Both the position numbers and the translations under genes were made by a program. Source: Candidatus Iainarchaeum sp. (GTDB lineage: Archaea; Iainarchaeota; Iainarchaeia; JAGGVJ01). Taken from it: a stretch of DNA of 59,456 nt. The notes below the pieces were generated by a model. It was given only the letters and a program-made list of their open reading frames with translations. It was not told the DNA's origin and made no database searches. Location: positions 1-59,456 of the forward strand of contig JAGGVJ010000026.1 in the NCBI GenBank assembly GCA_021158055.1, read 5' to 3'. This document shows positions 1-59,456 of the stretch, piece by piece; the stretch's first letter is position 1; every line of letters starts with the position of its first letter.

Positions 1-347
1 GGCAATAAGGACATTAACGGAAAAATGTAAACCTGCCGAATGAGCAGGCTTTGCCCCCACTGGAATTTTTTTGGTGTTTACACTACACCGGGCGGTGTAT
101 AGTGGCTTCTTCAAAGCTTTGCCGGTTGCACGGTAATAGATGGCAGGTATTGCCATCCATTAGCCGATACCCGATTCGTAAAACGCCAATGAAAACATAA
201 CTAATACCAGGCTTATAGCAGCAGCGGTAAAATCTTGGGCAAACATGCCTGAGGTGTGGAACAAAATAAACACGGTGGCAGCTGCCCCGTCAAACTGACG
301 CCAACATATTCTTCAAACACTGCTAAAAAAGCAAAGGAGAGGTAAAC

Positions 348-662
348 TTGAAATGGAAACACACAACACTAATTTTCATAGTGGCTAAACTGTTTTTGGC
401 ATTTTTCGTGCCATTTGCAGTACTGATTGCATGGCTTGAAATCACTATCCCCATAGAGACCAACATTGCCTGGTGGATACTGAAAACCATGGGGCTTTCT
501 GCTGCCATAATCTGGTTTGCAGTAAAGGTGAACAGCTTTGACGACCTTGACGGCGTCAAAAAAACAACATTAGTCAAGTTTTGGAACTCGCTTGAACCGC
601 TTTCAAAAAAAGCAATTGTGGTCTCAATCGCAATCTCCTTAATTTTGATCCTTATAATCTAA
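348..662 (+). CDS. small integral membrane protein, unknown function
   Basis: 104-aa ORF with about 3 hydrophobic helices. GGAGAGGT RBS-like motif ~10 nt upstream. First gene of a co-directional, tightly packed plus-strand cluster. Confidence 0.5.
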   Translation: MKWKHTTLIFIVAKLFLAFFVPFAVLIAWLEITIPIETNIAWWILKTMGLSAAIIWFAVKVNSFDDLDGVKKTTLVKFWNSLEPLSKKAIVVSIAISLILILII

Positions 663-675
663 AAAGGCAAAGAAC

Positions 676-1083
676 ATGGACAAAGATAAGAAGAAAACAA
701 GCATACTTCCGGAAGTAACACTCATCTGGGAAACAAACGCGGAGCAACGTAGCGTTGATTTAGTATTACTCGAGTTCGAGGAATACACCCTTGAGGCCGT
801 GGAAAAAACCACGGAACCGGACATGCACGCTTACCTCCGGACTGTAAATGCTGTCATAAAAACAATTGACGGCAGTAAAGAGTGGGTAATTTCCCTCAAA
901 AATGTCGCGTATAATGAAAAGCGCAAATGGTGGAAAGTGACTGTCGAGGTCACCCCCTCCAACGAGGAATCATTTCAGTTAATCGGAATAACAACCGGAA
1001 CACTGAAAATAACATTGGAGAATGAAGAACAGATACTGCTAAGCGCGGTTGACGCAGGTATCAGAAAGTTCCAGAGGGCATGA
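676..1083 (+). CDS. hypothetical protein
   Basis: 135-aa ORF. Its stop overlaps the next start (ATGA), which suggests translational coupling. No motif recognised. Confidence 0.5.
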   Translation: MDKDKKKTSILPEVTLIWETNAEQRSVDLVLLEFEEYTLEAVEKTTEPDMHAYLRTVNAVIKTIDGSKEWVISLKNVAYNEKRKWWKVTVEVTPSNEESFQLIGITTGTLKITLENEEQILLSAVDAGIRKFQRA

Positions 1084-1742
1084 AAATGACAGGTCAAAAA
1101 ACAAGCCTTAATTCATGGCACGTCGGAAACAATCTGAAATGGCTGCTGATCCAGGAACATCTTGAAAAAGCATTCAGAAAAGCAGGGTTCGCGGAGCTGG
1201 TAATCAACCGCACGCCCATGGGCACTATAATCACTGTCAAAGCCAATTATCCTGGCATGGCCATAGGGAAAAACGGGAATGTCATCCGAAAAGTCACACA
1301 AGAACTGATAGCAAAGTTTGACTTTGAAAATGAACTCCACTTGGAAGTTGAACCCTTCAACACACTGGAAAGGTCGGCGCGAGTGATGGCAGAACTGGCT
1401 GTGACAAGAATTGAAAGGGGGTATTACGGCCCAAAAACCATTGGACGCATAGCCCATCAGATAATGGACTACGAAAACTATGCAGAAGGATGCAAGATCA
1501 TTCTTTCCGGAAAATGGCGATTCGGAAACAGGGCCAAAACCTTGAAAAAAGTGCGGGGCCGAATCTTTCACAGCGGCAATCCGGCAAAAGAGTTCGTCGA
1601 CAAGTACATAGCTGTCGGCAAAAGAAAGAATGGCACTTTCAGCGTCACGGTGATGATACTTGAGAAATCAGTTAACGGGGGAACAAAAATCCCGCCGTTT
1701 AAGCTAGTGGATGAGCCAGAAGTGGAAAATCCACTGTGGTAA
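1080..1742 (+). CDS. divergent ribosomal protein uS3-like paralog (KH type-2 domain + S3 C-terminal domain)
   Basis: Collinear similarity to the bona fide uS3 at 50851-51939. Compare ELVINRTPMGTIITVKANYPGMAIGKNGNVIRKVTQEL with GVEIKKTPLVTRVVLKVERPGLVIGRKGASIQQLTEEI (GxxG KH motif conserved). Compare ILSGKWRFGNRAKTLKKVRGRI..GTFSVTVMI with VVSGKIVGKGGKSRVERVGAGY..GAIGVTVKI. Confidence 0.65.
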   Translation: MKMTGQKTSLNSWHVGNNLKWLLIQEHLEKAFRKAGFAELVINRTPMGTIITVKANYPGMAIGKNGNVIRKVTQELIAKFDFENELHLEVEPFNTLERSARVMAELAVTRIERGYYGPKTIGRIAHQIMDYENYAEGCKIILSGKWRFGNRAKTLKKVRGRIFHSGNPAKEFVDKYIAVGKRKNGTFSVTVMILEKSVNGGTKIPPFKLVDEPEVENPLW

Positions 1743-1766
1743 AATGAGTAAAGGAGAATGTAAAAA

Positions 1767-2219
1767 ATGAACATAAAAATAGTGACGAATGGATCGTTTA
1801 TTTCTTTGTTGCTTTCAGCAGGTTTCATGGCTGAAAACAAAGAAAAGATTCCAAGGTTTCCAAAGGTAAATCTTGAGGAAAAAATAGTCTTCATCCAGAT
1901 AGAAAATCTGGTGAAGAAACTCAGGAAGATCAACAGCACCCCCACCACAGAAGTTTTCCTTGTAAACGTTTTTTTCAACAAAAACGGCTTATACGGGAGA
2001 AAAACCCAAAAAGAGACACTAAATAAAATAAACTCAATGCTCTCAAAAAACATCCGGGTAAACCTATTGGTCAAAAACCAAGAGGAAAAAGAAGAGGTCC
2101 TCTCTGGATTATGGCTCAACGACTGGCCATTGGAAACCGGCCTTGAGATAACGACTCAAGACAAGTTAAAAGCAGCAATTTCCCTGAAAAAAAAAACGGA
2201 AAAATGCTTGTTGATATGA
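1767..2219 (+). CDS. hypothetical protein
   Basis: 150-aa ORF with an AAGGAG RBS upstream, co-directional with its neighbours. The antisense ORF 1568-2119 overlaps the uS3-like gene and is considered a shadow. Confidence 0.45.
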   Translation: MNIKIVTNGSFISLLLSAGFMAENKEKIPRFPKVNLEEKIVFIQIENLVKKLRKINSTPTTEVFLVNVFFNKNGLYGRKTQKETLNKINSMLSKNIRVNLLVKNQEEKEEVLSGLWLNDWPLETGLEITTQDKLKAAISLKKKTEKCLLI

Positions 2220-2920
2220 TCAACTGGCTTGACCAACTGGACTTTGCAGGCAAAGACCTCCAGAGAAACACCACGGCAAACTTAGAGGGAATTGAAGCCA
2301 CCTTGAAAAAACTGGATGAAAGGTCAGAACAGAAACGGACATGTTTCATATTTGACCTGGTTCTGAACAGTTTGATAAGCAGCAACGTCGACGACTACGA
2401 CTTGTCGGACTTTTTAGACAAATTTAGTATGGCTGTGTCAAAAGGAAAGAGGATAAAAGGGAAGTTTCCTTCAGAAACCCTCAAAAACGAATTGGCAAAA
2501 GCCAAAAACAGCCCGGAAGCCGAGGAGAAATTCAAGCAGCTGCTAAACGACGGCCACACATTTGAGGCAATTCTTTCCGCCAGCAACTGGTTGCAGTTTG
2601 AGCGGAAAAAACACAGGGATGCGGGGATAAGAACCGCAATAATGCGCTTTTTCTTCTGCAAATTAAGCGGGGAAACAAGAAAAGCGTACGAGGACATTGT
2701 CTACCTGACTGAAAGGTCAAAGGTATACAAAGAGAAACTAGAGCCTGAATTTTTGGATATAGTCCAAAACAGTGAAAAAATCGGAGAAGTGGCAGTAGCG
2801 GACTTAAGAAATGAGCAATCTCATTTCAACGCCACCAAACTAATTATGGAACTGAAAAAAGACAGGGATATCCAGTCAGTAGTTCTCGTCCTAAGCGAGA
2901 AAACGATGAGTGCCTCTTAA
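2204..2920 (+). CDS. hypothetical alpha-helical protein with C-terminal RNxxxH (HEPN-like) motif
   Basis: 238-aa ORF overlapping the previous gene by 16 nt. Near the C-terminus, ADLRNEQSHFNATKL fits the R-N-x3-H HEPN ribonuclease signature. The motif is the only evidence. Confidence 0.45.
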   Translation: MLVDMINWLDQLDFAGKDLQRNTTANLEGIEATLKKLDERSEQKRTCFIFDLVLNSLISSNVDDYDLSDFLDKFSMAVSKGKRIKGKFPSETLKNELAKAKNSPEAEEKFKQLLNDGHTFEAILSASNWLQFERKKHRDAGIRTAIMRFFFCKLSGETRKAYEDIVYLTERSKVYKEKLEPEFLDIVQNSEKIGEVAVADLRNEQSHFNATKLIMELKKDRDIQSVVLVLSEKTMSAS

Positions 2921-3183
2921 AGATTGCCTCGCACAATGAACTGGAAGGAATTGAAGCCGTGAAGGTTCACAACGGACTGATAACGAGCAAAGTCCCAAAG
3001 TGTGATATGAATAACCTCATAGAGACACTTTCGAACATGACCGGCACAAGAGGTGGTTAAGCATGTTTAAGGAATTTGGCCATGATTGTGGTTGGAATAT
3101 CCAACTGGCTGGAGATATTTCTAGGCAAGGGCACCTAAAAGCACTTCCTTTTTTCATCTTTGCAATGGCAAAGAACGTACAAA

Positions 3184-3366
3184 TCATTTCTTTTTCTGAG
3201 TTTTCAGCCTGTGCCTGACGGAAATGAGTTTTCCGAGATAGTGGCTTACAATGCGATGGTGTTTTCGAACACTTTCATAAATGTACGGGCCACAAATGTA
3301 TGTTTTTCCCTTCTTTATGACCTTGATAAATCGTTTATACATACCAAGGAAAAGGGAAAAGGACAC
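3184..3366 (-). CDS. possible small winged-helix DNA-binding protein
   Basis: 60-aa ORF on the opposite strand inside the otherwise non-coding 2921-3556 gap. The segment KTYICGPYIYESVRKHHRIVSHYLGKLISV resembles an ArsR/wHTH helix-turn-helix (recognition helix xVSxHLxKL). Weak call. Confidence 0.3.
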   Translation of the reverse strand: MSFSLFLGMYKRFIKVIKKGKTYICGPYIYESVRKHHRIVSHYLGKLISVRHRLKTQKKK

Positions 3367-3556
3367 ATAAAAACCATTCCAAATTTTCCGAAAAATCAGG
3401 AAATCAAAAAGGAGGAAAGAAAAAACAAATCACAACCAACACCACCAATGGCAACCGCTGCCAAAAGAATGACCGCATTCATTCTGTATCAACCTGCAAA
3501 CGCTTACTGCGCGCAGAAACAAAACCGCATCAAGTAAAGTATCCGGAGATAAACAA

Positions 3557-4252
3557 ATGAAGAAAGAAACTGGAAAGAAAAGCGATGCATACACGCTTTC
3601 AAAAACCGTAAACAGCAACAAGGTAACTGACATAACAGGTGAGTTCCGCACCATAAATGCTATGAGAAGCAACAAAGCAAAACTCATCATCAGGCTGCTG
3701 ATGAACGGGAAAATAATGATGGGTTACGGCGCCCCTAAGAATGTCTTAAACGGGGACCAAAACATCATCATCCTTAAGGACTCGGGAATAATCAGCGAGA
3801 ATACAAAGCGAAAGCTAAGGCTGTGGAGGAATCCTCAAAAAACAACGAAAGTTGTGACTGTCAGGACAAACGGCAAACCCATGGATCTTGACATCAGTAA
3901 ATTCCAAAAAACGATTCCAAATATTGGATCAATTGATGGAAATGATAGAAATGCACTCGTTTTGATTTCCAACCCAGGAAACGTGCTGATCCCCAACCCG
4001 GACAACAAGCAAGGAACCGACACCATGCACTCATTTTTGTTGCTTGGAGTAAAACAATCAAAGTCGTCTCCCGACGCCCTGCTGAACCTGCTTGGAAGAA
4101 TAGTGCTTGTAAGGGGACTGCAAACCAACTCACAACTACTTGACATGCTGCATCTTCACAAGAAGAGAATATGCTGGGTTGGAAAAGAAAAAAACGGGGC
4201 AACATGCATCATATACACCCACTTGTCATCGGAATTTAACGGACGTGAATAA
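3557..4252 (+). CDS. hypothetical protein, island family A (paralog of 6638-7378)
   Basis: 231-aa ORF with a GGAG RBS. Clear paralogy with 6638-7378. Compare NPDNKQGTDTMHSFLLLGVKQ...LLGRIVLVRGLQT...KKRICWVGKEKNGATCIIY with NPDNPRRTAGTNSFLLIEFGK...LIGRLVVVSDIST...KEKIVWIGKNKAGYIVAY. Confidence 0.6.
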   Translation: MKKETGKKSDAYTLSKTVNSNKVTDITGEFRTINAMRSNKAKLIIRLLMNGKIMMGYGAPKNVLNGDQNIIILKDSGIISENTKRKLRLWRNPQKTTKVVTVRTNGKPMDLDISKFQKTIPNIGSIDGNDRNALVLISNPGNVLIPNPDNKQGTDTMHSFLLLGVKQSKSSPDALLNLLGRIVLVRGLQTNSQLLDMLHLHKKRICWVGKEKNGATCIIYTHLSSEFNGRE

Positions 4253-4253
4253 C

Positions 4254-4808
4254 ATGGACAAAACAATACGGCACCAAATCAGGCCCAAGATAGAGAGAAT
4301 CATCAGGAACAACAGGAAAATACCATTTATGGCATTTTATGACTCGTTCTCAGGTGACCCTCTTGAGCCAATCGTGATAAACTCAAAGAAACTCTGGGAA
4401 CCACCCACAGTTTCGGACACAAAGGAAACGGAAAGGCAAATCGCCACAAAGATACAGAAATCAATAGACGATAACCTTAACGTGATCTCAGACGTGCTTG
4501 ATATCAAAATAAAGCAAACCTCAAAAGAGACCGGGGTATACTACTTGCTGTCAAGCGATTGGGATGAAACCATCATCTTGCTCATGGACAGTTCATTCGG
4601 CAGGATAGTAATTGCCGTGGCAGGAAAACAAGATGAACTTGCAGCCATAATAAACAAAGTAATCAAAGAGTTCTATTATGCGGAACAAGAGCGCAACGTA
4701 ATCCTGGTGGCAAACACAAGCGAACCGGACGTAATAAAGATGTTTCAGGACACAACAACACGAACCGTGCCCAACTTGATATTAAAGCTGGGTTTCAGCA
4801 AAGGCTAA
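4254..4808 (+). CDS. hypothetical protein
   Basis: The ATG at 4254 lies 1 nt after the stop of the preceding gene and gives MDKTIRHQIRPK.... The longer track ORF from 4140 overlaps the upstream gene, so it is unlikely. Confidence 0.55.
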   Translation: MDKTIRHQIRPKIERIIRNNRKIPFMAFYDSFSGDPLEPIVINSKKLWEPPTVSDTKETERQIATKIQKSIDDNLNVISDVLDIKIKQTSKETGVYYLLSSDWDETIILLMDSSFGRIVIAVAGKQDELAAIINKVIKEFYYAEQERNVILVANTSEPDVIKMFQDTTTRTVPNLILKLGFSKG

Positions 4809-4844
4809 CTTAACTTGGCCTTTATCGGAACGGAACAATCCACG

Positions 4845-4939
4845 GCAGTTGGACTGCATGCCAGGCAAGCATAAACACTATTTTTCGGGTTCAAATCCCA
4901 CAACTGCCATCGCTTTGCCAAAGACGATCAGGGTAAAGC
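4845..4939 (+). repeat. tRNA-like leader element copy E1 (candidate structured RNA)
   Basis: 5' arm GCAGTTG 4845-4851. Inner hairpin TGCATGC/GCAAGCA 4855-4871. CTATTTTT box. T-arm-like GGGTTCAAATCCC 4887-4899. 3' arm CAACTGC 4901-4907, a perfect reverse complement of the 5' arm. Hairpin GCTTTGCC/GGTAAAGC 4912-4939. Confidence 0.6.
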
Positions 4940-5067
4940 AAAAACGCAACCAAAGGAGACAACATAACAAACAACAAAACAGAATTCACCCGGCAGAACA
5001 CACAGACAACAGAACGTCAAACCCCGTCGCATTTCAGAAATGAGAACGGGAACATTGAGGCAAAGTC

Positions 5068-5199
5068 ATGGAAAAATCAAACAAACCTAAAAAGTTTCAA
5101 CAAAAGACAGAACAGGCGTTTTTAAACGTGTTTAACAACGCAAGCCGACCACAAGCAGAGCCATATAATGAAAAAACAGACGAAATCCGCCGTTTATAA
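5068..5199 (+). CDS. possible small protein (43 aa)
   Basis: ATG preceded by a TGAGG RBS-like motif. Sequence MEKSNKPKKFQQKTEQAFLNVFNNASRPQAEPYNEKTDEIRRL. Below the 60-aa cutoff of the ORF track. First ORF after element E1. Confidence 0.3.
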   Translation: MEKSNKPKKFQQKTEQAFLNVFNNASRPQAEPYNEKTDEIRRL

Positions 5200-5213
5200 C
5201 GTCTTTCGCGCTG

Positions 5214-5498
5214 TTGGCATTCAGTGCACTGTTTTGCATAATGGGAGCCATTATCTCCGAACCGATCATCATCGGCATGGGGCTGACAGCCACCCTGATA
5301 TTGTGTTTTCTTCTCAGGAACAAAACATCCATGGAAAGAACACTCAATAAAGGTAAATACATAATGTATGCACTCCTGCTGATGTGGGCAATATGCGGGG
5401 CATTAATGATCCTCAACTCCATTAACAACCCCCACAATGGTAACCGGAAACGCCAAACACCGGAAACGCTGAACACAGGGTATTTTGCTTCCCTTTGA
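5214..5498 (+). CDS. small membrane protein
   Basis: 94-aa ORF with a TTG start in the track and two or three hydrophobic helices. Its stop lies inside the conserved 3' hairpin element T1. Confidence 0.4.
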   Translation: MAFSALFCIMGAIISEPIIIGMGLTATLILCFLLRNKTSMERTLNKGKYIMYALLLMWAICGALMILNSINNPHNGNRKRQTPETLNTGYFASL

Positions 5499-5526
5499 TT
5501 TTTTCCGGAAGCACCCTTGCTTTTTT
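5487..5526 (+). terminator. conserved cassette 3' hairpin + T-run element, copy T1
   Basis: Stem GCTTCC 5487-5492 / GGAAGC 5507-5512 with loop CTTTGATTTTTTCC, followed by CACCC and a T-run. The same architecture occurs at 6448-6488 and 18446-18488. Confidence 0.55.
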
Positions 5527-5617
5527 ACCGGATGACAAGTACAGCACAAAGACACCTGACAAGCACAGCATAACGACACAATAAAGAAAACCGACATAAC
5601 AAAAGGAGAACAAACAA

Positions 5618-6073
5618 ATGAACACAATCAACTCCGGCGGACTGAACCAGCCACACTTTGAACAGTACATTCCATCTGTTGCAAGAATTTTACCTGGAAT
5701 CGTTGCCACAGAACTAACTGTCAGAAAAGCACCGTGGAACGAACCTGATGCAGTCATATCAAAAATTCTCTCTGATATGATTCTGGAAGCATCAGTGAAA
5801 CCCATAGCGCGAAAAATTGACCGCCTTGCAGGTTTCAATATCCCCCTACCCACACTGGTCCAAAAACCAGCACATTGGATTACGAAAATCAAGGGGATAA
5901 CATTTAAGACAAAAACCAGTGCCGACAAGAATTTTCCATTCTGCAGCATTGGCGTTCCAGGTAAAATACTGTCCAAAATTGGTGTGTCGGATACAAACGA
6001 CAGAATTGTACTGTTTTCAGCAGACAGAACAGCACCTGAAAATGAAAACAAATGGGAATTGCTCCTTATTTAA
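5618..6073 (+). CDS. hypothetical protein
   Basis: 151-aa ORF with an AAGGAG RBS 8 nt upstream, co-directional with the island. The competing antisense ORF 5422-6051 was rejected. Confidence 0.5.
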   Translation: MNTINSGGLNQPHFEQYIPSVARILPGIVATELTVRKAPWNEPDAVISKILSDMILEASVKPIARKIDRLAGFNIPLPTLVQKPAHWITKIKGITFKTKTSADKNFPFCSIGVPGKILSKIGVSDTNDRIVLFSADRTAPENENKWELLLI

Positions 6074-6200
6074 TTTCCTTAAACATTGCATCGGTAAAGG
6101 TGGGTTAGTGGCTTTTCTGACCTTTCAGCAGGATCATTCGTACCGCTTCCACTGCCGAAAATGCAAATTAAGGAAAAACTTTTTCCCAACAGTTAAAACC

Positions 6201-6297
6201 GCAGCCGGCCAACATGCGCCTATTTTTCGGGTTCGAATCCCGCAACTGCAATCACTTTGCAACCGGCAAAGCAAACCAAAAACAGCAACTTGCTGTT
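6201..6297 (+). repeat. tRNA-like leader element copy E2 (shortened inner hairpin)
   Basis: 5' arm GCAGCCG 6201-6207. TATTTTT box. GGGTTCGAATCCC 6229-6241. 3' arm CAACTGC 6243-6249 (5 of 7 pairs). Hairpin CTTTGC/GCAAAG 6255-6271. Hairpin AACAGCA/TGCTGTT 6281-6297. AGGAGG RBS follows. Confidence 0.55.
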
Positions 6298-6317
6298 AAA
6301 AAACAACAGGAGGAAAA

Positions 6318-6419
6318 ATGTTCAAAAAAGACATGAAACGAACTATTTTCAGCTTACTGCTGGAAGTAATAACCGCCATATTAGTCTTTGTAAAGACTAA
6401 AATAAAGAACCTCAAGTAA
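6318..6419 (+). CDS. possible 33-aa hydrophobic peptide
   Basis: AGGAGG RBS 6 nt upstream of the ATG. Sequence MFKKDMKRTIFSLLLEVITAILVFVKTKIKNLK has a basic N-terminus and C-terminus and one TM-like helix. It sits exactly between E2 and T2. Confidence 0.35.
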   Translation: MFKKDMKRTIFSLLLEVITAILVFVKTKIKNLK

Positions 6420-6447
6420 CACCGCCCTGCCTCTAGTGCAAACTTTG

Positions 6448-6488
6448 TTTCCCTTTGATTTTTTCCGGAAACACCCCCTTTTTTTTTC
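6448..6488 (+). terminator. conserved cassette 3' hairpin + T-run element, copy T2
   Basis: Stem GTTTCC 6448-6453 / GGAAAC 6468-6473, a compensatory C>T / G>A change relative to T1. Identical loop CTTTGATTTTTTCC, then CACCCCC and T9. Confidence 0.55.
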
Positions 6489-6519
6489 TGCTCTGCACAG
6501 GCAAAACATTTCTAAAACC

Positions 6520-6645
6520 GCAGCCGACCAACACACGCCAGGCATGTGCCACTATTTTTCGGGTTCGAATCCCACAGCTGCAATCGCTTTGCTAACACAA
6601 GCACAGCAACCGGCAAAGCAAACCAAAACAGCAAACCATGCTGTT
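6520..6645 (+). repeat. tRNA-like leader element copy E3
   Basis: 5' arm GCAGCCG 6520-6526. Inner hairpin CACACGC/GCATGTG. CTATTTTT box. GGGTTCGAATCCC 6561-6573. 3' arm CAGCTGC 6575-6581 (6 of 7 pairs, with a C-G pair where E1 has T-A). Hairpin GCTTTGC 6586-6592 / GCAAAGC 6613-6619. Hairpin AACAGCA 6627-6633 / TGCTGTT 6639-6645. Confidence 0.6.
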
Positions 6646-7378
6646 AAAAACCCAGAGGAGTAAAGAATTGAATGACATAACAACAGTTTCCCAATTGCAG
6701 ACTGCAATGGAAACAAATAAAGACATAACACCGCAAATGACTGACAGAACACCAGCGATGGAAGCATTCTGGAACCTGTTAAACAAAGGGCAGATTCTTC
6801 CGTGTGGAGCTCCGACAGAAGAAAAGGGCAACGATCGGTTTGTACTGGTCTTAAGGAATCCCCGGAAACTAACCGAACGAGACTCCAAAAAAACCAAGTC
6901 AAAAATGACTGGAATTTGGAGAGAGCACAACGATCCAAAAAGCACGATAAACGTGCAGATTGCAGGGGAAACCCCGGTTAAACTGCGAATCGGAAAAGAA
7001 CCAGGAATAGTTCCCAACCTAAAAATGGATAAATGGGAAACCAGCCATGAGAACTTGCTTCTCTTATGCAAAAACCCAGACAATCCAAGAAGAACAGCCG
7101 GAACAAATTCTTTTTTGCTAATCGAATTTGGCAAAACAAGAACAAAAAACCTGAAACACCACCACAAAAACTCAACTCTCGCAATGTTAATAGGGAGACT
7201 TGTAGTGGTTTCAGACATTTCAACCCTGCGTGGCGTCAAGGAACTGGCTGACCAGTTCAAAGAAAAGATAGTCTGGATTGGGAAAAACAAGGCTGGTTAC
7301 ATAGTTGCTTACCTGAACATCAGAACCGTAGCGGAACCGATTAAAGCAACAACAAAATCAAAGGAAGACAATGGCTAA
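6638..7378 (+). CDS. hypothetical protein, island family A (paralog of 3557-4252)
   Basis: Paralogy with 3557-4252 supports this frame over the antisense ORF 6592-7290. The start is uncertain: ATG 6638 lies inside the E3 hairpin, and the in-frame TTG 6668 follows a GAGGAG RBS. Confidence 0.6.
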   Translation: MLLKTQRSKELNDITTVSQLQTAMETNKDITPQMTDRTPAMEAFWNLLNKGQILPCGAPTEEKGNDRFVLVLRNPRKLTERDSKKTKSKMTGIWREHNDPKSTINVQIAGETPVKLRIGKEPGIVPNLKMDKWETSHENLLLLCKNPDNPRRTAGTNSFLLIEFGKTRTKNLKHHHKNSTLAMLIGRLVVVSDISTLRGVKELADQFKEKIVWIGKNKAGYIVAYLNIRTVAEPIKATTKSKEDNG

Positions 7379-7493
7379 CAGAAAGAAAAAAAACCAAAAA
7401 GGCGAGGACAAGCCAAAAAAGGGTGAAAACAAGAGGAAGAGAGAACAAACCACCAAACAGAAATTGCAAAAGCTAAAGGAGAAAAAGGCCTAA
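7371..7493 (+). CDS. possible 40-aa highly basic peptide
   Basis: The ATG overlaps the stop of the previous gene. Sequence MANRKKKNQKGEDKPKKGENKRKREQTTKQKLQKLKEKKA. It could equally be a chance ORF in A-rich sequence. Confidence 0.25.
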   Translation: MANRKKKNQKGEDKPKKGENKRKREQTTKQKLQKLKEKKA

Positions 7494-7520
7494 GACAATT
7501 TCAAGCAGTTAAAAAGAAAA

Positions 7521-7572
7521 GCAGTTGCAGATTCTGCCAAACTGCTGCTCTTTTTTTCTTTTTTTTATTTTT
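7521..7572 (+). terminator. hairpin + long T-run terminator
   Basis: GCAGTTGCAG-att-CTGCCAAACTGC hairpin (7521-7545) followed by a run of more than 20 nt of mostly T. Confidence 0.55.
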
Positions 7573-7602
7573 ACTAACCAAAACGAACACAATATAGTTC
7601 TG

Positions 7603-7711
7603 TAGTCGACCCACATGCACCGGGCGTGTACCTCTTTTTTCGGGTTCGAATCCCGCAGCTGCAATCGCTCTGCAACCGGCAAAGCAAAACAAAACAGCAG
7701 GAACTCGCTGT
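7603..7711 (+). repeat. tRNA-like leader element copy E4
   Basis: 5' arm GTAGTCG 7603-7609. Inner hairpin ACATGC/GCGTGT. GGGTTCGAATCCC 7642-7654. 3' arm CAGCTGC 7656-7662 (4 Watson-Crick pairs, 2 G-T wobbles, 1 mismatch). Hairpin GCTCTGC 7667-7673 / GCAAAGC 7679-7685. Hairpin ACAGC/GCTGT 7694-7711. GGAGG RBS follows. A TTTATTTTTAC TATA-like box lies ~30 nt upstream of the 5' arm. Confidence 0.6.
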
Positions 7712-7727
7712 AAATCTGGAGGAAACC

Positions 7728-8222
7728 ATGTTTAAAAAAACACACATAAATGCAGACTGGCTGCTAAATGCCAAACAAATAGAAAAGGCTGCAAACGGAC
7801 TTAGGAATTTTGAACCCCTAAGCAATACCACGTCTCCGCAACTACCTAACTTGGTTGAAACAGAAGAAGTCATTGCACAGGCAATGTTCTTTTTCAGAAA
7901 ACAATTTCTCCCATCAATGGTTAAACAACCTAAGAAACTGGAAAAGCATTTTCAGAGGTCGTATAATTTCGCAGATGACTGTGAAAGAATATTATTCCTG
8001 AAAAAAATTGCTCTTAGTACAAACACCCATGGACAAAGTGGGATATTACCCGTTGAAGCTGTTTACCTCTTGGGAAAAGAAAACCCGGTGGAAAGCTTAG
8101 ATCCTCTCTTGGAAATAATGAACAACAGCAACAACCCCCAGGTAAGAAACGCATCAGCTGCAATCATCACCAAAGTCCTGGAATTCCAAAACAGCAGGAT
8201 ACCTGCAGAAACTACAAAGTAA
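7728..8222 (+). CDS. hypothetical protein, possibly HEAT-repeat-like
   Basis: The ATG at 7728 follows a GGAGG RBS; the track ORF from 7626 would run through E4. The C-terminal LDPLLEIMNNSNNPQVRNASAAIITKVL resembles a HEAT/PBS-lyase repeat. Confidence 0.5.
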   Translation: MFKKTHINADWLLNAKQIEKAANGLRNFEPLSNTTSPQLPNLVETEEVIAQAMFFFRKQFLPSMVKQPKKLEKHFQRSYNFADDCERILFLKKIALSTNTHGQSGILPVEAVYLLGKENPVESLDPLLEIMNNSNNPQVRNASAAIITKVLEFQNSRIPAETTK

Positions 8223-8374
8223 AGACAAAAAGAAAGCTGCTCAGAACAAATGAAAAGCCGCTTAACAGACAAATCCAAACAAAAATTGGCTTCTTTTTTA
8301 ACGCCACTACTTTTTTCATCGCTCTCACAACGGCAAAACATGCCAAAATCGCTGAGAGACAACAAGTTTTCCAA

Positions 8375-8469
8375 GCAGTTGAACCGCACGCAACAAAGCA
8401 TGCAACACTATTTTTCGGGTTCAAATCCCGCAACTGCCATCGCTCTGCCAAAAAAGCAACCGGCAAAGC
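8375..8469 (+). repeat. tRNA-like leader element copy E5
   Basis: 5' arm GCAGTTG 8375-8381. Inner hairpin GCACGC/GCATGC. CTATTTTT box. GGGTTCAAATCCC 8417-8429. 3' arm CAACTGC 8431-8437 (perfect 7 bp). Hairpin GCTCTGCC 8442-8449 / GGCAAAGC 8462-8469. Confidence 0.6.
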
Positions 8470-8500
8470 AACAAGATACAATACAATAGGATAAAACCAA

Positions 8501-9478
8501 ATGAACAAACAATCAGCAGAACTAAACGAACTTCTGAAAAAGTTCTTCCCTAACATCAACGGGATTCTTGAAGGACTTGAACGAGAAAACTGGTCACAGG
8601 AAAGTGCCTTAAGCGCAGTATCAAGCATGCTTTCAAATGGACCTGTTCAGGAACTATTCCAGTTCAAAAGCAGAGTATTCCCCATGTACGTGGAAAACAT
8701 GGACCCGGAATGGTTCGGAATGCTAACCGCCGTTATTGTAGCGGAAGACATAGAAACGTTCTATATCCTGGGAGCTTTGATGGAGTTTCTCAAAAAAATC
8801 GATAGTGGTGCTCTTTCCACTAAAGATGAATTGATGCACGAGTTTTTCGCCATCACAAAAGAACTCACAAAAAATCGGGAAATGAGCAGGTTTGAGGAAA
8901 TCAGCGTTGTTGTCTGCTGCTCAACAGAAGAAGAGTTAGAAGCAGTAACAACTCAGCTTCGGGCCAACAAACTCTGGCAGAACGCCATAAACTACTTTGA
9001 TAAAGAAATTTATCCAAAAGTAAAAGCAATTCTGAACCTTGAAAAACCGGTTTTCGGAAGAACTTCCGCTGAATTTTTGGTGACCAACAATCAGGATGAT
9101 TTCCTGGCTAAATGCAAGGACAAGCCAGTTGTCATAATGCCAAAGCTAAGAAACGAAAACCAGCCTGACTACGAGCAGCTGATAGAAAAACTGCTTGAAA
9201 ACGGGTGCAAAATAACTGCGCCAACATGGTTAGTAACTTCCCCGAATAACACTCTTCTGGAAAGAAGAATAAAGGCAGTTAAAGAGCTCTCAAAGCAAAG
9301 AGACTGGAAAACCGAACTTGTCCTGCACACCGGAGGAATGGGCTTTTTCCCGGATACGAATCTGGAGGAGATTCAATCCACCTTAAGAATCAACGTGGAA
9401 CGGCAGGGCGTTCTTGAAATGGCCCAGGACATCGCAGACATAACCGGCGGAATAATCATAGTCACAGAAACGACGTAA
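8501..9478 (+). CDS. hypothetical protein
   Basis: 325-aa ORF downstream of E5, followed by a strong hairpin/T8 terminator. No motif recognised. Confidence 0.6.
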   Translation: MNKQSAELNELLKKFFPNINGILEGLERENWSQESALSAVSSMLSNGPVQELFQFKSRVFPMYVENMDPEWFGMLTAVIVAEDIETFYILGALMEFLKKIDSGALSTKDELMHEFFAITKELTKNREMSRFEEISVVVCCSTEEELEAVTTQLRANKLWQNAINYFDKEIYPKVKAILNLEKPVFGRTSAEFLVTNNQDDFLAKCKDKPVVIMPKLRNENQPDYEQLIEKLLENGCKITAPTWLVTSPNNTLLERRIKAVKELSKQRDWKTELVLHTGGMGFFPDTNLEEIQSTLRINVERQGVLEMAQDIADITGGIIIVTETT

Positions 9479-9526
9479 GCCTCAAAAACTAAATTTGATG
9501 GCTATCCGCAGGGAACAGTAAACTAA

Positions 9527-9560
9527 GTGTGGCTTACTCCCTTGCCACACACTTTTTTTT
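9527..9560 (+). terminator. hairpin + T8 terminator
   Basis: GTGTGGC 9527-9533 / GCCACAC 9544-9550, followed by ACTTTTTTTT. Confidence 0.6.
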
Positions 9561-9623
9561 AAATTAAAAAATGAAAAATAAGTTGCTCAACTCTTACTTT
9601 AAAAAGCAAATCACAAGAGGTGA

Positions 9624-10658
9624 ATGAAAATGAAAACCTACTACTGCACACTCAAGATATACTTCATGAGAGACAAACCAGAAATAACTGATGAAGAAAT
9701 CGAAACCGTGAAAAGAATTTACTTAAAGGAGCTGGAAAAGAAAAAACCCGAGCTGCCAAACCAGGGGGCTCAAGTCACAATCGAAGCCACCACCTGCCAA
9801 CAGGCGCTCAACACAGCAGCCAACACGTACGAATTCTTAATACCTAAACCAAAATACAACACAACCAACGCAATTTGGGCCCACATAAGAAACTTAAACG
9901 AAAAAAACAAAAGCGTTCTGTTTTGGGGGCACATTGTTATCCTAAACAAGAAAAAAGAAGGTTTGAGCACTAGCCATCTTGCCTTGCCGCATGAAGAAGA
10001 CGAAGAACATTACCTCACTAAATTGGTGAACAAACTCACCAAGTCATTTCTGGATTTGTTTATTGGCCGTACTCCCAGCTCACCGCACAGCGAACACCAT
10101 CTTCTGATAGAAAGTATGCCCAACAAAGCAAAAACAACCTCACGGATAGAATATGTTGTAAATGAGATAACTAAAAAAATGCCTCCTTTGTTAAAGGAAA
10201 CGAACAAGGAAGCAAAAACAACAAAACAAGAAACAAGAGGAGAAAAAAAAGCAATGAACCCTTCTCTAAAATACAGCCTTGAGGTTGATTTTACCTCAAA
10301 AAACGGAAGCTCCCGCATAAGGTTGTTTGTCCCTGTAACAAACGGCAACAAAACCTACGCTATCCTGCCGGACATACAGACAAAAGCAGACAAAGTGTTG
10401 CTGCTCTACCAGGACTTCTCTTCAGGGGAATCAAAGGCAGGGGTGCTTTCAGACGTGCTTGTAACGTCGACATCAACCCAGTTGATCATTGACGGGAAAG
10501 AACCGGTAAATGAAGAAAATCCTTTTGGGAGCTGTTCTTCAATTGTAACAGTAAGCTCAACCAGAGAAGAAAACATAATACGTTCGTTGGGAAACGACCC
10601 ATCAGATTACGAAAAAGACCTTTCAAAGGTCTTGAAAAAGGCGCTTGCTCACCGTTAG
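9624..10658 (+). CDS. hypothetical protein (first gene of the CDC48-like operon)
   Basis: 344-aa ORF with a GAGGTG RBS; the start is ATG 9624 or 9630. No motif recognised. Confidence 0.55.
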   Translation: MKMKTYYCTLKIYFMRDKPEITDEEIETVKRIYLKELEKKKPELPNQGAQVTIEATTCQQALNTAANTYEFLIPKPKYNTTNAIWAHIRNLNEKNKSVLFWGHIVILNKKKEGLSTSHLALPHEEDEEHYLTKLVNKLTKSFLDLFIGRTPSSPHSEHHLLIESMPNKAKTTSRIEYVVNEITKKMPPLLKETNKEAKTTKQETRGEKKAMNPSLKYSLEVDFTSKNGSSRIRLFVPVTNGNKTYAILPDIQTKADKVLLLYQDFSSGESKAGVLSDVLVTSTSTQLIIDGKEPVNEENPFGSCSSIVTVSSTREENIIRSLGNDPSDYEKDLSKVLKKALAHR

Positions 10659-10699
10659 TTCGCGGGATGCCTTTGACAATAAAAAGATAGGAGGAAACC

Positions 10700-11080
10700 A
10701 TGACATCACTAATCATGAAGGTACCTTCCAAAGACGGTGCCAAAGAACTGCTGGTATTCTGCGGAGAACAAGAAACAACTGACGTGTCGATTGAACTCCA
10801 GCAAGGAATACTGTACAAACTCAAAAACGGAGTACTGCTGATTCTCCAGTACCTGCCTATAAACACTTCTGACATCATTGTTGCAAAAGCCGCGGAAATA
10901 CACTTGTTCCATGGAGAAAGCATCAAGGCAGAACTGGTTGGAAACGCTCCGCTTACCCGAGTATACGCAATCGGGAAAGAACCACTGATAAGGGAACTGA
11001 AAAGAATCAAACAGCACACAAGATTCCGCTGGGACGAACAGCGTGCAAGTATGGATCCCGTAAGCAGAATAGAAGTTTAG
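10700..11080 (+). CDS. hypothetical protein
   Basis: 126-aa ORF with a strong AGGAGG RBS, 9 nt before the CDC48-like gene. Confidence 0.55.
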   Translation: MTSLIMKVPSKDGAKELLVFCGEQETTDVSIELQQGILYKLKNGVLLILQYLPINTSDIIVAKAAEIHLFHGESIKAELVGNAPLTRVYAIGKEPLIRELKRIKQHTRFRWDEQRASMDPVSRIEV

Positions 11081-11089
11081 GAGGAAGAA

Positions 11090-13252
11090 ATGACTGCAAA
11101 TATCAACGTAAAACTGATGAGAGACGACGAAATCCAAAACGGTGCGTGCCGAATAAGCAAGGCACTGTCAACCGAACTGAGAATAAGTCAGGGTCAGGTA
11201 ATCGAGATAGCCGGAATCAACAGCAAAAGACGTGCTATAGTTGTCATCTCCGAAGTTTCGGAAGCACCCGGTGATGCAGAAACAAAGCAACTCATCTGGG
11301 CAAACAACGAAACAATTCTCAATTCCAATGTGGATTTTGAGGGACGAGCACAGGTGAGCGCGATTCAAAAAGTCCGCGAGGCAAAAGAAATAACCGTGGC
11401 ACCGTTGAACACTTCCATAATACCATCCCTGCTGGATCAAAACAAGTTCAAAAACAGCGTAACAGGGCGCTTCTTCGCAAAGGGGAACATAATATCAAGC
11501 ATGGGAAGCTTCAGCGTTGAGGGCTCAGGCACTGATGGGCATGACAACTTCATCGAATACAAGGTAAAAATAGTGTCAACAAAGCCGGATTCATCGGTTC
11601 AGGTCACTAAAAAAACCAACATAATATTCAAGGAACCCATACGCGGAGAAATTGACTTTGGAGACATCGGAGGATTGAATAGCCAGATAGAAACAATGCA
11701 GGAACTGGTGGAATGGCCGCTTCGCTACCCTGAAATATTCGAGCATTTAGGGCAGGATTCCCCAAAAGGCGTTCTTCTGCACGGTCCGCCCGGAACCGGA
11801 AAAACCCATCTGGTAAGAGCAATAGCAAGATCTGCAGATGCTCACTTCATATACGTGAACCCCGGGGAAATCAGCGCTGATCCCACTCAGGCAAAAACCC
11901 GCATTGACGAGTTGTTCAACGAAGCAAACAATCACCCTGGCCCGGCAATAATCTTTTTGGACGAAATTGACGCAGTTGCGCCAAAGAGAAGCGAGTTAAG
12001 AAACCCAATCTATTCCAGCATAGTGTCGCATCTGCTCACAAAAATAGACGGCATGGAAACCAATTCGCAAATCATGGTGATTGGCGCTACAAACAGCCCA
12101 AACAGCATTGATGAAGCCATGCGCAGGCCTGGGCGACTTGACATTGAAATAGAGATCCCATCCCCGGACAAGGAAGGGAGAATGGAAATCCTCGAAATTC
12201 ATACACGGGGAATGCCGTTTGAGACCTCAAAGCAAAGAATTGACATTCTGGAGCCCATAAGCGAGGCAACTCACGGGTTTGTCGGAGCAGACCTGATGTT
12301 TCTCTGCAAATCTGCAGCACTTGCGTGCATAAGACGGAACTGGCTGGACATCGAACTAGACGAAAACGAACACATCCCGCCAAAGGTTCTGCGGACACTG
12401 CGGGTGAATCTGGGTGATTTCAAAGAAGCTTTGAAAACAACAACACCCTCTGTTGGCCGGGATATCATCGTGGAGAAACCAGATGTCGACCTGAAAAAAG
12501 ACATCGGTGGACTGAACGAAGCCAAAAAAGAGCTTTTGGAGACCGTTGTCAGGGCATGGGCAAACAAAGAGGAAATCGCAAGGCTAAACCCCTCAACCAA
12601 AATCCCAAGGGGAATCGTATTGCACGGACCCCCGGGAACCGGAAAAACATTCCTTGCAAAAGGACTGGCAAAAGAAATGGGTTTTCATTTGATTGTGGTA
12701 AAACCAAGCGACGTCCTGTCAAAATGGCACGGCGAATCCGAAGGTACAATAAGCAAGGTGTTCAGCAAGGCAAAATCACTTGCACCCTGCATCATTGTAT
12801 TCGAAGAGTTTGAATCACTGGTGCCTGTCCGCGGACAAGCGTCGGATTCTGCCGGGGCTGCAAACAACAGATTAGTGAACCAGATACTCACTGAAATGGA
12901 TGGTTTTGACAGCCTTACAGACGTCATTGCCATAGCGACAACAAATCGCATTGACATGATTGACCCTGCAGTACTGCGAAGCGGCAGATTTTCTGTAACG
13001 ATACCTGTATCAGATCCTGACGAAGGCGAAAGAGAAGACATCTTCAGAAAGATCTTCAAGAGCGCCACAATCAAAGACGACATTGATTTCAATGAACTTG
13101 CAATGGCAAGCGATGGCCTGAATGGCTCTGACATAAAGGAAGTCCTTGACAGGGCAGTGTACAAAACCATTACCCTCAAAGGAAAGCACATAAAAAAAGA
13201 AAGTGTGCTGGCAGCGATAGAAGACATAAAGGAAACAAAGAAGGAAAACTAA
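11090..13252 (+). CDS. divergent CDC48/VCP/p97-like double-ring AAA+ ATPase
   Basis: N-terminal CDC48-N-like domain. D1: [10 protein letters not shown] Walker [10 protein letters not shown] Walker B, RRPGRLD arginine fingers. D2: [10 protein letters not shown] Walker [10 protein letters not shown] (Walker B with D>E), SKWHGESE aromatic pore loop, LRSGRF. The D1 pore loop lacks the aromatic/GESE motif. The C-terminus (..ETKKEN) has no HbYX motif. Confidence 0.9.
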
Positions 13253-13323
13253 GGAACATCAGTTGTTTCTCTTTCCTTTTTTATGTCAAAAAATTAAAAA
13301 AACAAAATTTGGAGGCATAAGCA

Positions 13324-14007
13324 ATGAGATCAACATACACAATAAATTTCTTCAGAAACTCTGAAGAGATTAAACTAAATGAACTGGAGAGGATAGCCAA
13401 AGAGCTTTCAAATACGACAACATTCAATTGCAAAATTGAAATACACAAAAGCCCGCTTGAAAAAGCAAGGGGTTCAGAACTGAATAGCTCATTCTTTGAG
13501 GAAGGCTGCAATCTTGACGATTCTTTTGTCTTTGCGGCATTTGTTGAAGAGAACATGCCCGGTGTTAACACTGACCATATACTGATTGGACAAAGTTCAA
13601 GGGGATGCCTGGTCAGGGTAAAAGAAAACAGTGATGCAACAATGCATAACTTACTTCACCAACTCGGGCACGTGTTTGGAATTGAGGACCACTGCACAAA
13701 AACAAAGTGCGTAATGTACCCCCTCTACATAAAAGGCGCGGTGGACTTCAAAAACCCTTTCTGCAGCGACGGGAATAGCAGTTGTGGAAGCATAATTGAA
13801 GAAGCAGTGTTTCACAAACAGGACCCTGACCACTGGGATAACATTGCCACAGGCAGTTGCGAAAACACAACTTCAGCTCACGAACTGGCCGGAAAACCGC
13901 AAATCAAGCACAGCACTCGGAGAGACACAGACTTCCTGAAGAAAATAAAAACACACGTTGAAAGGCCAACTGAAAGAAGCCTCATACAACTACTGGAGGA
14001 AACATAA
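13324..14007 (+). CDS. archaemetzincin-like (M54-like) zinc-protein with HQxxH instead of HExxH
   Basis: MHNLLHQLGHVFGIEDHCTKTKCVMYP...FCSDGNSSC fits the archaemetzincin signature HExxHxxGxxHC-x4-C-x-M...C, with two differences. The catalytic Glu is replaced by Gln, and there is a one-residue insertion before HC. Confidence 0.6.
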   Translation: MRSTYTINFFRNSEEIKLNELERIAKELSNTTTFNCKIEIHKSPLEKARGSELNSSFFEEGCNLDDSFVFAAFVEENMPGVNTDHILIGQSSRGCLVRVKENSDATMHNLLHQLGHVFGIEDHCTKTKCVMYPLYIKGAVDFKNPFCSDGNSSCGSIIEEAVFHKQDPDHWDNIATGSCENTTSAHELAGKPQIKHSTRRDTDFLKKIKTHVERPTERSLIQLLEET

Positions 14008-14999
14008 TGTTCTTATCCACCCACGCATACCCCGGACATGACTACATACTCCTCAGCATGACAGAGAGTCTTGTGCTTATGATTGCTGTGATAATCTTTA
14101 ATGCGGTTGTAGCAAGCCTTGTTGTATCACTGAAAAACAAGTACCTTGAAAACAACTACAGGATAAGTGACCTGTCAGAAGACAAAATTGCGGTTTTATT
14201 CCTTGTACTTGTAAACACAACAATCATGCTTCTGTTCATCAAAGACGGAACACACAACATCATGCACTTCTGGCCAGGTGACTTTATGAATGCTGTCCTG
14301 TTAACTGCCATTGCTGCATTGGGAGCACTGGTAACAGCAAACATATTCCTTGGAACATACAGGTTCACGGAAGCACCCCCGGAAGGCCAACAATCAGTGA
14401 AGGCAACCTTCAATTCAGATGACGGGCGACTTCAGATAAACCCACAAAAACCCAAAGAATGGTCAATGGGTTTGTGCGATGCGCCGATAGTAACCAAAGA
14501 AGCGCTGAGATCCGCAGCCAGAATAGCAATTGTCGGAGCGATTGTCTTTCTGTTGATGCTCGTGCTATCCAGTTTTAAGGTGTCAATAAGCCGGACAGAA
14601 TTATCATGCATATTTGGCATGTACCTGGCAGTAGACATTATTCTGGCAATGAGGCTTCAGGCCATACTTGGCAGAAGAAATATGGACGAGCGCTCATTCC
14701 TTGCAAAGCCCGAAAACATGTTTTATTACAACCAACAAAAACACTTAAAGCAAAGAGCATCCGGGAAGCAAACCTTTGCAACAACTGACAAAGATAAACT
14801 GATATTGCTGATTATGCTATTAATAGGTGGAGGAATTACATCCTTAATCCTATTGATAATAATAATCGGAACGATAACAAGCAGCATCGGTTACTCCATA
14901 GCTAACATGAGCGAAAACGACAACTACATGCCACACTTCCTTATTAGTTTGGTGGTCTTCTACCTGTTGTTTTTTTACGGAGAAGATGTCCTTTCCTAA
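14007..14999 (+). CDS. polytopic membrane protein (about 7 TM), unknown function
   Basis: 330-aa ORF whose start overlaps the previous stop (TAATG). Multiple long hydrophobic segments. Confidence 0.6.
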   Translation: MFLSTHAYPGHDYILLSMTESLVLMIAVIIFNAVVASLVVSLKNKYLENNYRISDLSEDKIAVLFLVLVNTTIMLLFIKDGTHNIMHFWPGDFMNAVLLTAIAALGALVTANIFLGTYRFTEAPPEGQQSVKATFNSDDGRLQINPQKPKEWSMGLCDAPIVTKEALRSAARIAIVGAIVFLLMLVLSSFKVSISRTELSCIFGMYLAVDIILAMRLQAILGRRNMDERSFLAKPENMFYYNQQKHLKQRASGKQTFATTDKDKLILLIMLLIGGGITSLILLIIIIGTITSSIGYSIANMSENDNYMPHFLISLVVFYLLFFYGEDVLS

Positions 15000-15051
15000 C
15001 GAGACAAGAAACCAAGAACACACAAAAACAAAGAGAATAGGAGGAATCAAG

Positions 15052-15852
15052 ATGAGTGAACAAGTATACACCTACAACAATCCCTGCGGAGGAATCCCTG
15101 CAGAAAAAATGCTTTTAGCATGCACTGCAATTGCTGAAACCTTTGCAAACGGAACAGAAAGCTTTGAGACAGCCATCAACGAAAACAGGAAAAAGCTTTC
15201 ATGCATCGCAGGAATATCTGTTGAACGGACAGCAGTGCTTAAAGGACTTGTAAAGAACTCGATAAAAGCGCCAGAAAAGGGTGTGAAAAAGGCAGGCAAC
15301 ATCCAAAAGGCGATAATCGAACTGAACCCGAACAAACCCATAAACGCAAAGGCAGGAAAGGGTTCAAGAACAGGAAAAGTTTTCAAACCGCCCGTTACAG
15401 TGGTGGCTGAAATGGAAAAAGACAATCCTGAAAGTGCCAAAGTGCAGATAATAATGCCTTTTTCTGCTGAAGACGATTCGGAATGCGACCAACTGGCAAA
15501 GGACATAATAAAAGACCTTTATGTCATGGCCACTGGAAAGCACATTACTGACAGTCAGATACAATTCATGGAACCAGCCCCCCTCAACCAAAGTGTGTGC
15601 GTGGAATGCGGAGAAAAAACACTCCATATCCACTACTGTCCGCTTTGTGGAAACCGATACTGCTCAAAACACAGGAGCCCGGTAAACCACAGGTGCTGCA
15701 ATTTGTCTGCAGTAACAAAAGAGCACAAAACAGCAAATCCAAAAGGGACAATCACCAAGGCAGAGGGAACAACCGGCATGGAACACGAATCCACAGCAGG
15801 ACACGAGCCCACAGCAATAACTGTAGAACGCAGAACGCAAATGTGCGGGTGA
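15052..15852 (+). CDS. AN1-type zinc-finger protein
   Basis: The ATG at 15052 follows an AGGAGG RBS. The C-terminal CVECGEKTLHIHYCPLCGNRYCSKHRSPVNHRC matches the AN1 pattern C-x2-C-x9-C-x2-C-x4-C-x2-H-x5-H-x-C exactly. Confidence 0.8.
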   Translation: MSEQVYTYNNPCGGIPAEKMLLACTAIAETFANGTESFETAINENRKKLSCIAGISVERTAVLKGLVKNSIKAPEKGVKKAGNIQKAIIELNPNKPINAKAGKGSRTGKVFKPPVTVVAEMEKDNPESAKVQIIMPFSAEDDSECDQLAKDIIKDLYVMATGKHITDSQIQFMEPAPLNQSVCVECGEKTLHIHYCPLCGNRYCSKHRSPVNHRCCNLSAVTKEHKTANPKGTITKAEGTTGMEHESTAGHEPTAITVERRTQMCG

Positions 15853-15893
15853 ACACCCCCTTGAAAAAGGATACCCACCTAATCTGAGGGGTT

Positions 15894-15915
15894 GGCTTTA
15901 TTTTTCACGCTGCCC
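15894..15915 (+). promoter_or_regulatory. 22-nt promoter-like box GGCTTTATTTTTCACGCTGCCC, copy 1
   Basis: Identical 22-mer also at 16591-16612. Contains a TATA-like TTTATTTTT. Lies 94 nt upstream of element E6. Degenerate relatives lie upstream of E5 (8287-8304, GGCTTCTTTTTTAACGCC) and E4 (7564-7574). Confidence 0.4.
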
Positions 15916-16008
15916 CACGGTTTTTTTATTACCCATGTAACGGCAAAGAAGGCAGAATAATACACATCCCCCTTCACCGTATTGCACAAGCAAAACCCAA
16001 TTGCATCA

Positions 16009-16123
16009 GCAGTTGAACCGCACGCAACCGGCGCATGCCCCTATTTTAGGGTTCAAATCCCGCAACTGCCATCGCTTTGCAAACCGGCAAAGCAAACAAC
16101 GCAAACAGCAAAAATTCGCTGTT
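16009..16123 (+). repeat. tRNA-like leader element copy E6
   Basis: 5' arm GCAGTTG 16009-16015. Inner hairpin GCACGC/GCATGC. CTATTTTA box. GGGTTCAAATCCC 16049-16061. 3' arm CAACTGC 16063-16069 (perfect). Hairpin GCTTTGC 16074-16080 / GCAAAGC 16087-16093. Hairpin AACAGC 16104-16109 / GCTGTT 16118-16123. Confidence 0.6.
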
Positions 16124-16146
16124 AAACAAAGTTTAGAAGTGTAAAA

Positions 16147-16515
16147 ATGGACCGAGAAACCAACACAGTGCACATAAGAACAGCAGTCATAGAAGAAGAG
16201 ATCAGCACAGATAAAAGACTGATGCTGCATCAGGACACTGAATTCAAGGAAAACATTGCCTGCGCAGGCATAATGTGTGAAGATAGCCTTTGGCATATCA
16301 ACGCAAAGAACATCGACACAAACGGCGGCGACATCGAGGCATGGAATATTGATGTAAAAGGAAACATCAACACGTGGAACATCCTTGCAGAGGGAAACAT
16401 CAACGCAGGAGACATCAATGCGGACACCCTCAAAGCAAAGAACATCCTTGCAAGCGACATGAAAGTAAAAGGACCTATTGTCAAGATATACCAAATAAAC
16501 AAAAGGACAAATTAA
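16147..16515 (+). CDS. repeat protein, possibly beta-helical (bactofilin-like)
   Basis: 122-aa ORF with short periodic repeats NIDTNGGDIEAWNIDVKGNINTWNILAEGNINAGDINADTLKAKNI. These are reminiscent of bactofilin/DUF583 beta-helix turns. The function call is weak. Confidence 0.45.
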   Translation: MDRETNTVHIRTAVIEEEISTDKRLMLHQDTEFKENIACAGIMCEDSLWHINAKNIDTNGGDIEAWNIDVKGNINTWNILAEGNINAGDINADTLKAKNILASDMKVKGPIVKIYQINKRTN

Positions 16516-16590
16516 CGCAAAAAGGAAGATCAACGCAACAAAGATCAAAGAGTGCAAATGAGTACTCCTTGATTAGTAAATGGAAGGGCC

Positions 16591-16612
16591 GGCTTTATTT
16601 TTCACGCTGCCC
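16591..16612 (+). promoter_or_regulatory. 22-nt promoter-like box GGCTTTATTTTTCACGCTGCCC, copy 2
   Basis: Exact copy of 15894-15915, placed 29 nt upstream of the wHTH gene start. This spacing is appropriate for an archaeal TATA box with a short leader. Confidence 0.45.
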
Positions 16613-16640
16613 ACTCTCCTTTTACACAGAGGAAAAGATA

Positions 16641-16886
16641 ATGAACAATAAAGACATGGAACAAATCCTGAAACTCATCAAAAAACCCAGGTATAATGGG
16701 TGCATAACACGTACGACAGTTATACACATAACTAAACTGTCTGCTCAAAGGATTGATGATGCTGCGCACTGCTTGGAAAAACTTGACATAATCAACATCA
16801 TTTATGGCAAGCATCACGGAATGAGAACAAGCACCCACTACCAATTGATCAGTTGGGAGGAAGAGATACAGAGATATTTTCATTAA
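16641..16886 (+). CDS. small winged-helix DNA-binding protein (putative island regulator)
   Basis: The ATG at 16641 follows GAGGAAAAG. The 81-aa sequence MNNKDMEQILKLIKKPRYNGCITRTTVIHITKLSAQRIDDAAHCLEKLDIINIIYG... has an HTH-plus-wing-like pattern. The track ORF from 16374 overlaps the previous gene. Confidence 0.5.
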   Translation: MNNKDMEQILKLIKKPRYNGCITRTTVIHITKLSAQRIDDAAHCLEKLDIINIIYGKHHGMRTSTHYQLISWEEEIQRYFH

Positions 16887-16916
16887 CAACCGAAAAAGAC
16901 AAAGCCACTCGCATCA

Positions 16917-17006
16917 GCAGTTGAACCGCACGCAACGGAGCATGCACCTATTTTAGGGTTCGAATCCCGCAACTGCAATCGCTTTGCCAACAGCAACCGG
17001 CAAAGC
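16917..17006 (+). repeat. tRNA-like leader element copy E7
   Basis: 5' arm GCAGTTG 16917-16923. Inner hairpin GCACGC/GCATGC. CTATTTTA box. GGGTTCGAATCCC 16956-16968. 3' arm CAACTGC 16970-16976 (perfect). Hairpin GCTTTGCC 16981-16988 / GGCAAAGC 16999-17006. It starts only 30 nt after the wHTH stop, so it is intercistronic. Confidence 0.6.
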
Positions 17007-17030
17007 AATAAAGACATCGGAGACAACATA

Positions 17031-17945
17031 ATGTCGGAAAAACGACCACCTATGAAAGCAGAATATTGCTTCAGAAGCGATATCAAACCCACCAGCACTC
17101 CACAAACGAACATAAGTCAGTACAAGCATGGAGATCAGACACTGGCAATCAACCGTGCCAGAGAAAAAGTGCAGTTAGACACGCAAAGTGTCCTGCACAT
17201 TGAAAAAATCAATGACACTTTTGTGACATGGTATGTTACACTGGGTGAACATGTTATTACAACAATGGCACCCTGGATCAGCAACACCCAAGCACAAAAA
17301 ACATTGGTCAACGGATATCTCAACGCCCAAGCATATGACATAAACGGTTGCGGGTATTTTGTATACCTCAACAAAGAGAATAACACCCTTGTTGAAACCA
17401 AATACGTGTTCAGGTTTCTCAAAAGACAAAAGAATGACACAGTCACCATAAAAGTGACAAAATTCTCAAAGCCCCACAAGGAGACAATACCAAACAGCAT
17501 TATGAAAACAAGCGAAACCATAAATGTGGTCCTGCCAAAAGCAAGGGACGAGAACCCGAATCATTTCCCGGAAAGCATACCCCTGTTTTCAAACGGCAGA
17601 CATACGATCTACCTGGCCTATAACGGCTACAACGGCCCGCATCACAAAACGTACGAATTCGGCTTGTATGTAAAGAGCACCAACGGAAGATGGGCAGCTT
17701 TCCAGGTCTTCCAAGCGTCACTCAAGAAGGATAATCCAGAGTGGAAACACTTACACACAAAACTGGAGGGGCACATAAGACTGCGGAAAGACATCCCGCA
17801 ATCGGTTAAACTCATTGCCAACAGTGCTTTGCCAGCCACCGACCGCAATACTCAGCCACTGGAACTCAATTTCCAGCTCAACAGTGCTGATGAAAGGATC
17901 GCCGCAATGACAATCTGGAATGCCAAACCAGAAAATTGCACCTGA
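17031..17945 (+). CDS. hypothetical protein, island family B
   Basis: 304-aa ORF with a GGAG RBS. It shares motifs with the next ORF: QSVLHIEKINDTFVTWYVTL vs QCILHIDKIDNDVSLLEWHVKL, and YVFRFLKRQKNDTVTIKV vs YLIKFLKDKRNRVYTKWV. Confidence 0.6.
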   Translation: MSEKRPPMKAEYCFRSDIKPTSTPQTNISQYKHGDQTLAINRAREKVQLDTQSVLHIEKINDTFVTWYVTLGEHVITTMAPWISNTQAQKTLVNGYLNAQAYDINGCGYFVYLNKENNTLVETKYVFRFLKRQKNDTVTIKVTKFSKPHKETIPNSIMKTSETINVVLPKARDENPNHFPESIPLFSNGRHTIYLAYNGYNGPHHKTYEFGLYVKSTNGRWAAFQVFQASLKKDNPEWKHLHTKLEGHIRLRKDIPQSVKLIANSALPATDRNTQPLELNFQLNSADERIAAMTIWNAKPENCT

Positions 17946-17969
17946 TCAAGAATGACAAGGACAGGATAA

Positions 17970-18392
17970 ATGCCGGAAAAAGGGCGCACTGGCCCAACAG
18001 AAGGAAATCCGGGAAGAAAACTGCACAGCGAAAGCAACATCCAATCCTGCGACACCGTACCAAGACACTCAGTACGGCTAAAAACAGGAAAGCGAATACC
18101 ACTTGACAATCAAAATCAATGCATCCTGCACATTGACAAGATTGACAACGATGTTTCTCTATTGGAATGGCATGTCAAACTGGATAAAGTGACAAACCCA
18201 CCAGTAATCATTGATGCTGCAGCATACAGCATAGCTGGCAAAGGGCACTTTAAATGCCTTCTCAAAGCGAATGACGACAGCATTCACACCATCCAGGTTA
18301 CTTATCTGATTAAGTTCCTGAAAGACAAAAGAAACAGAGTTTACACAAAGTGGGTAAAAACCGTACTCTGGTGGACCAGCGACAATCCGTGA
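17970..18392 (+). CDS. hypothetical protein, island family B (shorter paralog)
   Basis: 140-aa ORF with local similarity to 17031-17945, followed by element T3. Confidence 0.5.
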   Translation: MPEKGRTGPTEGNPGRKLHSESNIQSCDTVPRHSVRLKTGKRIPLDNQNQCILHIDKIDNDVSLLEWHVKLDKVTNPPVIIDAAAYSIAGKGHFKCLLKANDDSIHTIQVTYLIKFLKDKRNRVYTKWVKTVLWWTSDNP

Positions 18393-18445
18393 CAAAGAAA
18401 CCAGCAACCGGTTTTGAACAGATCGGTTTCGCGAACGTAACTTAA

Positions 18446-18488
18446 GCTTCCTTTAATTTTTGGGAAGCACCCCTTCTTTTTTTCTTTT
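18446..18488 (+). terminator. conserved cassette 3' hairpin + T-run element, copy T3
   Basis: Stem GCTTCC 18446-18451 / GGAAGC 18463-18468 with loop TTTAATTTTTG, then CACCCCTTC and a T-run. Same family as T1/T2. Confidence 0.55.
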
Positions 18489-18558
18489 GCCCTATACCAA
18501 GACAAGGAAACCAGCAACAGATTGAGATTGACTGAATCCGGATTCATTTAAATAAACC

Positions 18559-18606
18559 TTTTTTTTGGCAAAAATAAAAAAGGAAAAACATTATTTCCAT
18601 TAAAAC
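18559..18606 (+). repeat. ~48-bp direct repeat, left copy (flanks the HerA-like module)
   Basis: TTTTTTTTGGCAAAAATAAAAAAGGAAAAACATTATTTCCATTAAAAC versus 22175-22222 TTTTTTTTGGAAAAAAAATAAAAAGGAAAAACTTTATTTCCCTTAAAGA. Roughly 85-90 percent identical by eye. Confidence 0.6.
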
Positions 18607-18917
18607 AACATCAACAACCCTTATGATGCACACAATTTACCTGGACACACGTCCAGGCACCGGCACACAGACTCAAACATACAGTTATGTATTTATATGC
18701 GTTCAGTTACAATTAATTTGAAGTCATTTGTTTGTTCATCTTCAAGATATGACTAGTTACCTACAAAGTACTACATTATATAAACATATTATACAAACAA
18801 ACAGCTTGACCAAAAATATAAAAATTCCGGATTACACATAAAGATTGATGAATCTTTTTTGCAAATGTTTATATATGTTAATTGTTTAATATAGTCAACA
18901 GTTTAACCGTGAAACAG

Positions 18918-19073
18918 ATGGAAAGAAAAAAAACAGAAGAAGAAGTTGTGTATGACAGCAAAATCAAAACTGTTGAAGAATGTTTGTACTACCCTGACAC
19001 AGGTAAAACAATCATGAAATTCAAGTATTACAAAAACGGTAAAAAAATAGGTGAAAAAACAATTGAACTATAA
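18918..19073 (+). CDS. small hypothetical protein (51 aa)
   Basis: In-frame ATG within the track ORF 18882-19073, which starts at a TTG. Sequence MERKKTEEEVVYDSKIKTVEECLYYPDTGKTIMKFKYYKNGKKIGEKTIEL. It follows a ~300-bp AT-rich promoter-like region. Confidence 0.35.
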   Translation: MERKKTEEEVVYDSKIKTVEECLYYPDTGKTIMKFKYYKNGKKIGEKTIEL

Positions 19074-19084
19074 GAGGTGAGGAA

Positions 19085-19522
19085 ATGGCAATAGAAGAAC
19101 TATACTTACTGGGTGGAGGCGCGTTATTGTTATTGGGAATATCTTATTATTACATCAAATCAAAATCAGCCAACAAGTCAAAAGCAGATCCTCTTGTGAT
19201 ACAGTTTTACACTGAAAACGAAGACAAAATCGTCAAAACAATGGATGGCCTCAACTGTATTACAAAAAGGAACTACGGGCAAAAACTCTCCCCTGAAATA
19301 GAAGAACACCCGACCGTTTCCTCAATCGCGAGAATGATGGCAGAAAGCATAAACAGCCAGGCCGGAGACAACTCATTAAAGGCGTTCCAGATTCTTGAAG
19401 AAAACAAACCGAGAACACTTGCCCAGACAGAAGCACTGAAAACCTACTTCAAGACAAAGGAAAAATACTACGAAGCCCTTGCAAAAAACGGAGTGGTAGT
19501 CAACCCCGACCAGGAACTTTAA
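19085..19522 (+). CDS. single-pass membrane-anchored protein, unknown function
   Basis: 145-aa ORF with a GAGGTGAGG RBS and the N-terminal hydrophobic helix LYLLGGGALLLLGISYYYI. Confidence 0.55.
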   Translation: MAIEELYLLGGGALLLLGISYYYIKSKSANKSKADPLVIQFYTENEDKIVKTMDGLNCITKRNYGQKLSPEIEEHPTVSSIARMMAESINSQAGDNSLKAFQILEENKPRTLAQTEALKTYFKTKEKYYEALAKNGVVVNPDQEL

Positions 19523-19534
19523 ACGTGAAGCAAA

Positions 19535-22153
19535 ATGCTCGGAATCAACTTTCACGAAGACATCGTCACTTTCCCAATATGGAGTTCCGGGGAAAAAACA
19601 ATCCGACTGCTTAGCCGCGGCATCAAATACTTCAAAATAAAAAGCATTGCAAACGAGCACAGCGACCTGATTCAAAGCGTAAGCAAATTCAAAAACGCGT
19701 CTTTTGGAATAATTGTCAACAAAACAGAAAAAAAATTTGATTCCTACTTGTTTACTGCGGGAAACGTAACAAACAATAATCAAATGCCTGAAAAAATAAA
19801 GACAAACCTTCACATTTACGAGCAGACATTCATTTCAACACTCAAGGGATTTGACCTTGAACCGGTAAAAGACACGGAAATCAAAGACGTTTTTTTCGCA
19901 CCGCTTGGCGGAACACCCTCGTCAATCGATATAAAAAAAGAAGTCATTGTTGAATCAGGCACAGACAAATTCAAAATAATGGCAGGAAAACTTGAATTCA
20001 CAGAAACATTCCAGGAAACCGAACACATTTTAATGGAAGAAAAACTAAACGATTTTTTTGACAACATAGTTCCACTTGACATAAACTTTTCTTACATCGG
20101 AAGCGTAAGCCCGTGCGAAGACGGGTTCAAGTTCACAGCCTACCTAATCGTCAGGAAAAAAATAGACTCAACAGACGACAACTCAATAGTCTCTGACAAG
20201 CTTTCCCTTGTGAAAATGCTCAAAAACTCCTTCGGCTCAGAAAACGTAACATTCAAACTCAACACAAAAAAGTACCTTGAAGAAGCACTTTACACCCTGA
20301 CAAACACCGACACGGTTATCTCAAAAGACCACGCAAAAAACCTGCTGATTCTCCCCGGCTTCATCAAAGAACGCGGATCCGACCACTTCAAATCAATCGG
20401 GGAAAAAGAAACGCAAGGAGACATTCCTATCGGGCACATCCTTTCAAACGGCAAAAGAGTGCATGAATTCGGACTCAACCCCTCTGAATTACTGCGCCAC
20501 ACCTACATTTGCGGAAGCAGCGGTTCAGGAAAGACAATCGCCTGCAAGCACATTGTAATGAACGCAATAAACGCCGGATACAAAGTACTGCTGCTGGACT
20601 TAAGCAAAAGAAGCTACCGTGACTTAATCAACATGGGTTACGATTTCAAGACATTCACGCCCGGAAGAAGCGTCGCGCCTTTTCAGACAAATTTTTTGAG
20701 CCCGCCGACAGGAGTGGAACCCGCAGAATGGGCAAAAGCATGGGCAGACGTCTTCACCGAGTCATGGGGAATCGGTGAAGGAGGCCACTCAATAGTATTG
20801 AACCTGATAAAAGACCTCTACGAATCAAGAGGAATATTTAACGGAAGCACAGATTACCCAAACATACTTGACTTCAAAAAAGCAATTGAAGCATATGAAA
20901 AAATACTCGAGGGCCGTGAATCAGAATGGACAAAATCAGTCAAAAGAGCAGTGAACGTGTTAACATTCAAGTCAAGCAGTGAAATGTACAGCCACGAAGG
21001 CTACCCGCTTGAAAAACTGCTTAATCAAAACACGCTGATGGAGCTTGACTCGCTTGGAGAATACGAAAAAAGATACTTTGTAAACAACCTGTTGTTCTGG
21101 ATATACAAATACCTCCTCAACAAAGAAAAAACAGATAAACTGCGCCTGCTTGTGGTCATAGAAGAAGCGCACAACATCTTCAACCAGAAAAACTTAATGG
21201 ACAAAGAATCCATTCTCGACCAGCTTTTCAGGCAGATCCGCGAACTCGGGGTAGGGTTTATCACAATTGACCAGTCGCCTGCAAAATTCAGCAAAGTGGT
21301 CCTGGAAAACACATATACCAAAATAGCGCTCACCCTCTCTTACCGCGACAACATTGACGTGGTTGCAAAATCCATGGGGTTCTCAAGAGAACAAACCGAC
21401 CTTTTAAACAAACTGGACATAAGCGAAGCAATCGTAAACCTTTCAGGGCGCATAATCAACCCGTTCCTCATAAGCATCGACAACATTGAATCACACACCA
21501 TAAACGACGAATTTATCGCAAGAAAATTCAAATTCGACGGGCTTGACAAATACTTACAACTCGACAAGGCAAACGAAAAAATGGAAAAAATTCCCAGCAC
21601 TGAAGCAAAAATCCACTCAAGCCTGAAAGACATCTTGTTTGACCCCCACCACCTCGCAATAGTCAAGAAAAAAATATCAAAAATGACCCCTGAAATGAAC
21701 AATGTTTTCACGGCAGTCGGAAACGGAGAAGTGCTAACTGAAAAAGACAACATGAAAACAGGCATTTCAAAAGACGACTTTTCAGCCGCCTTGACACAAC
21801 TCATAAACCTTGGATTTGTAAGATTCAAAAAAACAAATGCAAACAACTTCATTTACTTCCTTGCACCCGAAGGCGAAGCAGCTTACGGCGTGCTGTTTGG
21901 CATGAAACTCTACGAAGAGGAAATTCTAGTGCAGGCAGAAGGAGAAATGAAACAAAAAATAGACCTATCACGCCTAAATCATACACTGAAAGAACTTGCA
22001 TTAAATAAAAAAGAAATCTGGATATTTGCAGACGACGCAAACCTGTCAAACCGGGCAATCCAGGAAGCGGCAAAATTCAACTTCAACGAAAACATAGAAC
22101 TGGAAATAAACATACAATGCAATGACGTGCACAGGAATTTCCTGTTCAAATAA
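19535..22153 (+). CDS. HerA/FtsK-superfamily (DUF87-like) P-loop ATPase with C-terminal winged-helix-like region
   Basis: 872 aa. Walker A ICGSSGSGKTIACKH. Walker B LRLLVVIEEAHNIF. GFITIDQSP motif typical of HerA/DUF87 ATPases. Large unrecognised N-terminal domain (~320 aa). C-terminal GISKDDFSAALTQLINLGFVRFKK is wHTH-like. Confidence 0.65.
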   Translation: MLGINFHEDIVTFPIWSSGEKTIRLLSRGIKYFKIKSIANEHSDLIQSVSKFKNASFGIIVNKTEKKFDSYLFTAGNVTNNNQMPEKIKTNLHIYEQTFISTLKGFDLEPVKDTEIKDVFFAPLGGTPSSIDIKKEVIVESGTDKFKIMAGKLEFTETFQETEHILMEEKLNDFFDNIVPLDINFSYIGSVSPCEDGFKFTAYLIVRKKIDSTDDNSIVSDKLSLVKMLKNSFGSENVTFKLNTKKYLEEALYTLTNTDTVISKDHAKNLLILPGFIKERGSDHFKSIGEKETQGDIPIGHILSNGKRVHEFGLNPSELLRHTYICGSSGSGKTIACKHIVMNAINAGYKVLLLDLSKRSYRDLINMGYDFKTFTPGRSVAPFQTNFLSPPTGVEPAEWAKAWADVFTESWGIGEGGHSIVLNLIKDLYESRGIFNGSTDYPNILDFKKAIEAYEKILEGRESEWTKSVKRAVNVLTFKSSSEMYSHEGYPLEKLLNQNTLMELDSLGEYEKRYFVNNLLFWIYKYLLNKEKTDKLRLLVVIEEAHNIFNQKNLMDKESILDQLFRQIRELGVGFITIDQSPAKFSKVVLENTYTKIALTLSYRDNIDVVAKSMGFSREQTDLLNKLDISEAIVNLSGRIINPFLISIDNIESHTINDEFIARKFKFDGLDKYLQLDKANEKMEKIPSTEAKIHSSLKDILFDPHHLAIVKKKISKMTPEMNNVFTAVGNGEVLTEKDNMKTGISKDDFSAALTQLINLGFVRFKKTNANNFIYFLAPEGEAAYGVLFGMKLYEEEILVQAEGEMKQKIDLSRLNHTLKELALNKKEIWIFADDANLSNRAIQEAAKFNFNENIELEINIQCNDVHRNFLFK

Positions 22154-22174
22154 CTGTTATCAGGTCAATGGTGC

Positions 22175-22222
22175 TTTTTTTTGGAAAAAAAATAAAAAGG
22201 AAAAACTTTATTTCCCTTAAAG
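22175..22222 (+). repeat. ~48-bp direct repeat, right copy (island/core junction)
   Basis: See 18559-18606. It is immediately followed by a 14-bp duplication GTTAAACAAAATTC (22228-22241 and 22249-22262) and then by the stop of the minus-strand idi gene. Confidence 0.6.
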
Positions 22223-22265
22223 AAAAAGTTAAACAAAATTCGGTTAACGTTAAACAAAATTCAGC

Positions 22266-23345
22266 TTAATCAGCCACTCTTCTTCTGGAATCAGCATATT
22301 TCGCCGGATTTATTCCCCTTGCTTTCATTTGCTGCGCCAGTTTTCCTGTTATGATTATTTTTGATTTTTGCAGTTCTGTTATGTCTTGTGCGCCTGCGCA
22401 GTACATGGCTATTTTGAGTGTTTTTTCAAATGAGTCAACGAGTTGTTCAAGTGATTTTTCTCCCTTGGTTGCTGCGTGCAATACCGGCAGTGCCATGCCG
22501 CATGTCGTCGCGCCGAGTGCTATTGCCTTTGCGCCGTCGAGTCCCGTGCGTATTCCGCCTGTTGCAATTACAGGAAGGTTTGTTTCTGCGCATTCTGCAA
22601 CACTCAAGGAGGTTGGAATTCCCCATTCCCTGAACAAACTCAATGATTCAGAGTCGTTTCTTCTAAGACCTTCAATTGCTGTCCATGAAGTTCCCCCCGA
22701 ACCCCCGACATCTATTCCATTTATGTCAGCCTCTTCTTTTAACCTGAACGCTGTTTCTCTTGAGATCCCTTCCCCGACCTGTTTTGCAATAACCGGAAAA
22801 CCACTGCCGCAAACTGTTTTTATTGCGTCGAGCACTCCTGAAAAGTTTGTGTCCCCCTCGGGCTGAACCGCTTCCTGCAACGGGTTCAGGTGAACACACA
22901 AGCCGTCTGCTCCTATTTTTGAAATCGCGTCGGTTATTGCTTCTTTGGAGTATTCTTTGAGCTGAAACGCGCCAATATTCCCAAATAAAGGCACTGTCGG
23001 TGCAACATCGCGCACCGCGTATGTATAAGTTACTGAGTCATCTTCTATCATTGCGCGCTGGGAGCCAATCCCAATCGGAATCCCTTTTTTTTCCGCAACG
23101 CTTGCAATTGTCCTGTTTATTTTGAGACTATCCTTGTGACCTCCGGTTATTGCCGTAAACATCAACGGAAGATTGATTTTTTTTCCGAAAAAATCAAGTG
23201 AAGTGTTTATTTTGTCCAGGTCAATTTCGGGAAGCGACTCGTGCACAAATTCAATGTCTTCAAAGCCGGTCGCGGTTTTTTTAAACTCAACGTCTTTGTT
23301 GAGGCATATTTCTATGTGGCTTAGCTTTCTTTTTTGCGTGCTCAT
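22266..23345 (-). CDS. fni: isopentenyl-diphosphate delta-isomerase, type 2 (FMN-dependent)
   Basis: 359 aa with TIM-barrel IDI-2 hallmarks: HIEICL..., FMN-binding GG.GGTSW-like DVGGSGGTSWTAIE, ATGGIRTGLD. Confidence 0.9.
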   Translation of the reverse strand: MSTQKRKLSHIEICLNKDVEFKKTATGFEDIEFVHESLPEIDLDKINTSLDFFGKKINLPLMFTAITGGHKDSLKINRTIASVAEKKGIPIGIGSQRAMIEDDSVTYTYAVRDVAPTVPLFGNIGAFQLKEYSKEAITDAISKIGADGLCVHLNPLQEAVQPEGDTNFSGVLDAIKTVCGSGFPVIAKQVGEGISRETAFRLKEEADINGIDVGGSGGTSWTAIEGLRRNDSESLSLFREWGIPTSLSVAECAETNLPVIATGGIRTGLDGAKAIALGATTCGMALPVLHAATKGEKSLEQLVDSFEKTLKIAMYCAGAQDITELQKSKIIITGKLAQQMKARGINPAKYADSRRRVAD

Positions 23346-23411
23346 CTTTTCACTTCCTACTATTCCTTACTAACCATGCCCCTGCTATCCATTACCCCTG
23401 GTTTGTTGCCC

Positions 23412-24236
23412 TTAAGTAATTATGTGTGTCCCGTATGCCCTGCCTGTTACAAGCACGTCTTCAAGGCGCTTTGGGTGCGAGCCGTTTATAACATGCATGT
23501 CAAGGCCTGAGTCAAAGTACTCAAGTATGCGTTTTATTTTCCCTTTCATTCCGCCTGTCACATCAGTTGAGTTAGAGCCTGAAAGGCATTGGAAAACCGA
23601 TTCTATATTTTTCAGGTTTATTTCTTCTATCATTTTTGCACCCGCGTTAATAAACGGGTTCCCTGTGAATACCCCGTCCACATTACTTACGTAAACAAGC
23701 TTTCCTGTGCCAAGCTTTTTTGCAATGTACGGCACTATCACATCACCGGATATCACTGACCCCTTGAGTTGCGAGTCGTAGACCATGTCACCGTACAACA
23801 CGGGAATAAACCCCTCGTCAAAAAGATTAAACACTTGCGTTCCGTGAAATGATGTTATTTGCTTTGATTTTTGCTCTATTATGCTTATCGGCGCCATCAT
23901 GACTGCGGGCAAATTATTTTCAATGAGGGAATCACACACTATTGTGCTCAGTTTTGAAACTGAATTGTGGGTTATTGCCATTCCCATAAAGTCCTTTTTT
24001 GAAGAAATGCCATTGTTTATGTCATACTTTGTTACCGGGGCGTGGCCAAACGAACCTACGCCGTGCACAATCACCAACTTGAAATTTTTTCGCTTTCTTG
24101 CGTCTGCAATCGCCTTTGAAATCACGCTGATTGCATCCTTGTTTACTTCCATGTACCCTGATTTGTTTGTAATTGCGCTTCCGCCGATTTTCACAACAAC
24201 TAAATCGGAAGCGTTTTGTTTGTCTTCAGTATTCAA
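23412..24236 (-). CDS. ipk: isopentenyl phosphate kinase
   Basis: Amino-acid-kinase fold motifs VVKIGGSAITNK and IVHGVGSFGH. Located within the mevalonate cluster. Confidence 0.85.
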   Translation of the reverse strand: MNTEDKQNASDLVVVKIGGSAITNKSGYMEVNKDAISVISKAIADARKRKNFKLVIVHGVGSFGHAPVTKYDINNGISSKKDFMGMAITHNSVSKLSTIVCDSLIENNLPAVMMAPISIIEQKSKQITSFHGTQVFNLFDEGFIPVLYGDMVYDSQLKGSVISGDVIVPYIAKKLGTGKLVYVSNVDGVFTGNPFINAGAKMIEEINLKNIESVFQCLSGSNSTDVTGGMKGKIKRILEYFDSGLDMHVINGSHPKRLEDVLVTGRAYGTHIIT

Positions 24237-24803
24237 TTAATCACCTGTGTTTTTCCATCTTTTGTAGATGTCATTTTTTATTTCAAGACAGTCAAGTATT
24301 TTGCCGACCACAAAATTTGTGATATCATCAACGCTTTTGGGATTTGTGTAAAATCCGGGCACGGGCGGAAGAATTATCGCCCCTGCGCGACTGCATTTAA
24401 GCATGTTTTCTATTTGAATCTGGTCAAGCGGGGTTTCGCGCGGCACAATCACAAGCGGTTTTTTGCACCTCATGAATATGTGAGCGCATCTTGTAATAAG
24501 GTTATTTTCAAACCCGTGTGCAATCGAGGAAAGCGTTTTCATTGAACACGGCACTACAACCATCGCGTCGCAAAGGTTTGAGCTGCTTGACACGGTTGCA
24601 TCCATTTGTTTTTCAGAGTAGTTGAAGTTTCCTTTCATGGACTTGGCAGAATCGCCTTTTATTTCAATGGCAGTGACTTTTTTCGCGGACTCACTCAGTA
24701 TGACATGCACTTCGCATGTCTTTTTAAGCTCGTCAATGAGTTTTTTTGCAAGGACTACTCCGCTTGCTCCTGTTACCCCGACTATTATTTTCATTTTTTT
24801 CAC
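24237..24803 (-). CDS. ubiX: UbiX-type flavin prenyltransferase (prFMN synthase)
   Basis: MKIIVGVTGASGVVLAKKLIDEL... flavoprotein fold. Adjacent to the UbiD-family gene cluster. Confidence 0.85.
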   Translation of the reverse strand: MKKMKIIVGVTGASGVVLAKKLIDELKKTCEVHVILSESAKKVTAIEIKGDSAKSMKGNFNYSEKQMDATVSSSSNLCDAMVVVPCSMKTLSSIAHGFENNLITRCAHIFMRCKKPLVIVPRETPLDQIQIENMLKCSRAGAIILPPVPGFYTNPKSVDDITNFVVGKILDCLEIKNDIYKRWKNTGD

Positions 24804-24828
24804 TTGCCGACTTATTTACCTGCAGTAT

Positions 24829-25218
24829 TCACTTTCTTATTACTTCCCCTGCGTCTGCATTTACTTCAAGAACATCCCCTGAGTTTATTTTTGAAGTGTC
24901 GATTTTGTCAACGCACGGTATTGCTGAAAGTATTGCTCCAGTTGCAACGATTGTTTCGCATTCGTCGTTTAAGATTGCTTTTGGTGCCGTTCCTTCTTTT
25001 TTCATCTGGTAAAGCACATATGAACCAACAGTGCTTCCTTTGCCAAACGGGAACACCAGTATTTTTCCTGAAACGCACTGTCCTTTTATGTCACTGTCCT
25101 GTTGCGTGATTATCCCTGTTTTCGGGTCTATTCCCCCAAGCGGCGAAATCGGTTTCCTTGAAACAACTGCGACTCCGTTTACGATTCCTTTTTCTACTGT
25201 TCTTCCGGTCAGTTTCAT
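24829..25218 (-). CDS. aconitase X small subunit (DUF126) / phosphomevalonate dehydratase small subunit
   Basis: 129-aa swivel-domain-like protein (ILVFPFGKGSTVGSYVL) that overlaps the DUF521-type large subunit by 4 nt. Confidence 0.75.
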   Translation of the reverse strand: MKLTGRTVEKGIVNGVAVVSRKPISPLGGIDPKTGIITQQDSDIKGQCVSGKILVFPFGKGSTVGSYVLYQMKKEGTAPKAILNDECETIVATGAILSAIPCVDKIDTSKINSGDVLEVNADAGEVIRK

Positions 25219-26411
25219 TTCGAATACCTCTCTATCAGGTTTTTCACGCTGTCAAATTCTACTTTTTGGCCGTTGAATGACGGCAGGTAGTTTGCCGCTT
25301 TTCCTGAGTTGGTGGCGGTTTTCCTGAAGCCGATCTCGTGTATCGGCGATACCACCATGCATGTGTCACACACAAGCTTTGCGCCGGATTCCTCTATTTT
25401 TTTAGTGTAGCCCATCCTGTCGGAAAGGGCTTTCATTGCAATTGAAGTGCATACCCACATTTCTTTTTCAAGTCGTTTGCCGTCAAGCATTTCCGAAATG
25501 CTTCCAAGCTCTGTTATTGAACAGTGCGGGCAGCCGATTGCTATCAGATCAACGTCTTCTTTCGTTGTGGTAAGTTCTTCAAAAGCATTTTTCAGGTCTT
25601 TTTGTTCAACAGTGTGTGTTTGAAACCCTTCTTTTACAGGCATTGTTTTGATTGCCTCGGGTGTGATCCCCTCTACATGGTACAATGCAACCGCCCCGCT
25701 TGCCGCTGCCGCTGCCCCGAGCATTTTCAACTGATTGATTGTTGCTTTTTTTATTCCTTTTATCGCCGGCACTTTTTTTCCCGCGATTTTTCCGACTATG
25801 TGTCCAAGCGCCCCAAAGTCCGCGGGTTCAACCAAATCCGCGCTGACTTCAATCAACACTTCCGCCACGCGGTTTTCATCAAGATGTTTTCCGTAGCAGG
25901 GTGTTTTCCCGATGATTGCGGCCGCAAGCGCTGAAGGCCCCCCCTCGCGGTTTGTCCTTGCCCCTGCAACGCTGTTTGCAAACGATACTGCCGAGGATTC
26001 CGACCACGCAAGGTGCGACCCGAACAAAGGTGGGTTTCCTGCCAGGTAAGGCGTGCAGGTTGACGCTGTAACCACCCCGAGTTTCCTGAACGCTTCAACT
26101 ATTTCAACTTGTTTTTTTGCAAATTCTTCAGGAACGTTCATTTCCCTGTGGTTTTTCAAGTCCATTCCCGCCGGGTTCATAAAACACGGAACGCGAACCC
26201 TTGCCCCTTCGTCTGCAAACCCCTCCAAAAATTCCAGTCCTGCGTCCCCGATTGTTTTATAGGATACTCCTGCGGCTTGAGCGGATTGTATTTCCACCAT
26301 TTTTTCAGCGCCGTAAATGTCTCCGAGGCGCACGAGAAGATTCATGGCTTTCCTTGCGGTTTCGCCGAATTCACCTTCAAGCATTTTTTCTTCTTCTTTT
26401 GTCAAGTACAT
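25215..26411 (-). CDS. aconitase X large subunit (DUF521) / phosphomevalonate dehydratase large subunit
   Basis: 398 aa. MYLTKEEEKMLEGEFGE start typical of AcnX. Cys-containing motifs (STCTPY, IGCPHCS, CDTCMV). Mevalonate-cluster context. Confidence 0.8.
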   Translation of the reverse strand: MYLTKEEEKMLEGEFGETARKAMNLLVRLGDIYGAEKMVEIQSAQAAGVSYKTIGDAGLEFLEGFADEGARVRVPCFMNPAGMDLKNHREMNVPEEFAKKQVEIVEAFRKLGVVTASTCTPYLAGNPPLFGSHLAWSESSAVSFANSVAGARTNREGGPSALAAAIIGKTPCYGKHLDENRVAEVLIEVSADLVEPADFGALGHIVGKIAGKKVPAIKGIKKATINQLKMLGAAAAASGAVALYHVEGITPEAIKTMPVKEGFQTHTVEQKDLKNAFEELTTTKEDVDLIAIGCPHCSITELGSISEMLDGKRLEKEMWVCTSIAMKALSDRMGYTKKIEESGAKLVCDTCMVVSPIHEIGFRKTATNSGKAANYLPSFNGQKVEFDSVKNLIERYSK

Positions 26412-26446
26412 TGTTTCCCCCGCTTTCGGTCAATTATTTTCTCACG

Positions 26447-27778
26447 TTACAGGTAGTCATTTAAATTTATTTTGTCTTCTCCCGGAACTTTCACCTGCAT
26501 AAAGTGTTCTTCCGGAAGCTTGAACGGCCGCGTTGCATCTATTATCCATTTTGTCATCGTGCCTTCTTCCATGTTCTGGCTGGGATCAAGAGAGCTTCCT
26601 TTCGCGTGAGGCACTATCACCACGTCGCGGTCTGCCTGCACCCTGGTGGTTATTGCCCATTCCACCTGAACCGGGTCGGTTATGTCAATATCTTCATCCA
26701 CTATTACCACTCTTTTCATTGACGGATGCGCTGCCAACGCAGCCATTCCCGCGTTTTTGCCATCTCCCTCGTTTCTCACTTTTATGGATACGACGCCGTG
26801 CAGCCACGAGCACCCTCCTTCTGTCAGAACCACGTTTTTGACATGCGGAATTGTGTTTGAGACTATTTTGTGGATTCTCGGCTCCTGCGGAACCCCCATC
26901 AATATGCGGTGCTCTGTTCCTCCCGGAAGGATGTTTTGATAAAGCGCGTCTTTTCTCATGAAAAGTTCTTCGACTTCAAGAAGCGGCTCTTTCCTCACAA
27001 GGTCCCATGTCCCGCTCAGGTCTACGAACGGCCCTTCGTCTTCAAGCCTGTCAGGGTAAATACTTGCCTTGAATACGACTTCCGCGCTTGAAGGCACGGG
27101 AATGTCCCCTACTTTGGCTGCCTTGAAGTTGCCGTCAAGAAGCGAGTTTGCAAGTTTGAATTCATCCATTCCAAGGTTGTATGAAGTGGCGGCAGCTGCT
27201 TCTATTGCCGGGTGAACTCCGAAAAACACTGCAACAGGCACTTTTTCATTATATTTTTTCATTATTGTATAAAGGTGGCGTTTTGTGATTCGGATTGAGA
27301 ATCTGTTGTCTCCAAGGTACATCATCCTGTGAAACGAAACGTTTGGAACTTTGGTTTCAGGGTCAATAACAGAAACAATGCTTGCAGAGGTGTATGTACG
27401 TTCTTCTTTTTCATAAAACTTTGTGAGGGGCAGGTGTTTTATAAGATCTGGACTCTTGAATGATTTTTCCTCAAATGTCCCTTTTTCAAACTTGTATCCA
27501 AAGGATTCATAGTCAGCCATCGCTTTTGATATCTTTGAAATGATATCCTGACGCGTTCCGCCAAGCGCCTCGCCCAAGAGATCTCTTGAACTTGCAATGC
27601 CGCTTACCACTTTTACGTCATCATACCCTTTTACGTTTTCAAACACGGATATTTTTCCTTCGGTTTTTGTCATGAGGGCCGCTATTTCGTACTCGCTTGA
27701 GACCGGTTTTTTTACCCTGATTACCCTGTCTTTTTTTTCCTGTTCGCTTATAAATCCACGAAGTCCCATTGTTTTCAC
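26447..27778 (-). CDS. UbiD-family decarboxylase (likely anhydromevalonate phosphate decarboxylase)
   Basis: 443-aa UbiD-fold protein. Genomic linkage to UbiX, AcnX, MVK and IPK matches the archaeal mevalonate pathway. Confidence 0.8.
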   Translation of the reverse strand: MKTMGLRGFISEQEKKDRVIRVKKPVSSEYEIAALMTKTEGKISVFENVKGYDDVKVVSGIASSRDLLGEALGGTRQDIISKISKAMADYESFGYKFEKGTFEEKSFKSPDLIKHLPLTKFYEKEERTYTSASIVSVIDPETKVPNVSFHRMMYLGDNRFSIRITKRHLYTIMKKYNEKVPVAVFFGVHPAIEAAAATSYNLGMDEFKLANSLLDGNFKAAKVGDIPVPSSAEVVFKASIYPDRLEDEGPFVDLSGTWDLVRKEPLLEVEELFMRKDALYQNILPGGTEHRILMGVPQEPRIHKIVSNTIPHVKNVVLTEGGCSWLHGVVSIKVRNEGDGKNAGMAALAAHPSMKRVVIVDEDIDITDPVQVEWAITTRVQADRDVVIVPHAKGSSLDPSQNMEEGTMTKWIIDATRPFKLPEEHFMQVKVPGEDKINLNDYL

Positions 27779-27959
27779 CTACAAAACGGTTTTGAAAGCC
27801 AAAAGCCAGACACACAAATAAAAAGTAACGCAGTGTGTTTTTCACAAACCGGTTAGACCTTGTTTTGCCTGTTAAAACAACTCATGCAGAATATAATAAG
27901 TTTCACTTCAAAAAACAGTATTTTCAGACAATTATCTGACAAATTGTGAAAATCGCAAA

Positions 27960-28949
27960 TCAATCGTTTTCACGCTTGTTGTCGCTGGCGGGACCGATTG
28001 CGGTTTTTATCGGTGTTCCTCCAGCAGAAATTATCGCATCAGATATTTTGTCAACGTCACTTTCCTTTACAAGCGCAATCATGCAGCCGCCGTCTCCGCC
28101 CCCGGTGAGTTTTGCTCCAAGCGCTCCTGCTTTGCGGGCCGCAAACACAAGGTTTTCAAGCTCAATGCAGCTTACTCCAAGAGAATTCAAAAGGCCGTGG
28201 CTTAAATCCATTAAAAACCCGAGCTTTTTCAGGTCACTTTCTTCCATTGCTTCTTCTGCTTCAAGCATTATTTTTTCCGCTTCAAGTAAAATTTCTTTTT
28301 TTTGGCTTATGATCGGCTTGATCCTGTGCGGGTGGCTGTCCATTAACTGTCGAACAAACGACACGGTTTTTTTTGTGGAGCCATGTTTTCCGGTGTAGCC
28401 GATGACCAGATGCAGTGTTGTCTTCAGTTCAAGAGGGATTATCTTGTCCGGTTTTTCAAAATGAATCACTCCCCCGGAGCCGGATATGGTAGTGTCAACC
28501 CCGGAGGGGTTGCCGTGGATTATTTTTTCCACTTCGTGAGCGTGTTTTTGCATGTCAAACCCGCTTTGGTCAATGCCGTACTCTTTTGAGAGCGCCAAAA
28601 GCAATGCAACTGCAAGCGCGGCGCTTGACCCGAGTCCCGAGCCCATTGGAAAATCCGACCAAACCCTGATTTTTAAACCTGTTGGATTGTGCAGTTTCCA
28701 TATCTCGCGAATGCATCCTTTTATGGCTTCAATGCTCGTGTCTCCTTTTTCCTGAACTTCTTCAAAGGAAAAGATTTTGCTTTCAATATTTATGTCAGGA
28801 GCAGTTATTTCAACTCTGTCGCCGGAAACTATTTCAACCACTGCGTGAGTTTTTTTGTCTATCGCTGACGCTATTGCCGGTGTTCCATACACCACAGAGT
28901 GTTCTCCGAACAAAATGACTTTTCCGGGCGCTGAAGCTTTTGAAACCAT
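27960..28949 (-). CDS. mvk: mevalonate kinase
   Basis: GHMP kinase motifs APGKVILFGEHSVVYG and PMGSGLGSSAA. Confidence 0.9.
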   Translation of the reverse strand: MVSKASAPGKVILFGEHSVVYGTPAIASAIDKKTHAVVEIVSGDRVEITAPDINIESKIFSFEEVQEKGDTSIEAIKGCIREIWKLHNPTGLKIRVWSDFPMGSGLGSSAALAVALLLALSKEYGIDQSGFDMQKHAHEVEKIIHGNPSGVDTTISGSGGVIHFEKPDKIIPLELKTTLHLVIGYTGKHGSTKKTVSFVRQLMDSHPHRIKPIISQKKEILLEAEKIMLEAEEAMEESDLKKLGFLMDLSHGLLNSLGVSCIELENLVFAARKAGALGAKLTGGGDGGCMIALVKESDVDKISDAIISAGGTPIKTAIGPASDNKREND

Positions 28950-29037
28950 GCAATCACAATTGAGTTTTCAGTTAATTTTGTGTTTTTGTTGAGTGTGTCA
29001 ACTGATTAACACTTTGTCCCAGACTAAATAAATAGTT

Positions 29038-29078
29038 TGCATTAACAGGTCTGCATTAAAGGACTTGCATTGAATGCA
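29038..29078. promoter_or_regulatory. candidate operator upstream of the mevalonate operon (TGCATT half-sites)
   Basis: TGCATTAA at 29038 and 29052, and the perfect palindrome TGCATTGAATGCA at 29066-29078, with 14-bp phasing. Lies 90-130 bp upstream of the mvk start. Confidence 0.3.
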
Positions 29079-29120
29079 TTTATCCAGAAAACACATTATT
29101 TGTTCCGTTTATCAGTTTGC

Positions 29121-29942
29121 TCATTTGACAAACATTTTTTCAGCAACTTTTTTGATTTCTGCCGCGCTTTCAACTGTTGCGCTCGGGGGATTTCCAAAAA
29201 ACGTTTGAGGCACGTCTGACCTTACAAAAATAGTTTTCATTCCAACGTTTGCTGCACCAACTATATCTACTGCATAGTTGTCTCCGACCATCACTGAATG
29301 GCCTGGTTTTGCGTTGAATTGCTTCAGTGCATTTTCAAAAAACTGCTTTGACGGCTTTCCTATTACCCTGAAGCCACAACCGCACACATTGTCTATCATC
29401 CCAGCAATTGAACCTGGTCCAAGCACTTTGCCGTTTTCAGCCAAACCCCACTTGTCTCCCTCAATCAAAACAAGTTCAGCCCCCAAAAACACTGCCTGAA
29501 ACACCTTGTTCATATTGTTCCATGTCATGTCTGGGTAAAACGCTAACAGAACCATGTCGCATTCTTGCAGTTCAACAAAAGAAAATCCTTCTTTTTCAAA
29601 TTCTTTTTTCACTTTTTCCCTGCAAAAAAAACAGACTTTTTTATCTTTTGCCTCTCCTGAAAGAAATCTTTTTGCCGAGTCAAGCACGCTGCAAAACTGC
29701 GAGACATCCACCTTGAATCCGTCAGACAAAAACTGTTTGCAGTATTCTTGTTTTGTTTTTCTGACTGAGTTTGATAATAAAACCGCATTGAATTTATTCT
29801 GAACACTGTTAAACGCTTCAACTGCTCCCGGGAGAATTTCCCCGCTTGAGTAAAGCACTCCGTCAATGTCAAAAAATATTGTTTTTTTCAATTTATCCCT
29901 CTTTTGCGTGCAAATAATACAAAAATCACCCTTAAAATACAA
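29121..29942 (-). CDS. HAD-superfamily (subfamily IIA-like) phosphatase
   Basis: FFDIDGVL motif I. GKPS...VMVGDNYAVDIVGA motifs III/IV. The start codon is uncertain. Confidence 0.7.
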   Translation of the reverse strand: MYFKGDFCIICTQKRDKLKKTIFFDIDGVLYSSGEILPGAVEAFNSVQNKFNAVLLSNSVRKTKQEYCKQFLSDGFKVDVSQFCSVLDSAKRFLSGEAKDKKVCFFCREKVKKEFEKEGFSFVELQECDMVLLAFYPDMTWNNMNKVFQAVFLGAELVLIEGDKWGLAENGKVLGPGSIAGMIDNVCGCGFRVIGKPSKQFFENALKQFNAKPGHSVMVGDNYAVDIVGAANVGMKTIFVRSDVPQTFFGNPPSATVESAAEIKKVAEKMFVK

Positions 29943-30026
29943 AAACTATCATTAAGTAACAATTAACGAATCATAAATAATTACTTATGCATACAACTGC
30001 TGCAAACACCCAGACAAACAAAAAAA

Positions 30027-30866
30027 TCAGTAAAACGCAATCGAAGCGTACCCAACAACGTTTGACTCGTCTTGTGTAACTTGTGCTGAAGTAGAGTATT
30101 TCAAGAGTTTTGATTTTTTCGCACCGTCAAGCCTTGCAAATTCACAGGCAGTGACCATCGGGCCAACCCCGCACGCAGTGACGTTGTTTTGGAGCACGTA
30201 GTCATAAAATTCGTTTGTCTTAAAATCAAGAAGATAGTTTATTGCTTCAATGTCTTTTTTCTCAGCGACTTGTTTTGGAACGAAGTGTGAAAAGTCACTG
30301 CTTGCAATTACCTGAAGGTTTACCTTGAGGTCTTTTGAAACTTTGTGCAGGATTCCTGCAAGTTCTGTTGATACTTCAATGCTTTGGTCGTTTAAAAGCA
30401 ATGCTACAAAATTGAAGTCCTTGAAACAGTATTGAAGAAACGGAATTTGCACTTCAAGCGAGTGTTCTATTGAGTGCTGTTGTTCGTTTGCAGAGATTAT
30501 GTCAAAGTTTTCCGCAAGGTAGTTTGAAAAAGAAGCGTTGATGTTTGCCGACCCCAACGGAGTCAGCCACTGGGAAGACGCAGAAACTACAACGTGTCCG
30601 TTTCCCCTGCCATGGTTTGGCCCTATCAAAACAAAGGTGTCGCGCTTGGATTCCCCTGCAAGCGCTGAAAATGAATGGGCTGCAACCCTGCCACTGTAAA
30701 GATATCCTGCGTGGGGGCTGATAACTACCTTGGCTTGTGTTTTTGATTTGTGGTTCAGTTTAAGGTTTTCAAGTTCAAAACAAGTCCTGATTTGCTTCAA
30801 AAGCATTTCCGGAGCTGATTCGTAAAACATTCCCTGTACGCACGGTTGCCTTATCATTTTTTTCAC
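30027..30866 (-). CDS. MEMO1-family protein (AmmeMemoRadiSam system protein B)
   Basis: VISPHAGYLYSGRVAAHSF, IGPNHG, EHSLEVQIPFLQ and SSDFSHF motifs. Confidence 0.8.
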   Translation of the reverse strand: MKKMIRQPCVQGMFYESAPEMLLKQIRTCFELENLKLNHKSKTQAKVVISPHAGYLYSGRVAAHSFSALAGESKRDTFVLIGPNHGRGNGHVVVSASSQWLTPLGSANINASFSNYLAENFDIISANEQQHSIEHSLEVQIPFLQYCFKDFNFVALLLNDQSIEVSTELAGILHKVSKDLKVNLQVIASSDFSHFVPKQVAEKKDIEAINYLLDFKTNEFYDYVLQNNVTACGVGPMVTACEFARLDGAKKSKLLKYSTSAQVTQDESNVVGYASIAFY

Positions 30867-30904
30867 TTATTTTTTTCACTTGGCTGCCTGGATTGAAACG
30901 TTTA

Positions 30905-31564
30905 TCACGGCTTCCATTCAAAGTCTTCAACTGTTGATGAAAACGATTCGTCGTCTGCCAGCCCTTTCAGTTTCATTATTTCTTTTGTAAGCACCCAGTA
31001 AACAAGCGCGATTGATTTTCTTCCCTTGTTGTTTGCAGGAATAACCAAGTCAACGTTTTTTACCAGGTTGTTTGTGTCGCATATTGCAATTATGGGTATT
31101 CTTTGCTGGGTCGCTTCTTTCACTGCCTGCTTGTCTGCTATCGGGTCAGTGACCATGAGTATTTTCGGTTCCGAAAATTCCCTTATTTTCGGGTTTGTGA
31201 GGCTTCCCGGAACAAATCGCTTTTCCATGAACTTGAACCCGGTTAACTTTGAGAACATTTTGATTGCGTCTTTTCCGTAAAGCCTTCCTGATACCACGAG
31301 AACTTCTTCCGGTGAATAAGTTGAAAGAAGTTTTGCGGCCATTTTTATTCTTTCCTCTATCTTCTGCACGTCAAGAACATGCAGTCCGTCTTGTCTGGAC
31401 TTGTAGATGTATTTTCTCATGTCCCCTGTCTTAAACTTTGAACCGATGTGAACACCGCTTTTAAGGTACACGTCAACGTCGTTTATAGCTGAAGTCGGCT
31501 GCGTTTCAGATGTTTCCTGCGCTCCTTGTGTTTCTTGTGTATCATTTGTTATTTCGTCACTCAT
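30905..31564 (-). CDS. rps2: 30S ribosomal protein uS2
   Basis: Conserved uS2 core (GVHIGSK..., PIIAICDTN) with a short acidic N-terminal extension. Canonical eno-rps2 neighbourhood. Confidence 0.9.
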   Translation of the reverse strand: MSDEITNDTQETQGAQETSETQPTSAINDVDVYLKSGVHIGSKFKTGDMRKYIYKSRQDGLHVLDVQKIEERIKMAAKLLSTYSPEEVLVVSGRLYGKDAIKMFSKLTGFKFMEKRFVPGSLTNPKIREFSEPKILMVTDPIADKQAVKEATQQRIPIIAICDTNNLVKNVDLVIPANNKGRKSIALVYWVLTKEIMKLKGLADDESFSSTVEDFEWKP

Positions 31565-32766
31565 ATAACCACCGTTAATTTTGCTTTTGTTTTTTCTTCT
31601 ATCCTGATTAATTCGTTTAATTTGCTTATCCGCTCTCCTCCGACAACACCTGTCTTTATGAACGGCGCATTGAGTCCTGCTGCCAGGTGTGCTATTGTGT
31701 CGTCGGTTGTTTCGCCTGAACGGTGCGATATGACCGGAACCAACTTGTTTTTTTGCGCAAGCCGCACTGCGTCAATTGCTTTTGAAATGTTTCCTATTTG
31801 GTTCGGCTTGATTATCAATGAATTGCATGCGCCGATTTCAATTCCTTTTTCAAGGCGCGAAACGTTTGTCACAAACAGGTCATCTCCGCAGAGAAGTGTT
31901 TTTGAAGCTGTTTGTTTCGTGAGGTCTGCAAACCCTTCAAAGTCGTTTTCTTCCAGGGGATCCTCAACGTACGCGAGTTCGAACCTGTCAATTGTTTCGC
32001 ATACAAACGAAATCATTTCTTCTTTGTTCATCTGTTTTCCGTCAACAGTATAAGTGCTTGTTTTTGAGTCAAAGAGCTCGCTTGCCGCAATATCCACTCC
32101 GACTCTCACTTTTATTCCGGTTTCGTCAAATACTTGATTTGCGCAGTCATACACCAGTGAAAGCGCCTCAGCCGAACTGGCCGAAACGGTCCAGCCCCCT
32201 TCATCGCTTTTGCAGAACACGACTTTTTTGTCTTTTAATCTTGACTTGATTTTTGCGTGCACTAAAGCGTTTGTTTTGCATGCTGATTCAAAGGTTTTTG
32301 CCCCTGTCGGAACAACAAGAAGTTCCTGAAAATCCATTGCTTCCGGTGCTGCGTGTGCACCCCCTCCAAAGACGTTCCCAAGCGGGATTGGAAGCGTGGG
32401 GGAGCCAAGCAACTCAAAGCGTTGTTTTTCTTCTGTCATTGCCTGTGCTTTGAGCGCTGCAAACGATGCGGACGTGGAAACAGCACCCCCGACTTTTGAA
32501 AAGTTCGTTGTGCCGTCTGCTTTTGCAATGATATCATCTGCTTCCTGAAACGTTGTTGAGCCGGGCAAAAGCTGCGATATTAAGTTGTTTGCGTCTTTAA
32601 CAAGTTGCGGAACGGGTTTCGGTGCAAATACTGCTTCAAAGCTCCCTGAACTTGCACCAGTGGGACTTGATCCGATAGCAATTCCTTTTTTTGTGTGCAG
32701 TTCGCACTCGCAAGTAATGTTTCCCCGCGAGTTCAAAATTTCCCGAAACTTTGCCTTGGTTATCAA
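31561..32766 (-). CDS. eno: enolase
   Basis: ILNSRGN, SPTGASSG, IKPNQIGN and SHRSGETTD motifs. Confidence 0.9.
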   Translation of the reverse strand: MITKAKFREILNSRGNITCECELHTKKGIAIGSSPTGASSGSFEAVFAPKPVPQLVKDANNLISQLLPGSTTFQEADDIIAKADGTTNFSKVGGAVSTSASFAALKAQAMTEEKQRFELLGSPTLPIPLGNVFGGGAHAAPEAMDFQELLVVPTGAKTFESACKTNALVHAKIKSRLKDKKVVFCKSDEGGWTVSASSAEALSLVYDCANQVFDETGIKVRVGVDIAASELFDSKTSTYTVDGKQMNKEEMISFVCETIDRFELAYVEDPLEENDFEGFADLTKQTASKTLLCGDDLFVTNVSRLEKGIEIGACNSLIIKPNQIGNISKAIDAVRLAQKNKLVPVISHRSGETTDDTIAHLAAGLNAPFIKTGVVGGERISKLNELIRIEEKTKAKLTVVI

Positions 32767-32835
32767 ATTTCCACCTGTATTGCGCTTTACTTTTTTAACT
32801 TACACTACATTACTGCACCAAGCAACATGAAAAAT

Positions 32836-33081
32836 TCATGCAGTGCTTTTGGATTCTTTCTGTTCAGTTGTTTTTTCAATGTCCTTTTCCTGTTTCGCTC
32901 CAGCTGGTTTTCTGTGCTTTACATCTATCGGTGTCGCGCCTTCCTGAAATTCATACACTGCTATTTTAAGCGAGTCCCACATTCCTTTCGGGAGCTTCAC
33001 GAGCACTGGCGCCCCCATAGATATCTGAAGCGCTCTTGCGCTTATTATTCTTGCCTTTTCGTATTTTGAAACTGAAATCAT
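32836..33081 (-). CDS. rpoK: DNA-directed RNA polymerase subunit K (Rpo6)
   Basis: SKYEKARIISARALQISMGAP motif. Confidence 0.85.
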   Translation of the reverse strand: MISVSKYEKARIISARALQISMGAPVLVKLPKGMWDSLKIAVYEFQEGATPIDVKHRKPAGAKQEKDIEKTTEQKESKSTA

Positions 33082-33112
33082 GCAATCACTCCATTATTTT
33101 AATGCCCTCTTG

Positions 33113-33190
33113 TGGTGGGGCCGCCGCGATTTGAACGCGGGTTTCTACCTCCCCGAGGTAGGGGGATGGACCAAACTACCCTACGGCCCC
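33113..33190 (-). tRNA. tRNA-Pro (anticodon GGG) with encoded CCA
   Basis: Reverse complement GGGGCCG-TA-GGGT...-CTACC-TCGGGGA-GGTAG-AAAC-CCGCG-TTCAAAT-CGCGG-CGGCCCC-A-CCA. Full cloverleaf. The anticodon loop reads U-C-GGG-G-A, so position 33 is C, which is unusual. Confidence 0.8.
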
Positions 33191-33193
33191 CCA

Positions 33194-33388
33194 CTATATC
33201 GTAAACGGAAGTATTTCATCCAACAGATCAACGTGAGAGAAAATTGTTTTTCTGCAGCAGTACCTCTCTACTTTGAGGTCGTCAAGAACTGCTTTTGCTT
33301 CTTCGCCTTCATTTACTCTTCTTTTGTATTCTTCATATATTGCGGAAACTGGTTTTCCGCATGAAAAACATCTTACCGGAATCATCAT
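33194..33388 (-). CDS. rpoN: DNA-directed RNA polymerase subunit N (Rpo10)
   Basis: MMIPVRCFSCGKPV...ERYCCRKTIFSHVDL zinc-binding motif. The start is set at the internal MM, 8 nt after the rps9 stop. Confidence 0.85.
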   Translation of the reverse strand: MMIPVRCFSCGKPVSAIYEEYKRRVNEGEEAKAVLDDLKVERYCCRKTIFSHVDLLDEILPFTI

Positions 33389-33395
33389 TTTTGAA

Positions 33396-33845
33396 TCACC
33401 TGTATGACTTTTGATATTTTGACCTTGCACCTGGACCAAGTTGCTTTTTTGACTCTTTTCTTCGCGGGTCATCAACAAGCATTGACCTGTCAATTGTTTT
33501 TATTTTTTCTTCCAGTTCCTCTGATTTCGAGTATGCAACTATTGCTTTTGTTATCGATGTCCTGATTGCTTCCGCCTGACCCATGACCCCTCCTCCTTTG
33601 ACAGATATTTTTATGTCAACGGTGTCTTTTATGGGCCCGACAACTGAAAGAGGTTCAATTACAAACTCCCGCATCATTTTTGGTTCAAAAAGTTCTATTG
33701 GAACGGAATTTATTCTTATTTTCCCTGTTCCGGCTTTAATCGAAGCCCTTGCAATCGCTGTTTTTCTTTTTCCTTTTGAAAGCAGTGTTTCGTTTTTTGC
33801 TTTGGATTTTTTTGTTGTTTTTTTTGCTGCTGCCATGTAATTCAC
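33396..33845 (-). CDS. rps9: 30S ribosomal protein uS9
   Basis: GGGVMGQAEAIR...ARSKYQKSYR C-terminus. Basic N-terminal extension. Confidence 0.9.
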   Translation of the reverse strand: MNYMAAAKKTTKKSKAKNETLLSKGKRKTAIARASIKAGTGKIRINSVPIELFEPKMMREFVIEPLSVVGPIKDTVDIKISVKGGGVMGQAEAIRTSITKAIVAYSKSEELEEKIKTIDRSMLVDDPRRKESKKQLGPGARSKYQKSYR

Positions 33846-34277
33846 CTAAATTTTTGCCCCGAGTTTTTTTGAAAGTCGCGCGACAGTAATGTGTTTTGAA
33901 TCGCCTGTGAATTCAGCTTCTTTTACTGTAATTGCTTTTGAGGATTCGAATTCTTTCGGAACATTCATGTATACCATCAGGTTTTTGAATGCTTTTTGCC
34001 CCCTGGCCTGCCTCACCGGAAGCATTCCGCGCACGGTTCTTCTTACAAGCATGTCCGGCATTCTTGGAAAATGCGGCCCTTTTAACGGATTTGACAAATC
34101 CGCCCTGTCAACTCTTTGCTTGTAGTTTGCGTAGATTTGCTTTTCACTGCCGACTATAATCACTTTTTCAGCGTTTATGATGTCGATTTTTTTTCCTTTA
34201 AGCAATTCTTCTGCGACTTTGCTTGCAAGCCTTCCTAAAATAAGATTTTTTCCGTTTATAACTGTCATTTTATCCAC
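33846..34277 (-). CDS. rpl13: 50S ribosomal protein uL13
   Basis: GKNLILGRLASKVAE...RRTVRGMLP motifs, in the rpl13-rps9 pair. Confidence 0.9.
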   Translation of the reverse strand: MDKMTVINGKNLILGRLASKVAEELLKGKKIDIINAEKVIIVGSEKQIYANYKQRVDRADLSNPLKGPHFPRMPDMLVRRTVRGMLPVRQARGQKAFKNLMVYMNVPKEFESSKAITVKEAEFTGDSKHITVARLSKKLGAKI

Positions 34278-34281
34278 CCCG

Positions 34282-34647
34282 TTATCCCATTATCCTGACT
34301 CCTTTTCCGGAGGGGTTTTTTGAAACCAGTTCTTCAATCACCAGGGTTTTTCCACCTGCTGCGGCTATCTTTTCAATTGCGGTTTTTGAGAACATCGGTG
34401 CTGCCACTGTAACCTCATGGTCAATGTGACCGTGCCCGAGGACTTTTCCCGGAACAACCACAGTGTCTTTTTTGCTTGTGTATTTTGATATCTTGTCAAT
34501 GTTGACTTCAACCCTGTTTCTTCTGGGTGCTGATATCTTGTCGGCAACTGTTTTCCACACGGGTACCTTGTTTTCTTTGCTTTGTTTTTCAAGAAAGACA
34601 ATGGTGTCTTTCAGGACTGAATTTGTCGGTCCGGTTAGTTTACTCAT
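34282..34647 (-). CDS. rpl18e: 50S ribosomal protein L18e
   Basis: Family similarity (PTN..L...I..L...SKENKVPVWK.VA..ISAPRRNRVEVN) and the conserved position upstream of rpl13. Confidence 0.85.
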   Translation of the reverse strand: MSKLTGPTNSVLKDTIVFLEKQSKENKVPVWKTVADKISAPRRNRVEVNIDKISKYTSKKDTVVVPGKVLGHGHIDHEVTVAAPMFSKTAIEKIAAAGGKTLVIEELVSKNPSGKGVRIMG

Positions 34648-34749
34648 TTTTTATTCCTCCTACTTCGTGGTTTCCCTCGCAGGGTTTTCTTTTTAAACAT
34701 CTTTGCTGCTTTGTGCTTTTCAACAACGTAATTTTTTGAAAAATCCACA

Positions 34750-34866
34750 TGCGGGAGGCCGGATTCGAACCGGCGAAAGCACTACACTACTAGGCCCTCA
34801 ACCTAGCCCCTTTAACCCAAGGCAGTAAGGTTTACTGCGCTTGATTGGCCGCTTGGGAACCCCCGC
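34750..34866 (-). tRNA. tRNA-Leu (anticodon GAG) with ~32-nt insertion (non-canonical intron) in the D-loop
   Basis: Reverse complement: acceptor GCGGGGG/CCTCCCGC-A, anticodon arm CTAGG-TTGAGGG-CCTAG, long variable arm, T-arm GCCGG-TTCGAAT-CCGGC. The region between the acceptor and anticodon stems is 53 nt where about 20 is expected. Removing ~32 nt leaves CCC-AAGTGGGTTAAA-GGG. Confidence 0.75.
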
Positions 34867-35646
34867 TTATTTTTTTTCAAGCTTTTTTTGAAGTTCGTCT
34901 GCTTCTTCAGTCAGTATTGCTGTTGACTGCAAAAGCATATCTTTTGTTGCAATTGAACCGTGTGATTCTACTCTAACTATGAAATCCGAGTCGCTTTTGT
35001 TGATTCTGATAATACCTTCGCTTTTTTCAACGCATTCATTGCACAAGTCACACTTTTGCGGTTCCTTGAGTTCAATTCCTTTTGAACCCTCTGAAAGCAG
35101 GCCTTTGGGGCACGACTTTATGATCTCTCCTGCGTTTTCAATTTTTCCAAGTATTTCAAGTTCCGGAAACTGCGAGTATGCAACGATTCCAGGCGTCCAT
35201 TTTGCGTGTTCTTTTCCGCTTCCAAGAACTGCCCTGATTTCCATGCGCACTCTCTGGAATTCAGACTTGAGCTTGATTATTGGTATTGTTTCAAACGCAA
35301 CGCTTGCTTTGGGGTCGGAAAACCTTAAGTCGCTTGAGTAAACTGTTTTTGGCCCCTGTTGGTCAAGTTCTATTGTTATGCTGCACTTTCCGCATTTTCC
35401 GCCGCAGCATTTGTCCGGTTCCACAAGAGATTCCAAATCCCCTTTCAGGGGTATGAGCGCAAGCCTGTGCGCAAGGTACTCATCCTGCATTGCGGAAGTG
35501 TTTTCGTAAACGTCAACTTCTTCAATTGCAAGAGTTTTCACTTTGCTTAACGCGTTTCTTCTGATTGCGTTCAAAAAAGCTTCGTTTGAGCCCTTCAGGA
35601 CAAACTTAAGATTTTCGTTGTTTGATTCCAGTAGTTCAAGGTTCAT
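34867..35646 (-). CDS. rpoD: DNA-directed RNA polymerase subunit D (Rpo3) with Cys-rich (Fe-S type) domain
   Basis: FLNAIRRNALSKV and DEYLAHRLALIPL motifs. Cys clusters CCGGKCGKC and CPKG...CDLCNEC. Confidence 0.9.
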   Translation of the reverse strand: MNLELLESNNENLKFVLKGSNEAFLNAIRRNALSKVKTLAIEEVDVYENTSAMQDEYLAHRLALIPLKGDLESLVEPDKCCGGKCGKCSITIELDQQGPKTVYSSDLRFSDPKASVAFETIPIIKLKSEFQRVRMEIRAVLGSGKEHAKWTPGIVAYSQFPELEILGKIENAGEIIKSCPKGLLSEGSKGIELKEPQKCDLCNECVEKSEGIIRINKSDSDFIVRVESHGSIATKDMLLQSTAILTEEADELQKKLEKK

Positions 35647-35648
35647 GT

Positions 35649-36362
35649 TTACACCCTTCTTCCTCTTCTTCCGCCTTTTTTCTTGCAGCCGTCGTGTGGC
35701 ACCGGCGTGACGTCATCGATTCTTCCGATTCTCAAACCCGCTCTTGTCAGTGCACGAATTGACGCCTGTGCTCCCGGACCCGGGTTTCTTTGCCTTATTC
35801 CGCCTGTTGCGCGAACCATTATGTGGACTCCTTCAAAACCTCTTTCTTTCAGTTTTTCAGCGCAAAGCTGTGCTGCCTGCATTGCTGCGTATGGGGACGA
35901 TTCGTCTTTGCTGGTTTTCACTACTTGACCGCCTGACACAAGCGCAACTGTTTCTGCTCCCGTGAGATCTGTTACATGAATTATGGTGTTGTTTTTTGAA
36001 GCAAAAATGTGTGCAACACCCCATTTTGGCTTTTTTGACACTTTTCTTGCAACTGCTTCTTCTCCGGCAACATTTGTTTCAGGTGGTGCAACATTTGTTT
36101 CAGGTGGTATCGCCTGTTTTTCATCTGTTTTTGCTTCCTTTTCACCTGTCTTGACTTCTTTTTCACCTTCGTGTTTAGTTGTTGCTGTTTCTTTGGTTTC
36201 AGAAACGCTTGATGTTTTTTCTTTTTCAGGTGTTTTTGTTTCCGATTCGTCTTTCACTTCAGTTTTTTCCTCAACAGAGTCATCTTTCTTTTCAACAGTA
36301 TCTTCAACTGCTTTTTTTGCTTCAATGTCAGCGTCGCTGTTTTTGGTTTCTTCTTTTGGCAT
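35649..36362 (-). CDS. rps11: 30S ribosomal protein uS11 with ~110-aa acidic/Lys-rich N-terminal extension
   Basis: C-terminal 125 aa is canonical uS11 ([19 protein letters not shown]...[18 protein letters not shown]). The N-terminus is low complexity (E/K/T-rich and PPETNVA x2). Confidence 0.9.
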
Positions 36363-37193
36363 TTACTCACCTGCCCCTTTAGTTACTGTTTCAGGCTTTT
36401 CTGCCGGTTTTGTTTCCTTCGGTTCCTCTTTCACTTCTTCCTTCACTTCCTCTTTGACCGCTTCCTTCGGCTCTTCCTTCACTTCCCCTTTAATCGCTTC
36501 CTTCGGCTCTTCCTTCACTTCCCCTTTGACCGCTTCCTTCGGTTCCTCTTTGACCGCTTCCTTCGGCTCTTCCTTCACTTCTTCCTTGACCTCTTCCTTC
36601 TTTGCTGTTTCTTTGCCTTCTTCTAATTTCTGAATCTTTTCAGCGTCCTTTTTTTCTCTCAAGTCAAGCCCTTCCAAGTTGTCGACCTCAATAAGATCGG
36701 ATTCTTCTCTTAAGTCCGGAACTCTTTTGTAGTACTCAATTTTTTCTGTTTCACCAGTGGTTACAACATAACTTGGCGAGGTTATTTTTCTTCCGTTCAC
36801 GGCAATGTTTCCGTGGATAATAAACTGCCTTGCCTGTTTCTGCGTGTTTGCCATGCCTCTTTTGTAAACCACTGTCTGAAGCCTTCTTTCAAGAAAGTCC
36901 TCTACTTTCAGGCCGAGAATATCATCAAGGGTTGCTCCTTCTTTTAGAATGTTCAGTCTTTTGAGCTTTTCAATTATTTCCTTTGATTCTTTCATGCCCT
37001 GATCAGTGTGCAACGCAAGAAGCCTTCTTGCCTGCTGCCTGTAGTTCCTGAGAGTGGTGTGTGCTTTCCAGATTTCTCTCTTGCTCTTAAGGCCGTATGC
37101 TGACTTAATTTCACTTTCCATTTTCAGCCTCACGCTGTCATACGGTTTTTTTGGAGTTTCATAAAGTTTCCTGCTAAATTGTGGACTTCCCAT
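36363..37193 (-). CDS. rps4: 30S ribosomal protein uS4 with ~100-aa KE-rich repeat C-terminal extension
   Basis: N-terminal ~175 aa is canonical archaeal uS4 (S4 domain RRLQTVVYKRGMANT..QARQFIIHGNIAVNG). The C-terminus consists of (KEEPKEAVKGEV)n repeats. Confidence 0.9.
   Translation of the reverse strand: MGSPQFSRKLYETPKKPYDSVRLKMESEIKSAYGLKSKREIWKAHTTLRNYRQQARRLLALHTDQGMKESKEIIEKLKRLNILKEGATLDDILGLKVEDFLERRLQTVVYKRGMANTQKQARQFIIHGNIAVNGRKITSPSYVVTTGETEKIEYYKRVPDLREESDLIEVDNLEGLDLREKKDAEKIQKLEEGKETAKKEEVKEEVKEEPKEAVKEEPKEAVKGEVKEEPKEAIKGEVKEEPKEAVKEEVKEEVKEEPKETKPAEKPETVTKGAGE
36415..36600. repeat. 36/24-bp in-frame tandem repeats inside rps4
   Basis: The unit CTTCCTTCGG... recurs at 36461, 36497 and 36533 (36-bp spacing) and at 36557 (24-bp spacing). 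It encodes the KEEPKEAVK(G/E)EV repeat. Confidence 0.8.
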
Positions 37194-37211
37194 TAAAAAT
37201 CACCTGATAAG

Positions 37212-37676
37212 TTATTTTTTCTTCCTCTTAACGCCCAGAGTAGTTCCTTTCCTGTGAGTGCTTCTGGTTCTTTGACCGCGCACAGGGAGGTTTCTTTCAT
37301 GCCTTATTCCCCTGTAAGCCCTGATTCCACGCAGTCTGCTGACGTCTTCCATTTTTGAAAACTGCAGGTCTGCCTCGGTCAAGTGGTTGTCTTTCCCATC
37401 TGCAAGGTCTTTTCTTCGGTTTGCCGCAAATGACGGCACTCCGAATTCAATCGGCTTTTTGATAATTTGCTCTATTTTCTCAATTTCTGAATCGCTAAGC
37501 AGACCAATCTTTGTGCCTGGCTTGATTGCAAACTTTTCTTCAGCGCACATTGCTATCGCTCTTGACATCTGCTGGCCGATCCCTTTTATCTCGCTTAAAC
37601 CCAGCATAATGGTTTTTTCACCGTTTATGTCTTTTCCTCCGACTCGAACTACTGATAAAACTTCATCTTTGGTCAT
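37212..37676 (-). CDS. rps13: 30S ribosomal protein uS13
   Basis: IKGIGQQMSRAI, RGIRHERNLPVRGQRTRS motifs. Confidence 0.9.
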   Translation of the reverse strand: MTKDEVLSVVRVGGKDINGEKTIMLGLSEIKGIGQQMSRAIAMCAEEKFAIKPGTKIGLLSDSEIEKIEQIIKKPIEFGVPSFAANRRKDLADGKDNHLTEADLQFSKMEDVSRLRGIRAYRGIRHERNLPVRGQRTRSTHRKGTTLGVKRKKK

Positions 37677-37734
37677 TTATTCACCTTTAGCTAATCAAAC
37701 AATATTATCGCATTTATCACGTAAAATCATAACA

Positions 37735-37834
37735 CGTCGGGGCTGGGATTCGAACCCAGGTAGGCCAGTGGCCTACTAGCTCCCCAGTAACTAAAATTCC
37801 AGGCTAGCGCGTTAGTCCGCTCTGCCACCCCGAC
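37735..37834 (-). tRNA. tRNA-Ser (anticodon GGA) with 15-nt canonical 37/38 intron
   Basis: Reverse complement: acceptor GTCGGGG/CCCCGAC-G, anticodon stem CTAGC/GCTAG enclosing CTGGAA-[TTTTAGTTACTGGGG]-A, long variable arm TAGGCCACTGGCCTAC, T-arm CTGGG-TTCGAAT-CCCAG. Confidence 0.85.
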
Positions 37835-37988
37835 TCCAAATAAGCCCGGCACCGTTACATTATCCAAATTATTTAAAATTATTTAAAAACAAAGCGTTAC
37901 ATAAATAAAGCAATATAACTGTTGATTTTTATTTATAAATACTTTTCACTATTTTCCGTTTTTTTGCCTTGTTTTGCTCTTTTTTTCA

Positions 37989-38990
37989 CTATTTTTTGCC
38001 TCCGCCCCATAAACGCGGGTATGTTCCAACTTTCATTATAACCTTTTTTGTTTCAATCACTGGTCCTTTTGCAGCTTCAGCCATTTTTTTCGAGTTCAGC
38101 ACGGCTTTCCCTATTGCAACAAGCTCGTTTTTTTCAGTGACTACTGCAACGCTTCTTTCCGGTTCAAGGTCATCTGTAATTTTGATTAGCCCGGGTGCCA
38201 TAAGGTCTGCCCCGTGGCAAAGCGCATCAACTGCGGAATCACGGACCCACGCTTTCGGCATGTTCAAAACCGCATGTTCAGCGCTCAAAAGCACTTTCCT
38301 AAGCAAAGTTTCGTCTCCTTTTTCGTCAAAAACCACTTTTGCGTCCATGAGCTCCTGCATTGACACAATGTTTTTTTCACTGAAAGAGCCTGTTTTTGTT
38401 CTTCGAAGCTCGCGCATGTGAGCCCCGCACCCAAGCGCCTCACCCATGTCAACACAAAGGTTTCGAATGTATGTGCCTGCCTCGCATGACACTTTGAAAA
38501 GCACAAGCCTTTCTTGTTTTTCAATGATCTCAATGCTGTATATCTTTCTTATGCGAAGAACTCTCCTGACTGCTGATTTAACAGGCGGCCTCTGGTAAAT
38601 TCTCCCCGTAAACTCATCTGCAACTAATTTTATGTCTTTGAGCTGTGCATTGTCCGAGTGCAGCTGCATTACACAGACGTATTCTTTTGGAGAGCCACTC
38701 AACAGGTCCATGACTCTTGCGCCTTTGTTTACTCCCATCGGAAGCACGCCTGTGACGCGGGGGTCAAGTGTTCCGCCGTGGCCGACTTTTTTCACGCCAA
38801 GTATCTTTTTTACCCATGATGATACTTCGTGGGATGACGGTCCAGGCGGCTTGTCAATGTTTATGACGCTGCATTCGAAAAGCTCTTTTATCGGCTTTTG
38901 CAATTCACTGCCGTTGCTCTTGCCTGGCAAAAAATCATTGTCTTTTGCAGAGACAATTGCTGGTTTTTTTGACTGCGGCAGAACTTCCAC
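37989..38990 (-). CDS. cbf5: H/ACA RNP pseudouridine synthase Cbf5 (TruB family + PUA domain)
   Basis: GHGGTLDPRVTGVLP catalytic motif and a C-terminal PUA-like region. Confidence 0.9.
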   Translation of the reverse strand: MEVLPQSKKPAIVSAKDNDFLPGKSNGSELQKPIKELFECSVINIDKPPGPSSHEVSSWVKKILGVKKVGHGGTLDPRVTGVLPMGVNKGARVMDLLSGSPKEYVCVMQLHSDNAQLKDIKLVADEFTGRIYQRPPVKSAVRRVLRIRKIYSIEIIEKQERLVLFKVSCEAGTYIRNLCVDMGEALGCGAHMRELRRTKTGSFSEKNIVSMQELMDAKVVFDEKGDETLLRKVLLSAEHAVLNMPKAWVRDSAVDALCHGADLMAPGLIKITDDLEPERSVAVVTEKNELVAIGKAVLNSKKMAEAAKGPVIETKKVIMKVGTYPRLWGGGKK

Positions 38991-38991
38991 C

Positions 38992-39213
38992 TCAGTTTAT
39001 TTTTTCAACTATCTGTTCCGGCGTGTTTAATTCTGAAACGTCTATTTTTTGGTTTGTGGGCTCCAGGTGAGAAATGTTACATTTTCTTTTTTTCACGTTT
39101 TTGCCTACAATCGTGACATTTTTTGAATCATCTACACTTACTACAACGCATTTTTCACCTGCTTCTCTTCCAACAGTCTTTATGCAAACGCGCCCTGTTT
39201 CAATTACTGCCAT
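38992..39213 (-). CDS. rpl14e: 50S ribosomal protein eL14
   Basis: IETGRVCIKTVGREAGEKCVVV KOW-like motif and KRKCNISHLEPT. Confidence 0.85.
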   Translation of the reverse strand: MAVIETGRVCIKTVGREAGEKCVVVSVDDSKNVTIVGKNVKKRKCNISHLEPTNQKIDVSELNTPEQIVEKIN

Positions 39214-39322
39214 AATACTTCACCTTTGTCATTAATTTGAAAATTTATTTCTTTGTCATTAATTTGAAAACTTACTGCCCTGTTAAATTTATTCCTGCTG
39301 ATGACTTATTCCTGCTGTCGAT

Positions 39323-39853
39323 TTACTCCTGTCCTGCAAGGAGTTTTGCTGCAGAAACAATTATCCCGCTTACTTGTTCCGCGCTCCATTTTTGCGTGTT
39401 TATCACAAGGTCATAGTGGGAGAATTCCCAAAAATCAACCCCGTAAATTTCCTGAATCCTTTCCTTGAAAACGGTGTCGCGGTTAGTGATGTATTCAACG
39501 CTTTTCTCTATTGCAACGCCATCTCTCTTGCTTACGCGTTTTGCGCGTTCTTCAAGGGGAGCATGCAAAAACACTTTCAAGTCCGCCTCCGGAACATTTA
39601 TCCCTGAAAGCATTGATACAAGCACGCAGTTTCCTTTTGATGCTTCTTTTTTTTGCCATTCGTCAAGCATTTTATCCCATTCGTCTGAGTTTGAAGCGTG
39701 CTTTTTTTCAAACTCCAGGACATCGTCAAAGCCGTTTTCCTTGGCCAGTGTTTTCATCGTGGATTTCAAAAGCTTAAGATTCATCTTTTCAGATACTATT
39801 TCTGCTGCGGAGTCTTTTCCGGAGCAGGCGTTGCCTGAAATCGTGACGATCAT
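39323..39853 (-). CDS. cmk: cytidylate kinase (archaeal type)
   Basis: MIVTISGNACSGKDS P-loop. Conserved position between rpl14e and rpl34e. Confidence 0.75.
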   Translation of the reverse strand: MIVTISGNACSGKDSAAEIVSEKMNLKLLKSTMKTLAKENGFDDVLEFEKKHASNSDEWDKMLDEWQKKEASKGNCVLVSMLSGINVPEADLKVFLHAPLEERAKRVSKRDGVAIEKSVEYITNRDTVFKERIQEIYGVDFWEFSHYDLVINTQKWSAEQVSGIIVSAAKLLAGQE

Positions 39854-39905
39854 TTTACCACCGCTTCAACATATCCACTTTATCTTGCTGTCCAGCATAT
39901 CCAGT

Positions 39906-40244
39906 TTATTTTACCGCTGCTTTAACGTATTTCCTCTGCGATATTGAAACCTCATCAATTGAAAGCGTTTCGCTTTTTACCATAGCTGCTTTTTCCATGA
40001 CTGTTTTAGAGCATTTTGCGCAGAGTTCTCCTGCGAATTTTCTTTCAGGCCTTTTCTGCGTTTTTGAAAGTTTTGCAACTTCGCTTGGTCTTTTTCCGTG
40101 CGGAACCCCGCTCAGTTTGCCTTTGCATAACGCGCAGTGATGCGAGGATGGTTTTTTTGCCTTGTATTTTACTTTTGTATTTCCACCCGGAACTTTTACG
40201 AATATTTTTTTCTTTGAACCTGATCTGTTTTTGGGCTCTGTCAT
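39906..40244 (-). CDS. rpl34e: 50S ribosomal protein eL34
   Basis: Zinc-ribbon CALCKGKL...CAKC and basic composition typical of eL34. Confidence 0.85.
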   Translation of the reverse strand: MTEPKNRSGSKKKIFVKVPGGNTKVKYKAKKPSSHHCALCKGKLSGVPHGKRPSEVAKLSKTQKRPERKFAGELCAKCSKTVMEKAAMVKSETLSIDEVSISQRKYVKAAVK

Positions 40245-40975
40245 TTTTTCACCCCGAATTTAATATTTGCTGTCAGTTTGTTTCCGGTAATTCCAAAAAT
40301 AAACCCTACAAGGATATACAATGGAAGCCAGCCGAACTCAAACCCGACAAGCGGAAACGAAAACGGCAACCGAAGCATCAGAGTTTCAGCTCCTACGTTT
40401 GCTTTTGGGTCGCTGTTTTGTGTTATTGATTTTACCAGTACTCTTGTGTTAAACACGTCTTTTGATTCATTGACTGCCAACGCAAATGATTGCGTTTCAT
40501 TGCCTTGAACTGCTTCAAGCATTACTCTGGTTGGTACCTGTTCTTCTTGCTCTGCTTTTCCTTCTTCTTTCACAAAGTCAACGGCTCTTATTGTGACGTC
40601 TCCCAAGGAAAGGGTTTGTCCTGCCTGAAGGTCTGCAAACGGGTGGTACATTGAACCCATGAACATGAAAAGGGGAAAAATTGCAATGAGTATCACTATC
40701 ATGTAGCTCATTGAGCCCTTCATTACTTCCGCAAATTCCCTCATTATCTCCTGTTGCGCTTTTTCCATTTCACTTATTTTTGCCTTGTCTTTTGACTTGA
40801 GGGCAGCATCCATTTCTTTCTGGTGGTTGCGTGATTTTTCCTGCATTGCCTTCATTCTTTCCTGGTCAACAAATTTTTTGTTCAAAAGAATGGAAACAAT
40901 CGTTACAGCTATTGCTATTGCACTAACCATGTAAAACGCATTGTAATTCAAGACCTCAATTCCGAAAAAAGTCAT
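40241..40975 (-). CDS. DUF106/EMC3-type membrane protein (archaeal YidC-like insertase candidate)
   Basis: TM helix, then coiled-coil (MKAMQEKSRNHQKEMDAALKSKDKAKISEMEKAQQEIMREF), then TM helices. Conserved adk-DUF106-rpl34e context. Confidence 0.7.
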   Translation of the reverse strand: MTFFGIEVLNYNAFYMVSAIAIAVTIVSILLNKKFVDQERMKAMQEKSRNHQKEMDAALKSKDKAKISEMEKAQQEIMREFAEVMKGSMSYMIVILIAIFPLFMFMGSMYHPFADLQAGQTLSLGDVTIRAVDFVKEEGKAEQEEQVPTRVMLEAVQGNETQSFALAVNESKDVFNTRVLVKSITQNSDPKANVGAETLMLRLPFSFPLVGFEFGWLPLYILVGFIFGITGNKLTANIKFGVKK

Positions 40976-41547
40976 TTCAACACCTCTTTGAACTCCCGCA
41001 CTGCGGATTCAAGTTCTCCGTCACCGTTTTTGATGATCTTTATTCTTGCCCCGCTCAGTACAGAACACACCGACGCGTACATCCTGTTGAATTCCTGGTG
41101 CTCTTTTACGTTTGTTTCAAAGGAATATCCTCTTTTGCGGCTTTTGTCTGCATTCCTTCTCGCAGTTATCTCTTCCGGAGTGGCTTCTATTATCACAATC
41201 AAGTTGGGTGTCAGGCGGTCAATTATCCACTGGGGAAATCCTGGGTAAAAGCCGGTAGGTGTCATCAGGGACAAGTGTGTGTCGACGATTATTCGCCCTT
41301 TTTCCTGCGCAAGTTTTTCAGCGGTTTTTTTCTGGTAAACAATATAGTCATCCTGAGACACTTTTGCCCGTATCTCGTCGCGGTTTTCAATCAAGCCGTC
41401 TGCTTTGAGCAATTCTGCAATCACTGTTCCAAAAGTCACTATCTTTATGTCCGTATCTTCTGTTGCTTTTTCTGCAACAGTTGACTTTCCGCTTCCGGAA
41501 ACTCCGGAAAGTATTATTACCTCATTTACTTTGCCTGGTTCGCTCAT
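40972..41547 (-). CDS. adkA: adenylate kinase (archaeal AdkA type)
   Basis: IILSGVSGSGKST P-loop, downstream of secY. Confidence 0.85.
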   Translation of the reverse strand: MSEPGKVNEVIILSGVSGSGKSTVAEKATEDTDIKIVTFGTVIAELLKADGLIENRDEIRAKVSQDDYIVYQKKTAEKLAQEKGRIIVDTHLSLMTPTGFYPGFPQWIIDRLTPNLIVIIEATPEEITARRNADKSRKRGYSFETNVKEHQEFNRMYASVCSVLSGARIKIIKNGDGELESAVREFKEVLK

Positions 41548-42992
41548 TTTTTGCCCCCACCCATGAATTTCGCAATCAACGGGTGTGATTCAGTCAGCTG
41601 TTCCTGCGCAATCTCTTCGTAAAGCCTGTACACGATTCCAACTGTAAGAAGTATCCCTGTCCCGGTTCCAAGTGCACCTGTAAGGTCTGCAAACGCTGCC
41701 AAAAGCCCGACAAATGCAGAACCAAGAATGGTGATTTGCGGGATGTACTTGTTCAACACTCGTTCAATGACTCTGGGATCGCGCCTGAAACCGGGTATCT
41801 GCAGTCCGGCTCCCTGTATTTGCTGCGCGACGTTTCGGGATCCCTGCCCGGCCATTTCTATCCACAGCCTTCCAAAAACCATGCATGTAAAAATCATGAT
41901 AAGGGCATAAACGATTATGTGAAGTATCATGTCCGGCCTGCTCAAAAGCATCACAACGTCAGTCGGGGTGCCAAGCGCGCCGTATGGTGCAGACACATAG
42001 TATGCGAGGCCTCCGATGGCTTGTCCGCCTGAATTAAAAACCCCGAAAATCTGGGTAATCAGATTTACTTCTTTTCCTGCAAAATCCCATATAAGGTGAC
42101 CCCAAAGCATCACGTTCGCAAACAACGCGCTTGCAAGGATAACCGGAATGTTTGAGACATAAAGGAACTTGAGCGGGTATCTCCCCCCAAACCCCCTTGC
42201 TCTCACAGTTGTTATGGGAACGTCAACGTGCATTCCTTCCGCGTAAACAACCATGAGGAAGACGATTATCATGAAAAATATCGGCAACAGTGAAACAAAT
42301 ACGGGCGTGCCCTGTATCAACTGCAGTATAAAGTTCGGGAGCAACCCTGCAACTTCGCCTTCCACTCCTGTCCCAAAGAAACTGAATGTCCGCACTGCAA
42401 CAGCACCCATCACCCCCCCTGCAATGAATATTGATATTCCTGAACCCATTCCGTATTTTGAGACCACTTCATCCAGATACATTAAGAGAATTGAACCAAA
42501 GGCGATTTGAAGTGCTAAAAATATACTGAAAGGCATGAAACCCAAAAACAACCCTTCAATAGGTGAAATAAACCCTGTCATGACATAGATTGCCGCTTCA
42601 AAAAAACTGAGTAATATTGCAAGGATTTTTTGCCACCCCATGAAAATAGCTTTGTCCGCGGGATTGCTTAAGTCAACTTTGATTATTTCAGAACCCACAA
42701 GCAACTGCAGAAAAATTGATGCAAGAACGATTGGTCCGATACCTACTGTAACCAATGTGCCGATTTTTGAAGCAAGTATTAACTGGAGCTGTGCAAAGCT
42801 TTGCTCGCTTGATGAACTCATCCCGACAAGAGCAATTTCCCCCATTACAAAGAAAATGACAAGTGCAAGAAGTGTCCACATTATTCTTTTCTTGAATACC
42901 GGCTTTGTTTTCGGGGACCTGACTTCTGGCAAAACATTTATGACACTTTGAATTGCCGCGCCAAAAATCGATCCCAAAGCATTTAGACTCAT
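41544..42992 (-). CDS. secY: preprotein translocase subunit SecY
   Basis: 482-aa, 10-TM protein in the canonical position after rpl15. Confidence 0.9.
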   Translation of the reverse strand: MSLNALGSIFGAAIQSVINVLPEVRSPKTKPVFKKRIMWTLLALVIFFVMGEIALVGMSSSSEQSFAQLQLILASKIGTLVTVGIGPIVLASIFLQLLVGSEIIKVDLSNPADKAIFMGWQKILAILLSFFEAAIYVMTGFISPIEGLFLGFMPFSIFLALQIAFGSILLMYLDEVVSKYGMGSGISIFIAGGVMGAVAVRTFSFFGTGVEGEVAGLLPNFILQLIQGTPVFVSLLPIFFMIIVFLMVVYAEGMHVDVPITTVRARGFGGRYPLKFLYVSNIPVILASALFANVMLWGHLIWDFAGKEVNLITQIFGVFNSGGQAIGGLAYYVSAPYGALGTPTDVVMLLSRPDMILHIIVYALIMIFTCMVFGRLWIEMAGQGSRNVAQQIQGAGLQIPGFRRDPRVIERVLNKYIPQITILGSAFVGLLAAFADLTGALGTGTGILLTVGIVYRLYEEIAQEQLTESHPLIAKFMGGGKK

Positions 42993-43036
42993 TAACTATT
43001 CCACCTTTAATGTTTTTTCAAAAGCAGCTTTAACAT

Positions 43037-43084
43037 ATTTACATCAATTAATATTTACATCAGTTGATATCTGCATCAATTACA
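43037..43084. repeat. 3 x 16-bp tandem repeat in the rpl15-secY intergenic region
   Basis: ATTTACATCAATTAAT / ATTTACATCAGTTGAT / ATCTGCATCAATTACA, located 45-90 bp upstream of the secY start. Confidence 0.6.
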
Positions 43085-43117
43085 ATAATAATAAATGCAT
43101 TTATAAAATTACTGGAT

Positions 43118-43597
43118 TTATGCTTTTTCCTGTGCAAGAGGCTTTTCCAAAGGCGCCTTGTTTTCAGATTCTCTAACAACTTGGCCTTTCGCCGAAATTA
43201 TTTTTTCAGCTGCTTTTTTTGAAACATTTTCGCTTATAAGTTTGATTTTGTTGACAACTCTTCCTGAACCAAGCACTTTTCCGATTCCAAGGGCGTTTGC
43301 GTCAACCACAAAAAATCCATCTGCCTGCACAGCTTTTCCTGCTTCGACCAGTTTGTTCACTGACTGGTCTATTGTGCCTATGTTTATTGTTTTAAGGCCA
43401 GCTGTCATTTTGCTTTGGTGCTTTTTTGAGAAATGATCTTTTTCGTGTTTTATAAAGTAAGTAAACTTGTGCTTGTGGCTTCCGGCGTTACCGCGCCCCC
43501 CGTGGCAACCCGCACCCCTGTGATGCTTTGTGTCCCCTTTTCCACACAGCCTGCTTCCGCGCTGTTTTCTTATTTTTCTGTTAGTTCTGACAACCAT
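43118..43597 (-). CDS. rpl15: 50S ribosomal protein uL15
   Basis: RKQRGSR..G.G..KHHRGAG.HGGRGNAG motif. Confidence 0.9.
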   Translation of the reverse strand: MVVRTNRKIRKQRGSRLCGKGDTKHHRGAGCHGGRGNAGSHKHKFTYFIKHEKDHFSKKHQSKMTAGLKTINIGTIDQSVNKLVEAGKAVQADGFFVVDANALGIGKVLGSGRVVNKIKLISENVSKKAAEKIISAKGQVVRESENKAPLEKPLAQEKA

Positions 43598-43676
43598 TTC
43601 TTCACCGACATAAATCCATAATAAATTAACAATTATTCATAACAAATTAAAAATCAGTTTTTAACTGATGCAAATA

Positions 43677-44132
43677 TTAAATCATTTTCAAGATAATTTC
43701 GTTTATTTTTTCGTTCCTGTTTCCAAGTGCCCCGCCGGTCACAAATGGTTTTTTCGTTGATTTGTATCCTTTTTTCGGCGGGCTAAGCCGGAAAACTCTT
43801 TTTATTTTGAATTCTTTGAAATTTTTTCCTTCAAGAACCTGTTTTGCAATTTCGTTTATTTTCGGAAGCTTTTGCTTTTCAAGCTCTTTTTCAGTTACTT
43901 TGGCGTCTCCGGAAAATTTGCCTCTTTTTTCAATGAGCCTGATAAGAGTTGCTTCGTCAATGGCTCCCCATGTGATGTAATCTTTTGCTTTTTGGATCAT
44001 GCCTTTGTTTTCGCTTGTGTCCTCAATAAGCACGCAGTGATTTATTCTTGTCAGGTTCATCAGTTTCATGGTGTCCACTATGTTTTTTCTGACTTTGACG
44101 TTTCCTCTTACTTTGATTACTGCTAGTTTCAT
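43677..44132 (-). CDS. rpl30: 50S ribosomal protein uL30
   Basis: LAVIKVRGNVKVRKNIVDTMKLMNL motif. Confidence 0.9.
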   Translation of the reverse strand: MKLAVIKVRGNVKVRKNIVDTMKLMNLTRINHCVLIEDTSENKGMIQKAKDYITWGAIDEATLIRLIEKRGKFSGDAKVTEKELEKQKLPKINEIAKQVLEGKNFKEFKIKRVFRLSPPKKGYKSTKKPFVTGGALGNRNEKINEIILKMI

Positions 44133-44155
44133 GAAATCACGCTTTGTTCTTTTTT

Positions 44156-44848
44156 TTATTCTTTGACTCCGACTTTTTCAAGTCTTTTTGAAGTGACTTT
44201 TATTTTCATTGTGTTGCTTAAGGCGTCAACGACTGCCGCGGCAAAATTGATTGTCGTCCTTGTTTTTCCGCTGGCTCTGACCCAGACATCCTGTATTCCC
44301 GCAAGCCTCAACACCGCTTTTGCGTTTTCCCCTGCAACAAGGCCTGTTCCTTTCGGAGCCGGCAGGAGAGTTACTCTTGAAGAGCCTTGTTTCCCGCTGA
44401 TTTGAATTGGAATCGAGTGGTTTGAACCACACACGCATTCCCATGAACCGCATCCGCGCCTCAACCTGACAAGGTTGAGTTTTGCCTGTCTTATTGCCTT
44501 GTTTATCGCAACCGGGACTTCCTTGTATTTTCCTTTTCCGAAACCGACATGGCCGTCTTTGTCACCGACTACTGCACTTACTCTCCAGGTTATCTTGTTT
44601 CCGGAGTCTGTTACACGCACGTTTCGTTTTATGTCAAGGACTTCGTCTTCAATTTCCGGCAAAAGTTTGTTTACAATCTCCGGTTCAAGGATTACCTGCC
44701 CTGAATCAAATATCTGGTCAATTGAAGTGATATCCCCCCTCACTACTTTCTTGCCTAGTTCTGTTTTCGGAATCCATTCTTCTTCAATTCTTTGAGGCGG
44801 CCTTCTTTGTGACTGGCCCCTGCCTCGTCTTGCGTTGCCTGACATCAT
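44156..44848 (-). CDS. rps5: 30S ribosomal protein uS5
   Basis: dsRBD and S5 C-terminal domain motifs (VVGDKDGHVGFGKGK, GTGLVAG). Confidence 0.9.
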   Translation of the reverse strand: MMSGNARRGRGQSQRRPPQRIEEEWIPKTELGKKVVRGDITSIDQIFDSGQVILEPEIVNKLLPEIEDEVLDIKRNVRVTDSGNKITWRVSAVVGDKDGHVGFGKGKYKEVPVAINKAIRQAKLNLVRLRRGCGSWECVCGSNHSIPIQISGKQGSSRVTLLPAPKGTGLVAGENAKAVLRLAGIQDVWVRASGKTRTTINFAAAVVDALSNTMKIKVTSKRLEKVGVKE

Positions 44849-45450
44849 TTCTTTTCACCTTCTTTTGAAGCGGCTTGCTCTATTTTTTTCTTTGTTTCCA
44901 AGAAATGCTCCGGTAATTTTGAAATGTCAAGCCCTCGTTTCACATACCCTGAAAATCTTTTTTCAAGTTCTTTTTTGTCAAGACCTGACGCGTAATCTGC
45001 AAGTATTTTTCCTGTTATTTTTTCCTTTGTCGGCATTATTTCTTCGTCACCGGCTGGAATTTCAACACCGGCGTCAATTGCTCCCTTGAGTGCAGCGTAA
45101 AACGCGGCGCCTTTTGTGGGGCTTCGAAGCCCGAGGTCAAAAATTGCTTCCTTGACTTTTAAGTTGATTGCCCGCAGTCCTGCAAGGTATCCTGTAAGGT
45201 AAGCGCTTGAGGTGTTTCCAGTGTGTCCCATCCACCCAAGTTTTACCAGATTTTTTGAGTGGGCTGCCGCAACAACAACATCCCCTTCAACGCGATAGTC
45301 TATGAATTGCGCTGACACATTGTTTGAAGTGATTCTTACAACAAACCTTGGTTTTTTTGACTTGATCTGGGAAAGCCTTTTCTTGTAATTGGTCTTTTTT
45401 TGCCTTCTTCGGCTGAACTGCACTGTGTAAGTTGACTTTGTAGCCATCAC
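44845..45450 (-). CDS. rpl18: 50S ribosomal protein uL18
   Basis: RRRQKKTNYKKRL..PRFVVRITSNNVSAQFI motif. Confidence 0.9.
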   Translation of the reverse strand: MMATKSTYTVQFSRRRQKKTNYKKRLSQIKSKKPRFVVRITSNNVSAQFIDYRVEGDVVVAAAHSKNLVKLGWMGHTGNTSSAYLTGYLAGLRAINLKVKEAIFDLGLRSPTKGAAFYAALKGAIDAGVEIPAGDEEIMPTKEKITGKILADYASGLDKKELEKRFSGYVKRGLDISKLPEHFLETKKKIEQAASKEGEKK

Positions 45451-45896
45451 TTTCCCTCCATGTAACCTTTGTCACTTGCATATTGCCTTATGTGTTGCCT
45501 GCTCCTGAAAAAACCGCCTTTTATTTTGCGGTATATTTCACGGTGCGGTCCGACACCAATGCCGTTTTCTTTCATTGCAATAAGCTCTTTTCTTTGCGCC
45601 CTTACTTTCTTTATCCACGCTGACTTCTTGCCTACTCTTGCGCCTTTTGTTCCTTTTCTTGAACCAAGCCCTCTTCTCTGGCCTGATTTTTTTTTCTGGT
45701 GCACTGCTCTGGCACGGCCTCTGCTCACACCTGTTTCAGGTCTTTTTGTTATTGCGTTGTGGGCGATTAAGACGCGCATGTCTTCGCGTGTCATTGCCTG
45801 TGAAACGTCTTCAATGTCTTCCGGGCTGATCCTGACTTTGTTTTTCCCGACCTTAAGGACTTTTGAAGCTAATTTTTTTGCCATTTTAAGATTCAT
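45447..45896 (-). CDS. rpl19e: 50S ribosomal protein eL19
   Basis: Start set at the internal MNLKMAKKLASKVLKVGKNKVRISPED. HQKKKSGQRRGLGSRKG motif. Confidence 0.85.
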   Translation of the reverse strand: MNLKMAKKLASKVLKVGKNKVRISPEDIEDVSQAMTREDMRVLIAHNAITKRPETGVSRGRARAVHQKKKSGQRRGLGSRKGTKGARVGKKSAWIKKVRAQRKELIAMKENGIGVGPHREIYRKIKGGFFRSRQHIRQYASDKGYMEGK

Positions 45897-46233
45897 TAAA
45901 ATCACCGGCGTTAAGTACTCTGACACCCAATTCTTTTGCTTTGCGCACAATGTCTATTCTTTTCTTTTTTCCAACCGTTCCTGCAATCCGTATGACATTT
46001 ATCTCCTTGTCAAGGCCTTCCGCTTCACTGGGGTTTGAAACAAGCACTTCGCATTTTCCGCTCGGGTGAAGACCCCGAATGCTTGCCTTGGTTCCATAGC
46101 CTATTTTTGGCATGGCTCCTTTTCCGACTACTCCTTCCCTTCTCTTGTTGTATATTCCCCTGGGTTTTCTCCAGCCTTTTCCTTTGAGTTTTTTTGTGTA
46201 ATGCTCGTTTCTTTTGAATTGCTTCAAGGCCAT
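45886..46233 (-). CDS. rpl32e: 50S ribosomal protein eL32
   Basis: Start set at MALKQFKRNEHYTKKLKGKGWRKPRG, just after the rpl6 stop. Confidence 0.85.
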   Translation of the reverse strand: MALKQFKRNEHYTKKLKGKGWRKPRGIYNKRREGVVGKGAMPKIGYGTKASIRGLHPSGKCEVLVSNPSEAEGLDKEINVIRIAGTVGKKKRIDIVRKAKELGVRVLNAGDFNES

Positions 46234-46234
46234 G

Positions 46235-46768
46235 TCAGTCACCTTTTGATGTAATGTAAATCCCGTCCTGGAATACCCGCGAATCAAACTTTGTTATTCT
46301 TGTTGCCTGCTCGATGTTTGCTGCGGTCTGGCTCACAAGCTCGCGGTCTGTTCCGCTTACTTCAATGTCCTGTCCTTTTACTTGGACTTTTGCGCCTTCT
46401 ATTATCTTTGAAGACCTCGGGGATTTCGCCCCAAGAAAGTTGTCAATCCTGACTGTGTTTCCTTCAACTTTTACAGTCATCGGAAAGTGAGAGTAAACTA
46501 CTTTCAGCTTGTAGGTGAATCCGTCTGTTACGCCGCGCACCATATTATTGAAGTGCGCAAAAACAGTACCCACCATCGCTTTTGTTTTTCTTCTTGATGT
46601 CTTGCCGACGACTGTGAATAAATCGCCTTCAACTTTCATGATTAAGTCATTTGACATAATTTCCTTTGAGAGTGTTCCTTTGGGCCCGCTGACTTCAATG
46701 TTGCAGCCGTCAAGCTTTACATTTACTTCTTCAGGTATTTTTGCTTCCCGCTGCGCAATTTCACTCAT
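46235..46768 (-). CDS. rpl6: 50S ribosomal protein uL6
   Basis: The ATG at 46768 is preceded by a GAGGTG RBS; the track start at 46777 is a GTG. Two uL6 repeats. Confidence 0.9.
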   Translation of the reverse strand: MSEIAQREAKIPEEVNVKLDGCNIEVSGPKGTLSKEIMSNDLIMKVEGDLFTVVGKTSRRKTKAMVGTVFAHFNNMVRGVTDGFTYKLKVVYSHFPMTVKVEGNTVRIDNFLGAKSPRSSKIIEGAKVQVKGQDIEVSGTDRELVSQTAANIEQATRITKFDSRVFQDGIYITSKGD

Positions 46769-46778
46769 TTCATACACC

Positions 46779-47171
46779 TCAATAAATGTAAGCCAAAAGC
46801 CTTCCGCCGTTACCCAGCTTTACTGCTTCTTCGTGTGACATGACTCCTTTTGACGTTGACACAATCATAAGACCAAAGTCTCTTGCAGGAAGGTATCTTT
46901 TCTCGTATTTTTCAAAACCGTCTTTTTTCACTGCAAATCTTGGTTTTATGGAACCGCATTTGTTGATCTGGCCAATCAGTTTAACTTCAAAAAAACCGCC
47001 TCTGCCGTCGTCAACCAGTTTGAAATCCCCGATGTATTCGTTACTCTGCATAACTTTTAGAACTTCCTGGATGAGTTTTGAGGCCGGTTTTATAATGCAA
47101 GTGTTTTTCCCCACGTTTTCGTGAGTTCTGATGTTATTCATTGCATTTGAGAGCGGATCATTTAATGACAT
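46779..47171 (-). CDS. rps8: 30S ribosomal protein uS8
   Basis: Start at [19 protein letters not shown]-terminus GGRLLAYIY. Confidence 0.9.
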
Positions 47172-47181
47172 TTTATTCACC

Positions 47182-47334
47182 TCAGTACTTTGAGAACCCC
47201 AGTTCTTCAGCAACGTCTCTAAAGCATCGCCTGCATACAGACAAACCGTACTTTCTGATCAGTCCGCGGGAAGTGCCGCAAAACCTGCACTTGCGGGCCC
47301 CTGTACCTTTTTTTTCCATTATTCTGCGAGTCAC
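47182..47334 (-). CDS. rps14: 30S ribosomal protein uS14 (zinc-binding type Z)
   Basis: Not the frame listed in the ORF track. The reverse-complement translation gives (V)[49 protein letters not shown] with CxxC...CxxC. The GTG start overlaps the rpl5 stop (GTGA); ATG 47319 is an alternative start. Confidence 0.85.
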
Positions 47335-47861
47335 TGGCCCACCTCACTTTCTTCGTTTCCAAATACCTTAATGTTAAATTCTTTTGAAATAAATTCAATT
47401 GCGTCTTCTTTTGTGACCAAGTGTTTTTTTCCGATTTTTGAAGACAACCTTTTTCTTTTAATGGCATAACCGGGCCTTTCAAGAGTCACTGCCACTTCAA
47501 AACCCATTATCCCTATTTTCGGATCGTATTTTACGCCCGGGAAGTAAAGGTATTCTTCCACTCCAAAGGAAAAGTTTCCCTGGTTGTCAAAACTTTTCTC
47601 GCTGACTCTTTCTTCAATTGCGGTAAATGCTTTTTTAAGGAAGTCTTTTGCTTCTTCCCCCCTCATGGTAACTTTAACACCAATCGGAAGCCCTGGCCTG
47701 AGGCCCCATTTGGGCTGCCTTACTTTTGAAACCGTTTCAATGGATTTTCTTTCTGTGAGTTTTTCTATAAGGATTTTTGCTTTTTCAAGCTTGTCACCTG
47801 CTTCTCCAGCGCCGATGTTGACCGTGACTTTTTCCACCCTTACATTTCTCATGGGGTTCAT
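47331..47861 (-). CDS. rpl5: 50S ribosomal protein uL5
   Basis: [14 protein letters not shown] motif and operon position. Confidence 0.9.
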
Positions 47862-48589
47862 CCCATCTCCTCCCTGATATTGATTTTTGACTTTTGGTCA
47901 CCGATTATGAAAACGTTTGCCTTGCGAGTCTGGAACATTTCTCCTTCGTGTTCCATTTCAACAAGCGATGCCCTGGCTTGCGTTCCCGGAACAATCAGTT
48001 TCACGGTTGCTACTTTTCCGGCGTGTTTTCCTTTTACGACATATCCGGTGTTTCCTTCTTTGAAAGCATAGTGTCCGACAATTTTTTGCTTCGGGACTTC
48101 AAGAAGCACCACGTCGTTTACCTTGAAGCTTTCGTCTTCAACAACCATGTTTCTCCCGTCGTGAAAATTAAGCTGGGTTTTTTTCCCTTTAAGCGTTGTT
48201 TTTTCTGTTATTTTGCAAAGTTTTGATTTCTTTTCACTTGTTTTGATCGGCTGCGGGCTAATCCTTCCTTTGATGTCAAGGACAATCCTGTAAACCTGTT
48301 TCAGTTCAGGGATTTCAACTATGTCCATCAGACCGACCGGGAAACCTGTTTCTTTTATTGGTTTTCCGTTGACAATCACGTTTCCTTTTGAAAGAATATG
48401 TTTTACTTCTTTTTGGCTGTTTGCAATGTTAAGAATGTCCCTCATGAGTACTGAAATCGGTATTGCCATCTCTTTGGGGTGCGGTCCCGGTGTTACTTTT
48501 TTCACCCAAAAATCCTGTTTTCTTTTAATGTGCCATGATCTTGGCGCTGAAATTGATTTTTGGTGTGTTCTGTTTCCTTTGCCGGCCAT
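47858..48589 (-). CDS. rps4e: 30S ribosomal protein eS4
   Basis: S4e N-terminal, KOW and C-terminal motifs (GKGNRTHQKSISAPRSWHI). Confidence 0.9.
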   Translation of the reverse strand: MAGKGNRTHQKSISAPRSWHIKRKQDFWVKKVTPGPHPKEMAIPISVLMRDILNIANSQKEVKHILSKGNVIVNGKPIKETGFPVGLMDIVEIPELKQVYRIVLDIKGRISPQPIKTSEKKSKLCKITEKTTLKGKKTQLNFHDGRNMVVEDESFKVNDVVLLEVPKQKIVGHYAFKEGNTGYVVKGKHAGKVATVKLIVPGTQARASLVEMEHEGEMFQTRKANVFIIGDQKSKINIREEMG

Positions 48590-48594
48590 TCAAT

Positions 48595-48939
48595 TCACCC
48601 CTTAAACCTTTTTGCGTCTGTTTTGTCAAGCGCTTTTACAACCAAGTTTGATGCCTTCACAGGCACTGGTGAATCGCTTGCGTCACCTTTTTTCACGGTC
48701 ACGCCTTCAACATAAACTTGTCCTTTTGAGCGGTTTATCCTTGTAACATTTCCTTCTTTGTTTTTGTGAGTGCCCCGCACGAGTTTTACGGTGTCGCCTG
48801 TTTTAAGAGTAACTGTCCGTTTTTTTGTCTCTTCGCGAAGCTCTTTTGAAAGATTTGAACGCACGTACCTTTTTGTCTGGTGCAGTTTCTGATTGAAGAA
48901 ATTTTTTCTTTGCTTTCTTGGTTGCTTGCTTGCTGGCAT
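48595..48939 (-). CDS. rpl24: 50S ribosomal protein uL24
   Basis: KOW motif GDTVKLVRGTHKNKEG. Confidence 0.9.
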   Translation of the reverse strand: MPASKQPRKQRKNFFNQKLHQTKRYVRSNLSKELREETKKRTVTLKTGDTVKLVRGTHKNKEGNVTRINRSKGQVYVEGVTVKKGDASDSPVPVKASNLVVKALDKTDAKRFKG

Positions 48940-48948
48940 GTTATCTCC

Positions 48949-49380
48949 TCATATGATACTTGATGCAATTCCTGCAACTTTCGGCCATTTTTCGGCTACT
49001 TCTTTTGCCACAACGCCCTTTATTTCAGTTCCTTTCGGCATCCCTGACTCGTTTACGAGCACGGCTGCATTGTCTTCAAATTTTACCCGAAGCCCGTCCG
49101 GTCTTCTGAATGATTGTTTTTGCCTGATGATAACCGCCATCTCAACGGTTTTTCTTACATCCGGCCTTCCTTTTTTGACTGTTACGATTACAATGTCGCC
49201 TATTCCTGCTGAGGGAAACTGATCTTTCCTTCCCTTGTACCTGACAACACCAATTACCTCAATTACTTTCGCTCCGCTGTTGTCATCGCAGTGCAGTTGT
49301 GCACCTACAGGTATGCATTTTGGAACTGATGCGCTTATCGCTTTTCCAAGATTTGATATTTTTTTGCGTTTTCTTGGCAT
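48949..49380 (-). CDS. rpl14: 50S ribosomal protein uL14
   Basis: CDDNSGAK, GDIVIVTVKKG motifs. Confidence 0.9.
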   Translation of the reverse strand: MPRKRKKISNLGKAISASVPKCIPVGAQLHCDDNSGAKVIEVIGVVRYKGRKDQFPSAGIGDIVIVTVKKGRPDVRKTVEMAVIIRQKQSFRRPDGLRVKFEDNAAVLVNESGMPKGTEIKGVVAKEVAEKWPKVAGIASSII

Positions 49381-49390
49381 TTAATCGACC

Positions 49391-49681
49391 TTAAATCTTT
49401 TTCATGACAACAAAGCTTTTCGTTTTGCTGAGTTTTCTGCACTCCGCAATCAAAACCTTGTCATCCGCATTAATTTCAACACAGTCCGGAACGTGTGCTT
49501 TTATCCTTGATCTCCTTCTTTCCTGCCTCTCGTATTTCTTGTCCTTGATAAGGTAAGAAATCTCAATCACGGCTGTTTTTTTCATTTTTGCGGAAACTAC
49601 TTTTCCTTCAATCATGCTTCCCCTGACTGAAAGGGTGCCATGATACGGGCAGTTTTTGTCTTCGCAAACCTCTTTTGCCAT
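49391..49681 (-). CDS. rps17: 30S ribosomal protein uS17
   Basis: [25 protein letters not shown] motif. Confidence 0.9.
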   Translation of the reverse strand: MAKEVCEDKNCPYHGTLSVRGSMIEGKVVSAKMKKTAVIEISYLIKDKKYERQERRRSRIKAHVPDCVEINADDKVLIAECRKLSKTKSFVVMKKI

Positions 49682-50012
49682 GATATTTCCTCCAGTATTT
49701 TTTTATCCGCTCTTCCGGTTTGTATTCAATGTCAGAGCCCTTTAATTCAACGCAACCGCCTGTTAGCAGAAGCGAGATAATAATCCCTTTTTTTGCTATT
49801 CGTTTCTCATTTCCTGAATTGTCTTCTATTACGATGGTGTGTTCTGTTTCGTCAACAATTTTTCCGCTTAAGCCAATGTTGCGCCTTGGAACACCGCCGG
49901 TTATTTTTACTTCAAGCCCTATGAGCTCATGAGCAAGAACATTCCACGCAGTGATATTTTTGTCTGGTTTTTTATTTTCAAAAGCAAGGTTTTTGCTTTT
50001 AGACGACATCAA
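49608..50012 (-). CDS. rnp1: RNase P protein component 1 (Rpp29/Pop4)
   Basis: [10 protein letters not shown]....[17 protein letters not shown] Sm-like barrel motif in the conserved position between SUI1 and rps17. The 3' end overlaps rps17 by 74 nt. Confidence 0.75.
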
Positions 50013-50304
50013 TTAACTCCTCAGGGAAGTTGTTTTTGATAAGTATTTCTTTTACTTTTGAACTGTGGTTTCCCTGCAGCTCTATCCTGTCCTCTTTTAC
50101 TGTTCCACCGCATGCAAGCTTTCTTTTTAGCTCTTTGCAAATTTCCTCGATGTCTGTTTGCTTGTCAAACCCGTTTACTTGAGTCACAAATTTTCTGAAC
50201 TTTCGTCTGGTGACTTTTATTTTTATTTTTTGCGACTCTTTGGCTATTTGCACGCAAACACACAGGTCTTTGGGCAGTCCACAAGTGGGACATATTTCTT
50301 GCAT
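49999..50304 (-). CDS. sui1: translation initiation factor aSUI1 (eIF1 homolog)
   Basis: Start at ATG 50304 ([17 protein letters not shown]) with a GGAGGT RBS. SUI1 core [13 protein letters not shown]...[18 protein letters not shown]. Confidence 0.85.
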
Positions 50305-50371
50305 TTTGATTTTACCTCCAATCAACTAATGTCATTTCAAATTTCATCTTAAACTACTGTTAAAATCATTT

Positions 50372-50854
50372 TCACTTTTTTGCTTTTGGTTTTTCAGTTG
50401 AACTTACTGGTTTCTTGTCAGCAACCTTTGCTTTGACCGCTGTCTTTGCAACGTTTTTTGTTTTCTCGGCAGGAACTGCTGTTGCTTTTGTTGTTTTTTT
50501 CGTTGCTGTTTTTTTTGAAACTTTTTCTGTTTTTGCTTCAGCTTCCTTAGTTCTTGTTTTTGCCTTGACGGTTGTCTTTTTGGCCTCTTTTTTAACTTCT
50601 CTGACTGCGGCCCCTTTTTTGGTCGCTTTTTCTTCTTTGACTGCTGTTTTTGGCTCTTCCCTGGTTATTGTGAGTATCCTTGCAATTGTCCTGCGGATTA
50701 TCCTGAGTCTTCCTGGGTTTTCCGGGCGTGTTCCGCTTGATACATGAGCGCGTTCCCTGCTGAGCTCACTTCGAAGATCCTTCAGCTTGGACCCGAGTTC
50801 TTTTTGGTTCATTGCCCTTATTTCAGATGATTTAAGAATCGCCACTGTATTCAC
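50372..50854 (-). CDS. rpl29: 50S ribosomal protein uL29 with ~95-aa Lys/Ala/Thr-rich C-terminal extension
   Basis: N-terminal 65 aa is canonical uL29 (ELGSKLKDLRSELSRERA). The tail is AKKTTVKAKTRTKEAEAKTEKVSKKTATKKTTKA.... Confidence 0.85.
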   Translation of the reverse strand: MNTVAILKSSEIRAMNQKELGSKLKDLRSELSRERAHVSSGTRPENPGRLRIIRRTIARILTITREEPKTAVKEEKATKKGAAVREVKKEAKKTTVKAKTRTKEAEAKTEKVSKKTATKKTTKATAVPAEKTKNVAKTAVKAKVADKKPVSSTEKPKAKK

Positions 50855-51939
50855 TTCCCCTCAGTTTTATTTGCAGTCTTTTTTGAAGGTTTTTTTTCTT
50901 CTGTTGGTGACTCTTTTTTTGCAGCTTTTGTCTCTGCTTTCGTTTTCGCTGCTGCCGGCTTTTTTGAAGCACTCTTGGCTTTGGATTCTTTTCCTTTTGA
51001 ATCTTCAGCTTTTTTATCTTTTTTTACTGTTTTAGTCTCTTTTGATTTTACTTTCGTTTCTACTACTGCCGGTTTTTCCGCTTCGGCGATTTTTGCTTCA
51101 GCAACTTTTTCAACTGCCTTATCTTTTTCAGCTTCCTGCTCTGCTGCTTTGTCAGCTTCCGGTTTTACTGCTTCTTCTGATTCTACAACCGCTGTAACTC
51201 CTTCTTCTGCAACAGCTTTTTCTCCTTCACCAGTTTCGGCTGCCAGAGGCTTTTTCTTGAACATTTTTTCTGCTTGTTCAACCGACTTTACTTCGTCTTC
51301 AACAATGCTGTCAATGTTTATTATCTTGTTTGCCTTGATGATTTCTTTGAGATTTATCTTATCTGAAAATACCACGTCAGGAGGTACAATTTTTACCGTG
51401 ACTCCGATGGCGCCTGCTTTCGGAAGGGCTGTCGAGGTAGCAATTTTCACTAGCTTCGCGGTATCGCCTGCTTTTTTCATGTAACCCGCACCGACACGTT
51501 CCACTCTTGACTTGCCTCCTTTCCCGACAATTTTTCCCGAAACAACAACTTCCGTTCCAAGAGCTCCCGCCTGAATGATCGACTTGACAGTGCGGTTCAA
51601 AACCCTGCGCCATTTCATGCCCCTTTCAAGCTGGCCTGCAATCACGTTTGCCATTATCTGCGGGTCAAGTTCTTTTTTGCCAAGTTCGGCAATTTCAACT
51701 TGCGGGTTTTCAATCCCTCTTTTCTCGATTTCTTCAGTGAGCTGTTGTATGCTTGCTCCTTTTCGTCCTATAACAAGCCCGGGTCTTTCAACCTTGAGCA
51801 CCACTCTTGTTACAAGAGGCGTTTTTTTTATTTCAACTCCTGAAAAGTTCGCTGACTCAAGTTTTCTTGTGAGCCATTTTGTCAGTTCAACCTGCTTAAT
51901 TGAGTTGTCAATAAATTTTCTTTCAATCAAGTTATTCAC
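50851..51939 (-). CDS. rps3: 30S ribosomal protein uS3 with ~150-aa Lys/Ala/Glu-rich C-terminal extension
   Basis: KH domain (VIGRKGASIQQL) and S3-C domain in the first ~205 aa. The remainder is low-complexity KAE-rich. Confidence 0.9.
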   Translation of the reverse strand: MNNLIERKFIDNSIKQVELTKWLTRKLESANFSGVEIKKTPLVTRVVLKVERPGLVIGRKGASIQQLTEEIEKRGIENPQVEIAELGKKELDPQIMANVIAGQLERGMKWRRVLNRTVKSIIQAGALGTEVVVSGKIVGKGGKSRVERVGAGYMKKAGDTAKLVKIATSTALPKAGAIGVTVKIVPPDVVFSDKINLKEIIKANKIINIDSIVEDEVKSVEQAEKMFKKKPLAAETGEGEKAVAEEGVTAVVESEEAVKPEADKAAEQEAEKDKAVEKVAEAKIAEAEKPAVVETKVKSKETKTVKKDKKAEDSKGKESKAKSASKKPAAAKTKAETKAAKKESPTEEKKPSKKTANKTEGK

Positions 51940-52381
51940 CTACCACCAATTCAACGTTGGTGTACTGTCTTATCTGGCCGCGCCATTTTCCTTTCGGCTG
52001 CCTTCTGAACCGCGAGTCACCCTGTGATGAAATTGCGCTGATTATCTTCAGTGATTCAACGTCAAGTCCCTTGTAGTCCGCATTTGCTTCCGCGTGGGAG
52101 ATTATCTCCTTTATCTTTTTTGACGCCTTAAACGGATACCTTCCGTGTTTCCAGCCCTTGCCTTTCCTGTGGCCGGTTTCAAGGAAAAATCTCCTGAACG
52201 GGACATGGATCTTTTTTTCCATGACATCGTCAAGAAACTTTTTTGCACCCTCAAGTTTCATTCCCTGAATTTCCCTGCATATCTCAACGCAGTGTTTCCG
52301 TGAGAGGTCAAGGTTTCTTCCAAGAGCTTTTGCAGTGTGCTCAGGGTCAATTCCTTCAAATGTGTAATTTGTCTTAACCAT
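51932..52381 (-). CDS. rpl22: 50S ribosomal protein uL22
   Basis: Family similarity and its position between rps19 and rps3. Confidence 0.9.
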   Translation of the reverse strand: MVKTNYTFEGIDPEHTAKALGRNLDLSRKHCVEICREIQGMKLEGAKKFLDDVMEKKIHVPFRRFFLETGHRKGKGWKHGRYPFKASKKIKEIISHAEANADYKGLDVESLKIISAISSQGDSRFRRQPKGKWRGQIRQYTNVELVVGE

Positions 52382-52391
52382 TTTTTCACCT

Positions 52392-52781
52392 TTATCTCAC
52401 TGAAACGTGTTTTGTTGACCTTGTTGCTCCGATTCCCGGTCCGCTGTGTGAAACACGTCCTCTTGTAATTGAAAATTCCCCCAAAAAGTGACCAACCATC
52501 GGGAGTGTGACTGGAACATCCGTGTATTCCTTGCCGTTGTAAACCGAAATTGTCAAACCCACCATTTCAGGCAGAATCACTGTGTCCCTTAAGTGAGTCC
52601 TTATTTTTTTCCCTGATTTTTTGTTTTCCCTTATTTTTGAGAGCAGTTTTTTGTGTGATTCATCCATCCGGATCATTGAACGCCTTGCCCTTGAAGGAAG
52701 AACATTTGCGAGTTCTTCTGAAGTGAGACCAAGAAGGTCATCAAGATTCATTCCCCTGTATTTGAATTCTTTTCTTGCCAT
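52392..52781 (-). CDS. rps19: 30S ribosomal protein uS19
   Basis: Start at MARKEFKYRGMNLDDL with a GAGGT RBS. GHFLGEFSITR motif. Confidence 0.9.
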   Translation of the reverse strand: MARKEFKYRGMNLDDLLGLTSEELANVLPSRARRSMIRMDESHKKLLSKIRENKKSGKKIRTHLRDTVILPEMVGLTISVYNGKEYTDVPVTLPMVGHFLGEFSITRGRVSHSGPGIGATRSTKHVSVR

Positions 52782-52785
52782 AAGA

Positions 52786-53511
52786 TTACCTCTTTCTTCT
52801 TCCGGTTCGTTTTGCCGCAATGTGCCCGACTTTTTGTCCCGGAGGTGCATGCCTGCTTACTGTGGTTGATTTTCCTGCGTGGTGGCCTGTTCCGCCGTGC
52901 GGGTGCGACACCGGGTTCATTGCAACTCCCCTGACTTTCGGGAACCTTTTGTTTCTTGCTTTCATCTTGTGAAATTTTGCACCTGCTTTAAGCATTGGTT
53001 TTTCTGTTCTTCCCCCGCCTGCGGCGTTTCCGATTGTCGCCCTGCAGTTCGGGTGGAATGTCTTGAATTTTCCTGACGGAAGCTTTAAAGTGATTTTGTT
53101 TTCTGATTTTGAAACTACGTATGCAAATGCCCCTGATGATTTGATTGTTTTTCCACCGTCTCCGGGAGTGTTTTCAACATTGAAGAGTGGAATTCCTTCC
53201 GGAACTGATTTTAAGGGGAGTATGTTTCCAACATCTATCTGAGACTGTGTTCCAATCTGCAGCAACTGCCCTGCACAAAGGCCTTCCGGCGCAATGACAA
53301 ACGAAACTTTATTGTCTTCGCACAAAATCTTTGCAAGAGGCGCTGTTCTTGAAACGTCATTCACAAAGTCAATGACTTCTGCCTGCACAACCCCCTCTTT
53401 TTCTTTTTCACTGTAAGTCGGATATTCTGAAGTAAACTTAAACCTATGGTCAGGGGTTCTCCACGCCGGGCTCCCGCGCCCCCTCCTTTGAACCCCGAGC
53501 CTTTTACCCAT
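52786..53511 (-). CDS. rpl2: 50S ribosomal protein uL2
   Basis: MNPVSHPHGGTGHH motif. Confidence 0.95.
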   Translation of the reverse strand: MGKRLGVQRRGRGSPAWRTPDHRFKFTSEYPTYSEKEKEGVVQAEVIDFVNDVSRTAPLAKILCEDNKVSFVIAPEGLCAGQLLQIGTQSQIDVGNILPLKSVPEGIPLFNVENTPGDGGKTIKSSGAFAYVVSKSENKITLKLPSGKFKTFHPNCRATIGNAAGGGRTEKPMLKAGAKFHKMKARNKRFPKVRGVAMNPVSHPHGGTGHHAGKSTTVSRHAPPGQKVGHIAAKRTGRRKR

Positions 53512-53772
53512 CTAGATCACTCCGAGTCTTGAAGCAAGGTCTTCTGCTGAAAATTCAGGCGCTATTTTGACGTATGCCTTTTTCTTTCCCTTGAAGTCAA
53601 CCATTGTGTTTATCCCTTCAACTTTTACATTGTATAACTCTTCAATCTGGTGCTTTATTTCCGTCTTGTTAGCGCGATTGTCCACAATAAACACTATTTT
53701 GTTTTCCTTTTCTATGAAATTCACTGCCTTTTCTGTCAGGAGCGGATATTTGACTACTTCATTTGATTCCAT
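53512..53772 (-). CDS. rpl23: 50S ribosomal protein uL23
   Basis: ATG 53772 has a GGTG RBS. PLLTEKAVNFIEKENKIVFIV motif. Confidence 0.9.
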   Translation of the reverse strand: MESNEVVKYPLLTEKAVNFIEKENKIVFIVDNRANKTEIKHQIEELYNVKVEGINTMVDFKGKKKAYVKIAPEFSAEDLASRLGVI

Positions 53773-53783
53773 GTAAAACACCG

Positions 53784-54584
53784 TTAAACCCCAAACAATC
53801 CTTTCGAAAGCTCTTCAATCGAAGCTTCAGTCCAGACAACAAGTCTTCCAGGCACGGTTCCCGGCGCAAGGATATCTGCGTTTAACTGGCTTACTTTGAT
53901 TACTTCAACGCCGGGGATGTTTGATGCTGCTTTTCGGACATTTCCGTTGTTTGCAACGACAATCAAGGCGGATTTTTTTGTCTTGTATTTTCTGCCTCTT
54001 GTTTTTCCCCTTCCCGCGCGGATTTTTCTTGACTGCGCGCGTTCAAGGTCTTGTGATAACCCGAGTTTTTCAAGAATTGCTGAAAGTTCTTTTAAATTGT
54101 TCACTGATTCTATTTTGTCTTCAACTATAATTGGAAATTCAGTGCCTTTTGAAACTTTGTGGCCTCTCAGTTCAACAAGATCTTTCCTCATTGTTGCCGC
54201 AATCGCAGACCGTATTGCATAAAGCCGTTCTTTTTTGTTGATCCGCTCGCGAAGTATTTTTGTCACTTTCGGCGGGTGCGCTGCGCGTCCCCCAACTGAC
54301 TGCGGGACAATCCTGACGTTTCCAAGCGCCGGACCGTTGTGGATTCTCGGAAGTCTCGCAAGACCCCTGTTTATCCCCTGTCCGTAAGCGCGTCGTCTTC
54401 CGACGTATCTCGCGGTCGTTTTCAGTCCCGCCCGCACATCAGTCCCTTTTGCCTGAAATGATGCGCTTTGGGTCGCAAGAACAGCTCTTTTTATTAAGTC
54501 AGAGCGAACCGGTGTTTCAAACTGCAACGGGAGCTCGACTTTTTTAAGCTCTTTGCCTTCAATTGAATAAACGTTTGCTTTCAT
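53784..54584 (-). CDS. rpl4: 50S ribosomal protein uL4
   Basis: ATG 54584 (MKANVYSIEGKE) has an AAGGTG RBS and lies 2 nt after the rpl3 stop. Confidence 0.9.
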   Translation of the reverse strand: MKANVYSIEGKELKKVELPLQFETPVRSDLIKRAVLATQSASFQAKGTDVRAGLKTTARYVGRRRAYGQGINRGLARLPRIHNGPALGNVRIVPQSVGGRAAHPPKVTKILRERINKKERLYAIRSAIAATMRKDLVELRGHKVSKGTEFPIIVEDKIESVNNLKELSAILEKLGLSQDLERAQSRKIRAGRGKTRGRKYKTKKSALIVVANNGNVRKAASNIPGVEVIKVSQLNADILAPGTVPGRLVVWTEASIEELSKGLFGV

Positions 54585-54585
54585 T

Positions 54586-55662
54586 TCATACACCTTGCTG
54601 CGATGAAGTTGATATGTTTGTTATTTCCCCGATTTTAAGGAAATCAACTTTTGGATGCCTGATTGCTTTTCTCAAGGCGATAAGTCTTTTTTTCGGTCCC
54701 GGTACTGATCCTGCCACAAGAACATACTTGGAGTTTACTTCACCGTATTTTACCAGGCCACCTTTCGGGGTTATTTCCTTGCCGTCTTCGCCTATTTTTA
54801 TGAGTTTTTTGTTTAGTTCTGTCCTGTTGAAAAAACCCATCTGTCCCGCCATCGGAACAGTCCACAATATTTTTGCAGGGTGCCATGGGCCGACCGAACC
54901 GATGTGCCTTCTTTTTTTGGTCGCTTTCGGCCTCTGGATTGTTATCCCCCACCTTTTTACAGGCCCTTGGAATCCTTTTCCTTTTGTGACTGCTTTCACG
55001 TCCAAAAACTCGCCTTCGCTGAACACATCGGAAGCGTTTATTTCTTTTCCAAGCATGTCTTTTGCGTAGTTAAATGCTTCTTCAATGCTTCCACCGACAC
55101 CTATTTCACCAAGTTCCGGTGTTTTTTTGATTTTTGCCTGTTTGGGCTGCGTGTAAACAATCAGCCTTAGTTCGTCTGCGTCTTTAAGCAGTTGTTCCAT
55201 TTTCTTTATTCCAAAGTCAGCGTCTTCTGGTTGGTTTGCCTTGCCATCTGCTTCCTTTGTCTTGTCATCTGTTTCTTTGGCTTTCAAAGCTTTTTTGTCT
55301 GCTGTTTTTGGAAGAATTATTTTTCTTGCAAGTTCTTTGTTCAGATTTTTTGCCCAGGTTTCTGCCAGCGCGTTTATCCCGTACCTGCCTTTCGATTGCG
55401 AGTAAAGCCTGATTCCGGCAACTTTCATTGGAGGGCATTCGATTATGGTTACTGGAATTTGTATTTCCTGCCCAAACTTGGGGGATTTTGCTTTTTCGCT
55501 CACTGCATGCAAGTGAGTCATCCCTGCCTTGTACCCCATGAACGCAAGCGGTTTTGCGTCCGCTGACTTTGGGTAAGTGGAAATCGTGGAATAAATCCTT
55601 TTCGCTTTTTTTCTCGGGCTGAACCCAAGCGATCCTGATCTTGGCTGGTTAATTTCAGGCAT
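54586..55662 (-). CDS. rpl3: 50S ribosomal protein uL3
   Basis: PRSGSLGFSPRKKA, FQGPVKRWG motifs. First gene of the cluster. Confidence 0.95.
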   Translation of the reverse strand: MPEINQPRSGSLGFSPRKKAKRIYSTISTYPKSADAKPLAFMGYKAGMTHLHAVSEKAKSPKFGQEIQIPVTIIECPPMKVAGIRLYSQSKGRYGINALAETWAKNLNKELARKIILPKTADKKALKAKETDDKTKEADGKANQPEDADFGIKKMEQLLKDADELRLIVYTQPKQAKIKKTPELGEIGVGGSIEEAFNYAKDMLGKEINASDVFSEGEFLDVKAVTKGKGFQGPVKRWGITIQRPKATKKRRHIGSVGPWHPAKILWTVPMAGQMGFFNRTELNKKLIKIGEDGKEITPKGGLVKYGEVNSKYVLVAGSVPGPKKRLIALRKAIRHPKVDFLKIGEITNISTSSQQGV

Positions 55663-55699
55663 AAAAACACCAAATAATTTTCATTGTAAAATTTAAATC

Positions 55700-55725
55700 A
55701 AAAAAGCAACCCTAAAGGTTGTTTT
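55700..55725 (-). terminator. possible rtcB terminator
   Basis: On the minus strand, a CAACC-tttag-GGTTG hairpin followed by CTTTTTTG. Lies in the AT-rich gap between rtcB and rpl3. Confidence 0.35.
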
Positions 55726-56065
55726 TCAAATATTCTCTTAATCCGGTCAAATCTAAAATCCAAAGATTCAACACGGTTGCAGAATTCAAAAAAACATCAG
55801 CGGTTAAAGAAAACAGGTGCATGCATTTGCAATATGGCAAGTGTACATGTTAATCTCACACTAATATCAATTTATATCCAACACAAGCAGCTTTTACACT
55901 GATTGCATACTATTTATCACGTTTTTGTTTAATAAATGTGATGATTTTCAGGTCAAATACTGACTTTAACTTAAATTTGTATTCATCACTCTTTAATATA
56001 CTCATTTTATATTTAAAAAGGTTATGCGAAAATTGATTGCGAAAATTGATCCGGCTGTTCCAGCA

Positions 56066-57508
56066 TTATCCCTTGGCAACGCCCATTGGCTTGAGCTTCA
56101 CTACTTTTCTTGCAATTCCTGCCAGTTCAACTGATTTTACCACTTCGTCTATGTCTTTGTATACTTCAGGCGCTTCTTCTGCCAATACTGCCGGTGACAT
56201 TGCGCGAACATATTGCCCTTTGCTGGCAAGCTTTTCCCTCACGTCAAACCCGCTGAATTTTTGCTTTGCGGCGTGCCGCGACATGATCCGCCCTGCCCCG
56301 TGGCAAGTGCTTCCGAAAGTCTCTTGCATTGCGGTTTCTGTACCGACCAGGATGTAAGATGCGGTTCCCATGTCCCCGGGAATTATCACAGGGTGACCTG
56401 TTTTTCTGTATGCCTGAGGGATTTCTTTTTTTCCCGCTGCAAAAGCACGGGTCGCGCCTTTCCTGTGAACCTGCAGTTTTTTTGTTTTTCCGTCTACTTT
56501 GTGCTCTTCAATTTTTGTAATGTTGTGGGCAACGTCATAGGTCAGGTTCATCTCAAGGTCTTCCGCACTCCTTTCAAATACTCTTTCAAACACTTCCCTT
56601 ATCCAGTGAGTTATTATCTCGCGGTTGCAGAAAGCGTAATTCACCGCGCATTTCATTGCTGAAAAGTAATCCTGCGCTTCGTCACTGTGTATCGGTGCGC
56701 ATGCCAGTTGCCTGTCAGGCAATTTTATGTCATACTTGGAGGCCGCTGATTCCATTGCGTCAAGGTAATCGCTTGCAACCTGGTGCCCGAACCCCCTCGA
56801 ACCGCAGTGAACCATCACCGCAACCTGGCCTTCTTCCGTGAAACCAAAAACCTGCGCTGTTTTTTGATCGATTATTTCTTCAACGCGCTGGATTTCAAGA
56901 AAGTGGTTTCCACTCCCGAGAGTTCCAAGTTGTGGCAGCCCCCTCCCCATTGCTTTTTGAGAGCATTTTTCAGTATCCGCGCCTTCCATACAACCGTTTT
57001 CCTCAATGTGTTCGGTGTCTTTTTCAAAGCCGTACCCGTTTTCAACTGCCCAGCCGGCGCCCATTGCAAGGACTTCTTCAAGCTGCGAATTTGAAAGCCT
57101 CAGCCTTCCTTTTGACCCGACTCCCGAAGGGATATCCCTGAAAAGCAAGTCAATGAGTTCTTTTAATTTCGGCTTGAGTTCTTTTTCAGTAAGGTTTGTC
57201 TGGATTGCCCGCACCCCGCAGTTTATGTCAAAACCGATTCCTCCCGGTGAGATTACACCACCCTCGTTTTCGTCAAAAGCAGCGACTCCCCCTATCGGAA
57301 ACCCGTATCCGAAGTGAATATCCGGCATGGCCATGGCCCTCATCTGAATTCCCGGCAGGCATGCGACGTTTTTTATCTGCCGAAGCGCTCCTTCTTCAAC
57401 CGACTCTATGACTTGCTTTGTGCCATAAAACCTTGCCGGAACGTTCATGTCCCCTGTTTTCGGAATTTCCCATATTGCCTCTGTTATCTGTTTCATTTCC
57501 TGTTGCAT
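56066..57508 (-). CDS. rtcB: RNA-splicing ligase RtcB
   Basis: GIGFDINCGVR, GSGNHF and HCGSRGFGHQ motifs. Start set at MQQEMKQ with a GGTGG RBS. Confidence 0.9.
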   Translation of the reverse strand: MQQEMKQITEAIWEIPKTGDMNVPARFYGTKQVIESVEEGALRQIKNVACLPGIQMRAMAMPDIHFGYGFPIGGVAAFDENEGGVISPGGIGFDINCGVRAIQTNLTEKELKPKLKELIDLLFRDIPSGVGSKGRLRLSNSQLEEVLAMGAGWAVENGYGFEKDTEHIEENGCMEGADTEKCSQKAMGRGLPQLGTLGSGNHFLEIQRVEEIIDQKTAQVFGFTEEGQVAVMVHCGSRGFGHQVASDYLDAMESAASKYDIKLPDRQLACAPIHSDEAQDYFSAMKCAVNYAFCNREIITHWIREVFERVFERSAEDLEMNLTYDVAHNITKIEEHKVDGKTKKLQVHRKGATRAFAAGKKEIPQAYRKTGHPVIIPGDMGTASYILVGTETAMQETFGSTCHGAGRIMSRHAAKQKFSGFDVREKLASKGQYVRAMSPAVLAEEAPEVYKDIDEVVKSVELAGIARKVVKLKPMGVAKG

Positions 57509-57581
57509 GATGACCACCCTGCTGTTTAATCCGGACACGCTGCCTAATCCGGATATATTGCCTTGTTCAATTCAATAAATG

Positions 57582-58010
57582 TCAAACGTCAAGTATTATT
57601 TTAACTGTGTATCCCTCGCCTTCTTTTTTTATTTCAAGTCCGTAGTAACTGACTGCTTTTATTTCCGATGATATGCAATGCTTTTCCTGGTTTATTTTTT
57701 CTCCAAAAGCGCTTCCGAAAAGCTCAAAATTGTTGTTTTCTTTGCGTGTTATTTTCACTGCGAACCTGTTGAAAACCAAAAACTTTGACTCGCTTGCGTA
57801 AAGCAATTCTGAAAGCCAGTCGTGAAGCAGTTTTTCAGGCGTTGTTGCCGAAACATTGATTTTTTCCTCAATTCCATCCCACACAAGCTGCGGCTTGACC
57901 AGCACTTCAAAAACAGCTTTCGCTGACTCTTCAAACAGTCCTTCAAGGGTTTTTCCTTTTGCTTTAAACATCACGTCTGCCGTGTGTTCCAGGAATGTGT
58001 AAGTTGCCAT
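57582..58010 (-). CDS. archease (RtcB activator)
   Basis: Start at MATYTFLEHTADVMFKAKGKTLEGLFEE. The longer track ORF runs into the tRNA-Asn gene. Confidence 0.85.
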   Translation of the reverse strand: MATYTFLEHTADVMFKAKGKTLEGLFEESAKAVFEVLVKPQLVWDGIEEKINVSATTPEKLLHDWLSELLYASESKFLVFNRFAVKITRKENNNFELFGSAFGEKINQEKHCISSEIKAVSYYGLEIKKEGEGYTVKIILDV

Positions 58011-58082
58011 GTTAACTATATATGAACACAGGTTCAAAAATAAATGCGTTTTTAAGCGCAAACAAGAAAAAAAGACAAAAGG

Positions 58083-58173
58083 CGCCTCGGGAAGGACTCG
58101 AACCTTCGACTTTACGGTAGCTGCTGTTAAAAACAATAACAGCCGTACGCTCTACCAACTAAACTACCGAGGC
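58083..58173 (-). tRNA. tRNA-Asn (anticodon GTT) with 18-nt canonical 37/38 intron
   Basis: Reverse complement: acceptor GCCTCGG/CCGAGGC-G, anticodon stem TACGG/CCGTA enclosing CTGTTA-[TTGTTTTTAACAGCAGCT]-A, T-arm GAAGG-TTCGAGT-CCTTC. Confidence 0.85.
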
Positions 58174-58326
58174 ACAAATAGGTATTATAACACAGCCAAT
58201 GCAGTTGCATTGACATTCATAATATTGTTTTTTGTTTTTTTAAATGTTACTTTGAAACCCGTAACTTTTTTCCGGATACCGCAAGTTTTTGTCGGACATT
58301 AAAAACACAATTGTTCTTGTGGATTT

Positions 58327-59031
58327 TTACACTGTTTTTTCACGGTTTTTCAAGGAGCTTTTTTTGACTTTTTCGCGCAGTTTTTCTATTTGTTTTTCCT
58401 GCGCCATTTTCATGAGTTCAAACGGCGTGTTCTCTGCGAAAAGAACCGGGTATCTCGGTTCTTCAAACTTGAACCACCGGACCATGTCTTTTACAGAACG
58501 CTCTGCTCCCTCTTCTATTTTTGTGTCCGCGTGGTCTGCAGCCATCACTATGAGTGATTCGATTGAACTTCCGCGCCCGCCTGCTATATCTATGACTTCT
58601 TTTGGAAACTGCCTCGAGTAAAGTTCTGCTGCCACAAGCGAGTCATGGAAAGCCCCTATCTGGTATTTTCTGCTGGAAAATTCCCCTGTGTTTGTCTTGT
58701 CGTATGTCACGTGCTTCAATACGTCGTGGAGTAAAGCGCCCGCAATAACAAAATCTTTGTTGACTTTGGCGCCGTATACTTCCTCAACAATACCCACAAG
58801 GCTGAGGGCTATTTTTGTCACCGCAAGCGTGTGGTCAACAAGCCCCCCGCAGTAAGTGTGGTGAATTGCAACTGACGCCGGAGCTTCTTCAAAAGACACG
58901 TTTGAAGGCTGGTATTGAAAATGGATTGGCGTCGGGTTTTTTATAAAGTCTTCAACCTGTTTTTGAAGCTGCTTTTCTTTTATCTGCTCTGCAAATTCAA
59001 ACAGTTTTTGCATTTTGCTGTTTTCTTTCAT
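58327..59031 (-). CDS. HD-domain metal-dependent phosphohydrolase
   Basis: Start at MKENSKMQ with a GGTG RBS. H...HD signature (VDHTLAV ... ALLHDVLKH). Confidence 0.7.
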   Translation of the reverse strand: MKENSKMQKLFEFAEQIKEKQLQKQVEDFIKNPTPIHFQYQPSNVSFEEAPASVAIHHTYCGGLVDHTLAVTKIALSLVGIVEEVYGAKVNKDFVIAGALLHDVLKHVTYDKTNTGEFSSRKYQIGAFHDSLVAAELYSRQFPKEVIDIAGGRGSSIESLIVMAADHADTKIEEGAERSVKDMVRWFKFEEPRYPVLFAENTPFELMKMAQEKQIEKLREKVKKSSLKNREKTV

Positions 59032-59106
59032 GCTACTCACACCTTTTTTAAAAACAGTCGAATGCTTAACAAAAACACAATTTTTGACAAAAAACAATCA
59101 AACAAA

Positions 59107-59283
59107 TCATTCAAAAGTTATCGCGTCAACCGGACACACTTCACTGCATTTTTTGCATCCTTTACAGTCATCCGGATTTACGACTTTTGCTTTTCCGTCG
59201 ACAAGGTCAAGAACTTTTAAAGGACAGGCAACGACACATGCGCCGCACCCTATGCACAAATCTTCATCTATTTTTGGAAGCAT
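59107..59283 (-). CDS. 2x[4Fe-4S] ferredoxin (58 aa)
   Basis: Below the track cutoff. Reverse-complement translation gives MLPKIDEDLCIGCGACVVACPLKVLDLVDGKAKVVNPDDCKGCKKCSEVCPVDAITFE with two CxxCxxCxxxCP motifs. Confidence 0.8.
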   Translation of the reverse strand: MLPKIDEDLCIGCGACVVACPLKVLDLVDGKAKVVNPDDCKGCKKCSEVCPVDAITFE

Positions 59284-59338
59284 TTTTTCACTCTCCTTTT
59301 TTTAGTATTTCAAGATATGCTTGTGAAATACAAAATAA

Positions 59339-59456
59339 TAAACTCATTTAATAATCTACTCAATTTAATAATCTACTCAAATTAATAATCTACTCAAATT
59401 AATAATCTACTCAAATTAATAATCTACTCAATTTAATAATCTACTCAATTTAATAA
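59339..59456. repeat. 17-bp tandem repeat, at least 6.5 copies, running off the window end
   Basis: The unit CTACTCAA(A/T)TTAATAAT starts at 59356, 59373, 59390, 59407, 59424 and 59441, with a degenerate copy before them. There are no spacers. Confidence 0.85.

Follow-up and report, generated by a model that had tools for sequence, protein, structure and literature searches.

The stretch of DNA analysed here (59,456 nt, contig C23 of the source genome; hereafter, the window) carries, at positions 1080 to 1742, a second gene for ribosomal protein uS3, whose product is a full-length and intact uS3 homolog with both the KH_2 and the S3_C domain. A second uS3 copy is very rare in archaea, and our finding belongs among the divergent ribosomal protein (r-protein) paralogs, where it is rare and unexpected both for uS3 and for a reduced archaeal genome. 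To our knowledge, uS3 is normally strictly single-copy in prokaryotes; since archaeal r-protein paralogs are themselves rare, one would not have expected a symbiont-type genome of 1.15 Mb to contain a uS3 copy that is deeply diverged and kept by selection. As judged from the sequences, purifying selection has maintained the paralog in two or more divergent organisms, and it may mark either a variant ribosome or a re-used RNA-binding protein. It thereby points either to naturally heterogeneous ribosomes, differing at the mRNA entry channel, or to an off-ribosome role of the uS3 fold that is new for archaea. For the moment, the impact is limited by the number of known family members (two) and by the organism being uncultured.

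The source genome (1.15 Mb, 95% complete) is DPANN-like, and its nearest relatives belong to the same class only, with genomes of 0.4 to 1.5 Mb that are DPANN-like as well. A sequencing-run search for the stretch matched DNA runs only, with no RNA run among the matches, and the DNA runs containing the locus are hydrothermal vent metagenomes.

A complete uS3 homolog outside the ribosomal operons

The features of the operon and of the two uS3 genes are as follows, in window coordinates.

348..662, + strand: first operon gene, 104 aa, hydrophobic (membrane-like), no family; TTG start after GGAGAGG
676..1083, + strand: 135-aa ORFan; its stop overlaps ATG 1080 (ATGA)
1074..1078, + strand: Shine-Dalgarno-like GAGGG, 7 nt before ATG 1086; read from the sequence
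1080..1742, + strand: uS3 paralog gene, 220 aa from ATG 1080; likelier 218 aa from ATG 1086
1149..1352, + strand: KH type-2 domain, residues 24-91; GxxG loop is GKNG, residues 63-66
1410..1658, + strand: Ribosomal_S3_C domain, residues 111-193
1767..2920, + strand: downstream gene, one 383-aa ORF in L015; 150 + 238 aa here and in JGI assembly L016
2187..2196, + strand: A10 homopolymer, A8 in L015 (11102-11109); splits the downstream gene by frameshift
50851..51939, - strand: resident canonical uS3, 362 aa, K/A/E-rich tail; within uS19-uL22-uS3-uL29-SUI1

The start at ATG 1086 (218 aa, P0001) is the one chosen by gene callers in three further assemblies from this population. The earlier note had proposed a second and very divergent uS3 homolog at 1080-1742, and this is borne out by Pfam and by the predicted structure, so that neither of the two outcomes named there as refuting it occurred. 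Both S3 families were matched above the Pfam cut-offs, KH_2 (PF07650) with an E value of 2.9e-13 and 49.9 bits against a cut-off of 22, and Ribosomal_S3_C (PF00189) with an E value of 3.3e-9 and 37.6 bits against a cut-off of 34.1. On the archaeal S3 model NF003219 of NCBIfam, the paralog passed narrowly (152.3 against a cut-off of 147), with a score below that of the resident uS3 (190.8) and below those of all the complete canonical uS3 in 60 class relatives (158-233), and on TIGR01008 it remained below the cut-off (131.1 against 150.25). An AlphaFold2 model of the paralog (pLDDT 91, pTM 0.80) shows the KH plus S3_C two-domain fold and superposes on archaeal uS3, the best Foldseek matches being the P. 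furiosus and T. kodakarensis proteins over the whole length (TM 0.93, rmsd 1.5 Å); since the model was built on an alignment of uS3 sequences, this fold match is not fully independent of them.

BLASTP aligned the paralog with the resident uS3 over 181 collinear residues (27% identity, E = 3e-14), in agreement with the claimed collinearity through the KH type-2 and the S3 C-terminal domains, and the loops reported for the two proteins, GKNG in the paralog versus GRKG in the resident uS3, were found as such in the alignment. The missing Lys-rich tail was likewise confirmed. The paralog stops ~25 residues past the S3_C domain without a C-terminal extension, whereas the resident uS3 continues into a K/A/E-rich tail of ~150 residues and the uS3 of essentially all class relatives bears a C-terminal extension. 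The paralog gene is on the same contig as the ribosomal superoperon, at ~49 kb from the canonical uL22-uS3-uL29 site, which is occupied by the resident copy, and it lies in an operon of ORFans.

Rarity of a second uS3

The source genome has exactly two uS3 matches, while uS10, uS14, and 16S rRNA are present there in a single copy each. When the paralog was used as query, two matches were obtained in 1 of 215 class genomes, namely, the source genome, and a second uS3 copy was found in none of the 214 others; with the family model, no second full copy was found in the 60 relatives. This census speaks for the view that uS3 duplication is not normal in archaea, as does the survey of Yutin et al. 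2012 (PMC3353972), in which 26 r-protein paralogs were recorded in 87 archaeal genomes, 12 of them being S10p in Halobacteria.

Searched exhaustively with phmmer, 1.84 billion protein representatives yielded the paralog itself and a single other family member, P0002, which is 57% identical to it and is encoded on a 627-bp contig (L018) from another vent sample; the next matches were canonical uS3 proteins at 38-40% identity. No further family member was found in IMG/VR, in JGI metagenome contigs (only distant bacterial-type S3 matched), in the INPHARED phage collection (only bacterial rpsC on doubtful "phage" records), or in the PLSDB plasmid collection (only a canonical haloarchaeal uS3 on a large replicon).

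Two other sequences are of note. A 4.2-kb contig of a "Nanoarchaeia" MAG (L035, DATKUV010000049.1) encodes a uS3 that falls in the tree with those of Methanosarcinales, including Methanoperedens (96/92), and this contig is probably mis-binned rather than a second case of an extra uS3. In the representative search, a giant repetitive protein of 4561 aa (P0016) matched residues 7-35 of the paralog in 12 repeats at 45% identity, which looks like chance or low complexity.

Purifying selection and residues kept or changed

Comparison of the paralog with P0002 gave a dN of 0.34 and a dS of 2.4, the latter being saturated, and thus a dN/dS of ~0.14, with 62% identity in the KH domain, 60% in the S3_C domain, and 37% in the linker. 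The paralog is intact in all assemblies of the source population, and the GC content and codon usage of its gene are within the range of core genes. Among 47 columns that are each at least 75% conserved in 57 canonical uS3 proteins, the paralog retains 32 and the resident uS3 retains 38. Moreover, the paralog has a pI of 9.8 and a net charge of +13, the same as the core of the resident uS3.

Seven deviations from the canonical sequence (F14H, V61A, P85E, Q87H, A108V, L111I, and R118P) are common to the paralog and P0002 and hence are fixed and constrained in the family. A universally conserved Gly (column 192) is also changed in the paralog (G188 to S). In the S3_C domain, G117-P118-K119 appears to stand in place of the canonical F-R-R/K motif, and SGK...R151-A-K153 is retained.

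uS3 lines the mRNA entry channel. In eukaryotic RPS3/uS3, R116, R117, R146, and K148 are mRNA-contacting residues of this channel (PMC10201444; bioRxiv 10.1101/098699), and mutating RPS3 R116 changes which mRNAs get translated (PMC10201444). Through alignment with M. acetivorans uS3 and alignment A3, these four human residues correspond to P118, K119, R151, and K153 of the paralog, three of the four being basic. The F-R-R/K pair was assigned to R116-R117 of human and yeast from motif spacing, and a rival HMMER alignment to a mammalian RPS3 chain moved this first pair by four residues, to G122 and R123; since the alignment is ambiguous by these four positions, the correspondence of the entry-channel residues is one that we infer. 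With the motif-based assignment, the first Arg of F-R-R/K (R116 in human and yeast) would be a Pro in both family members, and the equivalents of R117, K141, R146, and K148 would be kept in the paralog.

Origin of the paralog

Maximum-likelihood (ML) trees computed under LG+C20+F+G4 placed the resident uS3 inside its class clade and united the paralog and P0002 in a clade with 100/100 support, on a stem of ~2.1 substitutions per site. In the best ML tree of 55 rows, this clade stood beside Halobacteriota (bipartition 95/83). In AU tests, the grouping of the paralogs with the uS3 of the class was not rejected, with p = 0.23 for 55 rows and p = 0.66 for 114 rows, the constrained tree being 9.4 lnL better in the latter case. 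The exclusive sisterhood of the paralogs and the resident uS3 gave a delta lnL of 15.6 and p = 0.016, which speaks against the resident gene having been duplicated recently. The paralog appears, from these trees, to be anciently diverged rather than a recent in-lineage duplicate of the resident uS3, and it would derive either from an old duplication within the DPANN class or from a transfer out of a Halobacteriota-like lineage.

The canonical sequences nearest to the paralog are the uS3 of Halobacteriota (ANME-2, Methanosarcinales, Methanothrix, and haloarchaea), with phmmer scores of 105-121 bits compared to 60-70 bits for class relatives and 48 bits for the resident uS3. As a sign of transfer, these pairwise scores were withdrawn after the AU tests, and the Halobacteriota similarity is not counted as evidence for it, since short-branched uS3 score higher against any long-branched uS3.

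The operon and its probable counterpart in a second organism

The paralog is the third gene of an operon of four ORFs at 348-2920, with gaps of 13, -4, and 24 nt. It is tightly packed, and the earlier note had described it as a translationally coupled operon of unknown genes. A homolog search for the 135-aa ORFan found none outside the source population. In the downstream gene, the difference between A10 and A8 may reflect strain variation, slippage-prone phase variation, or transcriptional slippage. The only homolog of the 383-aa gene (P0174, 51% identical) is on a 3-kb contig (L107) from the same sample as P0002, and this contig also bears two homologs of the window ORF 4140-4808. Since homologs of both the 383-aa gene and ORF 4140-4808 are present in the sample of P0002, the gene neighbourhood is probably common to a second organism of lower GC content (33-36% versus 43%), the P0002 and L107 contigs not being joined. 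The R-x4-H motif that had been read as HEPN-like (RNEQSH near the C-terminus, window 2204-2920) lacks conservation, since P0174 has INEKYY at that position, and a catalytic HEPN role is thus unlikely.

In this second organism, the L018 paralog gene is preceded by GGAGG 5 nt before its ATG and has an in-frame TAA (594-596) at the K175 position, and the neighbour gene on L107 has an in-frame TAG (83-85) in its N-terminal part; in both, the conserved frame goes on after the stop. These stops could represent recent decay or errors in low-coverage contigs. Reassignment of a stop codon in the lower-GC relative was also considered and was ruled out, because one of the in-frame stops is TAA and the other is TAG.

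The AlphaFold2 model of the 383-aa neighbour had a pLDDT of 35 and was unusable for fold search, and in ESM Atlas both neighbours were without usable matches. Complex prediction that paired the paralog with its operon neighbours of 135 and 383 aa scored 0.00 and was uninformative either way. Rfam and promoter/terminator scans of positions 1-3600 gave nothing meaningful, and in the 300 nt upstream of the operon we found no repeat common with the rest of the surrounding block and, by similarity, no structured-leader element. The connection between the paralog and structured leaders that the earlier note had raised is thus far speculative.

Relation to known systems

Canonical archaeal uS3 (M. 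acetivorans 9o17 chain AC; P. furiosus 9fny chain AC) has the same KH_2 plus S3_C architecture as the paralog, which retains the GxxG loop, the SGK motif, and the basic charge at 33-43% identity and with a model TM of 0.93. Unlike these proteins, the paralog is a second copy encoded outside uL22-uS3-uL29, has no C-terminal extension, fails TIGR01008, and carries fixed family-specific substitutions, including the putative Pro at the R116 equivalent. As in the catalogue of Yutin et al. (PMC3353972), made up mostly of second S10p, S17e, and S14 copies in Halobacteria, it is an extra universal r-protein in an archaeon, such copies being sometimes on accessory DNA. In contrast to that catalogue, in whose text S3 is not named, the host here is a reduced DPANN genome, and the paralog is far more divergent from the resident copy (27% identity) than the catalogued paralogs are.

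Bacteria possess Zn-free "C-" paralogs of S14, S18, L31, L33, and L36 (summarised in PMC3353972), which are highly diverged copies that, in certain conditions, take the place of the primary protein in the ribosome. Like such alternative r-protein paralogs, the archaeal copy is a divergent second version (27% identity) kept by selection (dN/dS of ~0.14); the bacterial pairs differ by a Zn motif and are Zn regulated, whereas uS3 has no Zn-binding motif. Entry into host ribosomes has been proposed for virus-encoded r-proteins (bS21, bL12, and others) and demonstrated for two of them (Mizuno et al. 2019, PMC6375957). Like them, the paralog is encoded by a lone r-protein gene that is under purifying selection and lies apart from the ribosomal operons of the host, and it differs from them in that no viral context was found for it and that uS3 is not a small peripheral protein; uS3 is moreover absent from the text of that study, which covers bacterial viruses. 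Finally, the mRNA-contacting residues of eukaryotic RPS3 (R116, R117, R146, and K148; PMC10201444; bioRxiv 10.1101/098699) are in the stretch of the fixed change of the paralog. The eukaryotic RPS3 mutants were engineered in a single essential gene, whereas here the change is natural and in a separate paralog, with a mapping that is ambiguous by four positions.

Possible roles of the paralog

We propose, as a tentative reading held with somewhat less than even confidence, that the paralog is a selectively maintained and neofunctionalised uS3 acting as an alternative protein of the 30S head. It would still bind RNA in the manner of uS3 and, on part of the ribosomes, would sit beside uS10 and uS14 at the position of uS3. 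These ribosomes would be devoid of the long Lys-rich uS3 tail and would have an altered mRNA entry channel, due to the Pro at the R116 equivalent in both family members, with the R117, K141, R146, and K148 equivalents kept. An old duplication or transfer would have been followed by a burst of change and then by constraint. This reading is favoured by the retention of most conserved positions in both domains, and of the charge and the full fold, despite the long divergence, as well as by the precedent of divergent r-protein paralogs and virus-borne r-proteins that enter ribosomes (PMC3353972, PMC6375957). We also counted for it the Shine-Dalgarno-like motifs before both the paralog and the L018 gene, the dN/dS of ~0.14 with KH and S3_C equally conserved, the doubling of uS3 alone with 16S rRNA, uS10, and uS14 remaining single, the location on the contig of the ribosomal superoperon, the recurrence of the locus with its flanks in independent assemblies, and the effect of the RPS3 R116 mutation on mRNA choice (PMC10201444).

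Nevertheless, several observations were counted against a place in the 30S head: the gene is outside the ribosomal operons and among ORFans that include a membrane-like protein; TIGR01008 failed and the NF003219 score is below those of all complete canonical uS3 of the 60 relatives; the stem branch of ~2.1 substitutions per site points to a functional shift; G188 is changed to S and the putative R116 equivalent is changed; the C-terminal extension found in essentially all class relatives is missing; and an in-frame TAA interrupts the gene of P0002, the one further member of the family. The uS3 fold of eukaryotes also works off the ribosome. A possible, if doubtful, alternative that we consider nearly as likely is that the paralog is an exapted off-ribosome protein that binds mRNA, other RNA, or DNA, acting with the products of its own operon (the membrane-like protein, the 135-aa ORFan, and the conserved 383-aa protein) and no longer assembling into the 30S subunit. 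The non-ribosomal and tightly packed operon would suit this role, as would the finding that the only homolog of the 383-aa gene and the second paralog contig come from one sample, the very long stem, the fixed family-specific substitutions (R116 equivalent included), the loss of the tail, the failure on TIGR01008, and the lack of doubling of uS10, uS14, and 16S rRNA. A protein freed from the ribosome would, however, be expected to show poorer retention than 32 of 47 canonical columns and a pass on NF003219; furthermore, KH and S3_C are equally constrained, and no partner was identified. As for a redundant copy drifting toward loss without present function, we regard it as very improbable. The in-frame TAA of the second family member, the TAG interrupting its neighbour gene, the frameshift of the downstream gene in two of three assemblies, and the extreme rarity of the family would be in keeping with decay, but the paralog is intact in all assemblies of the source population, its dN/dS is ~0.14 over a saturated dS, and its Shine-Dalgarno motif is conserved. 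The frame beyond the TAA is open and conserved, which argues for a stop that is recent or is an error on the 627-bp contig.

Coming back to the alternative 30S head protein, a more specific version, which we consider quite unlikely, would have a tail-less uS3 with a remodelled entry channel swapped into the 30S head to give a specialised ribosome that favours, or is required for, the translation of structured or processed mRNAs from the ORFan block around the gene. If true, this would make it the first case in prokaryotes of ribosomes naturally specialised through uS3.

The surrounding ORFan block

The operon is part of a block of ~34 kb in which most genes are on one strand and hardly any belongs to a Pfam or PHROG family. 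This block extends from ~27.7 kb of contig C20, through a 5.5-kb assembly gap, to window position 22150, with GluRS and HMG-CoA reductase on its left and a mevalonate operon on its right. At window 11090-15852, it encodes a second, divergent Cdc48-type double AAA+ ATPase, 41% identical to the C28 copy and followed by a weakly metalloprotease-like ORF and an AN1 zinc-finger ORF; these could form a proteostasis module inside the block. At the right end, window 19535-22153 encodes an 872-aa HerA/FtsK-type ATPase with a weak PHROG match to "terminase large subunit" (phrog_2666, 1.3e-10, residues 537-654) and no relative in IMG/VR.

This context bears on another explanation, in which the paralog would be the cargo of a mobile element or provirus derived from a Halobacteriota-like archaeon and would re-program host ribosomes toward the mRNAs of the element. 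Consistent with it are the best ML tree (95/83), the contrast between the 105-121 bits against Halobacteriota and the 60-70 and 48 bits against class relatives and the resident uS3, the one-strand block composed almost entirely of ORFans between HMG-CoA reductase/GluRS and the mevalonate operon, the second Cdc48-like ATPase, and the HerA/FtsK-type ATPase with its terminase match. We nonetheless consider cargo status unlikely: Halobacteriota similarity is expected anyway from short-branched uS3, an origin within the DPANN class is compatible with the AU tests (p = 0.66 and 0.23), and codon usage and GC content are core-like. Furthermore, PHROGs revealed no viral hallmark in the operon or block genes save the one weak ATPase match; a search of the block for an integrase, a capsid, a bordering tRNA, or a tRNA target was negative; no att-like or flanking direct repeats join its borders; and the paralog has no relative in IMG/VR or in the phage and plasmid collections.

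Assemblies also differ in this region. A segment of ~5.5 kb that is present in L015 and L016 is absent between the end of C20 and the start of the window, beside a 127-bp repeat, and positions 4742-5105 span 364 bp in the window and in L016 versus 100 bp in L015. Farther along the window, ARAGORN detected a 93-nt tRNA-like gene with an undetermined anticodon (58081-58173, - strand), which may be an intron-containing tRNA.

Follow-up and report, generated by a model that had tools for sequence, protein, structure and literature searches.

A tRNA or tRNA-like fold within a long transcript can act as a cleavage signal that sets the ends of the neighboring RNAs, as in the mascRNA-type 3′ ends of MALAT1 and MEN-beta and in mitochondrial tRNA punctuation; these cases are eukaryotic, nuclear or organellar, and mascRNA has all four arms, unlike the elements described here. 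The t-elements of plant mitochondria are, like ours, non-canonical tRNA-like folds that combine a T-arm motif (GGTTCRANYCC) with an acceptor-like helix (Hanic-Joyce et al. 1990; Forner et al. 2007, PMC1920247). They immediately precede mRNA 5′ ends or follow 3′ ends, direct RNase Z and RNase P cleavage at these ends, and in excised form can be stable and gain non-encoded C or A residues (PMC1920247). The archaeal mini-tRNA upstream of the 5S rRNA of Haloferax volcanii (Hölzle et al. 2008, 2012, the latter in Biochimie 94:940) is cut at its 3′ side by tRNase Z, which makes the 5′ end of the downstream RNA; it has been adopted as a tool, and such t-elements release the RNAs that they flank in vivo (PMC4326828, PMC4946936). 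Finally, in each of the eight clustered TMERs of murine gammaherpesvirus 68, one or two hairpins follow a tRNA-like element and are separated from it by tRNase Z; the TMERs are borne by a foreign genetic element that borrows the tRNA enzymes of its host (PMC4838037).

We analyzed a window of 59,456 nt from an uncultured Candidatus Diapherotrites (DPANN) archaeon, together with further genome sequence, and found a family of mini-tRNA-plus-hairpin elements with at least 15 same-strand copies in ∼27 kb. Seven copies (E1 to E7) are in the window (Table 1) and eight, six clear and two decayed, are within ∼10 kb (9.6 kb) before it (L015). A sequence-only reading of the window had proposed a seven-copy family; all seven copies are present where they had been placed, except that E4 starts, with GTAGTCG, at 7602 rather than 7603, and the family is larger than was thought. 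The + strand has the T-arm motif GGGTTCRAATCCC at 4887, 6229, 6561, 7642, 8417, 16049 and 16956, and an eighth match, at 37745 (−), is inside a genuine intron-containing tRNA; these eight matches compare with 0.14 expected by shuffling, and none of 100 shuffles reached eight. All 15 copies are confined to a 34-kb same-strand block of orphan genes, which begins ∼12 kb before the window, near position 7300 of L137, and is followed by host genes on the − strand from 22266 onwards. No copies were found in 37 kb of neighboring host DNA or in the public collections searched, and the element has no match in Rfam.

Table 1. Positions of the elements and associated features in the window
Feature	Position	Strand	Remarks
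E1 mini-tRNA, G1 to discriminator	4845..4908	+	80.7 bits; MFE fold is the 3-way junction
E1 parts	5′ arm 4845-4851; T-arm 4887-4899; 3′ arm 4901-4907	+	
E1 leader hairpin 2, GCTTTGCC...GGTAAAGC	4912..4939	+	starts 3 nt (ATC) past discriminator
E2 mini-tRNA, partly decayed	6201..6250	+	72.8 bits; inner hairpin deleted; arms pair 5/7
E2 leader hairpin 2, ACTTTGC-AACCG-GCAAAGC	6254..6272	+	
E2 hairpin 3, AACAGC-loop-GCTGTT	6281..6297	+	directly ahead of RBS + ATG 6318
E3 mini-tRNA, arms GCAGCCG/CAGCTGC	6520..6582	+	89.7 bits
E3 leader hairpin 2	6586..6619	+	
E3 hairpin 3	6627..6645	+	ahead of RBS + start codon 6668
E4 mini-tRNA, arms GTAGTCG/CAGCTGC	7602..7663	+	85.6 bits; two G.U pairs, one C.A
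E4 leader hairpin 2	7667..7685	+	
E4 hairpin 3	7694..7711	+	ahead of RBS + ATG 7728
E5 mini-tRNA	8375..8438	+	94.7 bits; z = -2.7
E5 leader hairpin 2	8442..8469	+	ahead of RBS + ATG 8501
E6 mini-tRNA	16009..16070	+	96.4 bits
E6 leader hairpin 2	16074..16093	+	
E6 hairpin 3	16104..16123	+	ahead of ATG 16147
E7 mini-tRNA	16917..16977	+	99.5 bits; z = -2.7
E7 leader hairpin 2	16981..17006	+	ahead of RBS + ATG 17031
Terminator-like hairpin, T-rich loop, TGGC-TTCTTTTTTAAC-GCCA	8287..8306	+	after upstream gene, 69 nt before E5
Relatives of the 8287-8306 hairpin	5487-5512, 6447-6472, 15894-15915, 16591-16612		
T-runs	7551-7566		30 nt before E4
Window's share of the 34-kb orphan-gene block	1..22153	+	context

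The order of parts is common to all copies: 5′ arm, inner hairpin, T-rich linker, T-arm, one nucleotide, complementary 3′ arm, N plus ATC, and a GCTTTGC...GCAAAGC hairpin (hairpin 2). This order had been read correctly, apart from E2, which has lost most of its inner hairpin and whose arms pair at just five of seven positions. The mini-tRNAs are 46–65 nt long, with a U-rich linker of 8–12 nt in place of the anticodon arm. The hairpin that had been called variable occupies the place of the D arm, and in 11 of the 13 clear copies it has GG within the loop or next to it; thus, the mimic comprises acceptor, D-like and T arms, and the anticodon arm alone is missing. In the T-loop of these 13 copies, G53-C61, T55 and A58 are invariant, and variation falls at R57, N59 and N60, as it does in real tRNAs, with one exception (C56 to T in U6, one of the upstream copies). 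The T-stem, described earlier as 3–4 bp, has three certain pairs and a fourth that is standard in only 9 of 14 copies, which gives an acceptor/T stack of 10–11 bp, compared to the canonical 12. Five window copies have T5–T6 within the linker, an archaeal termination signal that is unusual inside a tRNA. The elements are not decoding tRNAs.

The elements have a conserved fold with covariation, and are under selection for that fold. In 10 of 13 copies the MFE fold consists of one shared 3-way junction followed by hairpin 2, the mean folding z is about −2.1 on the + strand versus about −1.3 on the − strand, and RNAalifold independently arrives at the acceptor helix, T-stem and hairpin 2. The compensatory changes noted earlier in the window, T-A versus C-G (E3) at arm position 5 and G-C versus A-T (E3 and E4) at the outer pair of the inner hairpin, are borne out, and covariation in the additional, diverged copies upholds both the likeness to the top half of a tRNA and the selection on the fold. 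The arms are GCAGTTG/CAACTGC in most copies and GCAACTG/CAGTTGC in U3 and U6, amounting to two doubly compensated pairs; the T-stem changes from CGGG/CCCG to CAGG/CCTG in U2 and to CCGG/CCGG in the copy at L015:3053; the outer pair of hairpin 2 changes from G-C to A-U in U5 and to G.U in U4; and in the inner hairpin the ACCGG loop is kept on different stems (GCAC/GUGC in U4, AUGC/GCGU in E4). In the alignment, 92% of the cells at paired positions are paired, compared to 27–45% in slid controls, and both sides have changed in 5 of 18 pairs. Covariation scored 0.172, versus 0.112 in shuffles, none of 500 of which reached 0.172, on an alignment that had been fitted to the fold model; the statistics are weak because all copies are paralogues of one genome. 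G.U cells (9) and C.A cells (∼9, tallied by hand from the alignment) are about equally common, and thus the pairing pattern alone does not mark the + strand as the one that folds. This pattern is equally compatible with RNA or DNA, and with either strand.

Conservation of the elements is sharply bounded, beginning exactly at G1 and closing at the end of hairpin 2. Mean pairwise identity is 0.30 in the 30 nt upstream of G1, 0.76 in the 5′ arm, 0.85 in both the T-arm and the 3′ arm, 0.82 in the last 12 nt of hairpin 2, and 0.35 in the 30 nt downstream. Moreover, E7 and U4 are ∼75% identical in direct comparison, while the paralogous proteins encoded downstream are only ∼25% identical; that the elements are so much more alike suggests strong constraint on them. 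The elements are constantly placed ahead of an RBS and start codon. Each unit consists of the mini-tRNA, three nucleotides (AUC), the conserved hairpin, and the RBS plus start codon; hairpin 2 begins 3 nt past the discriminator in most copies, and the start codon is 25–129 nt beyond its end, in agreement with the earlier figure of 16–130 nt from the element end, hairpin 3 included, to the RBS and start. The earlier distances past the upstream stop codon, 30 nt for E7 and 36 nt for E1, also agree with ours. No T-run follows hairpin 2, and the element runs on into the RBS and start codon; therefore it is not a separate gene.

Among the hypotheses raised by the first reading, we consider punctuation by RNase P and tRNase Z the best supported, and we tentatively favor the view that these are t-elements, cut by both enzymes, that punctuate and stabilize the transcripts of the block. 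Each element would be transcribed as the leader or intercistronic spacer of the next gene, and its RNA would fold into a 7-bp acceptor-like helix, a D-arm-like hairpin, a U-rich linker, a T arm with a canonical T-loop and a discriminator base, which the tRNA-processing enzymes of the host would take for a pre-tRNA. RNase P would cut 5′ of G1, freeing the upstream RNA, and tRNase Z would cut after the discriminator, leaving a downstream mRNA that begins with AUC and then directly hairpin 2, which, this near the 5′ end, would be expected to shield the 5′-monophosphate RNA from 5′-end-dependent decay. CCA, an anti-determinant of tRNase Z, is found in the 3′ trailer of no copy. The host gene for the RNase P protein subunit Rpp29 is in the window, at 49608-50012. 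A total of 47 computationally predicted Haloferax tRNA-like elements in the 2012 study are said to have stayed uncleaved in vitro.

The evidence for the fold would equally fit a structured 5′ leader that does not engage tRNA enzymes, either a platform for an RNA-binding protein of the block or the host, or an element of stability or translation, with the T-loop as a general tertiary motif. ACCGG or AACCG(G) recurs in both hairpin loops, as might be expected if they bound the same ligand or made a CCGG.CCGG loop-loop contact, and an additional KH-domain S3-like protein is encoded in the block. We found no candidate binding protein, however, and the elements combine features that are specifically those of an RNase P and tRNase Z substrate: a 7-bp helix with G1-C72 as its closing pair, a discriminator, a trailer other than CCA, and a T arm that abuts the 3′ strand. 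We regard such a leader as rather unlikely.

Transcription of the elements bears on a further alternative. Oligo-T runs (T6–T9), several of which form part of terminator-like hairpin loops, lie 4–60 nt upstream of at least seven elements, and with such strong T-runs the leader must stem from read-through or from an unrecognised promoter. No copy has a canonical TATA box within 100 nt upstream, while gene starts that have no element (9624, 18882 and L137:9508) carry TTTAAATA/TTTATATA boxes. This setting favors a composite promoter, in which the CTATTTTT linker serves as the TATA box and the conserved A of ATC as the transcription start, the mRNA opens with hairpin 2, and the tRNA-like part is an untranscribed spacer or operator. 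Indeed, the 8-mer that precedes the T-stem in the E copies is A/T at six or seven of eight positions and is a constant 22–23 nt ahead of ATC, the usual archaeal TATA-to-start distance, and CTATTTTT is conserved across E1–E7 beyond the needs of a plain single-stranded linker. At this spacing the proposal keeps some plausibility for the E copies, but the box is not conserved upstream, being unlike TATA in U3 (GCTTAACA), U4 (AACTCCTC), U5 (CAACTTTC) and U2, which weakens the hypothesis. It is weakened also because it does not explain the covariation of the arms and T-stem: a spacer needs neither compensatory changes there and in the hairpins nor T-loop variation of the tRNA type. The arm-to-arm spacing of ∼32 to 51 bp (from the 46–65-nt lengths) is wrong for a dimeric operator, and the fixed gap is a by-product of tRNA geometry. 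We consider a composite promoter unlikely, if somewhat less so than a leader that bypasses the tRNA enzymes.

The family differs from its precedents in several respects. In plant mitochondria, t-elements of known cleavage occur scattered through the organelle DNA as single copies with no relation to one another, whereas here a 15-copy paralogous family, known from sequence alone, keeps to a single layout (D-like hairpin, no anticodon arm and a conserved hairpin downstream) in a block of an archaeal chromosome. The Haloferax element is a single natural case in an rRNA operon and has no sequence relationship to this family, which precedes protein genes. TMERs are eukaryotic Pol III transcripts whose vtRNAs have a full cloverleaf and whose hairpins are pre-miRNAs rather than mRNA leaders (PMC4838037). 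Thus, the initial impression that no archaeal element of this layout had been described needs qualification, as t-elements are known from H. volcanii and plant mitochondria (PMC4326828, PMC1920247), but no family of many copies preceding protein genes is known, and gene-by-gene tRNA-like punctuation has not previously been described in archaea.

The arrangement also resembles that of integron attC sites, where cassettes of one orientation alternate with a repeat whose imperfect inverted-repeat ends flank a variable centre. Here too, small same-orientation orphan genes are separated by a repeated element whose inverted-repeat arms enclose a variable centre. Its T-arm and 3′ acceptor strand together make up the classic archaeal att core, E1 is the point at which three assemblies break, and the block encodes a VirB4/TraG/HerA-like, conjugation-type ATPase. 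The recombination sites proposed earlier could be attC-like cassette boundaries, remnants of serial integration into a tRNA gene, or a MITE, all of which we judge very unlikely. There is no IntI, and no integrase or recombinase match was obtained in the 34-kb block, either among the proteins scanned or, for the other called genes, among their Pfam matches; we found neither border repeats of ≥12 nt nor target-site duplications, and no match in the phage and plasmid collections; and gene order is the same in 5 of 5 recovered contigs. The elements are in one orientation throughout, and their arms run ..GTT.. first and ..AAC.. last, opposite to the consensus polarity of attC R″/R′. A helix of only 7 bp opens into their 3-way junction, and the T-loop is conserved. 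Duplication of a tRNA 3′ half as an att site finds no support either, as the four tRNA genes within reach (by ARAGORN or Rfam, leaving out a sub-threshold match at 34758) differ in their acceptor stems, and the conserved block reaches past the arms, taking in the 5′ acceptor strand and also hairpin 2, which is not tRNA sequence.

The sole relative found for the conjugation-type ATPase is in an element with a relaxase, the genes of the block are all co-oriented, and the pairing pattern separates neither RNA from DNA nor one strand from the other. These observations would suit single-stranded DNA structures of a transferred mobile element, comparable to those that serve as ssDNA promoters or for priming in the leading region of a conjugative plasmid. 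We know of no established archaeal ssDNA conjugation of this kind; helices of 3–7 bp are too short for rebuilding a double-stranded promoter, the conserved T-loop is left unexplained, and no relaxase or oriT was found in the block, which makes this reading the least credible of all.

The seven tRNA-like copies that the sequence-only reading had placed in the window (E1-E7) are all present, with the start of E4 corrected to 7602, but the family is larger than these seven. Walking upstream along the same scaffold (loci L015 and L137) yielded six clear copies (U1-U6) and two decayed ones, giving 15 copies over ~27 kb, all on the coding strand. The claimed order of parts holds on reading of the sequence in every copy: a 7-nt 5' arm, an inner hairpin, a T-rich linker and a T-arm, then one base, a complementary 7-nt 3' arm, one base with ATC, and a GCTTTGC-loop-GCAAAGC hairpin (hairpin 2). 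A further AACAGC/GCTGTT hairpin is found in four copies. E2 has lost the inner hairpin, and its arms pair at five of the seven positions; only three pairs of the T-stem are solid. The T-arm motif GGGTTCRAATCCC occurs once in each of E1-E7 and once on the - strand, within a genuine intron-bearing tRNA. These eight matches in the window compare with 0.14 expected, and none of 100 shuffles reached eight.

A covariance model trained on 13 copies recovers all 15, with scores of 24-99 bits, and has no match in the window's host sequence (37 kb), in the host sequence flanking the gene block on the left, or in the one distantly related mobile element within reach. Conservation is sharply bounded by G1 (the first base of the 5' arm) and the 3'-terminal base of hairpin 2: the arms and T-arm have a mean pairwise identity of 0.76-0.85, against 0.30 for the sequence upstream and 0.35 for that downstream. 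In copies with an identified downstream gene, hairpin 2 ends 25-129 nt before the start codon, mostly with a recognisable RBS. Just upstream of E4, a separate hairpin contains the element-arm words GCAGTTG and AACTGC, which may reflect coincidence or shared ancestry.

Coordinates of the elements and of other features on the scaffold
Feature	Location	Strand	Remarks
E1	4845-4939	+	T-arm motif at 4887
E2	6201-6297	+	T-arm motif at 6229
E3	6520-6645	+	T-arm motif at 6561
E4	7602-7711	+	T-arm motif at 7642
E5	8375-8469	+	T-arm motif at 8417
E6	16009-16123	+	T-arm motif at 16049
E7	16917-17006	+	T-arm motif at 16956
Hairpin upstream of E4	7497-7577		AGCAGTTGCAGATTCTGCCAAACTGCTGCT, then T7/T8 runs
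Second repeat family	5487-5512, 6447-6472, 8287-8306, 15894-15915, 16591-16612; L015 2222, 3008, 3617		dedicated-terminator look
Canonical promoter module	~18845-18875; L015 ~930-960		two copies
N run in ENA scaffold	4742-5105		spans E1
Sub-threshold tRNA-like match	34758-34824	-	RF00005, 19.4 bits
Gene block	L137 ~7300 to window 22153	+	flanks L137 4929-6203 (-) and window 22266-28949 (-)
GCAGTTAAATAG, left border of block	L137 7405, 7461		two copies
Region without convincing ORFs	L015 ~800-1780		~1 kb, upstream of window
S3-like protein of block	1080-1742	+	220 aa, KH_2 and S3_C domains
Canonical S3	50851-51939	-	362 aa, ribosomal protein operon, adjoins L29 and Rpp29

Ten of the 13 clear copies share one predicted minimum free energy structure, in which an acceptor-like helix closes a three-way junction with the inner hairpin and the T hairpin, and hairpin 2 follows. 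Fold z-scores are mostly -2 to -3.7, with a mean of ~-2.1 on the + strand versus ~-1.3 on the - strand. The arms, GCAGTTG/CAACTGC in most copies, are GCAACTG/CAGTTGC in U3 and U6; the T-stem changes from CGGG/CCCG to CAGG/CCTG (U2) or CCGG/CCGG (the copy at L015:3053); the outer pair of hairpin 2 changes from G-C to A-U or G.U; and the inner hairpin retains an ACCGG loop on differing stems. It is these diverged copies that supply the covariation. Across the set, 92% of cells are paired, compared to 27-45% with slid partners, and both-sided changes are found in 5 of 18 pairs. For these copies, which are paralogues of one genome in an alignment fitted to the model, the covariation score was 0.172 versus 0.112 in shuffles, and was reached by none of 500 shuffles. 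RNAalifold, supplied with no structure, recovered three of the helices. The numbers of G.U and C.A cells are about equal, a tie that does not decide the strand. A structured leader that works through some other partner would agree with all of this fold evidence, and the fact that ACCGG loops are shared may point to a common ligand or to a CCGG.CCGG loop-loop contact; we consider this explanation unlikely.

The resemblance to tRNA extends to both the T-arm and the closing helix, the sequence and structure features expected of a t-element. Among the 13 clear copies, G53-C61, T55 and A58 of the T-loop are invariant, while the variable sites (R57, N59 and N60) are those that vary in real tRNAs, with the exception of a C56-to-T change in U6. 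The t-element motif GGTTCRANYCC is matched by 12 of these 13 (15 copies in all), U6 having TTTGAAT. The acceptor-like helix is 7 bp long, with 94% of cells paired and both-sided changes at two pairs, and its 3' arm abuts the T-stem directly and is followed by one unpaired base, the discriminator, as in tRNA. The inner hairpin starts 2-5 nt past the 5' arm, the place of a D-arm, and 11 of 13 copies have GG within or next to its loop; we therefore read it as a probable D-arm analogue that could form a tRNA 'elbow' with the T-loop. A U-rich linker of 8-12 nt stands in place of the anticodon arm.

The elements are not decoding tRNAs with the RF00005 cloverleaf, as judged by ARAGORN, Rfam and loop features. 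ARAGORN in standard mode called no tRNA on the elements, and its relaxed and mitochondrial modes called only 2 of 13 copies, with inconsistent 'anticodons' and amid noise. Rfam gave no element match at the gathering score and none of relevance at E≤10 over 4700-8600 (E1-E5). The inner-hairpin loops are 3-7 nt long and have no conserved U33. A BHB-intron is ruled out by flanks beyond the arms that are neither conserved nor complementary, and a split or permuted tRNA by the presence of both acceptor strands in normal order.

The reading that the evidence supports best, and which we adopt tentatively, is that each copy is a t-element, a putative tRNA-like processing signal. The leader would fold as a pre-tRNA-like substrate, RNase P would cut 5' of G1 and tRNase Z 3' of the discriminator, and the resulting mRNA would begin with AUC and hairpin 2. 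The distance from the predicted cut to hairpin 2 is a near-constant 3 nt, a spacing that fits a protective 5'-terminal stem-loop; bacterial mRNAs are stabilised by hairpins within 2-4 nt of the 5' end. A host processing gene, for the RNase P subunit Rpp29, is seen in the window. Still more tentatively, we suggest that a foreign or lineage-specific 34-kb block gave nearly every one of its transcription units its own mini-tRNA, at which host RNase P and tRNase Z would punctuate the block's transcripts, so that every mRNA kept a hairpin-capped 5' end.

The surroundings of the elements bear on how they are transcribed. Genes of the block are often trailed by hairpins with a T6-T9 run as the loop, which look like terminators, and at least seven elements have such a run 4-60 nt upstream. 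Hairpin 2 is not followed by a T-run, and the element therefore appears to belong to the transcript of the downstream gene. Canonical TATA boxes (TTTAAATA, TTTATATA) occur on the + strand of the block only at gene starts that have no element; the 100 nt upstream of each element contain none, and no conserved promoter was found upstream of G1. The transcript may be a product of read-through, or it may start at a promoter, either an unrecognised one upstream or one within the element. The last corresponds to the earlier proposal of a composite promoter/operator in which the T-rich linker serves as TATA box. Its spacing holds in the E copies, where 22-23 nt separate the linker CTATTTTT from the conserved A of ATC, as suits a TATA box, and U6 also has a T-rich 8-mer at this position. 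An archaeal BRE/TATA promoter would be expected to have its A/T-rich box about 26 nt ahead of a purine start in every member. However, the box is not kept in U2-U5, and a promoter leaves both the covariation and the T-loop pattern unexplained; we regard it as rather unlikely. This organism's own tRNA promoters are heterogeneous.

A second repeat family, of short G+C stems with a T-rich run as loop (for example GGC-TTCTTTTTTTAC-GCC and GCTTCC-CTTTGATTTTTTCC-GGAAGC), is also found after genes. Elsewhere on the scaffold, a strong promoter module of canonical type, GAATCTTTTTTGC(R)AA(K)GTTTATATA, occurs twice.

The suggestion that the elements are recombination sites of a cassette system, or alternatively att remnants or a MITE, fared poorly, and we consider it very improbable. 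The block proteins that were scanned and the recorded Pfam hits include no tyrosine recombinase, and gene order is identical in the five contigs recovered. An integron attC site has the consensus R'' RYYYAAC ... R' GTTRRRY, with paired R and L boxes and a nearby IntI integrase; the element arms, GCAGTTG ... CAACTGC, have GTT first and AAC last, the wrong polarity. Remnants of integration into a tRNA gene find no support, as the repeats extend to the 5' acceptor strand and to a hairpin that is not tRNA sequence, both conserved, and the four tRNA genes in the 79 kb within reach have other acceptor stems. A sub-threshold tRNA-like match in the window also differs from the elements, with CTCCCGC as its 3' strand. 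A MITE or IS end is rejected on the single orientation of all 15 copies, flanks that are unrelated and without duplication, a conserved block that runs 25-45 nt past the 3' arm, and the absence of any phage or plasmid match. That the elements act as ssDNA structures of a transferred element is scarcely credible, their helices being too short for promoter rebuilding. The sub-threshold match itself combines a perfect T arm with a D arm, an anticodon arm (GAG) and a long variable arm, but lacks a 5' acceptor strand to match. It could represent a tRNA-Leu containing a non-canonical intron, or else a split gene that ARAGORN and the Rfam gathering threshold missed.

Searches for relatives returned none. 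The exact pattern (T-arm, 3' arm and ATC) had no match in GTDB representative genomes or IMG/VR and nine in metagenomes; these were rejected as an unrelated tRNA-derived repeat. They lie on nine short VAPA/VAPB/VAPC contigs that carry one highly similar repeat ending in GGGTTCGAATCCCACAGCTGCCATC, which resembles a SINE-type element from a eukaryote present in that metagenome. When the pattern was relaxed (T-arm ... ACCGGCAAAG), it matched more than 115 genome loci and two viral loci, which we take to be ordinary tRNAs with a chance 10-mer because their covariance model scores are 24.8 bits or less. Blastn against phage and plasmid collections gave no match, and we found no literature on tRNA-like elements in DPANN or on the sample accessions. 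The five same-species contigs are 99.9-100% identical and provide no comparative signal, their sole difference being an N gap at E1, where two other assemblies of the organism stop at 5106; either a repeat-induced assembly break or population heterogeneity could account for this gap.

No described relative turned up in Rfam, GTDB genomes, IMG/VR, JGI metagenomes, phages, plasmids or the literature. The earlier remark that no described archaeal element of this layout was known is to be qualified by a precedent in Haloferax: tRNase Z cleaves a natural mini-tRNA located upstream of 5S rRNA, and flanking t-elements free RNAs in vivo (PMC4326828, PMC4946936). There is a further precedent in plant mitochondria (PMC1920247). 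In function the elements look, from sequence and predicted fold, like a t-element system. MHV68 TMERs (PMC4838037) have a similar layout, a tRNA-like part plus hairpins, and are likewise clustered on a foreign element. What appears to be new is a conserved 15-member family, its fixed layout without an anticodon arm and with a leader hairpin attached, and its position before the protein-coding genes of one DPANN gene block.

If the t-element reading is true, it would represent mitochondrion-style 'tRNA punctuation' of protein-coding genes in a prokaryote, by paralogous tRNA mimics that lack an anticodon arm. To our knowledge, archaeal mRNA end formation and protection are poorly understood, and for DPANN almost nothing is known. 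Cleavage of the elements would make the tRNA-processing enzymes general mRNA-maturation enzymes in a prokaryote, and the gene block would impose its own post-transcriptional 'grammar' through housekeeping enzymes of the host. The cleaved element would also be a minimal natural substrate (acceptor, D-like and T arm in 46-65 nt), of use in studies of archaeal RNase P and tRNase Z recognition and as a tool for RNA release, as the Haloferax t-element already is. If the elements were promoters instead, they would be a curiosity, promoters on a tRNA scaffold.

The window is archaeal: its tRNAs bear introns (16-19 nt) and its genes include the archaeal mevalonate pathway, enolase, SecY, S4e and Rpp29. 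NCBI assigns a protein of this contig to a Candidatus Diapherotrites archaeon, which belongs to the DPANN. From ~12 kb upstream of the window to the end of the block every gene is on the + strand, and almost all are orphans; the recognisable proteins comprise two ATPases (one AAA, one VirB4/TraG/HerA-like), a zinc-protease-like protein, a protein with an AN1 zinc finger and a second S3-like KH protein. The nearest homologues of the AAA ATPase are ~40% identical, and for the 872-aa ATPase a single distant relative was found, on a conjugative element that is unrelated and has no tRNA-like copies. The block splits a - strand host mevalonate gene cluster, separating HMG-CoA reductase from IDI2, IPK, AcnX, a UbiD-like decarboxylase and mevalonate kinase. 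For the block we found neither an integrase nor a flanking tRNA nor a border repeat; GCAGTTAAATAG is present twice at its left border. An extra RNA-binding S3 paralogue within a possibly foreign block, in addition to the canonical S3, is unusual. Upstream of the window, the region without convincing ORFs opens with a run of TGTTTAYT-type short repeats set in AT-rich sequence, and it may serve the block as an origin or iteron region.

Follow-up and report, generated by a model that had tools for sequence, protein, structure and literature searches.

In the window (the whole 59,456-nucleotide stretch of archaeal DNA that was analysed), a six-gene cluster contains genes for a divergent Cdc48-like ATPase, an archaemetzincin-like protein and an AN1 zinc-finger protein that recur together in distant relatives. 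By gene order the conserved unit is these three genes, not six, and their setting suggests that the trio is the syntenic backbone module of a rare family of mobile elements integrated in uncultured archaea. It is taken as backbone rather than cargo because it has a fixed place beside an integrase and a HerA-like ATPase. The best explanation, which we regard as reasonably likely, is that this backbone module of ATPase, protease and AN1 protein would couple ATP-driven unfolding to the action of a metzincin-type protease or pseudoprotease.

Inspection of the sequence confirmed what the earlier note had read there: six open reading frames, a GGAGG-type ribosome-binding site before each, an upstream hairpin with a T8 terminator, and the motifs that it quoted (Table 1). 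The hairpin (9527-9560; 7-bp stem and 10-nt loop, followed by T8) folded at -12.4 kcal/mol (z = -2.55), and T-runs were present after position 15852. From 5' to 3' the six genes are spaced by 41, 9 and 71 nt, followed by a 1-nt overlap and a gap of 52 nt. The 71-nt gap, between the ATPase and metzincin-like genes, includes an A/T-rich stretch and a run of six T (T6), so that a single six-gene transcript is only putative. For the AN1 gene, a start at 15052 is more likely than one at 14986, because the former is preceded by a strong ribosome-binding site (TAGGAGGAATCAAG) and the latter by none, and because gene callers on five public contigs also chose 15052.

Table 1. Features of the cluster and its surroundings (positions in the window).
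Feature	Position	Strand	Basis and remarks
Hairpin and T8 terminator of upstream gene	9527..9568	+	Sequence and fold; 5' boundary of cluster
344-aa protein	9624..10658	+	ORF with RBS; lineage-specific, outside the conserved module
126-aa protein	10700..11080	+	ORF with RBS; position of the small protein of related loci
Divergent Cdc48-family two-ring AAA+ ATPase, 720 aa	11090..13252	+	TIGR01243, alignments, trees, pN/pS
Archaemetzincin-like protein, 227 aa, HQLGH for HELGH	13324..14007	+	Motifs, family profile, tree
Polytopic membrane protein, 330 aa	14007..14999	+	Hydropathy; lineage-specific insertion between metzincin-like and AN1 genes
AN1 zinc-finger protein, 266 aa	15052..15852	+	Pfam, family profile, Foldseek, RBS-preceded start
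HerA/DUF87-type P-loop ATPase, 872 aa	19535..22153	+	Pfam HerA_C and DUF87, PDB HerA 4d2i; at island/core junction

Relatives of the metzincin-like protein are few: an exhaustive phmmer search of 1.84 billion representatives returned only three remote homologues and a profile search of 5.8 billion returned 12, giving about 14 from both searches combined. In every locus examined the metzincin-like gene lay directly after a gene for a two-ring Cdc48-like ATPase, and the AN1 gene came next wherever the contig reached far enough; in related loci the trio genes often overlapped (gaps of -20 to +79 nt). The co-occurrence of the three genes, as proposed in the earlier note, withstood attempted refutation, since the neighbourhood survey found this order kept, at 22-29% identity, across about seven divergent lineages. 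Where contigs were longer, a tyrosine integrase was found upstream of the trio (L026, L027/L028, L032), and downstream lay a HerA-like ATPase (L008, L026, L027, L029, L032) homologous to the one in the window, which matches HerA in the PDB at E = 3.7e-8; the HerA-like gene is a fourth gene common to the window and the related mobile elements. The typical order of an element is tyrosine integrase, small proteins, trio, zinc-ribbon proteins and HerA-like ATPase, then wHTH/MarR and methylase genes, and one locus (L032) has a host tRNA-synthetase flank. The window's trio lies in an island of ORFans, at least 32 kb long, which ends with the HerA-like gene, in agreement with the earlier assignment of the region to accessory DNA. 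In the dark-matter islands of archaea, the most frequent families associated with viruses or plasmids include CDC48-family ATPases, HerA-like helicases, integrases and MarR/wHTH regulators (PMC4158269). The window, whose host looks like a DPANN archaeon, holds the most divergent copy of the module.

The ATPase resembles archaeal Cdc48/VAT (Thermoplasma VAT, PDB 5g4f; TIGR01243) and p97 in having an N domain and two classic AAA modules; it can be aligned with the archaeal proteins over residues 13-713 and is 37-41% identical to many archaeal Cdc48s. Both rings retain Walker A, sensor-1 and the Arg fingers, and the D2 pore loop is aromatic (SKWHGESE). However, the protein scores 570 bits on TIGR01243 (cut-off 802.65) and has no match to Pfam CDC48_N or CDC48_2. 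The alignments also bear out the peculiarities listed in the earlier note, a degenerate D1 pore loop beside a canonical one in D2, an altered Walker B and no HbYX motif: D1 keeps Walker A and B and has lost the aromatic pore loop, with a one-residue deletion (SAD-PTQAK against the canonical SKYYGESE), the Walker B of D2 has an Asp-to-Glu change (FEEFES against FDEIDS), and the whole C-terminal extension is missing. Loss of the D1 aromatic loop, which p97 also lacks, and truncation of the C-terminus were found in all module ATPases. In trees that, like those of the metzincin-like proteins, are vulnerable to long-branch attraction owing to the long branches of the window, L010 and L027, the module ATPases fell on one side of a branch separating them from 30 canonical Cdc48s (SH-aLRT 100; 100/99 under LG+C20). 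This placement outside the ordinary Cdc48 clade fits the earlier view that the ATPase is unlike the housekeeping enzyme, from which the module ATPases also differ in being encoded on mobile elements.

The metzincin-like motif of the window, HQLGHVFGIEDHC-x4-C-x-M, aligns with that of archaemetzincin 2x7m (HELGHTFGL-GHC-x4-C-x-M), and the protein retains His112, His116 and His123, the Met-turn and four Cys residues. Its single sequence scored under the curated family cut-offs; with a family profile, the four best PDB matches were all archaemetzincins (E = 5e-7). Alignment and profile are thus in accord with its earlier description as an archaemetzincin-like protein with the His and Cys ligands retained and Gln in place of the catalytic Glu. 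The AlphaFold models were poor (pLDDT 44.6 and 49), so that the metzincin fold is assigned from motifs and profiles alone. The archaemetzincin motif is HEXXHXXGXXHCX4CXMX17CXXC (PMC3427221), and compared with these enzymes (MEROPS M54; AmzA 2x7m, 3zvs; AMZ-tk) the family has the same active-site helix with two His residues followed by Gly, a third His directly followed by Cys, the C-x4-C-x-M Met-turn and a distal Cys pair that would complete a Cys4 site. It differs in having one or two extra residues before the third His, an N-terminal half and C-terminal tail of its own, and a distal pair spaced C-x6-C in the window protein as opposed to CxxC in its relatives. Its genes are always linked to those for the Cdc48-like and AN1 proteins, whereas the genuine archaemetzincin examined (L014) is unlinked, and in the tree it forms a clade separate from true archaemetzincins (100/100).

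HExxH is kept in 14 of the 16 family proteases, Gln replacing the catalytic Glu in the window and in the very distant L010 lineage, which group together in the tree (95/93). Sequence comparison indicates that the window's HQxxH is a derived state. The earlier suggestion that loss of the Glu points to a pseudoprotease therefore holds in that the Gln is real in the window, but it does not describe the family. An E-to-Q change abolished the activity of the archaemetzincin AMZ-tk (PMC4681839), and with Gln as its general base the window protease is likely to bind with hardly any cleavage. It also lacks the tail conserved in the family (FPD...FLxAVLxYYG).

The AN1 protein consists of a conserved central domain, a finger at residues of about 183-216 and a C-terminal ...MCG. 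Although its Pfam score (24.9 bits) lies below the cut-off of 27.9, the ligand spacing is exact (C-x2-C-x9-C-x2-C-x4-C-x2-H-x5-H-x-C), the family profile matches AN1 structures at E = 3e-6, and the best Foldseek match is the AN1 domain of Cuz1 (TM 0.70 over 47 columns), all of which agrees with the earlier identification of the finger. The C-terminal CG is present in 7/7 complete AN1 proteins of the family. Like Cuz1, ZFAND1 and ZFAND2B, the protein has a C6H2 finger, in which an aromatic residue precedes the penultimate Cys, and a tie to a Cdc48-family ATPase, which in the window is known from the genes alone. The statement that such proteins are dedicated Cdc48/p97-proteasome adaptors was overstated, since Cuz1 contacts Cdc48 through its UBL domain and not its AN1 finger (PMC5035049) and a VIM motif is listed for ZFAND2B (PMC10641518). 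No UBL, VIM or UIM was detected in the window's AN1 protein, which has instead an unrelated conserved central domain and the invariant Cys-Gly end. Pairing of AN1 with a metalloprotease is also seen in prokaryotes, where AN1 fingers occur in fusion with, or beside, peptidases (rhomboid, M50 site-2 protease, WLM/SprT-like), a theme reportedly described by Burroughs, Iyer and Aravind. In the window the partner is a soluble archaemetzincin-like protein encoded by a separate gene, and the conserved unit adds a dedicated Cdc48-like ATPase and lies on a mobile element.

The whole cluster, with all six genes, is collinear in a second strain from a cold-seep metagenome (about 95% identical), and comparison of the two showed purifying selection on the ATPase (pN/pS 0.24, P = 0.001). 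The values for the metzincin-like and AN1 genes (0.66 and 0.59) are not significantly below 1, as might be expected if the window's copy were the decaying remnant of an old integrated element in which the ATPase is perhaps still used while the other two proteins drift and form no working unit. The loss of the catalytic Glu and of the family tail, the missing small proteins of related loci, the 71-nt gap with its T-run and the lack of a visible integrase within 10 kb upstream of the cluster all fit such decay, of which the module is capable, as L026 and L029 each have their ATPase gene broken into two ORFs. We nevertheless consider this unlikely: all ORFs are intact in both strains despite nucleotide differences of 2-11%, the four coding indels (3, 3, 3 and 18 nt) are all in-frame, strong ribosome-binding sites are kept, and none of the zinc ligands has been lost, nor have the Met-turn, the AN1 ligands or the C-terminal CG; HQLGH (including the Gln codon), the AN1 ligands and the MCG end are identical in the two strains. 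The Gln common to the window and L010 also suggests long retention rather than recent decay.

Tight co-directional spacing with a strong ribosome-binding site on each gene, the overlap of the membrane gene with the metzincin-like stop codon, collinearity in the second strain and the presence of small membrane proteins near the trio in related loci would be consistent with the earlier proposal of one self-contained, membrane-associated extraction module with all six proteins integral. That proposal is very improbable, as the 344-aa, 126-aa and membrane proteins are without homologues in all related loci. Searches with the 344-aa protein and with the membrane protein (about 7 hydrophobic segments by hydropathy) gave no family match; the 126-aa protein showed no detectable homology to the conserved small protein of related loci (87-126 aa, family A5; hhalign probability 0.2%); and in every relative the AN1 gene is the next one after the metzincin-like gene, at a spacing of -4 to +79 nt, and no membrane gene intervenes, so that membrane association is not a conserved trait. 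A defence or counter-defence cargo cassette, resembling IetAS in its ATPase and protease, is also quite unlikely, although the trio sits in an accessory island and pairs of an AAA ATPase and a protease are known defence systems. The D2 module did match PADLOC IetA (E = 4e-62) and, at 199 bits, NCBIfam IteA, whose cut-off is 510, but both matches derive from the generic AAA domain, canonical Cdc48, PAN and FtsH models outscored the one to IteA, and the IetA/IteA identity was rejected. An IetS-type subtilase is absent, PADLOC gave no match for the metzincin-like, AN1 and other genes, and no defence family scored above threshold, leaving the suggested defence role unsupported. Moreover, with the integrase on one side and the HerA-like ATPase on the other, the trio has kept its place while other element genes diverged beyond recognition.

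For the favoured backbone module, the D2 ring of a hexameric ATPase would be the translocating motor, since it retains an aromatic pore loop and the catalytic Glu while D1 has lost its pore loop family-wide, and partners or substrates would be taken up by the Cdc48-type N domain. Lacking the canonical C-terminal tail, the ATPase probably partners the co-encoded metzincin-type protease, the two forming a split ATP-dependent protein-processing machine. The AN1 protein would act as the partner of the protease, whether adaptor, regulator or first substrate, and the window's copy would combine an unfoldase with a substrate-holding pseudoprotease. Its target might lie in element transfer, replication or host takeover. 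The logic is that of FtsH, Cdc48-Wss1 and p97-SPRTN, in which a small HExxH protease works on substrates that an unfoldase has supplied or remodelled. The module differs in that its protease has a metzincin rather than a WLM/SprT or M41 fold, that ATPase and protease are unfused, unlike in FtsH, and that no DNA-binding or SHP/VIM motifs were shown. In the L027 clade a tail, FYGLGQ, bears no more than a resemblance to an SHP box.

Exhaustive searching by phmmer for homologues of the window's metzincin-like protein recovered three remote ones (29–31% identity), all of which proved to be encoded directly 3' of a gene for a two-ring Cdc48-like ATPase and to be followed on the 3' side by an AN1 gene, with a gene for a small protein of 87–126 aa lying 5' of the ATPase gene. 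A profile built from six metzincin-like members found 12 proteins among 5.8 billion, at loci with the same gene order, and in these relatives overlaps of 4 nt and gaps of 1–10 nt between neighbouring genes are common. Counted across the loci found, the trio occurs in about seven lineages, namely that of the window; L010/L011; L012/L013; L006–L009 with L017; L018, L027 and L028; L026; and L029, L032 and L033 (L numbers denote related public contigs or loci). Identity between the window and its relatives is low, 20–28% for the metzincin-like protein and 16–26% for the AN1 protein. A scan of genome contigs, in which the short HELGH pattern dominated, gave two matches only, one a genuine archaemetzincin and the other bacterial, and no description of the trio was found in the searchable literature.

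The earlier note had described a module of six genes. Its association of ATPase, metzincin-like and AN1 genes was borne out by the neighbourhood comparison, in which these three co-occur in the same order across the roughly seven lineages and are conserved as a unit, but the genes for the 344-aa, 126-aa and membrane proteins do not share in this. In an all-against-all phmmer comparison only four genes of the window's island, the trio and that for the HerA-like ATPase, had counterparts elsewhere, and none was found in the related loci for the other three cluster proteins. By hhalign neither the 126-aa nor the 344-aa protein could be linked to the conserved small protein, whose profile had no match in the PDB, and the window membrane protein, with about seven hydrophobic segments, showed no similarity to the membrane proteins of L012. 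The six ORFs themselves are all real, as the note had claimed, each being preceded by a GGAGG-type ribosome binding site (RBS), and the hairpin terminator proposed upstream is present with its T8 run. For the AN1 gene the most likely start is 15052, which has an RBS and is also the choice of the gene callers on five contigs. In the 71-nt gap 3' of the ATPase gene (13252–13324) a T6 run precedes an A/T-rich stretch, and a single transcript spanning all six genes is therefore plausible at most. No match was found for the region 8000–17200 in Rfam, or for the non-ATPase genes of the cluster in PHROGs or PADLOC.

Coordinates of features in the window and in related loci (L-numbered contigs)
Feature	Position	Strand	Remark
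uS3-like protein	1080-1742	+	family match, exception in ORFan island
tRNA-like minihelix, seven copies	4830-4920, 6170-6260, 6500-6590, 7585-7670, 8360-8450, 15990-16080, 16900-16985	+
344-aa protein	9624-10658	+
126-aa protein	10700-11080	+
Cdc48-like ATPase	11090-13252	+	trio
Metzincin-like protein	13324-14007	+	trio
Membrane protein	14007-14999	+
AN1 protein	15052-15852	+	trio
Repeat ORF	16147-16515	+
Paralogous family	17031-17945, 17970-18392	+	island members
Paralogous family, upstream member	L031:3682-4962		about 6 kb upstream of window start
HerA/DUF87-type ATPase	19535-22153	+	872 aa; family match, exception in ORFan island
tRNA-Pro	33113-33190
GGTTCGAATCC T-arm matches	~34700-34800, ~37700-37800, 58081-58173	-	core-gene strand
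SecY	41544-42992
Split Cdc48-like gene	L026:7530-9304		two ORFs, 276 + 315 aa
Split Cdc48-like gene	L029:2016-4141		two ORFs, 401 + 193 aa
Small protein genes with terminal motif	L027:4673-5089, L026:6865-7104, L007:1541-1813, L010:1039-1299, L012:9153-9653
HFX_2341-like/wHTH protein	L027:2015-2806	-
HFX_2341-like/wHTH protein	L026:5845-6618

The sequences closest to the window ATPase, at no more than 44% identity, are ordinary Cdc48 proteins of many phyla, and no close relative was found; P0002, the best ATPase match, was set aside as an unrelated protein with three AAA modules. Two AAA plus AAA_lid_3 modules are clear in the Pfam search, the curated cut-off of TIGR01243 was missed (570.4 versus 802.65 bits, alignment 13–713), and the N region gave no Pfam N-domain match but aligns with the N domains of VAT/p97 and canonical proteins; the relatives' ATPases have weak CDC48_N/CDC48_2 matches. 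In phylogenies the ATPases of the trio loci were separated from canonical Cdc48 proteins by a branch with support of 100 in a quick LG+G4 tree (24 canonical sequences) and of 100/99 in a careful LG+C20 tree (30 canonical sequences), so that the window ATPase, which the note had suggested placing against its archaeal paralogues, did not fall inside the canonical archaeal clade, a result to be read with caution given how long the branches leading to the window, L010 and L027 sequences are. The reading of the ATPase as a housekeeping Cdc48 with chance neighbours was rejected. Independently of any tree, the alignment revealed that all module ATPases have lost the D1 pore loop, with a one-residue deletion, and have no C-terminal extension. 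The absence of an HbYX motif, from which the note had argued that this is unlikely to be the proteasome-docking housekeeping enzyme, is real (the protein ends in ...IKETKKEN) but is not diagnostic alone, because five canonical relatives that were aligned also lack an Hb-Y-X end. A role in defence, which the note had considered, found no support: in a comparison with the IetAS/IteA anti-phage system the IteA score was 199 bits, in D2 only, where the cut-off is 510, and the cluster encodes no serine protease, the partner in that system being the subtilase IetS.

The motifs quoted in the note for the two rings were correct, with a degenerate D1 pore loop, SKWHGESE as the D2 pore loop and FEEFES as the D2 Walker B, in which Asp is replaced by Glu and the catalytic Glu is retained. 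Both Walker A motifs of the window ATPase are intact, its D1 Walker B is IIFLDEID and its D1 pore loop is one residue shorter; across the module ATPases the D1 Walker B is degenerate to a varying degree (FEKID, IDDLD, IEEID). D2 of every one of them retains the aromatic pore loop and the catalytic Glu, which suggests that D2 is probably the motor ring. The Cdc48-like genes of L026 and L029 were each called as two ORFs. The split points to decay of the ATPase gene or to a frameshift in it, with the metzincin-like and AN1 genes intact.

For the second protein of the trio, the proposal of conserved His and Cys ligands with Gln for the catalytic Glu stood up well, as the motif aligns with that of the archaemetzincin AmzA and has Gln at the Glu position. 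The archaemetzincin reference motif (M54) is HEXXHXXGXXHCX4CXMX17CXXC. The third His of the window protein (HQLGHVFGIEDH) lies one residue further along, and in relatives 0–2 residues, a departure from the HxxxHxxGxxH spacing; the Met-turn, HC-TKTK-C-V-M, is followed after 15 residues by C-x6-C (CxxC in relatives), in line with the family pattern. Ten residues are invariant in 16 aligned members (His112, Leu114, Gly115, His116, His123, Cys124, Cys129, Met131, Pro133 and Cys154), and Cys147 is nearly so. Curated archaemetzincin cut-offs were missed (19.8 versus 24.4 bits for Pfam, 24.8 versus 145 for NCBIfam). When the family profile was compared with the PDB, the best four matches were archaemetzincins (E = 5e-7 to 1.4e-6) and the next were adamalysins and matrix metalloproteinases, and in a tree the family formed a clade separate from the archaemetzincins (100/100). 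HELGH is present in 14 of the 16 members and HQLGH only in the window protein, where a second strain has the same, and in L010; these two group together at 95/93, subject to a long-branch caveat. The Gln of the window protein is a derived state. In the archaemetzincin AMZ-tk the E183Q substitution leaves minimal activity (PMC4681839), by analogy with which the window protein would probably catalyse poorly if at all. The models that AlphaFold2 built from shallow alignments were of low quality (pLDDT 49 and 44.6; the AN1 and metzincin-like proteins were among those modelled), and Foldseek with the metzincin-like model returned only noise.

The last protein does carry the ligand pattern of the textbook AN1 finger that had been claimed, with canonical spacing (CVEC-x9-CPLC-x4-C-SK-H-x5-H-R-C; the PF01428 pattern is C-x2-C-x9-12-C-x1-2-C-x4-C-x2-H-x5-H-x-C) and zinc ligands that are invariant across 7–8 homologues. 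The window protein by itself scored 24.9 bits against a Pfam cut-off of 27.9; the family profile matched AN1 structures including Cuz1 (E = 3.4e-6), and the best Foldseek matches were zf-AN1 domains, that of Cuz1 first, at E = 0.056 with a low-confidence model. A conserved central domain (...MDILLTDASVP.E.C..IV...LYEKATGK...) had no known relative and, from a poor model, no Foldseek match. All seven complete AN1 proteins end in Cys-Gly, usually as (K/R)-(V/I)-P-C-G. In prokaryotes, AN1 fingers have been described as paired with peptidases that differ in fold. The parallel with eukaryotes calls for caution. In Cuz1, Cdc48 is bound through a UBL domain and the AN1 finger is required for proteasome binding (PMC5035049); for ZFAND2B a VIM motif is listed (PMC10641518).

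A strain from a cold-seep metagenome is 89–98% identical to the window over the whole cluster and collinear with it from 9478 to 16078. Over 11152–12100 of the ATPase gene the two differ by 12 synonymous and 10 non-synonymous changes (pN/pS 0.24, P = 0.001), and the ATPase is clearly under constraint. The corresponding values were 7 and 18 for the metzincin-like gene (pN/pS 0.66) and 5 and 11 for the C-terminal half of the AN1 gene (pN/pS 0.59), neither significant. The four coding indels between the strains (3, 3, 3 and 18 nt) are all multiples of three, and both strains have the same Gln codon, zinc ligands and C-terminal MCG. The metzincin-like and AN1 genes are evolving fast, with frames open and key residues intact.

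The window locus is present on contigs of two samples, and the run metadata, among which no RNA runs were found, give hydrothermal vent metagenomes as its origin. Positions 1–22153 hold co-directional plus-strand ORFs, nearly all without a family match, and from 22266 on the minus strand carries core archaeal genes (mevalonate pathway, uS2, enolase, ribosomal cluster), the junction of island and core lying at 22153/22266. SecY is at most 55% identical to any public sequence and its named relatives are MAGs of Micrarchaeota, Diapherotrites and Norongarragalinales; the host is therefore a deep-branching DPANN-like archaeon. Upstream of the window the ORFan island continues for a further 10 kb or more, with no recognisable integrase within those 10 kb.

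On longer contigs of the relatives the gene order begins with a tyrosine integrase, which is followed by HTH and HFX_2341_N-like proteins, by two small proteins, one membrane-anchored with the end Y-x-F-D-x-x-T-G-x-L and the other beta-rich, and by the trio (ATPase, metzincin-like, AN1); multi-zinc-ribbon proteins and a HerA/DUF87/TrwB-like ATPase (574–843 aa) come next, and last MarR/wHTH regulators with ParB or N6/N4 methylase genes. An integrase, an ATPase of the element type and a boundary to host genes were found in L026, L027 and L032, the integrase side of L032 adjoining a host aminoacyl-tRNA synthetase gene. Of these features the window has only the HerA-like ATPase and the core-gene junction; it keeps the order of trio then HerA-like gene at the island edge, and lacks the integrase, the conserved small proteins and the zinc-ribbon proteins. 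Neither recognisable capsid genes nor, in a scan of IMG/VR, any relative turned up. The gene set agrees with the commonest families in archaeal dark-matter islands (Makarova et al., PMC4158269). The trio itself probably belongs to the backbone of a mobile element, which may be plasmid-like or viral; the interpretation given in the note is, as a whole, partly supported. The weak matches to an HFX_2341-like N-terminal domain (PF19810) in L027 and L026 are in proteins with a wHTH-like C-terminus, encoded between integrase and trio. The small protein of the elements begins with a membrane helix, which an acidic low-complexity linker separates from a conserved end, Y/F-x-F-D/N-x-x-T-G-x-L; L012 has this motif at the N-terminal end of a membrane protein, and the Y-x-F-D-x-x-T-G motif of the related loci was not found in the window. 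It could serve the Cdc48-like ATPase as a docking peptide or a degron.

Cdc48-family ATPases are common on archaeal viruses and plasmids, and in eukaryotes partnerships with AN1 proteins and with small zinc proteases are part of the Cdc48/p97 cofactor network. The fixed three-gene unit supplies a mobile-element Cdc48-type ATPase with two defined partners, and is a clear prokaryotic genomic linkage of a dedicated ATPase of this type with an AN1 finger protein and a small zinc protease, in which the natural Glu and Gln variants provide a built-in comparison of active and pseudo-enzyme. We favour a model in which a D2-driven unfoldase would work with the co-encoded protease, the AN1 protein being the protease's partner. 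The C-terminal Cys of the AN1 protein might, speculatively, ligate the metzincin zinc; the PRCGxPD propeptide of matrix metalloproteinases offers a model for zinc capping by such a thiol. A long shot, in our estimation, is that (K/R)-(V/I)-P-C-G acts in trans as a cysteine switch on the zinc of the metzincin-like protein and that the ATPase pulls the AN1 protein off. Were this so, the mobile element would carry an ATP-gated latent protease, Gln variants such as that of the window would form a lasting zinc-bridged adaptor complex, and the system would be a prokaryotic mobile-element forerunner of the eukaryotic partnerships of Cdc48 with AN1 proteins (Cuz1/ZFAND) and metalloproteases (Wss1/SPRTN). 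Also speculative is a resemblance of the FYGLGQ tail of the L027-clade proteases to an SHP box.

Several other features of the island were recorded. The uS3-like gene is a second, very divergent copy (KH_2 plus Ribosomal_S3_C) located in the accessory island and kept on all public contigs of the window locus. The seven minihelices (consensus GCAGTTGA...ctattttNGGGTTCRAATCCCGCAACTGC-CA/AA) each consist of a 7-bp acceptor-like stem and a T-arm, lie 5' of a gene and are not derived from the tRNA-Pro; none stands directly before the cluster that begins at 9624, the nearest flanking copies being at about 8418 and 16050. ARAGORN called only the tRNA-Pro and one odd tRNA with undetermined anticodon, and at the further T-arm matches on the core-gene strand it may have missed tRNA genes that are split or contain introns. 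The paralogous family shares a ...LHIDK(I/V)...W(H/Y)V.L... region in its C-terminal domains (phmmer E = 4e-8), and its upstream member has duplicated membrane segments. Contigs of the source sample carry a 15-nt insertion (ACATCAACGCAGGAG) at 16396, inside an ORF built of NI(D/N)xxG-type repeats, so that the repeat number varies within the population.
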